From NCBI RefSeq assembly GCF_000186885.1, contig NC_014972.1, positions 120,001 to 152,000 on the forward strand: DNA of 32,000 nucleotides, in the 5' to 3' direction. How positions within the stretch are numbered: the stretch's first letter is position 1; each line of letters starts with the position of its first letter. The stretch comes from Desulfobulbus propionicus DSM 2032 (GTDB taxonomy: Bacteria > Desulfobacterota > Desulfobulbia > Desulfobulbales > Desulfobulbaceae). Positions 1 to 32,000 of this stretch are shown in pieces. Under the pieces are notes generated by a model. It had not been told where the DNA came from and ran no database searches. It saw only the letters and a list, made by a program, of their open reading frames with translations. The position numbers were made by a program, and so were the translations under genes.

Positions 1-44
1 GCCAGTCTCCAGCGGCGGACAGAAATGTCGGAACCCTTCTTTCC

Positions 45-464
45 TCAGGCGCTGAACACGGTGGCGTGCCGGGTCCAACCGGCCGGGCTGTCGGTTTCGT
101 AGAGCCCGCGTTGGCCCCAGCCGTTTTTTTTTGCCAGCACCGTGCGGATCACCCCGGCATCACTTCGGATTTGGCCCCTGCTGGCCAGGATGACCGCGGT
201 GTCGATGTCACTCACCAGCGGCGAGGCGACCCGGGCGGTGCTGTTCTGCCAGTCGCGGAAACGAGTCCACCCATCGGACTGTTCGAGCACTTCGATGGGA
301 TAGCCCCCAGGCACGACCAGCATGACCCTGGCCTGCCGGCTCGGGCCGGAACGGATGCAGGTGCCGTACCTGGCGATGTTCTGGGCAGGGGCGGACTGGG
401 CGGAGAGAAGCAGAAACTGGCCAAGGCCGGTGCGGAACAAACAGGATAGGCCGGTGGTCGTCAT
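45..464 (-). CDS. secreted protein with bacterial SH3 (SH3b)-like repeats
   Basis: ORF 45..494. I place the start at ATG 464, which has AGGAG 6 nt upstream on the minus strand. The N-terminus MTTTGLSCLFRTGLGQFLLLSAQSAPA looks like a signal peptide. Two SH3b-like segments follow (IRSGPS..GYPIEVLEQSDGWTRF and IRSDAG..NGWGQRGLYE..AGWT). Confidence 0.6.
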   Translation of the reverse strand: MTTTGLSCLFRTGLGQFLLLSAQSAPAQNIARYGTCIRSGPSRQARVMLVVPGGYPIEVLEQSDGWTRFRDWQNSTARVASPLVSDIDTAVILASRGQIRSDAGVIRTVLAKKNGWGQRGLYETDSPAGWTRHATVFSA

Positions 465-910
465 GATGCGCTCCTGTCGCAGAGGGGGCGGCATGTCGGG
501 ATCTGGTGCGGTCGCCCAAGGTGACGAGGTTGCCCCGGCTGTGAGGTTGTTCCGCCCGGTGACAGGCCACTACCCACCTGAAGCAACTTTCGGGCCGGAA
601 ACCGGCCTCGCTGCCGGTGGCCGGTGTCAACCTACTGTTCACAGGTCGTTTTCACTGGTTGCCAGGGAGAGGCACCACCGTGGTCGGGCCGGCAGCGGGC
701 CGTCCACCGTCCTGCCCGGCGGGAAAATTCCTGCGCCACGCCACAGGTCGACCCGGTGCATCGGGGCGTCCTGGAGCCGGATGCGGCGGTTCTTCTTCCC
801 TTGCCCGGGTGTGCGGCATAGGCAACCACCCCTGCCCGAAAAAAAGAAGGAGGGCTGACAGGACTCGCCTAGGTCGAGCGGAGCGGCTAAACGGCTGAAG
901 AGAATAGCGT

Positions 911-955
911 AAAACGATAAACGGGCCAGTTGCTATGGCAATTCATGGCCCGTTT
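911..955 (-). terminator. rho-independent terminator-like hairpin downstream of the small minus-strand ORF
   Basis: Perfect 10-bp stem, AAACGGGCCA (919-928) with TGGCCCGTTT (946-955). On the minus strand the hairpin is followed by TTTATCGTTTT (forward 911-921). Confidence 0.5.
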
Positions 956-991
956 GATGGCGGTGGGGGAGGGTTCGTCGGCGGTCGGAAC

Positions 992-1174
992 TCAGTCTAT
1001 GAGAATATTGTAGAGGACCACGACGGCGATGCAGACGAGGGAAGCGGCGTAGGTCAGCCAGAAGATGCCGGCGTCCGTCAGGTAGCGGCTTGGCCAAAAC
1101 CTGCTCCTATGGCGTGGACGGCCACCAAGACTCTGGTCAAAAGAATCTATCTGATTTTCCTGGGATGTCATCAT
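992..1174 (-). CDS. small hypothetical membrane protein (60 aa)
   Basis: Taken from ORF 992..1264. The internal ATG at 1174 has AGGAGA 7 nt upstream. The C-terminal half (GIFWLTYAASLVCIAVVVLYNIL) is one hydrophobic helix. No family recognised. Confidence 0.35.
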   Translation of the reverse strand: MMTSQENQIDSFDQSLGGRPRHRSRFWPSRYLTDAGIFWLTYAASLVCIAVVVLYNILID

Positions 1175-1522
1175 GACGTGATCTCCTGGGAAGGGCTGGA
1201 GGTGCCGAGCGAGTTTTTCCGGGTTCGCCGGGCAAGTCCTGGAGGGAGGGGCAGGCGGAAACATTCCGCCCGCCCCCTTGTTTCATTCCGAAAACGCACT
1301 CTCTCAGAGTACTCCTCAACAAGCCAGTATTGTGCCAGGCCGGAATAAAAATTTTTATCCTGTTTTTTCAAGGAGATATCGCTCAGCCTGCGCTGCCTTG
1401 GACCGGATAAACTGTCTAAATGCGAGAGGTTCCCGTTCGCCAATGGTGAAAGCTCTCAATTTGAGACGAAAGAACCGCGAATCATTGCGGCGCGGCTGTT
1501 GTTCAACATGCCCCGGCAGCTG

Positions 1523-2488
1523 TCAGGTGGCCTGGGGACAATTCGCCCGCACCTGGTCGCGGCCACTCTGCTTGGCCAGGTAGAGCAGCCGGTCGGCCTG
1601 CTCGACCAGTTCTTCCGGAGTAGCCGGTCGGCCGGTGCAATAGGACTCCGCGCCGATGCTGACCGTGTTCATGTGGCTGATCGCTCCCTGCCGGACTTGG
1701 TGAGTCCGGCACTCTACAAGGATGCGCTCGGCGAGGACGCAGGACTCGCGCAGGTCGGTTCGCGGCAGGAGCACCACGAATTCCTCGCCACCGTAACGGA
1801 AGGCTAGGTCACAATCACGGATCGTCTGTTGGAGCCGGACGGCGAACGCCCGCAGCACCAGATCGCCGAAGGCATGGCCATACGTATCGTTGACCTGCTT
1901 GAAGTGGTCAAGGTCGAGCAGCAGCAGGGAAAAATCGGTGCCGTAGCGCTTGCTTTGCCGGAACTCGTGTTCAAGGGCATGCTGGAATGGCCGCCGGTTG
2001 TAGAGGCCGGTCAGGGGATCGGTGACGCTCAGTATTTCCAAGCGTCGTTCATTGTCCTCCTTGCGGGTCAGGGAATCGCGCAGGTCGCGGACCTGTTTGC
2101 TTTCCCGCTCTCGCTTCCGGACCGCGGCGATAGCCTCGGCGATCATGGGGTGGAGTTGACGGGGGTCGAGCGGCTTGGTGAGAAAACGAAAGACCTCGCC
2201 ACGATTGATGCAGGGCAACAACTGGTCGGCCTGGGTGTGTGCACTCAGCACAAGGCGGAGGATGTGCGGGTGATGCTGCTTGATCAGGGTGAGCAGGGTC
2301 AGGCCGTCAATACCCGGCATCTTCATATCCGTGACAACGATATCGATCTGCTGGTCGGCGAGCAGTTCCAATGCCTCCTGGCCACTGCCAGCAAAGAATT
2401 TGCCGTAGTCGCTGCGGGCCAGCAGCCTGCGCAGGGCGTGGAGGGTATAGACCTCGTCGTCGACAAACAGAATGTTGACCTGTCGCAT
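1523..2488 (-). CDS. response-regulator diguanylate cyclase (REC-GGDEF, PleD/WspR-like)
   Basis: ORF 1523..2698. I place the start at ATG 2488 (MRQVNILFVDDE), which has AAAGGAGGG upstream. REC motifs: FVDDE, IVVTDMKMPGIDG, KP. The GGDEF domain has an intact GGEEF, with RDCD five residues upstream where the RxxD inhibitory site sits. Confidence 0.9.
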   Translation of the reverse strand: MRQVNILFVDDEVYTLHALRRLLARSDYGKFFAGSGQEALELLADQQIDIVVTDMKMPGIDGLTLLTLIKQHHPHILRLVLSAHTQADQLLPCINRGEVFRFLTKPLDPRQLHPMIAEAIAAVRKRERESKQVRDLRDSLTRKEDNERRLEILSVTDPLTGLYNRRPFQHALEHEFRQSKRYGTDFSLLLLDLDHFKQVNDTYGHAFGDLVLRAFAVRLQQTIRDCDLAFRYGGEEFVVLLPRTDLRESCVLAERILVECRTHQVRQGAISHMNTVSIGAESYCTGRPATPEELVEQADRLLYLAKQSGRDQVRANCPQAT

Positions 2489-3207
2489 CCGCCCTCCTTT
2501 CGTGGCGATTTGCACGGGGAGCAGCCGGAATGTCTGCTGGCGCCGGTGTTCTCGTTGCGGGGGGCTCTCTCTGTTGTGCCGCACTCTCCCGCCTCTCCCC
2601 TGGTGTTGGCTGGTCGGGCGGCTTCCGATGTTCCGCCCCATTGACGTGCGCACGCCCAATCGTGGTCTCCGGACAATGGCTTGCAAAGGGCAAACCACTT
2701 TTTTGGTCGAGTGGTGCCTCCCGGGTTACCCACCACACCCGTCCGGAGTTGTGGCGGCGGCACGTGCGCCTGACCAAGATGAACCTGCCGACCTGACCGG
2801 CCTTGCGCCCCGATGTGGCAGGTGCCGGGCTTTCGCGCAACGAACCGTGCCAAAGGCGCAGAGGACGAATTCGCATTCTCCTTTGATATCATGATGTTCG
2901 TTTAATGTCTTCCAGGGTTTGGCAAACCTCCCGCACTATCAGAGGAGAGCGGCGGGCCCTGCAACGCGACTGAGGTAGCCGCAAGTGGGGGGGCGATGGT
3001 GGAGGCAGGGCGTGGCACGGAAACCGGGGCATGTGTCTGGACTTTGGGCGTGGGGGTGGGATTTCTCTCCACAGGGAGGTTGGTCAGGATTTCAGGTGTC
3101 AATCTGAGAGGAGTGGGAAAACCTCCGTGCAGAATGAGAATTTTTCTCGGGAGAAAACACCGCCGAACTGGCTATACGAAAGGCCGAAATAAAAAAAATA
3201 ACAAAAA

Positions 3208-3220
3208 AATCAATAGTTTG
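3208..3220 (+). promoter_or_regulatory. IHF-consensus match (WATCAANNNNTTR) next to an A-tract
   Basis: AATCAATAGTTTG matches WATCAANNNNTTR at every defined position. It is preceded by AAATAAAAAAAATAACAAAAAAA and lies about 18 nt upstream of the sigma54-like element. Confidence 0.3.
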
Positions 3221-3237
3221 ATAGTTAATGGGTGATG

Positions 3238-3253
3238 TGGTCTTAATTTTGCT
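3238..3253 (+). promoter_or_regulatory. sigma54-type (-24/-12) promoter candidate
   Basis: TGGTCTTAATTTTGCT compared with TGGCACG-N4-TTGCW. TGG and TTGC are present at the canonical spacing (12 nt from the first G of GG to the G of GC). It lies about 95 nt upstream of the 3350 start. An NtrC-family activator is encoded at 10705-12060. Confidence 0.35.
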
Positions 3254-3262
3254 AGTTAGCCA

Positions 3263-3299
3263 GCAATCGGGTTACCCGGTCTTGTAACGCAATCGGGTT
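3263..3299 (+). repeat. 11-bp direct repeat GCAATCGGGTT x2 (26-bp period) in the leader of the 3350 operon
   Basis: Identical 11-mers at 3263-3273 and 3289-3299. Confidence 0.8.
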
Positions 3300-3349
3300 G
3301 GCCTCCAATTAACCCCACCCTCGTTTCCCTAAATCTCTCAGGATTGATC

Positions 3350-3859
3350 ATGTCCGCGATGAGCTACCTCAACAAGACTGACGTGAATCTGCTCCTCATT
3401 GACAATCAGGAGCAACTGCTCTCCTCTTCACTTCTGCTCCCAGAATTGCGCAAACAGTTTCTGAACGAACAGGTGTGCTGCCTGGCCGCCCCGGACAGCC
3501 TGTGTGGCCTGCAGTTGTGGCGTGCCTTCGAAATGGATGTGGTGGTTATCGCCGCGTGCGAGGCCGGACCGCTTCGCACGATGATCATGGACCTGGAGGG
3601 GGAGCATCCCGGGGTGGTTGTCCTGGTCGCAGGTGAGGAACATGATCGCCCCGGGGTCCTCCCTGTGCTGCGCGAAACCGGAAGCCGATTTATACCGATG
3701 TACTCCAACGGCGACACCTCGCCGGTCGGCGAGATCACACGCCAGGTCCGGCAGCTGAGGACCGAAAAGCTGAAAATCGCCAGGAGCTTGGCCCTGGAAG
3801 CTCAACAGGTCGGGCCGCGGTATATCCTCCGCCTCCGCGCCCCCCAGTCGTGCCATTAA
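3350..3859 (+). CDS. receiver-like protein lacking the phospho-acceptor residues (pseudo-receiver), tentative
   Basis: ORF 3344..3859 (the track start is TTG). ATG 3350 has AGGA 6 nt upstream. The layout resembles REC, but conserved positions look replaced: LLLIDNQ (DD to DN), DVVVIAAC (Ala where the acceptor Asp should be), VVLVAG, RFIPM (no Lys). This alignment was made by eye only. Confidence 0.4.
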   Translation: MSAMSYLNKTDVNLLLIDNQEQLLSSSLLLPELRKQFLNEQVCCLAAPDSLCGLQLWRAFEMDVVVIAACEAGPLRTMIMDLEGEHPGVVVLVAGEEHDRPGVLPVLRETGSRFIPMYSNGDTSPVGEITRQVRQLRTEKLKIARSLALEAQQVGPRYILRLRAPQSCH

Positions 3860-3924
3860 GGCGGTCGGCACCGCCGACCGCGCACCCTGCCTGCCAGCAG
3901 GGTGGAAAGAAAATGTAACTGAGC

Positions 3925-4830
3925 ATGGGAGCCATGATGCAGGAGAGAATGGTGGGCCAGGCTGAACATAGTCTGACGCTACAAATGGAACGGGGTCCCG
4001 TGGTCGACGAAAAGATGCGAAGTCCTGTCGGAATACACGCCAGGCGGCGCCAGTGCGCTCCGATGTTCCGAAGAAGCACCCCCTGGAGCCGCCTGACCCA
4101 GGCCAGGGGAGGGCAGAGTGAAGTCGGCTTGTCCGAGCCGGAGCGTGTTGATTATGCCTTGAAGTCCGGCTGTGCCGCCAACGACAGTGATCAGGCACCA
4201 GATGTATTGGTCAGGCTGCCGTACACGGATTTCGATCCGCAGCCCTGGCGGCCCGGTTTTCTCCCCTGGTCTGCCGAGACGGAGTTGTCCTCTTCCCGGC
4301 CCGTCGACCCGGAGGCGATCCATAGGCAACTGCTGCGGCTGGAACTTGAACGATACCCCTCGCTCTTCAATCTGAACCGGATCGTCGAAGAGAGTTGCGC
4401 CTGTATCGAGTCCATTTTCGCCGGGCGGATCGTGCTGCACCGCGAGCTCAAGTCAATGCCGATGTACTTTGGCCCTGCGGCGCTGTTGCGTGACGCACTG
4501 CTCTCACTGCTGCAGTGGGTGGCACCAGACGATACCCACAAGGCTGAGCACGGACCACCGGTGGTCAGGGTTGCTACCTGGCCGATGCCGCAGCGTGTCT
4601 GCGGATCGATCGGTCTGTGTCCCGCCAATCCACTGACCGGAATCGACCCCGGCGCGGCGAAGGTCGTGGCCGAGGTGGACCAGGACGCAGAGGAAAACGG
4701 TTTCCTGCACAACGCCCGGGAGATTATCGTCAATATCTGCCAAGGTCAGCTTGAACTGGTGCGTCTTCCAGTCAGGGTGGAATTCCAACTCCCCTTGCTT
4801 CATCCACCCGTCGATGCCCGTGAGAGCTGA
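3925..4830 (+). CDS. hypothetical protein; the C-terminal half resembles a degenerate histidine-kinase catalytic domain
   Basis: The C-terminal part follows the HATPase_c layout (LLRDALLSLLQWVA at the N-box position; REIIVNICQGQLELV..VEFQLPL at the C-terminal end). I cannot find the N-box Asn or the G1/G2 glycine boxes. The start is ambiguous (ATGs at 3925, 3934, 3937, 3949). The 3' end overlaps the next gene by 17 nt. Confidence 0.35.
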   Translation: MGAMMQERMVGQAEHSLTLQMERGPVVDEKMRSPVGIHARRRQCAPMFRRSTPWSRLTQARGGQSEVGLSEPERVDYALKSGCAANDSDQAPDVLVRLPYTDFDPQPWRPGFLPWSAETELSSSRPVDPEAIHRQLLRLELERYPSLFNLNRIVEESCACIESIFAGRIVLHRELKSMPMYFGPAALLRDALLSLLQWVAPDDTHKAEHGPPVVRVATWPMPQRVCGSIGLCPANPLTGIDPGAAKVVAEVDQDAEENGFLHNAREIIVNICQGQLELVRLPVRVEFQLPLLHPPVDARES

Positions 4831-5326
4831 TACCGACATTTCGACGCGACCGACCGTGCTCTTCGTCGATGACGAGAGCATGCTGCTCAGTTCGCTGCAA
4901 CGCCTGCTCCGTCGCGAGCCCTTCACGATCCTGCTCGCGGTCAGCGCGAGGGAGGCCATGGAGATCATGGCGCGAACCCCGGTCGATGTGCTCGTGGTCG
5001 ACCTGCAGATGCCGGATATCGACGGATACGAACTGTTGTCCAGGGTCGAAGTGCTGCATCCCCAGACCGTCTGCTTGGTGATGAGCGCGGTGGCCGACAA
5101 GGAAAAAGTAGAGGAGGTTGTGCGGCATCGGCACGTCTTCAAGTTCATCGCCAAACCGATTCATCCGGACGTGCTCAAGCGGGTCATTCGCGACTCGGTG
5201 TGCCGCAGGTCCGGCGGGGTCGAACCGCCGGAAACGATCATTTCGCCGGAGCACCTGATGCTCTGCAAGGAACACCTCTCAAAAACGGAGTTCACCCAGG
5301 CATTCAACGAAAAATACGTTTGCTGA
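4814..5326 (+). CDS. response regulator (REC domain plus short C-terminal tail)
   Basis: ORF 4751..5326. ATG 4814 gives TVLFVDDE, VLVVDLQMPDIDG, VMSA, FIAKP, a complete set of REC motifs. It overlaps the upstream ORF, which suggests coupled translation. Confidence 0.85.
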   Translation: MPVRADTDISTRPTVLFVDDESMLLSSLQRLLRREPFTILLAVSAREAMEIMARTPVDVLVVDLQMPDIDGYELLSRVEVLHPQTVCLVMSAVADKEKVEEVVRHRHVFKFIAKPIHPDVLKRVIRDSVCRRSGGVEPPETIISPEHLMLCKEHLSKTEFTQAFNEKYVC

Positions 5327-5819
5327 GGCCCGGGCGGCGTGTACCTGCGTCTCCTGATCCCCAAAGGATTCACTGCCACGCCACCAGTGGTTCCTTTTTC
5401 CTGAGCGGCACGCCGCCCGGACCAAAGCGCCTGCGTGTTCTCTTGCCATTGCAGGGACAGCGATAAGGGGCCATTCTCCCGACGGGAACGATCCCGGGAT
5501 TGCGGCCCTGACCGTTCGTCCGTTTCCCCACATACCTGACCCTCAGGGGCATGGGGCGACCACCTGACTTGGTGTGAGCCGGTCGGTTGTCCCATGCGTT
5601 TGTTCTTTCGCCTCGTGCTCGCAGGTCTGTTCAGGACCTAACGGTCACGCGGCGTGTTTCATGGCAACGGTCGATCTGAAATGGATGCCCGCCTCGACGT
5701 CGATTGAAGGGACACCACAGCCTGCAGACAAAAAGAAGAACAATGCGCCACCGCAAGAAGAAACCACTAGCCACCATGAGGCAACACAACGACAATCCTT
5801 GAGCGAAGGGGAGGATGAG

Positions 5820-6698
5820 ATGAAGCCTGTTTTTTTGGTTCTCCTCGGTTGGTGTGCATGGGCGATGCAGGTGACCGCCGCGGTCGCCGCCGGTCCCGGC
5901 GACCTGGAAGGCATCCGCAAGGAGGGGGAGCTGCGCCACTTGGGGGTGCCGTACTCCCGATTTGTCTTCGGCAATGGGCCGACCGGGGCGTCGGTCGACC
6001 TCATGCGGGCCTTCGCCCGTCATCTTGGGGTCGAATACGTCTTTGTGCCGACCAGTTGGGAGCGAATGATCCCGGATCTTATCGGCCGCGACCTGGTGCC
6101 GGCCAACGGCACGGTGCGAATGGGGGCGGCCGTGCCGGTCCGCGGTGATGTCCTGCTCTCTGGGGTGACCATGCTGCCCTGGCGGCGGCAGGTGATCGCT
6201 TTTTCGCAGCCAACGATCAGAACCCAGGTCTGGCTGCTGACCGCGGTCGACCATCCGCTCACGCCGATCCGGCCGACAGGAGACACCAACCGTGACATCG
6301 CCCTGACCAGGGCGAAGGTGCGGAACCTGCCCATCCTCGGCATCCGTGACACCTGCTTCGATCCAACCCTCTACGGGCTGGACCGGAGCGGTGCTCACCC
6401 GCGCTTTTTTTCCGGTTCAGCGAGCGACCTGGTGGCAGCGATGCTGCAAGGCAAGGCGGAGGCTGTACTGCAGGATGCGCCCGACGTCTTGGTCGATTTG
6501 GAGAAATGGTCTGGAAGGCTGAAGGTTATCGGCCCGGTTTCATCGTTGCAGAACATGGGTGCTGGGTTTCGTCGGGAAGATAGGGCATTGCGGGCAGCGT
6601 TCGACAGGTTTCTGGTCCAGTTGCAGGAGAGCGGAGAACTGTCGACAATTATCCGTAGGTATTACCCTAAAGGCGTTGACCTTAATACAGTGAATTGA
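5820..6698 (+). CDS. periplasmic solute-binding protein, family 3 (amino-acid-binding type)
   Basis: ORF 5574..6698. ATG 5820 is preceded by GAAGGGGAGGA. Signal peptide MKPVFLVLLGWCAWAMQVTAAVAA. The body resembles SBP_bac_3 (LRHLGVPYSRFVF..GASVDLMRAFARHLGVEYVFVPTSWERMIPDL). Confidence 0.75.
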   Translation: MKPVFLVLLGWCAWAMQVTAAVAAGPGDLEGIRKEGELRHLGVPYSRFVFGNGPTGASVDLMRAFARHLGVEYVFVPTSWERMIPDLIGRDLVPANGTVRMGAAVPVRGDVLLSGVTMLPWRRQVIAFSQPTIRTQVWLLTAVDHPLTPIRPTGDTNRDIALTRAKVRNLPILGIRDTCFDPTLYGLDRSGAHPRFFSGSASDLVAAMLQGKAEAVLQDAPDVLVDLEKWSGRLKVIGPVSSLQNMGAGFRREDRALRAAFDRFLVQLQESGELSTIIRRYYPKGVDLNTVN

Positions 6699-6771
6699 AT
6701 CGATAATGATTTTTTGTTGATGAATCGATACACTAATAATTTTTAAACTTGTAATGATGAAATTTGTTGAT
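6696..6771 (+). promoter_or_regulatory. AT-rich repeat cluster upstream of the sensor kinase gene
   Basis: TGAATCGATA occurs at 6696-6705 and 6721-6730. TAATGAT-(3/4 nt)-TTTGTTGAT occurs at 6704-6721 and 6752-6771. The stretch is sharply AT-rich in a GC-rich genome. Confidence 0.45.
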
Positions 6772-6790
6772 AAGATGTTGAAAAAAAATT

Positions 6791-9514
6791 ATGAAGAAAT
6801 ATTACTTTTTATATCGTCATTCGTCGTTATTTTTTTTTATGGGTCTCTCTTTTTTCCAATCCATTGAAGATGCAAAAACAATCTCTCAATCACGCCTTGA
6901 GCGTGAGAAGTCGGCTCTCAACTCCCTGCAGCATATCTCTGACGCTCTTCTGCACGAGAGACAGTGGCTGTTCCAACAGATCGCGAACAGTGACAAAGTG
7001 CGGGGATACTTCATCGGTGAATCGGTCGGCATGACCAAAGAATATGGTCTCAAGGCCGGGGCCGACGCAGTTACCAGGTACTTTGATGAGGTGATCTCTG
7101 GGAAAGGAAAAGATCGTCATTTTTCAGCGCTGGTCCTCTATGACCGCCAGGGACAGGTCATTGCCCAGGCCGGGCCATCGTTTCCCCTGGATAGAAACGA
7201 ACTTGCCGCCGGCGAGGTTGGATTCCAGGTGCAAAGCGACGAGGCGTTGGGGGATTACCTGCTCCTGACCGCCAGTGTCACGGTGGCAGGGGAGGCCGTC
7301 GGCGCACTGGTCGGCGTCATCTCCCTGGAAAGCTGGTTCACGCACCTGTTCGCTTCTGATCAGGCGAGTCCTCCTCTACCAAACCTCGACTTGGTCTTGC
7401 TGGTCGGTCCGACGCGAATCCATCCAGCTACCGTCCACGAGGCGATCAAAAAACCTGCGCGCAGTTTGGTCGAAGAGGCCAGAGCCACGGCCCAGCCTGC
7501 TTTCGCCTCCATCCTGGAAGACGAGGCCGGCAGCACCCTGGTTTTCGTCCTCAACCATTCACCCTACAGTGACCTGAACCTTGTCCGGGTGATGGAAGCT
7601 GATCTCGTGGGCCTCGGTTCCGATGGATATACCCGGCATGTATTCATTGGTGTTTTTTTCGCTCTGACTGTGCTTTTCTTTCTCCTGGCCCTGCGCTTGT
7701 ACTACAGATCGATTTTCCTCGCGGCGGAAGTGACCGCTACTCAGCAAGCGAATGCGCTCGTCACCAGCAAGAACGAACAACTTGTTCGGGAGATGGCGGA
7801 GAAAAAGCGAATCAGGGAGGCCCTGGCATCGAGGGAATCGCTGCTGTCTGGTCTCATCAACACAACGCCCGACCTGATTTTCTACACTGACAGCGATGCC
7901 GCTGTTCTTGGCTCCAATGCCTCTTTCAATCAGTTTTTTGCCATTACCGATGCCAACGCTACCGGGTCGGACCAACGCGCCATCACCCGGTTTTTTTCGT
8001 TCATCAATGAGCACAGGCAGGCTGTCTTGGTGGACAGGAAGACGGTGTCGTTGGAGGAGTGGGTACGGAACACTGCCGGTGAGGAACAGCTGTTCGATTG
8101 TCTGATCACCCCTTTCATAAAGGAAGACGAGGAACGCCCGGGCCTGTTGGGTGTTTTCCGCGATGTCACCGACAACCGTCGCCTGGCCCTGGAAGTGCAG
8201 CGCCAGGAAGAACAGTTTAAGCTCATCCTGGAGGGGGTCAATATCGGGGTATGGAGAGTGTGTGTGGACACGGGCGAGGTACAGGTGAGCAAGGCCGGGG
8301 AACTGCTCGGCTTTGCCCCGGAGAAACTCGAACATCTCACCATCGAAACCTTTCTTGACCTTATCCATCCGGCGGAACAGTCAGGCCTGCATCGGCTACT
8401 CCTCGACTGCCTTGAGGGCGAAAGCAATTTTCTGGAACACGAGTTCCGCATGCGCCACCAAGACGGTTGCTGGACCTGGGTCTTTGCGAAAGGACGGATG
8501 TTCAGCCAAAACGAGCTGCGTCAGGGGCGATGGTTCGTCGCCATACTCGTGGACATTTCCAGTAGAATATCGGCGGAACAGGAACTGCAGGCGATGAACA
8601 ACTTGCTGGAAGAACGCATCGCCCAACGGACGGAAGAATTGAACAAGGTGTACGCCCAGCTGATGCAGCAGGAAAAGATGGTGGCCCTGGGGCAATTGGC
8701 CGCGGGTATTTCCCATGAACTCAACAACCCGGTCAATTTCATTCAGATCAATTTCGCCACGCTGCAGGGCTACTTCACGGATTTCATGGAACTGTACCGG
8801 TTGTACCGGGAGTCCTTGGAGGGCCTTGATACCAGGGAACACTCACCGGTACGTCGTGCGCTCGACAAAAGGGAACAGGAGATACAGTTGCGCGAGATCC
8901 TGCTCGACATTCCGCTCCTGTTCGACGAGACGGAAAGAGGCTTCGACCGTGTCGCCCACATCATCGGGTCGATGCGCAACTTCAGCCGACAGAACAAGGA
9001 AACGGTCTTAGAAGAGGTGGATATCAACGAGTGCATCCAGGACACCATCACCCTGGCATACAGCCTGTACAAGTATGAGGCGGACGTTCTCACCCGGCTG
9101 TACAAGTATGAGGCGGACGTTCTCACCCGGCTGGGGCAGCTACCACGCATCCAGGGCGTCGGCGAGTTGCTCAATCAAGTTTTTCTCAATCTGATAGTGA
9201 ATGCCGCGCAGGCCATTCGCGACAGCGAGACCCGCGATCGGGGGCGGATTGTCATCGAAACATGGAGTGACGCTGACAATGTCCACTGCACGGTAAAGGA
9301 TGACGGCCCGGGGATTACTGAGGAGCATCTGCCGCGGTTGTTCGAGCCGTTCTTCACGACCAAGGAGCCGGGAAACGGGACGGGCCTGGGCTTGAGCGTT
9401 TCCTATGACATTGTGGTGAACAAGCACAACGGCAGCCTGGTTGCCGGCAACCAGGTCAAAGGCGGCGCGGTGTTCACGGTCAGCCTGCCGCTGCGGCAGC
9501 CGAACCTGCAGTGA
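6791..9514 (+). CDS. sensor histidine kinase (signal anchor, ~260-aa extracytoplasmic domain, TM, 2 PAS, HisKA, HATPase_c)
   Basis: 907-aa ORF. TM helix [26 protein letters not shown]-like regions. H-box [16 protein letters not shown]-box [17 protein letters not shown]-boxes KDDGPGI and [10 protein letters not shown]. Confidence 0.9.
9065..9130 (+). repeat. perfect 33-bp tandem duplication inside the kinase gene (in frame, 11 aa)
   Basis: CTGTACAAGTATGAGGCGGACGTTCTCACCCGG occurs at 9065-9097 and again at 9098-9130, giving [11 protein letters not shown] twice just upstream of the N-box. The next three bases (CTG) repeat the first three bases of the unit. Confidence 0.95.
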
Positions 9515-9641
9515 GGGCTGGGAGACGACCGGCCGCGGCGGGGATTTGTTTTCCTGCGGGGATGAGAAAGCGGTAAGGGAATAAGTTCCCGTGCCTGTCC
9601 ACGGTGAGGGCTGAGTGCGCTTTGCGCGGCAGGCTGACCGT

Positions 9642-10148
9642 TCAGGCGTCGAGGATGAAATAGCCTTCCTCATCGCGCGGCGGCAGGGTAGTGATGCCCG
9701 GATAGTCCCGCTCCAGTTCGCTCAGGAGCATTTCCCTGATGTTGGCGGCAGGGACCAACAGGTCGGTCTCCCGGGCCTCGACCCGCTTCATGGCCACGGC
9801 CACAGCCCGTTTGAACAGGGCAAGGCGGATCGGCTTGAGCAGGAACTTGAACATGCCCACTTCGTTGATCGCCTCGAGGATGATCTCCACATCAGGGTAA
9901 GCGGTGAGCATGATCAGCAGGACACGCGGGTGTGACTTCTTGATCTGCTTCATGAGCACCAGTCCGTCCATGCCTGGCATGCGGTAGTCGGATACGACCA
10001 CCTGCACGGTCTGCTCGTCGAGGACGGCAAGAGCCTGCGGCCCGTTCTCGGCCACCAGGACACTGTAGGGTTCCTGGCGCAGGGCCCTCTGCATGCCATG
10101 CAGGAAGGACGGTTCATCGTCGACAAGCAACAAGGTCTGCTGTTTCAT
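9642..10148 (-). CDS. response regulator (REC plus ~45-aa C-terminal tail)
   Basis: ORF 9642..10454. ATG 10148 (MKQQTLLLVDDEPSF) has GAGGAAG upstream. Motifs: VVVSDYRMPGMDG, MLTAY, FLLKP. Confidence 0.85.
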   Translation of the reverse strand: MKQQTLLLVDDEPSFLHGMQRALRQEPYSVLVAENGPQALAVLDEQTVQVVVSDYRMPGMDGLVLMKQIKKSHPRVLLIMLTAYPDVEIILEAINEVGMFKFLLKPIRLALFKRAVAVAMKRVEARETDLLVPAANIREMLLSELERDYPGITTLPPRDEEGYFILDA

Positions 10149-10410
10149 GATCGTGGTCTTCCTCGATACGCGTGCATGCAATTTGTGCGTCCGGGGCTCA
10201 TGCCCCGATAGCTGTTTCGCCGGGATGGTCGCCTCCCTAGCGCCCACTCTCCCGTTCCCGTAATCACTAATCCCGCCGGCAGTCGCCAGTGCTTCTCTCT
10301 TGCTGCGCCGACATGCTTGGCTAACGACCTCAAATCCCTTATGGCGTCTGCTTTCGCCGCCTCGGTCTCTTGCCCGCCACAGGTGTTGGGTTGGCCTCGT
10401 GTACAACGAA

Positions 10411-10427
10411 TTGCAAAAATGATACCG
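10411..10427 (-). promoter_or_regulatory. weak sigma54-type promoter candidate facing the 10148 response regulator
   Basis: The minus strand reads CGGTATCATTTTTGCAA. GG and TTGCA are at the canonical spacing, but the -24 element is poor (CGGTAT against TGGCAC) and the leader would be about 250 nt. Confidence 0.25.
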
Positions 10428-10508
10428 ATACGTTATTGAATATTTTGTAAACATATCAAGATGTTGTCGAGCAGCGAGGGAAGCTCTCTCCAGTCAATTA
10501 TTCTCAAA

Positions 10509-10537
10509 TTGCAAAGAATACGCAGAGCGTCTATAAT
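10509..10537 (+). promoter_or_regulatory. sigma70-type promoter candidate for the NtrC-family gene
   Basis: TTGCAA (10509-10514), a 17-nt spacer, then TATAAT (10532-10537). Confidence 0.45.
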
Positions 10538-10704
10538 TTTGAATGTTATTTCATTAGCGGCGCTCTGAGTGAGCGTCGGCCACCTGTCATATGTCGGGAT
10601 TCAATGCTGGGTTTCCGGGCTGCGCCGCACGCGGCGGATGGACAGTCTACCTGGCCACGATCCGGTCAATTTCACCGTTTCTCGAGGAACGCAGGCGAAC
10701 TTTG

Positions 10705-12060
10705 ATGATTGCTGAAGCAAAAGAAGCCTTTACCATACTCGTCGTCGACGACGAGATATCTATACTCAACTCTCTCAAGCGTCTTTTTCGCAAAACCGGC
10801 TACCGCATCCTGTTGGCCGAAGACGGCCGGAAGGGGTTGGAACTGCTCGAGTCGACGCAGGTGGACCTAATGCTGCTCGATCTGAAGATGCCGGGCATGG
10901 ACGGCTTCGAGGTGTTGGAGCGGGCGTTAGAGTGTAGGCCCGCCCTGAAGATCATCATCCAGACCGGCCATGGCGGCGTGCAGGAAGCGGTAAAGGCGGT
11001 GCAGAAGGGGGCGCTCGACTTTCTCGTCAAGGGGGAGGCACTGGACGTGCTCAACAACCGTATCCGCCAGGTGTACGAACACTGGCAACTCGAACAGGAG
11101 AACCTGGCGCTGCGCAGGAAAGACGCCGAACAGTTCGAGTTCGATCGTTTAATCGGTGAATCCCCCCCCATGGTGCAACTGAAAAAGCTGATCACCAGGG
11201 TGGCGCCAACTGATTCCACGGTGCTCATCCAAGGAGAAACCGGGACCGGCAAGGAACTGATAGCCCAAGCCCTGCATCACCACTCCGAACGCAGGGACAA
11301 GCCGTTTGTGGCCATCGACTGCGCCTCGATCAGCGAGTCGGTGCTGGAATCCGAACTGTTTGGACACGAACGCGGGGCCTTCACCGGTGCCGACGCCCCT
11401 TTTCAAGGGGTGATCCGGTCGGCGGACAAGGGAACCCTTTTCCTCGATGAAATCGGTGAGATATCGACCAGCGTGCAGGCCAAGCTGCTGCGCGCCATCC
11501 AGGAGCGGAGCATCCGACCGGTGGGCTCGACCAGGTTTTACAAGGTGGATGTGCGAATCATCGCCGCCACCAACAAAATTCTGCTCAACGAGGTGGCCAA
11601 CGCCGCCTTTCGCCAGGATCTCTACTACCGCCTCAGCACGGTCACCCTGACCGCACCGCCACTACGCAAGCGCGAGAACGATATTTTCCTGCTGACGGAA
11701 TATTTTCTCGAGCAGTGCTCGGCCAGCCTGGGCAGAAGGGTCCAAATCAGTGACGAAGTCCACGAATTGTTTGCCCGCTACGAGTGGCCGGGAAATATTC
11801 GTGAGTTGGACAACGTCCTGCGCGGCGCTGCGGTTTTCTCCGACGGTGGCGTGATCGAAGCGACTGACCTGCCGCAAGCGATCCGCAGCAGCAAACCCCT
11901 GGTCGAGCCGGCGACAGAACCGGTAACCTTGGAGGCGATGGAAAAGGAGGCTATCAGAAAGGCCCTTGCCCTGAGCAAGAACAACCGCAAGGAAGCCAGG
12001 AAGATACTGGCCATCTCGGAGGCGACCCTCTACCGAAAAATCAAGAAGTACAACCTCTGA
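10705..12060 (+). CDS. sigma54-dependent response regulator (NtrC family: REC, AAA+ activator, Fis-type HTH)
   Basis: ORF 10591..12060; start probably ATG 10705 (MIAEAKEAFTILVVDDE). Walker A GETGTGKE. ESELFGHERGAFTGA (GAFTGA loop). C-terminal HTH region (KEARKILAISEATLYRKIKKY). Confidence 0.9.
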   Translation: MIAEAKEAFTILVVDDEISILNSLKRLFRKTGYRILLAEDGRKGLELLESTQVDLMLLDLKMPGMDGFEVLERALECRPALKIIIQTGHGGVQEAVKAVQKGALDFLVKGEALDVLNNRIRQVYEHWQLEQENLALRRKDAEQFEFDRLIGESPPMVQLKKLITRVAPTDSTVLIQGETGTGKELIAQALHHHSERRDKPFVAIDCASISESVLESELFGHERGAFTGADAPFQGVIRSADKGTLFLDEIGEISTSVQAKLLRAIQERSIRPVGSTRFYKVDVRIIAATNKILLNEVANAAFRQDLYYRLSTVTLTAPPLRKRENDIFLLTEYFLEQCSASLGRRVQISDEVHELFARYEWPGNIRELDNVLRGAAVFSDGGVIEATDLPQAIRSSKPLVEPATEPVTLEAMEKEAIRKALALSKNNRKEARKILAISEATLYRKIKKYNL

Positions 12061-12151
12061 TCACCGCCCCCCGTGCCGGTCTCACCCTCGCCCGGTCACC
12101 CGGGTGATCTCCTGCACCGATAGTGCGGGCCTTTTACCAGGGCGCGCCGGT

Positions 12152-14323
12152 TCAATCCCCTTTTTCCCAGTGGCGGAAGGCCTGCTGAACCACCTGACGC
12201 AGGAGATCGTCCGACCAGGGTTTCATCAGGTACTTCCACACCTCGCCGTGGTTGATGGCCTCGGTGACCGTGCCGAGTTCCGCGTAGCCGCTGAGGATGA
12301 TGCGGACCGCGTCCGGGTGGATTCTTTTCACCCGGCCGAGCAGTTGGATACCGGTCATACCCGGCATCAACTGGTCGGAGATGATCACCTGCACGGGGAT
12401 GGTGGCCATGATTTCCAGGGCCTCTTCACCGCTGGTGGCTGTGTGCACCTGGTAGCCGGAACGGTAGAACACCCGCCTCAGCCCGCGCACCACCAGCGGA
12501 TCGTCGTCCACCAGGAGCAGATGCTTCTGCCCAGCCTCCTCCACCTTGAACTGCCAGCGTTGCCCCTCGCGGAGCATGACCCCGATCTCCTCCGCCGGCC
12601 GCGGCCGGCTGAACAGGAACCCCTGCATTTGGTCACAGTGCAGGCGACGGAGAAAGGCCAGCTGTGCCTCAGTCTCCACCCCCTCGGCGATGACGTTCTT
12701 GCCCAGCTTGTGGGTCATGGCCACGGTGGCGGCGACGATCGAGGCGTTGGTCGGGTTGGTGGTAACATCGGTCACGAACGAACGGTCGATTTTCAGCAGG
12801 TCGATGGGGAATTGGCTCAGGTAGGCCAGGGACGAGTGGCCGGTGCCGAAATCGTCCAGCGACAAGCAGACGCCCCTGATCTTGAGCTGATCCACGATCT
12901 GTTTGACCCGGACGACGTTGCGCATCATGGTGCTCTCGGTCAATTCCAGCTCGAGCAGGTGCGGCTCGATGCCGCTTTCGTCAAGCAGCCGGTCGATCAG
13001 GCCGGGGAGCAAGGGATTGTGGAAGTGGTTCGCCGCCAGGTTGACCGCCACCTTCACCGGCGGCAGCCCCTCCCTCTGCCAGGCGAGGATCTGGGCGATC
13101 GCCTGCTGCAGCACCCACTCGCCGATGCCGACGATCAGGCCGGTCTCCTCCGCGATGGGAATGAAGACCCCGGGAGGCACCATGCCAGAATTTGGCCGGT
13201 TCCACCGGACCAGCGCCTCCACCCCGACAATTTCACCGGAGATCAGGCTGATCTGCGGCTGGTAGTGGAGCACGAGTTCGTTGCGTTCCACCGCGAACCG
13301 CAACTGGCTCGCCATATCCAGCTGGTCGATGGTGACCGGCTTGTTCAACGGCTGGAAAAAGCAGTAATTGTCGCCGCCTTCCTGCTTGGCGAGACGCATC
13401 GCGGTGCGGGCGTTGTTGAGCAGGCTAACGGTGTCGTCGCCGTCGCGAGGGTAACAGGCGATGCCGATACTGGCGGTGACCACCAGTTCGCACTGCGGCG
13501 TGACAACCGGCTGCCGGATCTGTTGGAGGATGCGGTTGATCAGCGTGGTGTAGCTCGCCTCGTCCCGGGCGTGCTCGAACAGGACGGCAAACTCGTCGCC
13601 GCCGAGGCGCGCCAAGATGTCATCGCGCCGCACGGCCTGGCCGATACGGTTGGCGACTTCCACCATCAGGCTGTCGGCGAGGGTGTGGCCGATCACCTCG
13701 TTGAAGGTGTGGAAGCGGTCGATGTCCAGGTAGGCGACGATCAGGGTGGTGTTCGTGGCGCCGGACCCTTCGAGCCTGCGCCTGATCGCCTGGTCCACCC
13801 GGTCATGAAACGTCGGGCGGTTGAGCAGCCCGGTCAGGGGATCGATGCTGCGGGGCAGGCCGTCCTCGCCGCTAACCGTGTCCTGTCCGTGCAGTACCTC
13901 TCGCTTGAGGGCGAAATAGCCAAGCGGCTGCCCCCGATCGTCGAGCATTGGCGATATATAGTTGAACTCCCAATATAATTCGCCGTTCTTGCGCCGGTTG
14001 AGCAGCTTGCCCTGCCATTCCCGGCCACCCTTGATGGTGGTCCACAGATGCTGGTAGACCTCGATCGGGGTGTTTCCGGACTGGAACAGGCTGGTGTTGT
14101 GGCCGAGGATTTCGTCCAAGGCGTAGCCACTCTGCTCGCACTGGCGCTGGTTGGCGTACTGCACCACGCCGTCGGCATCGGTGATGATGATGCCCGCCGT
14201 GGTCCGGTCGAGCGCCTGGGCCAGAAGCCTGGCCCCGGCCGCCTCCTGGCCGGGAAGGGGGCGGGGCGGGGTTGCCTGGGCGGGAGCGCCGGTCGCGTGG
14301 GGGGGGTACTGACCGTTGGTCAT
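12152..14323 (-). CDS. PAS-GGDEF-EAL-REC c-di-GMP turnover protein
   Basis: 723 aa. PAS (IIITDADGVVQYANQ). GGDEF (RLGGDEFAVLF). EAL (EALVRW, DDFGTGHSSL, EGVET, QGFLFSRP). C-terminal REC (LLLVDDD, IISDQLMPGMTG, LMKP). The start ATG overlaps the upstream stop as ATGA (14320-14323). Confidence 0.9.
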   Translation of the reverse strand: MTNGQYPPHATGAPAQATPPRPLPGQEAAGARLLAQALDRTTAGIIITDADGVVQYANQRQCEQSGYALDEILGHNTSLFQSGNTPIEVYQHLWTTIKGGREWQGKLLNRRKNGELYWEFNYISPMLDDRGQPLGYFALKREVLHGQDTVSGEDGLPRSIDPLTGLLNRPTFHDRVDQAIRRRLEGSGATNTTLIVAYLDIDRFHTFNEVIGHTLADSLMVEVANRIGQAVRRDDILARLGGDEFAVLFEHARDEASYTTLINRILQQIRQPVVTPQCELVVTASIGIACYPRDGDDTVSLLNNARTAMRLAKQEGGDNYCFFQPLNKPVTIDQLDMASQLRFAVERNELVLHYQPQISLISGEIVGVEALVRWNRPNSGMVPPGVFIPIAEETGLIVGIGEWVLQQAIAQILAWQREGLPPVKVAVNLAANHFHNPLLPGLIDRLLDESGIEPHLLELELTESTMMRNVVRVKQIVDQLKIRGVCLSLDDFGTGHSSLAYLSQFPIDLLKIDRSFVTDVTTNPTNASIVAATVAMTHKLGKNVIAEGVETEAQLAFLRRLHCDQMQGFLFSRPRPAEEIGVMLREGQRWQFKVEEAGQKHLLLVDDDPLVVRGLRRVFYRSGYQVHTATSGEEALEIMATIPVQVIISDQLMPGMTGIQLLGRVKRIHPDAVRIILSGYAELGTVTEAINHGEVWKYLMKPWSDDLLRQVVQQAFRHWEKGD

Positions 14324-17187
14324 GAGCGTCTGTTGGCTGCTAGGGGAAGGGTATCCTGTCTTCCGGCGGAAGTCGCGGGCGTGGTCCTGCCGGGGACCGG
14401 TTGCGTCCGGGTCGGGTGCCCCTGGCCGTCCTCGTCTGTCCCCGTCTGCGGGCCGAGCGGCAGGAGGATGGTGAACTCCGTGCCTTGTCCCGGAATGGAG
14501 GTGCAGTCGATCTGCCCGTTGTGATTACCGACGATGCTGTGGGCGATGGCCAAGCCCTGGCCGGTTCCCTTGCCGACTTCCTTGGTGGTAAAGAAGGGGT
14601 CGAAGATGCGGTGGCGAATTTTTTTCGGGATGCCGCAGCCGTTGTCGCCAATGCGGACTGCGACCCAATCCGCCTCGCGCCGGGTGCTCACAAGGATACG
14701 GCCCGGTCGCTCCGGCTCGGCCTCCCTGGCCCTGCCTATGGCATGGGCGGCGTTGATGAGCAGGTTGAGAAACATCTGGTTGAGCTGGTCCGGATAACAG
14801 AAAACCAGCGGCAGATCTTCGGCGAATTCGGTGTCCAGGACGGCCACGTATTTCCACTCGTTGCGACTGACGATGATCGCGTTTTCCAGGGCGTGGTTGA
14901 TGTCGATGTTGACCCGCACACTGTCCCCGGGGTGGCTGAATTCGCGCAGGGCGCTGATGATACGCACCACCCGTCTGATCCCTTCCTTGACCTCCTGGAG
15001 GCTTTCCGGGATTTCCGTGAGCAGGAAATCCAGGTTGACCTCCTGCATGAGGGTGGTCAGCTTGGCCGACGGAGTGTTGTCTGCTGATTTGGTGATTTCC
15101 TTGAGGAGTCTCTCGATATCGGCGAAGGACTGCTCGAAAAAGGCCAGGTTGTTCTGGATGTACTGCATCGGCGTGTTGATTTCGTGGGCAACCCCAGCCG
15201 CCAACTGGCCGATGGACTCCAGTTTCTGGGCCAGGGCCAGCTGCTGTTGCAGGCGCCGAAGCTCCGTGACGTCCCTTTTCACGGTCACGAAGTGACTGAT
15301 TTCGCCCTGCTCGTTGCGCATCGCTGAGGTGGTGATCTCCTCCTCAGCGATGCTGCCGTCCTTCTTCCACATCTCCAGTGTCCCAGACCATGTCTCGCCC
15401 CTGTCCAGAACCTGGCGGATCTCGTTCATGGACGCTGGTTCGACCAGATCCTCGCGGAGGTCCCAGGGCGTCTTGCCGAGATATTCCTCGGCCTCGTAGC
15501 CGCTGGCGGCCAGGACGGCCGGGTTGACATAGCGGATGCGGTAGGAGCTGTCGGTGATGACTACCCCGTCCTTGCCCTGCTCGACGGCTTTGGAGAGCAG
15601 CAGCCGCTGCTCTTCCGCCAGTTTTTCCTCGGTCACGTCGACGAAGGTGAGGAAGAAGCCATTGGCGTCGCTGCCTGTGATCCGAGCGCACGCGATGCGG
15701 AAGAAACCGATCTGCCCCTGCTCCTCTATTCGTACCATGAAGCATTGCCTGTTGCTGGTCCACTCGGCCAGGGCGCTCTGAATGAGGAGCTGAGAGCATT
15801 CCTTTTGTGACACTTGCAACCGGGCGGACCACTGGTTCAGAATTTCCTGGAAAGCCGGGTTAGTCGTTGCAATCTCGTGCGATGGCCATACGGCAACCAG
15901 CCCGACGGGTAAGATCTCGAAGAGTTTTTCGATGTAGGCATTCTGTCGGGAAACTTCTTCCAGGGCGAAGCGCAGGCGGGAAATGTCCTTGGCGCCGGCG
16001 ACGACCCCGAGGGGTTGCCCGTCTTCTTCGTTCCGCAGCAGGCTGAGGTTGAACGACATTGGCAGACTTGCGCCGTCCTTGGCTCGGTAGCGCAGCTCAA
16101 CGTTCCGGCGTTCGTTGTCGCCCTCGGTCTGGAACAGGGAGAACGTCTCGCGCACCTTCGCCTCCGGCTCCTGGAAGAGGACGAACACCGGCTGGCCGAG
16201 CAGATCCTCCTGCCGGTAGCCGAGCAGGCTGCAGGTGGCCTGGTTGACCCGGGTGAGGCGCAGGTCGGTGTCGACCGCGATGAGGGAGTCGAGGAACTGC
16301 TGGATAATGGTGTCCGCTTCCCGCCTTGCCCGGGCCAGTTCCACTTCGGCCTGCTTGTGCCCGGAAATTTCCGTGAAGGCCCCAAAGACCCGCAGGGGCG
16401 AGCCCGCTGCATCCCGTTGGAGTACCTGGGCAGTTTCGTGAATCCAGATCCAGTGGCCCTCCTTGTGACGCAGTCGATACTGACAATCAAAGAAAGGCGT
16501 CTCGCCGACCAGATGCGCATCCAGGGCTGCCTGAACAGAGGGCAGGTCGTCCGGATGCGCCAGGTCCCACCACGTCTCGATGTACTGGAGTGATGGCAGT
16601 TCACCGGGTTGGTATCCCAACACTAAAAAGCAGTGATCGTTGATTTCCATATAACCAGTCTCGAGTTGCCAGCTCCAGGCGCACAGTTGGGCCCCCGCGA
16701 TGAGCAGTTCGAGTTTTTGCTTTTTTTCGCTCAACTGCTGTTCCCGCTGGTGCGCCTCAGCCAGCGCCTCGACAAGCTCCGCTTCGACCCGCAGCCGGTG
16801 GGCGCACTCGCTGAGCGCCTGGAGGGTGCTCGGGCCGGTCAGTGGCTTGACCACGTACTTGTCCACCCCAAGGTTGATGCAGGGCAACAGGTATTCGGCT
16901 TGACCAAAGGCGGTCATGACCACAATCGGCACCGACGGGTCGAGTGCGCGGATTTCGCCAATCATGGTGATGCCGTCCATGATCGGCATGCGGATGTCGG
17001 TGATGATGATGTCCGGCCGGTTTGCCGCGAAAGCTTGCAGGCCTTCCTCGCCGTTGGCGGCCGGTATCAATCGGGCTACATGGCGGTCGAGAAATCGGCT
17101 GAACTGCTCGGCGGTCTCCCTTTCATCCTCCACGTAGAGGACGGTCAATTTTTTCAGAAAGTCCCTGTCCGGGTTGCTTTTCATCAT
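14320..17187 (-). CDS. REC-multi-PAS histidine kinase
   Basis: 955 aa. N-terminal REC (VLYVEDE, IIITDIRMPIMDG, VVKP), a coiled coil, several PAS-like segments, H-box AAGVAHEINTPMQYI, and HATPase_c (GDNGCGIP, GKGTGQGLAI). ATGA overlap with the upstream gene at 17184-17187. Confidence 0.9.
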   Translation of the reverse strand: MMKSNPDRDFLKKLTVLYVEDERETAEQFSRFLDRHVARLIPAANGEEGLQAFAANRPDIIITDIRMPIMDGITMIGEIRALDPSVPIVVMTAFGQAEYLLPCINLGVDKYVVKPLTGPSTLQALSECAHRLRVEAELVEALAEAHQREQQLSEKKQKLELLIAGAQLCAWSWQLETGYMEINDHCFLVLGYQPGELPSLQYIETWWDLAHPDDLPSVQAALDAHLVGETPFFDCQYRLRHKEGHWIWIHETAQVLQRDAAGSPLRVFGAFTEISGHKQAEVELARARREADTIIQQFLDSLIAVDTDLRLTRVNQATCSLLGYRQEDLLGQPVFVLFQEPEAKVRETFSLFQTEGDNERRNVELRYRAKDGASLPMSFNLSLLRNEEDGQPLGVVAGAKDISRLRFALEEVSRQNAYIEKLFEILPVGLVAVWPSHEIATTNPAFQEILNQWSARLQVSQKECSQLLIQSALAEWTSNRQCFMVRIEEQGQIGFFRIACARITGSDANGFFLTFVDVTEEKLAEEQRLLLSKAVEQGKDGVVITDSSYRIRYVNPAVLAASGYEAEEYLGKTPWDLREDLVEPASMNEIRQVLDRGETWSGTLEMWKKDGSIAEEEITTSAMRNEQGEISHFVTVKRDVTELRRLQQQLALAQKLESIGQLAAGVAHEINTPMQYIQNNLAFFEQSFADIERLLKEITKSADNTPSAKLTTLMQEVNLDFLLTEIPESLQEVKEGIRRVVRIISALREFSHPGDSVRVNIDINHALENAIIVSRNEWKYVAVLDTEFAEDLPLVFCYPDQLNQMFLNLLINAAHAIGRAREAEPERPGRILVSTRREADWVAVRIGDNGCGIPKKIRHRIFDPFFTTKEVGKGTGQGLAIAHSIVGNHNGQIDCTSIPGQGTEFTILLPLGPQTGTDEDGQGHPTRTQPVPGRTTPATSAGRQDTLPLAANRRS

Positions 17188-19094
17188 GATGCCTGCTCCG
17201 CGAGCGGGACGCTTACGCTCAGTTCACTGCCGCCCACGATATTCCTCGCCTCGATCCGGCCCTGCATGTTGTGCTCGATGATCATTTTTGACATGTACAG
17301 GCCGATGCCTGTCCCCATGGGCTTGGTGGAGAAATAAGGTTCGAAGATTTTGTCCAGAACATGCTCGGGAATTCCGCCGCCATTGTCCTGGACACTCACC
17401 ACGCCTTGGCCCTGGCGCACCCCGAGAGTAACCTGGATCCGGCCCTGCTCCTGCTTTGCGCCGGTGATCGCATCCCTGGCGTTGTTCAGCAAGTTGAGCA
17501 GGACCTGGGAATATTCGTTGGGAAAACCGAACAGGGTGCAGTCCTGGTCGATCTCCAGGGTGATCTCGATCCGGCAGTGGACAAAGCTCTCCGCCACCAT
17601 CTCGATCGCCAGCCTGATTTGCCGTTCGGCCGAGAAAGGTTGTTTGACCTTGTTGGGACGGAAAAAATCACGGAAGTCGTTGATGGTCGACGACATCTTC
17701 TGAATCAGGCGGTTGCCGGTAGCGATACATTCCGCCATATACTCGTTGGTGAGTTCGTCGTTCTCATGGGCGTAGTGGATGTTGGTGAGCAGCAGGGACA
17801 GAGTGTTCAGCGGCTGTCGCCACTGATGGGCGATGTTGCCGATCATCTCGCCCATGGCCGCCTGCCGCCCCTGGCTGATCAGCATCTGGTCCTTGCTCCG
17901 CAATTCGGCCACGGTTTCCTTTACCCGCAGTTGCAGTGACTGGTTGAGCTGCTCCAACAGGTGTTGCTTCTGCGCGAGGAGTTCGTCGGCCTTTCTGATG
18001 TCGCTGATATCACGAATGATGCTGAGCGCGTGCCATTCACTGTTGAGCGAAACGGCGGACAGGGACAGCGAAATGGGGAATTCCGAGCCGTCTTTTTTCC
18101 TGGCGAACAACTCATACGTCCTGCCAACGATTTTACCGCGGCCGCCGTGCGTTAATTTGGCCACGGCCCGTTCACTGGCGGTGCGGTACCGTTCCGGCAC
18201 GAGCAGGCGGTAGATATTTTGCCCCAGGGCCTCTTCGGCCGGATACCCCAGGATTCTTTCGGCAGCCGGGTTCCAGTAGGAAATGACGTCCTGAGAGTTC
18301 ATCATGACGATGGCGTCGTTGGCCGAATCCGTTAGCGTCCGCAACCGGATTTCGCTGGCCTCGGCGATCTCCTTGGCCTTGGTCAGTTCGTTGACCCGGT
18401 CCTGGATGGCCTGGGACATGAGATTGAAAGCTCTGCCCAGTTGACCGATATCGTCCTCTCCCTCCGGCAGCGGTTGCAGCGAGAAGTTGCCGTCCGCCAC
18501 TACGAGGCTCGCCCTGGTGAGAGACCGCATGTGCCGGGCCAACCAGAGGCCAAGGAGCAGGAGCACGAGGGAGGAAAGGATGATCTCGACAACCGCAATT
18601 CCCGCCCCCTGGATGAGGAGGGTTTTCCGCGCCGTCAGGATGCGGGTGAGGTTGAGGCCGAAGTGCAGGTCGCCCAGGGGTTGCTGGAGATAGGTGATGT
18701 GCCTGGCCACATGGTAGATGCCCTCCGTTAGCAGAAGACTACTGGAGAATGTCCTGCTGGCTTCCGGCAATGGCCGCTCGGCTGAAAAACCATCGGTCGT
18801 CAGGCGGCTGCCATGCCGATCCACGACCACGATATAGTTTAAGGAGTCGGTGACCGTGCTTTCGTCCAGTATGGCCTGGATCGTTGCGTAATCCCGTTGG
18901 GCCAGGGGGGCGGTCAGGGCAGCGATGAGGACGGGGCTAATTTCCTGAGCCTGGGCCTGCACCTGATCGGACATGGCCTGGTGAAAGAGCCGCAGGCTGT
19001 TCCCGACCAGCAGGGTGAGCATGAGGAATTCCAGCCCGATCGCCAGCAAGAGCAGGCGGCCGTGGGCGGTGTGCCACAGGCGAGGCTTTTTCAT
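17184..19094 (-). CDS. membrane sensor histidine kinase (2 TM, periplasmic loop, HAMP, PAS, kinase core)
   Basis: 636 aa. TM helices near the N-terminus and at LLIQGAGIAVVEIILSSLVLLLLGLWLA. HAMP-like segment. PAS (DAIVMMNSQDVISYWNPAAERILGY). H-box GNIAHQWRQPLN. DNGGGIP and GTGIGLYMS. ATGA overlap with the upstream gene at 19091-19094. Confidence 0.9.
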   Translation of the reverse strand: MKKPRLWHTAHGRLLLLAIGLEFLMLTLLVGNSLRLFHQAMSDQVQAQAQEISPVLIAALTAPLAQRDYATIQAILDESTVTDSLNYIVVVDRHGSRLTTDGFSAERPLPEASRTFSSSLLLTEGIYHVARHITYLQQPLGDLHFGLNLTRILTARKTLLIQGAGIAVVEIILSSLVLLLLGLWLARHMRSLTRASLVVADGNFSLQPLPEGEDDIGQLGRAFNLMSQAIQDRVNELTKAKEIAEASEIRLRTLTDSANDAIVMMNSQDVISYWNPAAERILGYPAEEALGQNIYRLLVPERYRTASERAVAKLTHGGRGKIVGRTYELFARKKDGSEFPISLSLSAVSLNSEWHALSIIRDISDIRKADELLAQKQHLLEQLNQSLQLRVKETVAELRSKDQMLISQGRQAAMGEMIGNIAHQWRQPLNTLSLLLTNIHYAHENDELTNEYMAECIATGNRLIQKMSSTINDFRDFFRPNKVKQPFSAERQIRLAIEMVAESFVHCRIEITLEIDQDCTLFGFPNEYSQVLLNLLNNARDAITGAKQEQGRIQVTLGVRQGQGVVSVQDNGGGIPEHVLDKIFEPYFSTKPMGTGIGLYMSKMIIEHNMQGRIEARNIVGGSELSVSVPLAEQAS

Positions 19095-19915
19095 TTCAGG
19101 TCGTTGATTACCCGCCTGACTTCCTCGGTAAAGACATCCATTGCCTCGAGTTCGCCTGGCCGTATCGCCCGATAGCCCCCCAGCTTGTTCTCAGTAAAAT
19201 ATGTTTGCGCTTTTTGTGTCCCGGCGAAGGTTGACAGCGCCGCTTCGATGGCTTGCCGATGGTCGGCTCTCCGGCTGTTTAGCAGGTACACTCGGCCCAA
19301 CATGGGTTCACTCTCGGCAATGATTCGCAGCTGCTTCCGGACCTCCGGCGCAAGTCGCTGAAAATTGGCCAGCGAAACAAACCCGGCATCTGCGTCCTTT
19401 GCCAGGAGGAGTTGGGCTACGCTGTCCGCAGCGCTGACGTATCGAACGGACTGCGGTTGCACTTGGTTCTGCTTGAGCCAGTGCTGACCCCACAGGGTAA
19501 CCTGGGAGGTCGGGCTCAACCCGAGTACTTTCTTGTCGTTCAGATCGGCCGGCGTATTGATGTCGCCATTCTGCAGACCAATCACCAACGACTTGAAGTC
19601 AGCCTTGTAAGTTAGAAGAGGGAGATAGCCAGCATCGAGCTGCAGCAAGCGAGCCTGCTGACCGGTGGTGACGACGAGATCGTATTCCTGGGCCAGCGCC
19701 CGTTTCGCGAATAGGTCAAAGTTGGGCGCGGTGGTTAATTCCACCGGCATGGCGAGCGATTTTTCCAGATACAGGCGAAGCGGTTCATACATCTGCAAGA
19801 TAAGCCGGGGACTGCTGTGCGGCGCGATTCCGATGACAAAGTGCTCCTCGTGGGCAGAGAGACAAATGGTGGGCCCAAGAATCAGCAGAATTAAGAATAA
19901 AATTAGTTTTTTCAT
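19091..19915 (-). CDS. PhnD-like (phosphonate-type) periplasmic binding protein
   Basis: ORF 19091..20092. I place the start at ATG 19915 (MKKLILFLILLILGPTICLSA, a signal peptide). The body resembles the PhnD/Phosphonate-bd family (FVIGIAPHSSPRLILQMYEPLRLYLEKSL..VELTTAPNFDLFAKRALAQEYDLV). Confidence 0.75.
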   Translation of the reverse strand: MKKLILFLILLILGPTICLSAHEEHFVIGIAPHSSPRLILQMYEPLRLYLEKSLAMPVELTTAPNFDLFAKRALAQEYDLVVTTGQQARLLQLDAGYLPLLTYKADFKSLVIGLQNGDINTPADLNDKKVLGLSPTSQVTLWGQHWLKQNQVQPQSVRYVSAADSVAQLLLAKDADAGFVSLANFQRLAPEVRKQLRIIAESEPMLGRVYLLNSRRADHRQAIEAALSTFAGTQKAQTYFTENKLGGYRAIRPGELEAMDVFTEEVRRVINDLK

Positions 19916-19981
19916 GCAGTTGTTTTTTTTGTTGGTATGAGAGGACATTCGCCTGGAAGGGTACACGTATCCTCCCACGAA

Positions 19982-20011
19982 ATTGTATAGCATTCTCCTT
20001 GAGGGAAACAA
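19982..20011 (-). promoter_or_regulatory. sigma70-type promoter candidate for the four-gene signalling operon
   Basis: The minus strand reads TTGTTT, an 18-nt spacer, then TACAAT, about 65 nt upstream of ATG 19915. The -35 is weak. Confidence 0.3.
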
Positions 20012-20358
20012 GGAAAGAATGGTTCGCCCGGAGATTGAGGACGGATGATACTTGATAGAGGACGTGGAAGCGTGATCTTTGTTCATTGGCAACTCGTGGA
20101 CAGGAGGGGGCTAATCTCGTGCTGAAATGTAATTCGTCGGAGATGGTGATAGCAGCATGCAAGATACCTGCCAGATTGATTGCCGGAGTCGTTTGCAGGA
20201 CAATGTGTTCTGCCTCCTCCTCAGTCGCGCGACCGAGGGGAACCGTGCGCATGACCTATAGATAAAACAGACCGGACGTAGGCCCGTGTGCCGCAACGGC
20301 GCGAAGCGGTTCCAATCGGAAAATTACGAACTATCTGCTCATGTTCGTGCTTTTTCTC

Positions 20359-20386
20359 TTGCAGCACTCATCGAATCATCTATAAA
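20359..20386 (+). promoter_or_regulatory. sigma70-type promoter candidate facing the recombination module
   Basis: TTGCAG (20359-20364), a 16-nt spacer, then TATAAA (20381-20386). This would give a leader of about 410 nt. Confidence 0.3.
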
Positions 20387-20721
20387 TATTTTCATTCTTC
20401 CGGCTCATTTTCAATGAGATACCCCTATTCAGGGTTTAGCTGAGCACGGTTTTCGTGTTCTTGCATTTCAGGTACGATGGCGGCGCTGTTGTTTCCGGTC
20501 GGGACGTTACATCGCTAAGGCGAACGGTCCCCTTCATCCGGCAGCAAAGCGCGCAATGGCTTGCGATTCTATTTTCTGCATCGCCTGCCCGTCAGCCTTT
20601 CCTTTTTCTTCCCGTCTATCGCTGAACTGACCTTGCCGCCGTGTTGCGGCTGACCGTTCCGGCACACTCCCTTTCCCGCACCGGCACTGACCCCTCAGTC
20701 CACCGGTTTCATCCATACCCA

Positions 20722-20730
20722 CCCCCCCCC
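20722..20730 (+). repeat. C9 homopolymer flanked by ATCCAT direct repeats
   Basis: ATCCAT ACCCA CCCCCCCCC ATCCAT spans 20711-20736, in the leader of the Rad52-like gene. Confidence 0.9.
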
Positions 20731-20737
20731 ATCCATC

Positions 20738-20784
20738 GGGAGCGATCTACCATGCTCCCGGCGGAGCCATGCGTTGTCGCTCCC
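20738..20784 (+). promoter_or_regulatory. compound stem-loop just upstream of the SD of the Rad52-like gene
   Basis: Outer 8-bp stem GGGAGCGA (20738-45) with TCGCTCCC (20777-84). Inner 5-bp stem GCTCC (20754-58) with GGAGC (20763-67). The SD AGGAGG is at 20794. Confidence 0.45.
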
Positions 20785-20806
20785 ATTATTCTCAGGAGGC
20801 ACCACC

Positions 20807-21469
20807 ATGGCACCACTGCAGGAACAGATCCAGGCCATCAACCAGCGCTTGCGCGCCTTCGGCATCGAGGCGGTCCAGGAGATCCGCATGACTGACCGGG
20901 ACGGCAAGACCATCGGTCAGGTCAAGTACGGCTACCGGCCGCAGTACGTCTTTGACAGCGTCAACGAAGTACTTGGTCCGGAGAACTGGCGCTACGAACT
21001 GACCCGCGAGGAGATCTTCGAGAACCAGGCGGTCGCCGAGGTCCGGCTTTTTGTCCGGGTTGACGGTGACTGGCTGTGCAAGGGCTCGCACAAGGGCCAG
21101 ATGCAGATCGTCAAAGGCAATGTCGGCGACGCCCAGAAAGGGGCGATCACCGATGCCATCCAGAAGTGCATGTCGCTGTTGTCCATCGGCAGCGATGCCT
21201 ACAAGGGCCTGCTGAAGCACGTCTTCCAACCGTCTAACAAAACGCCATCGACCCCACCCCCACCACCAACCAACCAACTTGCAGGCCCACCGCCTGTTGG
21301 CTCCGATCCCACCGTTGACCTGCCCAAGATCGCCGGCGTCACCTTCGAACACCGTCAGGGCGTGATTCTCGCCATGGGCGAGCACCTCTATGACAAGAAG
21401 GAGCTGCTCAAGGCCGCGGGCTTTCAATGGGACAAGACCGGCAAGGCCTGGCTGAAAAAAGCTGCCTGA
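20807..21469 (+). CDS. Rad52/Sak-family single-strand annealing protein with a C-terminal mini-domain
   Basis: ORF 20774..21469. ATG 20807 is preceded by AGGAGG. YVFDSVNEVLGPENW and GDAQKGAITDAIQKCMSLLSIGSDAY match the pattern of phage Rad52-like annealases. A Pro-rich linker follows, then ...YDKKELLKAAGFQWDKTGKAWL. Confidence 0.75.
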   Translation: MAPLQEQIQAINQRLRAFGIEAVQEIRMTDRDGKTIGQVKYGYRPQYVFDSVNEVLGPENWRYELTREEIFENQAVAEVRLFVRVDGDWLCKGSHKGQMQIVKGNVGDAQKGAITDAIQKCMSLLSIGSDAYKGLLKHVFQPSNKTPSTPPPPPTNQLAGPPPVGSDPTVDLPKIAGVTFEHRQGVILAMGEHLYDKKELLKAAGFQWDKTGKAWLKKAA

Positions 21470-21522
21470 TCACCCAACCCAACCCCGGAGGGAGTGAGAC
21501 CATTCCCTCGGCGGGAACCGGT

Positions 21523-21552
21523 GTCTCCTCCCTCATCCATTTAGGAGGAGAC
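21523..21552 (+). promoter_or_regulatory. hairpin that pairs the SD of the Cas4-like gene
   Basis: Perfect 9-bp stem GTCTCCTCC (21523-31) with GGAGGAGAC (21544-52) and a 12-nt loop. The 3' arm is the Shine-Dalgarno sequence of the ATG at 21557. Confidence 0.55.
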
Positions 21553-21556
21553 CACC

Positions 21557-22528
21557 ATGTCGGACCAGATGCTCACCACCCTGCAAGCCGCCCTGCAGCA
21601 GCTTGCCAGCCAGCAGACCGCAGCCACGCTCGGCGACCGCAGCACCTATCTCGGTGCCTCGGACATCGGCGCCTGCCCGCGCAAAACCATTCTCGCTAAA
21701 CGCAACGCCCCGGAGGCGGACCTGATCACCCTGTTGCGCCACCGCCGCGGCCACATGGCCGAGGAGATCGTGGCTGCCGCCTTCGCAGTCGCCGGGTTCA
21801 CCAACTTCCAGCGCCAGGTCGAGGTGCGCCACACCGGCGACATCCCGGTCATGGCCCACCTGGATTTTGTGTTCGTCTCGGAGGCCCGCAAGACCATGGC
21901 CGTGCTCGAGGTGAAATCGCCGGAGAACATCCCCACCGACCCCTACGGCGCCTGGGAGACCCAGCTGTACCTGCAAATGGGACTCCTGGCCGAGAACTGT
22001 CCGGACTACACCGTGGAAAAGGGCGCCATCCTGGCGGTCAACTTCGGTGCCCAGGGCATGCGCCTGTTCAACGGCTACACGCCCCAGGCCACCATCTACC
22101 AGGGGCTGATCGACCGGGCCGGTTCCATCTGGGACCAGTACCAGCGCTACAGCGCCGGCGACCTGGCCTTCCCGGGCATGGAAGCCGGCCCGCTCTGCGG
22201 CTACTGCCCCTTTCTTCTGGACTGTCCCAAGTTCGCGGCGGAAGAGGTGCAGGAACTGAACGAGAACGTCGAGATCCTTATCGAACTGCAGCACCAGCAG
22301 CGGGACCTGGAGGCCGAGATCGGCCTGCGCAAGACCGACCTGCTGGCCATCGTCAGCCAACGCGGCCCGCTCAAGGCCCACGGCCAATTGCTCCGCCAGG
22401 CGGTGCGCACCCGCAAGGTGCTCGACACCGACCGGCTCGGACAGTTCCTCCAGGGCTACGGCCAGTCGCTCGCTGATTTCCAGAAGAGCAGCACCTACTC
22501 CTTCCTGGAGATTCGCAAGGCCGCCTGA
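21557..22528 (+). CDS. PD-(D/E)XK exonuclease, Cas4/RecB-like, with four Cys (Fe-S type)
   Basis: HLDFVF...LEVKS (D...ExK), TQLYLQ, one N-terminal Cys (GACPRK) and C-terminal CGYCPFLLDC (C-x2-C-x5-C). It sits between an annealase gene and ssb. Confidence 0.7.
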   Translation: MSDQMLTTLQAALQQLASQQTAATLGDRSTYLGASDIGACPRKTILAKRNAPEADLITLLRHRRGHMAEEIVAAAFAVAGFTNFQRQVEVRHTGDIPVMAHLDFVFVSEARKTMAVLEVKSPENIPTDPYGAWETQLYLQMGLLAENCPDYTVEKGAILAVNFGAQGMRLFNGYTPQATIYQGLIDRAGSIWDQYQRYSAGDLAFPGMEAGPLCGYCPFLLDCPKFAAEEVQELNENVEILIELQHQQRDLEAEIGLRKTDLLAIVSQRGPLKAHGQLLRQAVRTRKVLDTDRLGQFLQGYGQSLADFQKSSTYSFLEIRKAA

Positions 22529-22623
22529 GCCGGCCGGATCGCAACACCCCAACCCATCATCGGGGAGCCAACCTTTCCCCGTGGCGGGGAGGGGTTGGTC
22601 CCTGTTGCTCAAGGAGAACCACC

Positions 22624-23016
22624 ATGTTGAACAAGACCATGCTGATCGGCAACCTCGGCGCGGACGTGGACATCCGCTACACCAAGAACCAGGTGGCCGT
22701 GGCCACCTTCCGGGTAGCCACCACCGAACGGTGGCGGGATGCCCAGGGCAACCCCCAGGAAGCCACCGAGTGGCACCGCATCGTGGCCTTTGCCAAGCTC
22801 GCCGAGATCTGCGGCGCCTACTTGGCCAAGGGCGCGCGGGTGTACATCGAAGGCCGCCTGCAGACCCGCAAGTGGCAGGACACGGACGGTGGCAACCGCT
22901 TCACCACGGAGATCATCGCCCGCGAGATGAAGATGCTCGGCGGCGGTGACCGCAACGCCCCGCCGGCACCGCCGGAGGAGCAGGAACCGCCCGTGAGTGA
23001 CGAGGTCCCGTTCTGA
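22624..23016 (+). CDS. ssb: single-stranded DNA-binding protein
   Basis: MLNKTMLIGNLGADVDIRYT...EWHRIVAF...VYIEGRLQTRKWQD, then a Pro-rich tail and the acidic tip DEVPF. Confidence 0.95.
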   Translation: MLNKTMLIGNLGADVDIRYTKNQVAVATFRVATTERWRDAQGNPQEATEWHRIVAFAKLAEICGAYLAKGARVYIEGRLQTRKWQDTDGGNRFTTEIIAREMKMLGGGDRNAPPAPPEEQEPPVSDEVPF

Positions 23017-23112
23017 TCGGTCCCTTGCCCTGAGCCTGGACCCCGCAGCCGCGGGGTTCGGGCTTGCCGGGCACAGGTGGCCGTCAGGCCCCCCCAACCA
23101 GGAGAACCGTGT

Positions 23113-23319
23113 ATGACCCAAATAACCGCACCCGCCCGGCAGGCCGCTCGCAGCAGCCTGAGCCCGGGTGATTCCCCGCGCACGCTTGAAACCATGATCC
23201 TCGATCTGCTCACCGATACCCTGCACCTGGCCCGGATCGAGGGGCTGGATGCCTGCCAGCTCGGCTCTGCCGCGATGGCCCGCTTCCTGGTCGAGATCAA
23301 GCACTCACGCAGCCACTGA
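23113..23319 (+). CDS. hypothetical protein (68 aa)
   Basis: ORF 23077..23319. ATG 23113 has AGGAGA 7 nt upstream. No family recognised. Same strand and format as its neighbours. Confidence 0.45.
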   Translation: MTQITAPARQAARSSLSPGDSPRTLETMILDLLTDTLHLARIEGLDACQLGSAAMARFLVEIKHSRSH

Positions 23320-23422
23320 CACTGCGGCCACTGCTCTCGGCCCACGGTCACGGTCATCGACCTGGCCGGGGCCGGGATGCTGAACATCCGCCAGATCGTT
23401 TCCCACCACCAACCACCCATCC

Positions 23423-23460
23423 GGGGGAGTCTGCCCCCATGGGGATGTCTCCCCCTTTTT
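23423..23460 (+). terminator. hairpin plus T5, intrinsic-terminator-like, inside the module
   Basis: 7-bp stem GGGGGAG (23423-29) with CTCCCCC (23449-55), followed by TTTTT (23456-60), then AAGGAGA and ATG 23475. Confidence 0.5.
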
Positions 23461-23474
23461 CAAGGAGAGACATC

Positions 23475-24041
23475 ATGCCCGACTATCTCACCGTTCGCAG
23501 CCACGGCGTCGTCACCTACTGCGATGGCCTCATCGCCCGCATTCAGGCGGATCAGGCCGAGGCCTATCTGCTCAGCCTGGTTGGCAGCCCGGAGCATATC
23601 CAGGCCACCTCGACCCATTTCACCATGGGCGGCGCCTGCCATATCACCGGCATCGAGTCCGTACCGCTCGAGTTGGGCCGTGCCCCTGGCCCCCTCCGCT
23701 CCATCCGCGCACGCAGGATCGGCGACGTGGTCACCAGGGTGATTATCAGCGCCGATCAGTTCGCCCGCACCGCCCTGCAGACCGAAACCGTCTGTTCCGC
23801 CATTGTCTTTGGCATGGACCTGGCCGCGGTCCGGCAGCAGGCCTGGCACCGCCTGGCCAACAGCACCACCGTGGCGCTGCTACCCGAGTGGCGCGACTGG
23901 TTGTGGGACGAAGTCCTGCAGCCGGAGCGGCTCTATTCCTTTGGCAACCCGCAACGGCGGCAGGCCTGGAGGATCAGCTGGCAGGAGGAGGAGTTGGCCG
24001 AACGGGTCCGGGCCGGCGTCCGGGAGCAGGTTCTCGGCTGA
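23475..24041 (+). CDS. hypothetical protein (188 aa)
   Basis: ORF 23439..24041. ATG 23475 has AAGGAGAG upstream. The upstream part of the ORF is occupied by the terminator-like hairpin. No family recognised. Confidence 0.55.
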   Translation: MPDYLTVRSHGVVTYCDGLIARIQADQAEAYLLSLVGSPEHIQATSTHFTMGGACHITGIESVPLELGRAPGPLRSIRARRIGDVVTRVIISADQFARTALQTETVCSAIVFGMDLAAVRQQAWHRLANSTTVALLPEWRDWLWDEVLQPERLYSFGNPQRRQAWRISWQEEELAERVRAGVREQVLG

Positions 24042-24142
24042 CCGAACCGCAGACCAATCCGAACAGGGGAAGGCAGGCCTGCCCCTGAAAGACAAGGTTG
24101 CGGCGCAGGACCACGGCCGCAATTCAAGCGAAAAAAATCCCT

Positions 24143-24181
24143 GACGGGGCACACGGCCCCGATGGGCTGTTGTGCCCCGTC
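24143..24181 (+). promoter_or_regulatory. 11-bp perfect stem-loop immediately upstream of the radC SD
   Basis: GACGGGGCACA (24143-53) with TGTGCCCCGTC (24171-81) and a 17-nt loop. The SD AGGAGG follows at 24185. Confidence 0.55.
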
Positions 24182-24196
24182 CCCAGGAGGCACGAC

Positions 24197-24676
24197 ATGC
24201 TCTACAGCAGAGACACCAGCGGGTGCTACCAGCCCGCATCCAGGGACACCATCCTTGCCGCGGCCCGCAGGCTGAGCAGTTGTCAGCTCCGGCGCGGGGC
24301 GGCCATCACCTCACCCCTTGCCGCCAGGGAGGCCATCGGCCTCAAACTGGCCGGACTGGAACACGAATCGTTCGCCTGTCTGTTCCTCGACGGCCGCCAC
24401 CAGGTGCTCGCCTGGCGGGAGCTGTTCCACGGCTCGGTCAACCGGACCACGGTCCACCCGCGCGAGATCGTCAAGGAGGCGCTGCGGCTGAACGCCGCGG
24501 CGGTCATCCTGGCGCACAACCACCCCTCGGGCAGCACCCTGCCGAGCAGTGAGGACATCGAACTGACCAAGGCGCTCACCGAGATCCTGGCGATCATCGA
24601 TGTGCGCGTGCTCGATCACCTGATCGTGGGCGAAGAGATCGTCGCCCTGACCGAAACCGGCCACCATCAACCATGA
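24197..24676 (+). CDS. radC: RadC-like JAB/MPN domain protein
   Basis: ORF 24098..24676. ATG 24197 is preceded by AGGAGG. ILAHNHPSGSTLPSSEDIELTKAL (the HNHPSG...SxxD JAMM motif) and VLDHLIVG. Confidence 0.9.
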   Translation: MLYSRDTSGCYQPASRDTILAAARRLSSCQLRRGAAITSPLAAREAIGLKLAGLEHESFACLFLDGRHQVLAWRELFHGSVNRTTVHPREIVKEALRLNAAAVILAHNHPSGSTLPSSEDIELTKALTEILAIIDVRVLDHLIVGEEIVALTETGHHQP

Positions 24677-24734
24677 AACCCGTTGGGGACAGATGCCCCG
24701 ACGGGCTCGTCCCCGGCAATCAAGGAGCGAGATC

Positions 24735-25655
24735 ATGCAACCTGTCAAACCATCCATCTACGAGCAAATCACCGGCAAGATCGTCACCGCCCTGGAGAAC
24801 GGCGTCAACCCCTGGGCCAAACCCTGGCACACGGTCAGCTACGGACCGTTTCGTAATGCGCTCACCAACCGCCCGTACCGGGGCATGAACGTGCTCCTGC
24901 TCAACCTGGTGGCGCTGTCGCGGGGGCATGTCGACCCGCGCTGGCTCACCTTTCGCAATGCCGAGCAGTTGGGCGGCCATGTGCGCAAGGGCGAGAAAGG
25001 TGCGGCCATCGTCTTCTGGAAGTTCCTGCCCGCCCGGGACCGGGATGGCGAGACCGAACCGGACGCGGCCAACGATGACGAACCGGAGCGGAAACAGGTC
25101 CCCTTTGCCCGCAGCTACACGGTGTTCAACGTGGAGCAGTGCGAGGGGCTGAAGCTGCCACCGCTGGACGCGGAGGAAATGCAAGGCAGGAGAGAGGACA
25201 ATGAACCGGCGGAGCGGGTGCTGGCCCTGGCGCAGCTGCAGCATGGCGGCAACAAGGCCTGTTACCTGCCCACGCCGGACCTGGTGCTCCTGCCGAACCG
25301 ATCCGCGTTCGAGAACTGCGACTTCTACTACGCCACCGGCTTCCACGAGATCTGCCACTGGACCGGGCACGCGACCCGGCTGAACCGGGTGTTCGGCAGC
25401 CGCTTCGGTGACCTCGGCTATGCCTTCGAGGAACTGGTGGCCGAGATCGGCGCCGCCTTCCTCGGCGCACAGACCGGTATCCCGTTTGAGAACATGCGCC
25501 ATCCGGAGTACATCCACCACTGGCTGCAGATCCTCAAGGGCGACAGCAAGGCTATCTTCACCGCCGCGGCCAAGGCCCAGCACGCCGTCGACTTTGTCCT
25601 CGACCAGGCCGGGATCGTCCCTGCCGAGGAAGAGACGCTGCCGGCGGCCGCTTGA
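24735..25655 (+). CDS. ardC: ArdC-family anti-restriction protein (N-terminal ssDNA-binding domain plus zincin-like metalloprotease domain)
   Basis: ORF 24693..25655. ATG 24735 has AAGGAG upstream. IYEQITGKIV..NPWAKPW..YRGMNVLLL..WLTFRNAEQLGGHVRKGEKG matches the ArdC N-domain pattern. HEICHWTGH is an HExxH motif. Confidence 0.9.
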   Translation: MQPVKPSIYEQITGKIVTALENGVNPWAKPWHTVSYGPFRNALTNRPYRGMNVLLLNLVALSRGHVDPRWLTFRNAEQLGGHVRKGEKGAAIVFWKFLPARDRDGETEPDAANDDEPERKQVPFARSYTVFNVEQCEGLKLPPLDAEEMQGRREDNEPAERVLALAQLQHGGNKACYLPTPDLVLLPNRSAFENCDFYYATGFHEICHWTGHATRLNRVFGSRFGDLGYAFEELVAEIGAAFLGAQTGIPFENMRHPEYIHHWLQILKGDSKAIFTAAAKAQHAVDFVLDQAGIVPAEEETLPAAA

Positions 25656-26166
25656 ATACCGAAAGAAAACCCGTAACAAAAACGGCTGCTCCGACCATGA
25701 CGGTCGGGCAGCCGTTTTTTGTTGCGGCTTGATGGGGAAAGAAGGACAAGAAGCAGAGTCTTCGGTCAGAAGCGAAGAAACCTGTAAGTTCGTTTTCAAA
25801 TGCTTTTGCACTTAACGGGTCATTGTTTACTTCGTAAGGCAACTGCATCCAAGGTTGCCTTTCACCAATTGTTCTATCATTCAGGCCGTTTTCAGATACA
25901 CATAACCTATATTCGGCGTATAATGATTTTCGCTTTCCAAAAAATGGAATCATCCCGATCGCCAATGTAGCTGGTGTAATTACCATTTTATCATGCGGGT
26001 TATCAACTGACTTAGCCCCATATTGATCTATAGTCCCAGTGGAATTCATTGACAGAATAACGGATTTAAAGCGAAGCTCAATTGGAGGAACATTGACCCC
26101 CCAAGAGTCCATGATAAAACTGTCTTCTTCCACGTTTAATACAACCGGAAGCAGGCAAAATGTCAT
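25558..26166 (-). pseudogene. unassigned ORF, probably a 3'-truncated remnant
   Basis: The low-GC part (about 25800-26166) has no recognisable domain and poor SD sequences. The reading frame has no stop of its own. It runs through the bidirectional terminator and ends antisense inside ardC, which is not what an intact gene would do. Confidence 0.3.
25678..25720. terminator. strong bidirectional rho-independent terminator
   Basis: 13 bp of stem: CGGCTGC (25683-89) with GCAGCCG (25708-14), and CCGACC (25691-96) with GGTCGG (25702-07). 5-nt loop. A5 lies on the left (25678-82) and T6 on the right (25715-20). It is 23 nt after the ardC stop. Confidence 0.8.
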
Positions 26167-26498
26167 TACGTGCGGATGATCTAATTTTCCAATATGTTTG
26201 CAGCTTCACATAGTAGTTCAGGATTAGCAGCGCCAGTTTTGTATAAATAATCCAGAGCAGACCGGTTTTGTCCTCCAGAGGTAGGGTTTATCAATTCTAT
26301 TTATTATTTAGTCCACATCATTTTTCAATTACGATAAAATTTTTAATTTGACGTATTGCGAAGTCTTTTTTTCAAGTCTATGAGGATATAGGGATGGACG
26401 GTTTCTAAATTAATGTGAACTGGAGTTATATGAACTTTCACCATGAACTAAAATAGATTTGCCCACTATTTCACAATTTTTTATTTATAATAGGTGTC

Positions 26499-27647
26499 TT
26501 ACAGGCCATCTGTAAGATTATGTAGAATATTCCTTGCATTAAGCAGAACATCATCATATGTCATAATGTTTATGCGAGGGTATAAGTTATCATTAAATGA
26601 TTTAAGAACTCTCAGCTGTGTACTATTCATTCCAGCCTTTCGCCCAATGACCACTACACCCTTTGGCGTGTGAATTCCAGGAAATCCGTGAGATTGAGCA
26701 TAGGCAATATTGTCTTCTATCCACACAAACCAATTCAGAATTTGCCCAATTGCATGTGACAATGCACCTGATGGATGAGGGTATCCTGTACATGGTTGGT
26801 CCTGTGGTTTTTCTATTTCAACGAAAATATACTCGTCATCAAGGCGTCGTATAACAAAGTCTGTTTTCCACTCTGCCCCAAGATATTGACGATCTACTAT
26901 TGAAGAAGCAAGTGGGTCAATTAATGCTGGGTTTTTTTCAAAAAACTGCTGACACTCACTCTCTGGCCTGTTTTTTGCTATCAAACTTTCAAGCTCGTCA
27001 CATATCGGTTCACTAATTCTTAGCGTCCCTCTGGAAATGGCCTTAAGCACTATATCAATGCCTGATGGACCATCATCGCCCCTTTTAGCCATTTTTGAAC
27101 TCATAAAAATGGCAACAAGTTTATGCCGTTGCTCTGGATCTGAAAGAAATGCATGCACAATACTTGTCAGTGCACTTTCCGCATAAGCAGGAAGGTGCTG
27201 CTGGGTACTTAAACTGGTAACGCTATTTTGAAGGTTCTCATATGCATCATCTTCGAGGTAAGCTTGAGTGAATCTAAGTATTCCGCAAATTTCATTCCAT
27301 CGGGACAATGCCACCGATATCAAGATGTGCGGGACCCAGTACTCTCCCTCTAGTCCCAATTCCAGCAGTTCTCGAATGCCAGTCTCCCCATATATGACAA
27401 GCGAATAGATGCTTGGCATTTCAAGATAAAAATCATCATAAATACCAGAGGGAGCTCGGCGAGCGAGGTCTACATGTTCCAGGATTCGCTTCGGTGATGG
27501 ATTTGTCAATACATCGGCAAGATCCAAGACAAACTGGCGCTCCTTTTCTTTCCACTTGCTGAGATCAAGTTTTTCTATTCTGTCTTCTGGGTTTTTCTCG
27601 GATTCGGAAGTTTTTTTTGTAATATTCCCAGCATGGTCTGTCGGCAA
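26499..27647 (-). CDS. Shedu-like defence nuclease (DUF4263-type C-terminal domain) with an unassigned helical N-terminal half
   Basis: TTG start at 27647 with AGGAGG 5 nt upstream. The C-terminal ~150 aa follows the DUF4263/SduA pattern: CQQFFEKNPALI, LGAEWKTDFVIRRLDDEYIFVEIEKP, SHAIGQILNW, KGVVVIGRK, INIMTYDDVLL. Confidence 0.6.
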   Translation of the reverse strand: MPTDHAGNITKKTSESEKNPEDRIEKLDLSKWKEKERQFVLDLADVLTNPSPKRILEHVDLARRAPSGIYDDFYLEMPSIYSLVIYGETGIRELLELGLEGEYWVPHILISVALSRWNEICGILRFTQAYLEDDAYENLQNSVTSLSTQQHLPAYAESALTSIVHAFLSDPEQRHKLVAIFMSSKMAKRGDDGPSGIDIVLKAISRGTLRISEPICDELESLIAKNRPESECQQFFEKNPALIDPLASSIVDRQYLGAEWKTDFVIRRLDDEYIFVEIEKPQDQPCTGYPHPSGALSHAIGQILNWFVWIEDNIAYAQSHGFPGIHTPKGVVVIGRKAGMNSTQLRVLKSFNDNLYPRINIMTYDDVLLNARNILHNLTDGL

Positions 27648-27897
27648 GGTTTCCTCCTATATCTTTACAAAACCGCGCTCTGTAGCAATTACGGGAGTCC
27701 GGTAGGTTGGGGTGAGAAACGAACCCCAACAGCATCGTTCTGTCTCGCCATAGCCTTTTTTCACTTTTGTCGATTTTGACTCCTGACGATTGAACTCACT
27801 GATTTTTACGGAGCGCAGCGGGGCAAATATCCAGTGCAGCGATTTTTTCGGCCCTTCTCTGATTCCCACAACTCGAAGGCCAATCAGACCAAAGCTT

Positions 27898-29790
27898 TTA
27901 GACGCCCACTTGTCCACCTGGGGTGGTCATTACTTCTCCTGCCATTCGGTTAGCGACTGCAGCAATCTCCGCTTCGGTAAGCCGATCAAGAGTCCAACCC
28001 TTTGCGAACTTTGCCGTCTCCGATTTAGGCAATTGGTCCTCTTCGAGATTTCGAATTCGAACTCGTGCGGGCATTGCAGCACCTTCGCCAACGAAGATAG
28101 CCTCCTGTTGAGCGAGATTCGGCAGTACTTTTGTCATGCCTGACAATCCATCTGGCAAGAAACGAGAGACGTGCTGTTGATCCGCTGCGTTTGTAAGCCG
28201 AAGAACGAGCCATGTGCCACATTGTGAAATCACTGTACTTTCTATATCGGCAGGGCGCTGACTCACGAGCATGAGGCCAATACCGTATTTCCGCCCTTCA
28301 CGAGCTATCCTTCGGATCGCGGTTTGAGCCGCTGCATACTCAGCCTCCCCTCTGTCGGGGACATATCGATGAGCCTCTTCACACACAAAGACGACTGGAT
28401 CGCGCCGTCTTTCCTCCGTTGTTTGGTAAACTTTATACTGAAACAACAGGCGAGCCAACATGGCAGCAAGTGGACCGGCGACTTCATTTGGAAGACCCGA
28501 AATATCCAAAATACGAATGTCTTGATCTACGCCTCCCTCACCTTGGATCTGTCCGACCAACTGGGCGATAATATGCTCAAGTGAATGGCTCTGTTCGTTC
28601 CACTCCTTCATCATAAACTGAATCCGCGGATCACGACGGAGCATTGATAGTTTGTCTAAAATCGATTTGAAGTCCTTTGCAAAATCACCAGGAGGAACCT
28701 TTTCTGTGTTCTGAGTATTTTTCTTCATTCGAGCTGCTTGAAGGAATTCAATGTGATTTTTGAGTTCTTCCAAACTAAAACAGCGCGGCTTATCTCGATC
28801 AAATTCGATCAGTTGTTCTATGCTGACACCAGCTTTCGGACGAGGAGTATCGGGATCACCGCCATCTGCTGGAATGGGCACGTCGTAGGTGGTCGGAGCG
28901 GGATCAACCAAATCGAATGCCACCATCCGTGCATGGGTCAACGCTTTGTAAATTACGTTGTTCTGTGAAGTTGCCTCATGCTCGGTTTTACCGATTACAA
29001 GCCGTCTGAACTCGTCAGCCGACATGAGCCAATAGGGAAGGCTTATCGGAGTTCCAGTCGTCTCTTCGTTTCCAAGCGGGTCGTAAGCACGATAAATGAT
29101 CGCACGTTTCTTGAATGCGTGGCCGTATTCCCCATGCGGATCAATTATTAGAATTCTCGGGTGGCAGACTGCATCCGGTACAGGGGTGTGCTCCAGCATG
29201 CTGTGAAGCAAAGCGGCAACCGCACCAGACTTTCCCGAACCTGTTGAACCGAGCACCGCGCAATGCATGCCCAGCATTTTATCCACGTTTGCCCGACAGA
29301 GTGCATTGTCTGCTCCAACGTAATGAGCAAATGGAACGAGCGGACTATATTCTCCGTGATTCTGTTGCCCTTCAGCAGCCGAATATATCTGAGTAGTCTC
29401 CTCGCGAGTAAGCAGATGCACACTTTGACGGGGTAGCGGGTAGGTCGTCACACCTCGAACGAACCGGAGCTTTTGGTCTGCTACATTCCATATACCTTCC
29501 GCAAACAATTCGACTTCCATTAACCGTTGATCGGCATCTGGTGGAATAGGCTTTGTAATCTCAAGGAGATCCTCAGACCTCATTCTTAGTAGCGTCACGA
29601 AACCGAAGACCAAGCGCCTTCCAAAATGAACTTTTACGATGCTACCGATCTGACCGATGGGATAAACTCTCCCCTCAAAGGTTCGAGTGAGCTCCGTGAC
29701 ATCTCCTGATAACTCTACCCGAATGGTAGTTCCGGACACTTCGACGATGTGCCCAATCTTCAGGTCCGGAATAAGTTCAAACGTATTCAT
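27898..29790 (-). CDS. herA: HerA-family ATPase (HAS-barrel plus FtsK/HerA P-loop)
   Basis: ORF 27898..29850. ATG 29790 overlaps the SIR2 stop (ATGA). Motifs: GHIVEVSGTTIRVEL..GSIVKVHF (barrel), AVLGSTGSGKS (Walker A), VVFVCEEAHRY (Walker B), GIGLMLVSQRPADI, LRLTNAADQ. Confidence 0.85.
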   Translation of the reverse strand: MNTFELIPDLKIGHIVEVSGTTIRVELSGDVTELTRTFEGRVYPIGQIGSIVKVHFGRRLVFGFVTLLRMRSEDLLEITKPIPPDADQRLMEVELFAEGIWNVADQKLRFVRGVTTYPLPRQSVHLLTREETTQIYSAAEGQQNHGEYSPLVPFAHYVGADNALCRANVDKMLGMHCAVLGSTGSGKSGAVAALLHSMLEHTPVPDAVCHPRILIIDPHGEYGHAFKKRAIIYRAYDPLGNEETTGTPISLPYWLMSADEFRRLVIGKTEHEATSQNNVIYKALTHARMVAFDLVDPAPTTYDVPIPADGGDPDTPRPKAGVSIEQLIEFDRDKPRCFSLEELKNHIEFLQAARMKKNTQNTEKVPPGDFAKDFKSILDKLSMLRRDPRIQFMMKEWNEQSHSLEHIIAQLVGQIQGEGGVDQDIRILDISGLPNEVAGPLAAMLARLLFQYKVYQTTEERRRDPVVFVCEEAHRYVPDRGEAEYAAAQTAIRRIAREGRKYGIGLMLVSQRPADIESTVISQCGTWLVLRLTNAADQQHVSRFLPDGLSGMTKVLPNLAQQEAIFVGEGAAMPARVRIRNLEEDQLPKSETAKFAKGWTLDRLTEAEIAAVANRMAGEVMTTPGGQVGV

Positions 29791-30965
29791 AGCGCACACG
29801 CTTCCGCTCCACAGTTTAGCATTTTGGTCACGCCAGAAAACGTCCACCAATCTCGTTTTGATCCAGAAACCGGAGGTGCTTGAGGTCCGTCTGCACCAAC
29901 ATACACGCCATCCTCCGAGATGACATAGACACGTTTACCCCACGGACCGGTCCTCCACCTTTCGAGATTCGGATTGAGTTTCTGAGTAAAGGAGAGAACC
30001 GTTGTTTTGTTCTCCGGACGTTGAAGCGTCAATTCAATTTCCTGGTTTATGTGCTCGTCCCCGAAGCTGTATCCACATGTTGCGAGAACATTTTCCTCCC
30101 GTGCCCCAAGTGAACGCCGGAATAGATCAAATTGGGCTGCAAATGGATCCCTCTGAGTCGCGAGGTATTTTGTGGATTGCGGGTAAATTAGAACCCGAGA
30201 AACCTTCTTTGGATAGAGATCTCCGTCGCGGACGCGCCAGACTCGGTCATCTTCTCCTAAGTGCCAGTCGATCGACCCGTGAAGTTTGATTACATGCGCA
30301 CGATCTCTGAGATTTGGCTCTTCGTCGCCGTAACGATGGCTGCGATATGCGACCGCGCCGCCAGAGAAGCCGTCCCAATACGAGAAGCCTCCAAGTGAAA
30401 GGGCGTCTTCGAGGAGAGTGTCATAGTTGGTGGTAAATAATCGGACCGCTCTCCGTCGTTCTGCGATTCCAGCTTGGCTTCTATTGAAGAGGGCAGAGAC
30501 GAATGCTAAATGGTCATCGATAACGACAATACGGTGCCTATCCGTCCCTATTTCCTCAGAAATTCCCCCAGGCTGAGCAGGTTTGTAACCCCATCGAATG
30601 GTCTCAGCAATCCATGTCAGAATTCTTTGGTGAAGACCATCAAGGTCATCCAATGATAGAGAAATAGCGTCGAAGGCGACCTTCTTGTCCTTTGAGCGGT
30701 CGGCGATCGCGCGGTGATCTCCGAGCTGACTCAAGATGTGCTCGATATGCGAATCGTCAGGAAGCTGGCTCTTTACGAACTCGAGAACTTTGATGTCATT
30801 CGGTTCCCCCTCGTCTTTTGCCCTCGTGAATACCCGATCGGTCAGCGGCCACATCAAAGGAATTCCAGCACCGAGGCTGATTCCTGCACCGAACAGCCAC
30901 GATTGATTACTTGCTGCCAAGAGATTGTCGAGCTGGGATAGAGTGTCCTTTGTTACTGGGTCCAT
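29787..30965 (-). CDS. SIR2-family NADase-type protein (SIR2_2-like)
   Basis: ORF 29787..31001. ATG 30965 has AGGAGA 9 nt upstream. Motifs: WLFGAGISLGAGIPLMWPL, RLFTTNYDTLLEDAL, VIKLHGSIDWH. Confidence 0.85.
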   Translation of the reverse strand: MDPVTKDTLSQLDNLLAASNQSWLFGAGISLGAGIPLMWPLTDRVFTRAKDEGEPNDIKVLEFVKSQLPDDSHIEHILSQLGDHRAIADRSKDKKVAFDAISLSLDDLDGLHQRILTWIAETIRWGYKPAQPGGISEEIGTDRHRIVVIDDHLAFVSALFNRSQAGIAERRRAVRLFTTNYDTLLEDALSLGGFSYWDGFSGGAVAYRSHRYGDEEPNLRDRAHVIKLHGSIDWHLGEDDRVWRVRDGDLYPKKVSRVLIYPQSTKYLATQRDPFAAQFDLFRRSLGAREENVLATCGYSFGDEHINQEIELTLQRPENKTTVLSFTQKLNPNLERWRTGPWGKRVYVISEDGVYVGADGPQAPPVSGSKRDWWTFSGVTKMLNCGAEACAL

Positions 30966-31083
30966 GTGCTTTGAATCTCCTTTTTTGTTGCAGCAGAACA
31001 AATTATTGTCCGGTTTCCAGCTATCATTCAGCTTTTCTGGATTATCCGTTCGTGATTGATGGATTTTGGGTTTGGCCTAACTG

Positions 31084-31251
31084 GACACCGGCGGCACTCT
31101 CGGTGAGCTGCCGCTTCCAGGTCGTGATCTGGGTCGGATGGACCTCGTAGTGCTGCGCCAATTCGCCGAGAGTCTTCTCACCGACAATGGCTTCCAGAGC
31201 CACCTTCGCCTTGAAGGCCGCTGAATGGTTCCGTCTCGTTCCTTTTGCCAT
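31084..31251 (-). pseudogene. truncated IS3-family transposase orfA (N-terminal HTH part only)
   Basis: MAKGTRRNHSAAFKAKVALEAIVGEKTLGELAQHYEVHPTQITTWKRQLTESAAGV is the typical IS3-family OrfA N-terminus, with AAGGAG 6 nt upstream of ATG 31251. The similarity stops after about 56 aa, exactly where the GC content drops. No orfB is present. Confidence 0.7.
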
Positions 31252-31273
31252 GTTCTGCTCCTTATTGTGCCCT

Positions 31274-32000
31274 TCACAGGGCGTTACGGGTAGCAGATTT
31301 TCCACTTAACGGCTTGTCCAATTTTCCGCAGCCACCTCTCAGGCGCAGCGCATTCATAATGACGCTGACCGAGGATAGAGACATGGCCGCCGCGGCAAAA
31401 ATCGGGCTCAGGAGTATTCCGAAAAACGGGTACAAAAGACCTGCCGCGACAGGAACACCGACCGAGTTGTACACGAAGGCGAAAAACAGGTTCTGCCGGA
31501 TATTGCGCATCGTTGCGAGAGAAAGCTGCCGCGCTTCCACAAGACCCATTAGGTCCCCTCGCAACAGCGTGATACCGGCACTTTCGATGGCGACATCGGT
31601 CCCCGTACCCATGGCCACGCCCACATCCGCCGTGGCCAGAGCCGGAGCATCGTTGACCCCGTCACCGGCCATGACCACCACGCGCCCCTCGTCCTTCAGG
31701 CGCTGAACAACCTTTCCTTTGTCTTCGGGCAAGACTTCCGCTTCAACGGCATCAATAGGCAGTTTGCGGGCAACCGCTTCCGCCGAAGTGCGGTTGTCGC
31801 CGGTGAGCATGACCACCCGGATGCCCTCTTTTTGCAGGGCGGCAAGGGCCGCTTCCGTGGTTGCCTTGACCGGATCGGCAATGGCAAGCAGGCCGCAGAC
31901 CTTGCCGTTCACTGCGGCAAAGATCACCGTGGCCCCGTCCCTTCGCAGTTCGTCGGCCGCATCCGCAAAGTCTGCCGTCTCGACTCCTTCCGCTTCCATC
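31274..32000 (-). CDS. heavy-metal-translocating P1B-type ATPase, C-terminal part (partial, continues beyond the window)
   Basis: [41 protein letters not shown], and the last two TM helices ([42 protein letters not shown]). Metal specificity cannot be read from this part. Confidence 0.9.

Follow-up and report, generated by a model that had tools for sequence, protein, structure and literature searches.

On balance, the seven co-oriented genes at 20807-25655 of the window (the whole 32-kb stretch of DNA that we analysed) probably form an orphan copy of an operon that serves host-defence evasion and recombination and that arose in F-type conjugative elements of Desulfobulbales. They lie on the + strand in the order annealase, nuclease, SSB, orf68, orf188, RadC, and ArdC (Table 1), where an earlier note on this DNA had placed them. 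The overall interpretation given in that note is partly supported.

Table 1. Features of the operon and of its downstream flank (window coordinates).
Feature	Position	Strand	Basis
Sigma70-type promoter	20359..20386	+	-35 TTGCAG 20359-20364, 16-nt spacer, -10 TATAAA 20381-20386; read from sequence
Structured leader, ~410 nt	20393..20806	+	Alignments, profile matches, RNAalifold, folding z-scores
Predicted Rad52-fold single-strand annealing protein, 220 aa	20807..21469	+	AF2 model, Foldseek, sub-threshold Pfam
Cas4/RecB-type PD-(D/E)XK nuclease, 323 aa	21557..22528	+	PHROG matches, invariant residues
SSB, 130 aa	22624..23016	+	PF00436 E=3e-37
orf68, small protein, 68 aa	23113..23319	+	Good SD; 68-69 aa gene on independent contigs
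orf188, 188 aa, predicted alpha/beta fold	23475..24041	+	AF2 model, family of 113
RadC-like JAB/JAMM protein, 159 aa	24197..24676	+	PF04002 E=1e-41
ArdC anti-restriction protein, 306 aa	24735..25655	+	PF08401 1e-36, PF18818 5e-41
Intrinsic terminator	25681..25721	+	9+6 bp stem (15 bp), one bulge, 5-nt loop, T6
Shedu defence nuclease SduA	26499..27647	-	PF14082 4e-20; PADLOC SduA 4.6e-30; outside operon
SIR2-HerA defence system	27898..31001	-	PADLOC HerA 8e-140, SIR2 4e-149; Pfam DUF87, SIR2_2
IS3-family element, 5' remnant	31124..31339	-	Left end and first ~45-60 codons of OrfA

Extent of the operon and selection on its genes

Sequence and comparison delineate a single unit with one sigma70-type promoter, a leader, seven SD-led genes, and one terminator. 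Homology between genomic contexts breaks on the left at a T-run just 5' of the promoter (~20352) and on the right at 25720-25741, at the terminator, these two elements being the edges of the conserved unit. The borders, which had been left open before, were set to 20352-25741 (5.4 kb), while the variable island extends to 31339. The strong SD claimed for each gene was observed throughout, as AGGAGG, AGGAGA, or AAGGAG ~7 nt 5' of the ATG at all seven starts; the starts of orf68, orf188, RadC, and ArdC in Table 1 are revised ones that agree with independent gene calls on other contigs and with the SD positions. The G+C content, described in the earlier note as similar to that of the surroundings, was 0.642 in the module compared to 0.594 in the left flank and 0.467 in the downstream cargo.

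Upstream of the genes, a TTGnnn -35 and a TAnnnT-type -10 kept a constant spacing in 15 copies, while the hexamers themselves varied. Three leader hairpins (20404-20418, 20423-20434, and 20442-20460) fall within a nearly invariant block of ~85 nt, which an nhmmer profile detected in 15 loci; a fourth (20738-20784) is positioned directly 5' of the SD at 20794-20799. RNAalifold gave three helices in the leader, with compensatory changes in two pairs and several G-U substitutions, and the folding z-scores in seven loci ranged from -1.5 to -6.5 against dinucleotide shuffles. A search of Rfam with the leader produced zero matches even at E<=1. The strong terminator reported earlier was confirmed, and its strength exceeds what the scan had indicated, with the sequence AACGGCTGC(T)CCGACC-ATGAC-GGTCGGGCAGCCGTT followed by T6; in L016 and L026, relatives ~70% identical, it is conserved and shows compensatory changes.

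All operon genes are under purifying selection. For six of them pN/pS was 0.0-0.35 over five comparisons, with values of 0.08-0.15 for the annealase, 0.05-0.09 for the nuclease, 0-0.07 for SSB, 0.17-0.27 for orf188, and 0.11-0.20 for RadC; orf68 was the least constrained gene (0.2-0.7). Such selection, together with the sharp promoter-to-terminator borders, would fit a unit still in use, unlike a decaying remnant.

Gene products and their likely action

The gene identities proposed earlier are backed by Pfam, PHROG, AlphaFold/Foldseek, and residue conservation. The annealase consists of an N-terminal annealase domain and a conserved C-terminal domain of ~45 aa, joined by a Pro-rich disordered linker, and its AlphaFold (AF2) model predicts a Rad52 fold. 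The N-domain of the model had a pLDDT of 80-94, and the top 25 PDB structures found with the model by Foldseek were all RAD52/Mgm101 (E 1e-6 to 1e-3, probability 1.0). The match to Pfam Rad52_Rad22 (E=3e-3, 17.8 bits) was under the 20.3 cutoff; one homologue is called 'Rad52/22 family' in UniRef. The nuclease had zero Pfam matches, while in PHROG it matched a RecE-like exonuclease (E 1e-7) and a Cas4-domain exonuclease (E 1e-6), and its plasmid homologues bear the annotation 'PD-(D/E)XK nuclease' or 'Dna2/Cas4 domain'. It carries a four-Cys signature of the Fe-S type, and its C-terminal extension is helical. Residues D103, E118, Q136/Q140, and C40/C214/C217/C223 are invariant among relatives down to 31% identity, with K120 (E118-x-K120) nearly so. 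The Q136-x3-Q140 stretch reads QLYLQMG and presumably occupies the place of the QxxxY motif of RecB/Cas4-family nucleases. The SSB ends in an acidic tip (...DEVPF) and was 100% identical across 531 collection blocks.

Searches of Pfam, PHROG, and PADLOC with orf68 gave zero matches. For orf188 (AF2 model with pLDDT 91.5 and pTM 0.86) none of the 113 family proteins was informatively named or contained a Pfam domain, and the model had no match at E<0.01 in PDB and BFVD; of the 12 distant relatives carrying the gene, 9 have a DUF6094 methyltransferase on one side of it and an SNF2 helicase on the other. In the translations, the RadC motif HNHPSG...SSED is intact and the HExxH of ArdC is present as HEICH. 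ArdC combines an N-terminal ssDNA-binding ArdcN domain with a zincin metalloprotease domain (MPTase-PolyVal) and matched a PHROG anti-restriction protein at 2e-80.

Judging by their families, the Cas4-type nuclease would resect double-strand ends, SSB would coat the exposed single strand, and the annealase would pair the coated strand with its complement. Breaks caused by restriction or CRISPR would thereby be repaired independently of RecA, and diverged copies would undergo homeologous recombination. ArdC would bind ssDNA and, through its metalloprotease domain, weaken type I restriction; accessory roles may fall to RadC, orf68, and orf188. The hde operon of IncC/SXT elements acts in the recipient (PMC7498323). 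ArdC of R388 is reported to be needed in recipient cells if hsdRMS is to be overcome (PMC7213743), and Rad52-like recombinases are reported to drive relaxed homologous recombination (PMC3945230).

Trios of annealase, exonuclease, and SSB are typical of temperate phages, and the nuclease, SSB, RadC, and ArdC all match PHROG families. An assignment of the operon to a prophage or a phage satellite, as its recombination module, is nevertheless highly improbable. The nuclease had no match in 50,697 phage records and only two, at 27-30% identity, in IMG/VR; structural, lysis, and terminase genes were absent from the window and from all loci examined, and the relatives are linked to T4SS genes.

Genomic contexts and allele exchange

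Near-identical copies of the operon are scattered over numerous unrelated loci of Desulfobulbus-type genomes. Copies 93-95% identical had seven unrelated left and seven unrelated right contexts, with breaks exactly at the promoter and the terminator. Several genomes (three) carry two copies; therefore, the block is not conserved core genome, the case that the earlier note had set against its own reading. The same observations make it quite unlikely that the operon serves no mobile element and was domesticated for host DNA repair or recombination, e.g., at self-inflicted or phage-induced breaks near defence islands. Moreover, resident DNA is already methylated, and an anti-restriction ArdC would offer it no evident benefit. 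Domestication would agree with strong purifying selection on orphan copies, with the operon's own sigma70-type promoter and conserved leader, and with the PPDK...operon chromosomal neighbourhood common to L016 and L053-type contigs, where the operon proteins are ~72% identical.

In a near-identical strain (L066), the same site holds an allele diverged by 6.6%. The two sequences had zero mismatches over 19480-20487 and, from 20488, 93 differences within 1.4 kb; the crossover falls in the invariant leader. This comparison shows a part of the allele exchange between strains; we suggest that the operon persists and that strains exchange alleles by homologous recombination through its conserved ends. 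The 5.4-kb unit might instead move or be exchanged by its own annealase and nuclease (through single-strand annealing, without an integrase or transposase) and promote the capture of neighbouring defence cargo. The position of the crossover would suit such a process, as would the exact breakpoints, at which neither repeats (inverted or direct) nor a recombinase gene were found; Bet/Exo of SXT are also reported to promote hybrid ICE formation (PMC2786100). Annealing, however, needs two-sided homology, none of which was seen between different flanks, and host RecA recombination or IS activity could yield the same patterns; we regard this route as improbable.

According to the reading we prefer, the operon in this genome would be detached from transfer machinery. 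It lies between chromosomal signalling genes, which fill the 20 kb on its left, and an anti-phage defence island (Shedu, SIR2-HerA) ending in an IS3 remnant. The Shedu region is low-GC cargo (0.38-0.46); HerA (27898-29850) and SIR2 (29787-31001) overlap. The remnant, whose translation MAKGTRRNHSAAFKAKVALEAI...HPTQITTWKRQL we take to be like IS3 OrfA, marks where the variable island stops on the right and is the sole mobility-type trace among the long ORFs of the window. The same 215-bp remnant was found ~870 bp past ArdC in L001, L053, L054, L055, and L057, but the DNA that follows it differs. IS66 and IS3 remnants were observed near operon copies.

As stated earlier, none of the long ORFs scanned in the window is an integrase, relaxase, T4SS, or phage structural gene. 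Within 20 kb on the left and 6 kb on the right of the operon, neither a relaxase, T4SS, or integrase nor a tRNA or att repeats were found; relaxase, T4SS, and integrase were likewise absent from ~30 contigs with near-identical copies, among them some of 33-38 kb as well as 20 kb of one 237-kb contig. No oriT was found in the window, on these contigs, or in relatives. We consider it unlikely that the operon belongs to a large intact ICE whose T4SS, relaxase, and integrase would lie to the right of the window and whose cargo would be the defence genes and the P-type ATPase. In favour of such an ICE, the window extends only 6 kb right of the operon, most relatives have defence systems clustered around the operon, metal-efflux and ATPase genes adjoin other copies, and T4CP or TraE is 5-8 kb away in relatives. 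However, the T4SS genes of relatives are upstream, where the window has signalling genes 99.6-100% identical to those of another strain with a different operon allele, and in L064 and L065 polysaccharide and signalling genes directly flank the operon on both sides with zero cargo.

Relatives and comparison with known systems

Relatives of the operon were all within Desulfobulbales. Chromosomes as well as an F-type conjugative plasmid carried distant ones (46-57% identity). In L023, L024, and L063 (a complete Desulfopila chromosome), a distance of 5-8 kb separates homologous annealase-nuclease-SSB-RadC blocks from a T4SS coupling protein, and operon transcription points away from the T4SS genes. 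In L023 and L024, the T4CP (TraG-D_C/TrwB, 49% identical to that of the BuS5 plasmid) and an HD protein are upstream of the operon, as they are in L063; in L027, a homologous block is ~7 kb from TraE (E=3e-45). The comparison with plasmids that had been proposed revealed a homologous cluster on the Desulfosarcina BuS5 plasmid NZ_CP087953 (SSB, nuclease, annealase-like, DUF932, toprim, JAB, DUF6094), adjoining the F-type T4SS genes TraN/TraU/TrbC/TraF/T4CP, and pPRO1, typed MPF_F, also has such a cluster. Because distant relatives are near T4CP or TraE and on an F-type plasmid, a probable origin of the operon in conjugative elements is supported, the link being limited to relatives only 46-57% identical. 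Thus, the resemblance of the gene set to establishment/counter-defence regions of conjugative elements, noted earlier, is right on the evidence of relatives near T4SS genes, but it does not carry over to membership of this copy in such an element.

Among known systems, leading-region anti-defence islands (Samuel et al. 2024, PMC11541004) likewise have co-oriented SSB and anti-restriction genes and numerous uncharacterised small genes. The relatives of the operon carry a DUF6094 methyltransferase, SNF2 helicase, DUF932, DUF2958, AbiE toxin-antitoxin, and UmuDC, and leading regions are reported with such classes, among them methyltransferase, toxin-antitoxin, and umuDC. A leading region, however, is defined by lying next to oriT and by having the transferred strand as template; neither oriT nor relaxase was found here or in relatives, and over the -35/-10 region a conventional double-strand promoter is present instead of the Frpo-like fold, which was not found.

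Phage modules of the lambda Red, Sak, and Erf types (De Paepe et al. 2014, PMC3945230) include the same Rad52 fold, likewise combine the annealase with a nuclease of the PD-(D/E)XK superfamily plus a cognate SSB, and would be expected to allow relaxed (homeologous) recombination, consistent with the 6.6%-diverged allele swap. The operon differs from them in lacking a phage context, in the extra conserved C-terminal domain of its annealase (common to the BuS5 plasmid protein), and in a Cas4-like nuclease with an Fe-S signature instead of lambda-Exo or RecE. ArdC of R388 (IncW; Gonzalez-Montes et al. 2020, PMC7213743) has the same ArdcN and zincin MPTase domains, HExxH, and a similar size; it is a separate leading-region gene there, while here it is the last gene of a recombination operon.

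The hde operon of IncC/SXT (2020, PMC7498323) likewise joins anti-restriction genes with ssb-bet-exo, is carried by conjugative elements, and follows the logic of surviving restriction or CRISPR cleavage at entry through RecA-independent repair. Its annealase is RecT (PF03837) compared to the predicted Rad52 fold here, its nuclease YqaJ (PF09588) compared to a four-Cys Cas4/RecB type, and its anti-restriction part an AAA_5/CbbQ_C protein, Vcrx089, with Vcrx090 compared to ArdC. Unlike hde, the operon has a different gene order, no linked transfer genes, and RadC with two uncharacterised genes in addition. The hde operon is the closest functional analogue, built here from non-orthologous parts.

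Gene content of the operon

We found seven ORFs on the + strand between 20807 and 25655, with AGGAGG, AGGAGA or AAGGAG about 7 nt upstream of every gene start. The revised starts (23113, 23475, 24197 and 24735) match independent gene calls made on other contigs. The earlier note had described this stretch as a module of annealase, Cas4-like exonuclease, SSB, two unknown ORFs, RadC-like JAB and ArdC genes, all on one strand, each with a strong Shine-Dalgarno sequence and followed by a strong terminator. Both the gene identities (Pfam, AF2/Foldseek, PHROG and motifs) and the layout, including a terminator stem of 15 bp, were borne out.

Three of the products were assigned directly by Pfam. The SSB matched PF00436 (E=3e-37) and has a C-terminal tail that reads ...DEVPF in translation. 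The RadC-like JAB protein matched PF04002 (E=1e-41) and has the HxH...S..D residues (HNHPSGSTLPSSED in translation; JAMM motif HNHPSG...SSED). ArdC combines the ssDNA-binding ArdcN domain (PF08401, E=1e-36) with a zincin metalloprotease domain, MPTase-PolyVal (PF18818, E=5e-41), where HExxH appears as HEICH in translation.

The product of the first gene missed the gathering score of PF04098 in Pfam, with a Rad52 match of 17.8 bits compared to a cutoff of 20.3, and its sequence profile found nothing relevant in the PDB. An AF2 model was built from an alignment with 36 homologues, and its N-terminal 128 residues had pLDDT of 80-94. Since the best 25 PDB matches of this model in Foldseek were all human RAD52 or yeast Mgm101 (E 1e-6 to 1e-3, probability 1.0), the protein is predicted to be a Rad52-fold annealase, and the modelled N-terminal domain has the beta-beta-beta-alpha fold of Rad52-like SSAPs. 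A disordered Pro-rich linker follows, and then a conserved C-terminal domain of about 45 residues that is common even to the plasmid homologue.

The nuclease had no Pfam family at E<=0.01 and no PDB sequence match; its sole database family matches were PHROG RecE-like and Cas4-domain exonucleases (1e-6 to 1e-7). The Cas4/RecB-type PD-(D/E)XK family is defined by D...ExK, QxxxY and a four-Cys cluster (C...CxxCx5C). Among 10 sequences, down to 31% identity, D103, E118, Q136/Q140, C40, C214, C217 and C223 were invariant and K120 nearly so, with the layout E118-x-K120, Q136-x3-Q140 and C40...C214-x2-C217-x5-C223. Cas4/RecB-type nucleases that carry an Fe-S cluster are characterised by this residue set. 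The Q-rich stretch, which stands where the family has its QxxxY motif, reads QLYLQMG, so that the Tyr is off the canonical +4 position. Searched against phage records, the nuclease had no match, and against IMG/VR it had two, at 27-30% identity.

The two remaining products, orf68 and orf188, had no family in Pfam, PHROGs or PADLOC. For orf188 (23475-24041) the AlphaFold model was confident (pLDDT 91.5, pTM 0.86) and had no fold match in PDB or BFVD. Of the 12 distant relatives with orf188, 9 have a DUF6094 methyltransferase on one side of the gene and an SNF2 helicase on the other, neither of which is found in the window.

Borders of the unit and its close copies

The borders were set by comparison with 29 contigs carrying copies that are 93-95% identical. 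Homology starts at a T-run 5' of the -35 hexamer, at about 20352, and ends directly past the T-run of the terminator, at 25720-25741. The operon is therefore a unit with sharp bounds that runs from promoter to terminator.

Features of the operon borders and of the right flank (L handles denote loci or contigs with operon copies)
Feature	Position	Description	Conservation
Promoter	20359-20386	TTGCAG-16 nt-TATAAA	Spacing kept in 15 copies, hexamers vary
Conserved noncoding block	20397-20480	About 85 nt, 3' of the promoter	Also in L001-L009, L016-L020, L022 and L026
Terminator	25681-25721	15-bp stem	Conserved with compensatory changes
IS3-family 5' remnant	31124-31339	215 bp; ORF 31042-31305, - strand	

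The leader is about 410 nt long and starts with ~85 nt that hardly vary, also between copies whose coding regions are just ~70% identical. This block contains three short hairpins with a few compensatory and G-U changes, while a second conserved leader hairpin stands directly 5' of the Shine-Dalgarno sequence. Over the upstream 410 nt, either strand folded better than its shuffles (z -1.5 to -6.5), and the G-U substitutions in the leader favour RNA structure. A single-strand promoter of the Frpo type, in which a hairpin would rebuild the -35/-10 elements, found no support; the predicted folds leave the -35/-10 region unpaired. The leader matched no Rfam family.

The close copies occur in variable surroundings. 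Seven unrelated contexts were seen among 25 left flanks and seven among 12 right flanks, and the SSB protein was identical in 531 collection blocks. The commonest left neighbour, found directly upstream of the promoter in 16 of the 25 close copies, is an SRAP gene. Other left contexts were an intact IS66, a czc efflux cluster, FHA/PP2C genes, a polysaccharide cluster and the signalling cluster of the window. In two contigs (L064 and L065) ordinary-looking genes directly adjoin the operon on both sides. No conjugation genes were found on any contig with a close copy. Between copies, all seven genes showed purifying selection, with pN/pS of 0-0.35 (up to 0.7 for orf68) at pS of 0.03-0.22.

SRAP (PF02586) is the abasic-site ssDNA crosslinking peptidase family. 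Its carriers are L002, L006, L007, L009, L053-L057, L059-L062 and L067-L069; the window has no SRAP gene, and in the distant relative L033 one lies ~9 kb upstream (169-846). SRAP may be an optional eighth member of the operon with an ssDNA-related role.

The comparison that told most was with a strain (L066) that has the same left flank as the window, with 10812-20487 being 99.6-100% identical. There were zero mismatches over 19480-20487, and from 20488 on we counted 93 differences in 1.4 kb. A diverged allele has therefore taken the place of the operon body, with the crossover inside the invariant leader. The position of the crossover is at the 3' edge of the ~85-nt block. When an empty site was sought, a metagenome scan with the phosphonate-binding protein gave just homologues of ~50% identity that lacked synteny there, and exact look-ups of the window proteins returned solely the same context or contigs ending before the site.

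Diverged partners are reported to be tolerated by Rad52-like recombinases (PMC3945230); such tolerance would fit the allele swap. One could go further and suppose that the whole promoter-to-terminator operon is a new mobile or exchangeable cassette, copied or swapped between genomes by its own annealase, nuclease and SSB and recruiting adjacent defence cargo. Swapping would then proceed by annealing-based recombination, with the invariant 85-nt leader and the terminator as recombination handles, and the unit could dispense with an integrase, a transposase and transfer genes. We regard this proposal as quite improbable.

Surroundings, relatives and links to conjugation

To the left of 20092 the window holds signalling genes, spread densely over 20 kb, together with a binding protein of the phosphonate type. 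The stretch 1-20092 includes a response regulator-GGDEF protein, three PAS histidine kinases, a PAS-GGDEF-EAL-response regulator protein, a sigma54 activator and two periplasmic binding proteins; the ORFs at 322-858, 935-1348, 3344-3859 and 3925-4830 had no Pfam family. To the right of the terminator G+C drops from 0.64 to 0.47; encoded there are Shedu (SduA) and a SIR2-HerA pair, with PADLOC matches of 5e-30 for the SduA DUF4263 nuclease, 8e-140 for HerA and 4e-149 for SIR2. The operon is at the edge of a variable defence island.

As listed, the HerA and SIR2 ORFs (27898-31001) overlap by 64 nt (29787-29850), and therefore one start is probably further in. An ORF of 202 codons on the - strand (25558-26166) begins downstream of sduA, within the low-GC cargo, and crosses the operon terminator into antisense ArdC. 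It had no Pfam or PADLOC match and probably represents a gene cut short where cargo and operon meet.

In translation the IS3-family remnant resembles IS3 OrfA. The remnant adjoins a P-type ATPase gene (31274-31999) at the 3' end of that gene, whose last ~22 codons coincide with the outer end of the remnant. The same 215-bp remnant lies ~870 bp past ArdC in five other contigs, where the DNA beyond it differs from the window and holds a restriction-modification cluster.

The 32-kb window has no integrase, relaxase, T4SS gene or phage structural gene, as the earlier note had stated; it also has no tRNA genes and no Rfam families. No flanking repeat in the window rose above chance. The sole att-type candidate, a 15-nt direct repeat (25804 and 31298) that flanks the defence cargo, scored at the 95th percentile of shuffles and was taken as chance. 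Of the features that would mark an ICE, namely an integrase, a relaxase and a T4SS within the element and att repeats at its ends, the window thus offered none, and its sole mobile trace is the IS3 remnant.

A scan of relatives, with one genome per species, gave 22 loci, of which 20 were labelled Desulfobulbales or unclassified deltaproteobacterial MAGs. The other two, MAG contigs labelled 'Puia' (L027) and 'Marinilabiliales' (L031), may be mis-binned. Nuclease identity among the relatives ranged from 46% to 81%, and three genomes had two operon copies each. The annealase-nuclease core was constant and the other parts varied: a DUF6094 methyltransferase and an SNF2 helicase on either side of orf188, DUF932 and DUF2958 proteins, a small serine resolvase, AbiEi/AbiEii and UmuDC. 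Defence systems flank the block in most relatives, among them type I R-M, reverse transcriptases, a DndC-like protein, SMEK-NACHT, GmrSD, a pPIWI-associated nuclease, another SIR2-HerA pair and DruA.

In Desulfobulbus rhabdoformis (L025) a SIR2-HerA pair is also 3' of the operon and is more diverged (31% and 43% identity). In L016 (11072-12012) the first 32 codons of SSB are fused to ArdC from codon 26, with orf68, orf188 and RadC deleted; another C-terminal piece of ArdC is found 5 kb beyond this fusion, ahead of AbiE genes. In L028 (13277-18737) a Tn5053-like set (rve + Mu-C transposase, TniB, TniQ and resolvase) is inserted directly 3' of the nuclease gene; the second copy in that chromosome (L029) has instead a DDE transposase, a SMEK-NACHT protein and a group II intron reverse transcriptase.

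Conjugation genes were observed near the operon in distant relatives. In L023 and in the isolate Desulfoprunum benzoelyticum (L024, NZ_JACHEO010000011.1) a T4SS coupling protein is encoded 5-7 kb upstream on the opposite strand, 49% identical to that of the Desulfosarcina BuS5 plasmid; in L024 an HD protein lies beyond it. The complete chromosome of Desulfopila sp. IMCC35008 (L063; CP050700.1, around 5.69 Mb) has the same arrangement, and L027 has TraE near the operon, so that a coupling protein or TraE is found 5-8 kb upstream across these four loci. On the BuS5 plasmid (NZ_CP087953) a homologous cluster stands beside TraN, TraU, TrbC, TraF and the coupling protein, and pPRO1 is arranged similarly. 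A DNA search against 72,556 plasmids gave just short SSB or RadC pieces with at most 6% coverage. Neither an oriT nor a relaxase turned up in the window or in any relative, and coupling protein and TraE genes do not fix the position of an oriT, beside which a leading region would lie, on the side that is first to reach the recipient. No tyrosine integrase was seen near the relatives among 95 flanking ORFs, for which 25 of 74 Pfam families were listed and a weak match could escape; mobility functions in these ORFs were just small serine resolvases, DDE transposases and a Tn5053-like tniABQ set.

Comparison with entry systems of conjugative elements

Islands in leading regions unite genes for SSB, anti-restriction proteins, methyltransferases and toxin-antitoxin systems with umuDC (PMC11541004). 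Seven genes on one strand that include SSB and ArdC have the co-orientation and the SSB and anti-restriction functions of a leading region, and the gene set and the relatives fit establishment and counter-defence regions of conjugative elements. The interpretation offered in the earlier note, which had pointed to this resemblance, is supported in part. In the genome of the window the operon appears to be detached from transfer functions and is still under selection. Such an operon can outlast its element as a selected, widely exchanged orphan next to defence islands.

The compact set of annealase, nuclease and cognate SSB is a candidate for recombineering in anaerobic Thermodesulfobacteriota. 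The operon also includes a strongly conserved leader element and offers two uncharacterised counter-defence candidates, one of which, orf188, has the confident fold unmatched in PDB/BFVD.

The IncC/SXT hde operon carries anti-restriction genes together with ssb-bet-exo, and CRISPR-made breaks are repaired in the recipient (PMC7498323). As in hde, SSB, annealase and exonuclease share one operon with anti-restriction here (PMC7498323). In contrast, hde has a RecT-family Bet (PF03837), a YqaJ Exo (PF09588) and Vcrx089 (AAA_5 + CbbQ_C), none of which was matched here in Pfam, whereas the operon of the window has a Rad52-fold annealase, a Cas4-type nuclease and ArdC. Because the same logic is built from other families, we read the operon as a putative hde-like operon of Desulfobulbales conjugative elements. 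In conjugative elements of these sulfate reducers, the repair and anti-restriction entry strategy of gammaproteobacterial IncC/SXT elements seems to have been put together independently and with other protein families.

Follow-up and report, generated by a model that had tools for sequence, protein, structure and literature searches.

What accounts for the abrupt fall in G+C beside the anti-restriction genes of Desulfobulbus propionicus, and does the DNA beyond it hold an unrecognised defence system, as a sequence-only reading of the locus had expected? Within the window, by which we mean the whole stretch of 32,000 nucleotides analysed, the interval 25782-31084 is a horizontally acquired island of co-oriented genes, all on the minus strand, whose homologues point to anti-phage defence, and it lies beside an anti-restriction module. 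It contains a SIR2-HerA pair and a Shedu nuclease gene, both intact, along with a dead probable-HEPN gene and spacers. These parts are of already known kinds, and what is new is the probable origin of at least two of the modules as integron gene cassettes.

Computed per segment, the G+C is 0.465 in the island, 0.593 at positions 1-20397 and 0.643 in the adjacent ArdC block (20398-25781). Averages over 500-bp windows are 0.467 inside and 0.603 (sd 0.049) outside, where segments range from 0.59 to 0.64. The profile drops from 0.63-0.66 at 24.8-25.7 kb to 0.29-0.44 at 25.7-27.6 kb, stays near 0.50 up to 31.1 kb and reaches 0.57-0.63 past ~31.1 kb. The G+C at third codon positions (GC3) is 0.35 for Shedu, 0.46 for HerA and 0.51 for SIR2, and 0.65-0.91 for 11 other genes. 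For the island, the tetranucleotide correlation with positions 1-20397 is 0.795; its Shedu and HEPN part alone gives 0.54, while same-sized control chunks give at least 0.873. These three profiles bear out the abrupt discontinuity noticed in the sequence-only reading, and they reveal a compositional mosaic, with ~0.40-0.42 G+C in the HEPN remnant and Shedu and ~0.50 in SIR2-HerA. The foreign DNA begins between 25781 and 25782 and ends between 31084 and 31085. The right edge had thus been placed correctly at 31084, but the left one, at 25722, was 60 bp off, as the 60 lower-GC bases past the ArdC terminator are still conserved backbone and not foreign DNA. G+C had also been said to recover exactly at the IS3 homology; the border is there, but the rise is gradual rather than abrupt (0.568 in the IS3 stump, 0.61 in the ATPase gene).

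The predicted SIR2-HerA pair and Shedu-like gene, all on the minus strand, were confirmed by Pfam, PADLOC and the open reading frames. The stop codon of sir2 (29787-30965, 392 aa) and the start codon of herA (27898-29790, 630 aa) overlap by 4 nt (ATGA). Each protein is matched along its whole length by a PADLOC model (SIR2 PDLC04088, E=4e-149; HerA PDLC04105, E=8e-140), with the Pfam domains SIR2_2 in SIR2 and DUF87/HerA in HerA. The catalytic residues Asn180 (TNYD) and His229 (LHGS) of SIR2, a dyad described previously (PMC11514289), are present, and so are Walker A (GSTGSGKS at residue 181) and Walker B (CEEAH at residue 470) of HerA. The best solved relatives are PDB 8w9l for SIR2 (E=7e-19, a match limited to residues 169-319) and 8wiv for HerA (E=3e-69), and chains of both occur together in the SIR2-HerA complex entries 8wld and 8woc. 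The pair resembles the solved system in its two-gene operon, 4-nt overlap, Asn/His dyad and Walker motifs, but its SIR2 is distant in sequence from the solved SIR2, and its operon lies on a 3.2-kb cassette of integron type, the attC of which is degenerate. SIR2-HerA antiphage systems are described from S. aureus, Paenibacillus and E. coli (PMC11514289, PMC11472057, PMC13434337). By analogy to such solved and tested homologues, the pair may be a two-gene abortive-infection system in which the HerA ATPase assembles with SIR2; infection would unleash the SIR2 NADase and lead to NAD+ depletion.

The Shedu gene, sduA (26499-27647, minus strand, 382 aa), is intact, with a TTG start and the ribosome-binding site AGGAGG. 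In its product, a helical domain at the N-terminus is followed by a PD-(D/E)xK nuclease domain at the C-terminus. The nuclease domain is matched by Pfam SduA_C (PF14082, E=4e-20, 73 bits against a cut-off of 27) and by PADLOC SduA (E=5e-30, residues 216-378). The AlphaFold model (pLDDT 87.6) has a Foldseek probability of 1.00 to 8ps5 and 8ti9 and a TM score of 0.71 on the nuclease domain. Among 46 homologues, D263 and E277 are invariant and K280 is nearly so. Like the Shedu systems of E. coli (8ps4/8ps5) and B. cereus (8ti8/8ti9), this one consists of one gene, its DUF4263/SduA_C nuclease domain is C-terminal and its predicted fold matches theirs. In contrast, the ~215 N-terminal residues, helical in the model (residues 1-215), resemble neither a PADLOC or Pfam model nor, by sequence, a solved structure, and phmmer with SduA against the PDB returned nothing at E<=0.01. 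By analogy to its homologues, the PD-(D/E)xK domain would cut invading DNA, and the N-terminal domain may act as a restraint or a sensor.

The remaining ~0.8 kb, where the unrecognised system had been expected, is instead a multiply inactivated, truncated probable-HEPN gene with a spacer. Beyond SIR2-HerA, Shedu and this remnant, no further candidate gene or RNA was found in the island. The pseudogene (25782-26318, minus strand) retains the first 179 of ~400 codons. In comparison with the near-identical contig L176, which carries an intact 408-aa HEPN gene at 98.5% nucleotide identity, it has two GAA>TAA changes, giving in-frame stops at codons 5-6 of the translation. A 1-nt deletion near 26184-26189 shifts the frame, and in tblastn residues 1-45 align in one frame and residues 46-179 in another. 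Compared with L176, the window lacks 1,007 bp between two copies of ACAG; this loss, a microhomology deletion, removed the 3' part of the pseudogene. Relative to L176, the pseudogene and spacer have diverged ~10 times as much as sduA. The AT-rich spacer between sduA and the pseudogene (26319-26498, minus strand, G+C 0.29) shows 3.9 differences per 100 nt, similar to the pseudogene, and has neither an attC-like fold (z -0.16) nor an Rfam match.

This pseudogene belongs to a rare, uncharacterised family of ~400-aa proteins that are probably of the HEPN (RNase) type. A HMMER search of 1.84 billion representatives found only ~11 relatives, in which the fragment aligns with residues 52-179 of 388-395-aa proteins. 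Intact relatives carry an R-N-x3-H-G motif near the C-terminus, with R346, N347, H351 and G352 invariant, which recalls the Rx4-6H motif of the HEPN superfamily (RiboL-PSP-HEPN PF18735, Apea-like HEPN PF18739). They also match several Pfam HEPN models (best E=8e-6), but all matches stay below the gathering score. Foldseek against the HEPN structures 1o3u and 5yjc gives a probability of only 0.57-0.60. The window copy is dead, and the domain with this motif has been deleted from it; the sole part left, the beta-rich N-terminal domain, has no match in PDB or BFVD.

A cassette origin is suggested by the borders of the SIR2-HerA module, which starts at 30998 and ends with G 27795. In the closest SIR2-HerA loci (91-94% amino acid identity), homology to the window is confined to the stretch from 30998 to ~27792, and in L096 it starts exactly at 30998. 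The 5' end of the cassette (30966-30998, minus strand) starts with TTCTGCTGCAAC at 30998 and contains the ribosome-binding site AAGGAG. An identical start, TTCGGCTGCAAC, is found behind unrelated upstream sequences in L096, L097 and L098, after G/TT in two of them, and in the window too it follows unrelated sequence. These closest relatives lie among canonical attC sites in L096 and L097 and directly after one in L098. We note that attC sites were called by a hand-written AAC...GTT hairpin scan and DNA folding, not by the calibrated IntegronFinder model. In L096 and L097, neighbouring genes are followed by canonical sites (GCCTAAC...GTTAGCC and others), and these arrays are recognised by attC sites alone. 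The cassette start of the relatives, TTCGGC, is the complement of R'' GCCGAA; in a neighbouring L097 cassette, R'' GCATAAC likewise complements its own first bases TTATGC. In the attC after herA in L096, GGCCGAAC pairs with GTTCGGCC (fold z -4.2), and attC folding in L097 gives z -2.4.

The corresponding site in the window (27795-27853, minus strand) lies at the 3' end of the cassette, in a segment (27792-27897) with 87% identity to its L096 counterpart. Its R'' is GCCGAAA where AAC is expected, its R' G/TTCAAT is unpaired, the terminal pairing is lost and the fold z is +1.35. We therefore call it a degenerate or pseudo-attC, and because its own fold is not significant, its identity rests on homology to L096. 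For the HEPN module, the intact gene in L176 is followed by a canonical attC, ACTTAAC...GTTAAGA (z -2.7), which the 1,007-bp deletion has removed from the window. The hairpin scan and folding found no attC-like site flanking sduA in the window or in L176; Shedu is possibly a former cassette too. Hairpins beside an 87% sduA homologue in L088 are attC-like only. The former cassette nature of the modules had not been part of the sequence-only reading.

There is a published precedent for a defence system that bears a pseudo-attC and lies in a defence island other than an integron (bioRxiv 10.1101/2024.07.02.601719). Our case resembles cassette-borne defence genes, CALINs and pseudo-attC systems (10.1101/2024.07.02.601719; PMC12614218) in its co-oriented genes and G/TT borders, in the R''/R' cores of the relatives' attC, which complement the cassette start, and in a near-identical system that occurs both among canonical attC sites and, with its attC mutated, in a non-integron island. 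It differs in that no integrase or attI was found, in that the cassette is large (3.2 kb) with two genes, and in where it has landed, next to ardC in the cargo hotspot of a Desulfobulbus-type element. One publication on cassette-borne defence genes makes no mention of SIR2, HerA or Shedu.

This hotspot adjoins a conserved mobile-element block (20398-25781, plus strand) with 70-80% nucleotide identity to loci of Desulfobulbus and of Desulfobulbaceae MAGs. It encodes two unassigned proteins, SSB (22624-23016), small unassigned ORFs, RadC (24098-24676) and ArdC (24693-25655), followed by the terminator and a repeat-bearing tail. The Pfam calls SSB, RadC, ArdcN and MPTase-PolyVal agree with the anti-restriction ArdC/RadC neighbour named earlier. 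Homology to the block begins sharply at ~20398 and stops at 25781, with flanks past both ends that differ in each genome. The bidirectional terminator already proposed 3' of ardC is real (25681-25716): its region (25671-25727) folds at -25.1 kcal/mol, a terminator scan picks it up as well, and the hairpin is near-invariant across 10 aligned relatives. The backbone tail beyond it, up to 25781, contains decayed AAGAAAC-type repeats, and the defence cargo abuts this right end of the block.

The relatives of the block bear out the suspected cargo zone of a mobile element. In all nine with readable downstream sequence, a different defence system directly follows the ArdC terminator, always on the strand convergent with ardC: Dnd (L005), DndH/SspC-like (L007), PglZ and a helicase (L008), type I RM (L009), BrxC (L010), Gabija (L011), an E2-like gene with a weak match (L012), BrxL and a KAP NTPase (L013), and CBASS type II (L023). 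The systems represented thus include BREX. Their left flanks also vary, yet the defence systems adjoin the same backbone end. The window's gene combination is repeated in none of 80 ArdC-relative and none of 80 SIR2-relative loci, and its gene order is therefore not a conserved core arrangement. An empty site joining ardC to the IS/ATPase side, which had been proposed as a check, was not found among the relatives, which hold the alternative cargo there instead. Variable defence hotspots are known from integrative and conjugative elements (ICEs) such as SXT and from other mobile elements. The present one shares with them a fixed backbone position and a different defence system per relative, but here it directly follows the ardC terminator and a heptamer-repeat tail. 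SSB, ArdC (ArdcN plus zincin peptidase) and RadC are conserved together as one block. This content, together with ParA 3' of ardC in more distant relatives, suggests that the host element may be conjugative, but the window holds no relaxase, T4SS or integrase, and the flanks left of the block vary.

Taken jointly, these comparisons make it likely, in our judgement, that the island is decaying defence cargo in a hotspot at the right end of the conserved SSB-RadC-ArdC module of a Desulfobulbus-type mobile element, that its mosaic is made up of three modules, each mobile on its own and all in one orientation (SIR2-HerA, Shedu and the dead HEPN gene), and that SIR2-HerA and HEPN are former integron cassettes. 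A cassette origin would account for the common orientation of the genes, the foreign base composition and the sharpness of the module borders. Transfer would have been from integron to island. Decay shows in the one surviving attC, which is degenerate, in the 1-kb microhomology deletion at the left end and in the truncated IS3 that bounds the right. The strongest competing view, which we regard as unlikely, is that of an ordinary chromosomal defence island, with the ArdC block as a separate element inserted beside it and an incidental likeness to cassettes. The variable flanks on both sides of the block, the lack of integrase, relaxase and T4SS in the window, and a right side made of an IS3 stump and a metal-type ATPase gene rather than element backbone would all fit it. 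However, random insertion sites would not yield the pattern seen in the nine relatives, where differing left flanks go with convergent defence genes at one backbone end. A second sample, L176, moreover has this island attached to that backbone tail as well, and the cassette borders and attC sites are specific.

Could the decaying cargo instead be a cassette array that still works, either a CALIN or a portion of a complete integron, and that can exchange cassettes, its integrase lying just outside the window? The co-oriented genes, the exact cassette borders, the canonical attC closing the L176 array and a core-site-like GTTAGGC at the IS3 junction speak for it, but we hold it to be quite improbable. 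With a single, degenerate attC, the window contains neither a complete integron (intI plus attI) nor a CALIN (at least two attC). The terminal attC is deleted, sduA has none beside it, and the first cassette is preceded by a truncated IS3 and an ATPase gene end, not by attI/intI. We found neither an integron integrase (scanned ORFs) nor an attI in the window, nor either of them in the relatives' loci, and we therefore describe the array as a decaying remnant. The IS3 stump and the start of the cassette are separated by an unassigned stretch of 86 bp (30999-31084, minus strand). It begins with the core-site-like CAGTTAGGCC, and its final ~20 nt are similar to what precedes the cassette in L097, where homology extends to 31018; with a fold z of -0.7, it is not a convincing attC. 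The IS3-family stump (31085-31341, minus strand; Pfam HTH_Tnp_1) comprises the left inverted repeat, which reads TGAGAGG... at 31341, followed by the leader and 56 codons from the start of orfA, and is cut off at 31085. We call it a stump because nothing else of the element remains. By blastn, positions 31085-31340 match annotated IS3-family transposase genes in 844 plasmid records. The stump lies in the final codons of the neighbouring gene on the right, which encodes a P-type (HAD-domain) ATPase. The 3' part of this gene occupies 31342-32000 (minus strand; Pfam Hydrolase, E=3e-22), and its reading frame extends 22 codons into the stump.

Even less probable is that SIR2-HerA and Shedu form one new composite system of three genes working jointly. 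The genes are adjacent and co-oriented, and the exact arrangement recurs in several public assemblies, but these represent the same element at 99.9-100% identity. HerA lies alongside SIR2 in 74 of the 80 SIR2-relative loci, and this Shedu or the HEPN family in none. Shedu homologues (81-87% nucleotide identity) adjoin a type I RM system or an AAA_21/DUF4435 gene; their loci resemble the window over 26492-27670 only, and they stand alone in unrelated contexts. Between herA and sduA lies a 250-bp spacer with its own ribosome-binding site, and the G+C differs (0.42 against 0.50). In the part from the cassette end to sduA (27648-27794, minus strand) lie an 8-bp hairpin (27706-27730) and the ribosome-binding site of sduA. 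This part has no homologue in any fetched locus, its fold is not significant (z -1.4), and an 86-aa ORF overlapping it has no family match in Pfam or PADLOC.

That the discontinuity stems from a chimeric assembly or from random variation in composition has a negligible probability: short public contigs do break near both island ends (L001 spans 25694-31127), but the independent contigs L003, L002 and L176 cross the junctions, and the G+C, GC3 and tetranucleotide differences are far above the within-window spread. L003 covers 25602-28597 at 99.9% identity and crosses the left junction, and L002 covers 26243-31315 at 100% identity and crosses the right one. Since both junctions recur in independent public assemblies, the island is not an assembly artefact.

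The low-GC island occupies positions 25782-31084 of the window. Sliding-window G+C is 0.63-0.66 at 24.8-25.7 kb, drops to 0.29-0.44 across 25.7-27.6 kb, stays at ~0.50 until 31.1 kb, and then returns to 0.57-0.63. Overall, the G+C is 0.465 in the island, compared with 0.593 in 1-20397 and 0.643 in 20398-25781. Third-codon G+C is 0.35 for the Shedu gene, 0.46 for herA and 0.51 for sir2, compared with 0.65-0.91 across eleven genes elsewhere in the window. The tetranucleotide correlation to 1-20397 is 0.795 for the island and 0.54 for its part containing Shedu and HEPN, and it is at least 0.873 for control chunks; the island is compositionally mosaic. The abrupt compositional shift proposed by the sequence-only reading is therefore confirmed by computed G+C, third-codon G+C and tetranucleotide profiles. 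Its claim of a uniform minus-strand orientation also holds for all ORFs with family support, but its left edge at 25722 has to be moved, as the foreign DNA begins at 25782. Both junctions recur in independent public assemblies, and the compositional break is therefore no assembly artefact. The island is real, foreign and made of known defence systems, with a probable integron-cassette history. Direct repeats or target-site duplications flanking the island were limited to chance-level pairs of 14-16 nt (~0.8 expected by our own estimate), and megablast of the island against plasmids returned nothing but one 128-bp IS-related match.

Two weaker dips in G+C, far shallower than the island (~0.50-0.53 in 1-kb windows), are found at 6000-7500 and 19500-20500, in intergenic or gene-start regions amid signalling genes. 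A Logan contig corresponding to window 25694-31127 (L001) stops ~30-90 bp beyond each island junction, as expected if that sample contains the flanks (the ardC terminator and IS3) in multiple contexts.

On the right, the neighbours previously read as an IS3 stump and a metal-efflux ATPase are present as a 257-bp IS3 stump (31085-31341, minus strand) and a P-type ATPase gene, with the refinement that IS3 is inserted within the last codons of that gene. At 31274-31341, the ATPase frame extends 22 codons into the IS3 left end before a stop.

On the left, RadC and ArdC are encoded next to the island, as had been stated. When the ArdC protein was scanned against 185,579 species genomes, matches of 76-81% identity were found in Desulfobulbus and Desulfobulbaceae MAGs; the exact protein has no record in public assemblies. 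The nucleotide homology of these relatives to the window spans the SSB-RadC-ArdC backbone (20398-25781, plus strand) and ends there, and past 25781 each relative differs from all others. After the ardC terminator (hairpin at 25681-25716 in the window), and convergent with ardC, the relatives carry as their first genes Dnd (L005), a DndH/SspC-like gene (L007), PglZ and a helicase (L008), a type I restriction enzyme (L009), BrxC (L010), Gabija (L011), a weakly matched E2-like protein (L012), BrxL and a KAP NTPase (L013), or type II CBASS (L023). SIR2, HerA and this Shedu are absent after ardC from all of them. The suspected cargo zone is thus supported by other defence systems at the same spot, and the gene order is not a conserved one, as the cargo differs in every relative. 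No empty site joining ardC to the ATPase was found among the ArdC relatives. The sequence to the left of the conserved block also varies among them, and the window contains no relaxase, T4SS or integrase. The final ~25 bp of the conserved tail are absent from the window, which fits the deletion seen relative to L176, a 2.7-kb public contig. This hotspot after ardC is newly described, though familiar in concept, and in Desulfobulbus-type sulfate reducers, whose immunity is little studied, it could be mined for new systems.

In the ArdC relatives L005-L013 and L023, AAGAAAC/GAAGAAAC heptamers are present in 5-7 copies ~20-170 nt after ardC, where they surround a small GGCCTTCGGCC hairpin and the conserved ardC terminator. 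In the window they persist only as decayed copies at 25660-25781, and GAAGAAAC repeats are not enriched in the window itself. These heptamers could be protein-binding or recombination sites marking the hotspot border.

The right part of the island encodes SIR2 (29787-30965) and HerA (27898-29790), both on the minus strand and both full-length matches to PADLOC models (E=4e-149 and E=8e-140, respectively). The two genes overlap by ATGA, and the Asn/His dyad of SIR2 and the Walker A and B motifs of HerA are both retained. The solved chains that best match the two proteins co-occur in the SIR2-HerA complex entries 8wld and 8woc. Characterised SIR2-HerA systems form a large complex in which infection unleashes an NADase, leading to NAD+ depletion (PMC11514289, PMC11472057, PMC13434337). 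By analogy, the system in the window would form such a complex and abort infection through an infection-triggered NADase that depletes NAD+. In one metagenomic locus (L105, 9276-9521), a SIR2-HerA pair (86% amino acid identity to the SIR2 of the window) faces a convergent RadC gene ~250 bp downstream, an arrangement that echoes the RadC/ArdC neighbourhood of the window.

The borders of this gene pair point to an integron cassette. The closest SIR2-HerA loci (L096, L097 and L098; 91-94% amino acid identity) are homologous to the window only from 30998 to ~27792. The cassette start, TTCGGCTGCAAC (TTCTGC in the window), is preceded by unrelated sequence in every locus, and it directly follows G|TT in L097, L098 and the window. 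At the downstream border in L096, GGCCGAAC...GTTCGGCC close an imperfect hairpin (z -4.2). The first bases of the cassette complement R'', as would be expected of a circularising cassette. In L096 and L097, each gene adjoining the SIR2-HerA cassette is followed by a canonical attC, such as GCCTAAC...GTTAGCC, and a looser scan of L098 found an attC hairpin immediately upstream of the cassette (z -3.5). The window's homologue of the L096 site (27853-27789), with a mutated R'' that reads AAA, an unpaired R' and no significant fold (z +1.35), is a pseudo-attC. A strict attC scan of 80 loci encoding SIR2 relatives found canonical intergenic sites only in L096, L097 and L152; more distantly related SIR2-HerA copies are thus not cassettes. 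The other spacers of the window show no significant attC-like folding and have no homologue in any fetched locus, sduA has no attC in either the window or L176, and neither the window nor the loci of the relatives showed an integron integrase or an attI. A defence system with a pseudo-attC inside a non-integron defence island has already been described (bioRxiv 10.1101/2024.07.02.601719). The two-gene SIR2-HerA cassette has the same borders where relatives carry it among canonical attC sites and where it sits, with a decaying attC, in the hotspot of a mobile element; it provides a clean, base-resolved case of traffic between integrons and defence islands.

Expression of a cassette array normally relies on an upstream promoter. 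The first operon, sir2-herA, now sits behind the co-oriented IS3 left end, and a promoter scan gave no more sites than shuffled sequence. A reconstructed empty site, made by fusing the two sequences that flank the SIR2-HerA cassette (86 bp and 147 bp), contained no recognisable gene. In the L096 array, a ~50-nt GTTCCAGTCGACTACGTCGCCTGGAATCGCGGCGCTCACTTCGTTCGGC occurs twice (~2090-2150 and 7215-7263), each copy ending in a core-site-like GTTCGGC; this repeat may represent a cassette that lacks an ORF, or half of an attC in repeated form.

The product of the Shedu gene, sduA (26499-27647, minus strand), contains the nuclease domain SduA_C (E=4e-20 with Pfam and E=5e-30 with PADLOC). Its AlphaFold model (46 homologues, pLDDT 87.6) matches the solved SduA structures of E. 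coli and B. cereus with probability 1.00, and the N-terminal 215 residues are helical in the model and have no family assignment. In the Shedu family, the N-terminal domain gates cutting of invading DNA, and by analogy the protein in the window would act as a self-contained nuclease. Another explanation is that SIR2, HerA and Shedu form a single composite three-gene system. Among the 80 metagenomic loci encoding SIR2 relatives, however, HerA is kept in 74 and this Shedu or HEPN family in none, and Shedu homologues (81-87% nucleotide identity) adjoin unrelated genes, either a type I RM system or an AAA_21/DUF4435 gene, with homology to the window confined to 26492-27670. As the modules are found apart in relatives, the composite system is unlikely.

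The remaining ~0.8 kb, previously listed as unassigned or decayed, contains a pseudogene of a rare, probable HEPN family (25782-26318, minus strand). The 202-aa ORF spanning 25558-26166 was rejected as a gene, since its final ~70 codons run antisense to the conserved backbone and the remainder is out-of-frame pseudogene. Exhaustive HMMER searches with its first 130 residues found ~11 relatives, all of ~390-410 aa, to which the fragment aligns at residues 52-179; residues 1-45 of the family are encoded in a different frame at 26318-26184 (tblastn). An R-N-x3-H-G motif towards the C-terminus is invariant in the family, whose matches to several HEPN Pfam models all fall below threshold. Its predicted structure is confident (pLDDT 83.5, pTM 0.82), with no significant match in PDB/BFVD and weak matches to HEPN domains. 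L176, 98.5% identical to window 27408-25782, carries an intact 408-aa HEPN gene (P0076); behind it, too, lies a canonical attC, which leads into the backbone tail that the window shares. Compared with L176, the window lacks 1,007 bp between two ACAG copies, and its pseudogene has two GAA>TAA changes, giving stops at codons 5-6, and a 1-nt deletion. Given the intact counterpart and these lesions, the decayed sequence represents a third cargo gene, present as a dead copy; the lesions in its reading frame indicate that the HEPN gene is non-functional here. No other candidate gene or RNA was found within the island, with no tRNA or Rfam match at the gathering or E-value threshold, and the island, where an unrecognised system had been suspected, holds no intact unknown system. 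An 86-aa ORF (27657-27917) has no family match and is uncalled by public gene callers.

Divergence from L176 per 100 nt is 0.33 in sduA (only 3 changes in 910 nt) and 3.2-3.9 in the pseudogene and spacer (25782-26498), where G>T or C>A accounts for many of the substitutions, the two nonsense changes (26303 and 26306) among them. This rare HEPN-like family, whose N-terminal domain has an unmatched fold, is a candidate defence gene. In L092-L095 (6990-9173), a homologue with 32% identity (P0080) begins 3 nt after an unassigned 335-aa ORF, and the two are flanked by an AbiJ/Abi_C gene on one side and a T4SS gene cluster on the other; they may form a two-gene unit in conjugative-element cargo.

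It is conceivable, though we consider it improbable, that the ardC-side block end, with its terminator and AAGAAAC-type heptamers, is a dedicated capture site for defence cargo and cassettes, and that the HEPN family represents a novel defence gene. Whole integron cassettes would then be taken in by recombination between attC and a secondary site, the rare HEPN cassette protein of ~400 aa, which L176 encodes intact, would act as a new single-gene abortive-infection defence, and its cost would explain the repeated inactivation in the window. If so, this class of mobile elements would be a sink carrying cassettes from integrons into transferable defence islands.

At its other end, the conserved block starts sharply at 20391-20526 with TTCCGGCTCATTTTCAATGAGATACCCC, within which a small hairpin lies, and continues with ~135 nt that are conserved but non-coding; upstream of this start, each relative is different. 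The block start, with a fold z of just -1.9, may represent an oriT, a single-strand promoter or the end of an element. Between ardC and the terminator, an extra ~300-bp segment, missing from the window, L005, L008 and L009, is present with a small conserved ORF in L007, L010, L011, L012 and L023.
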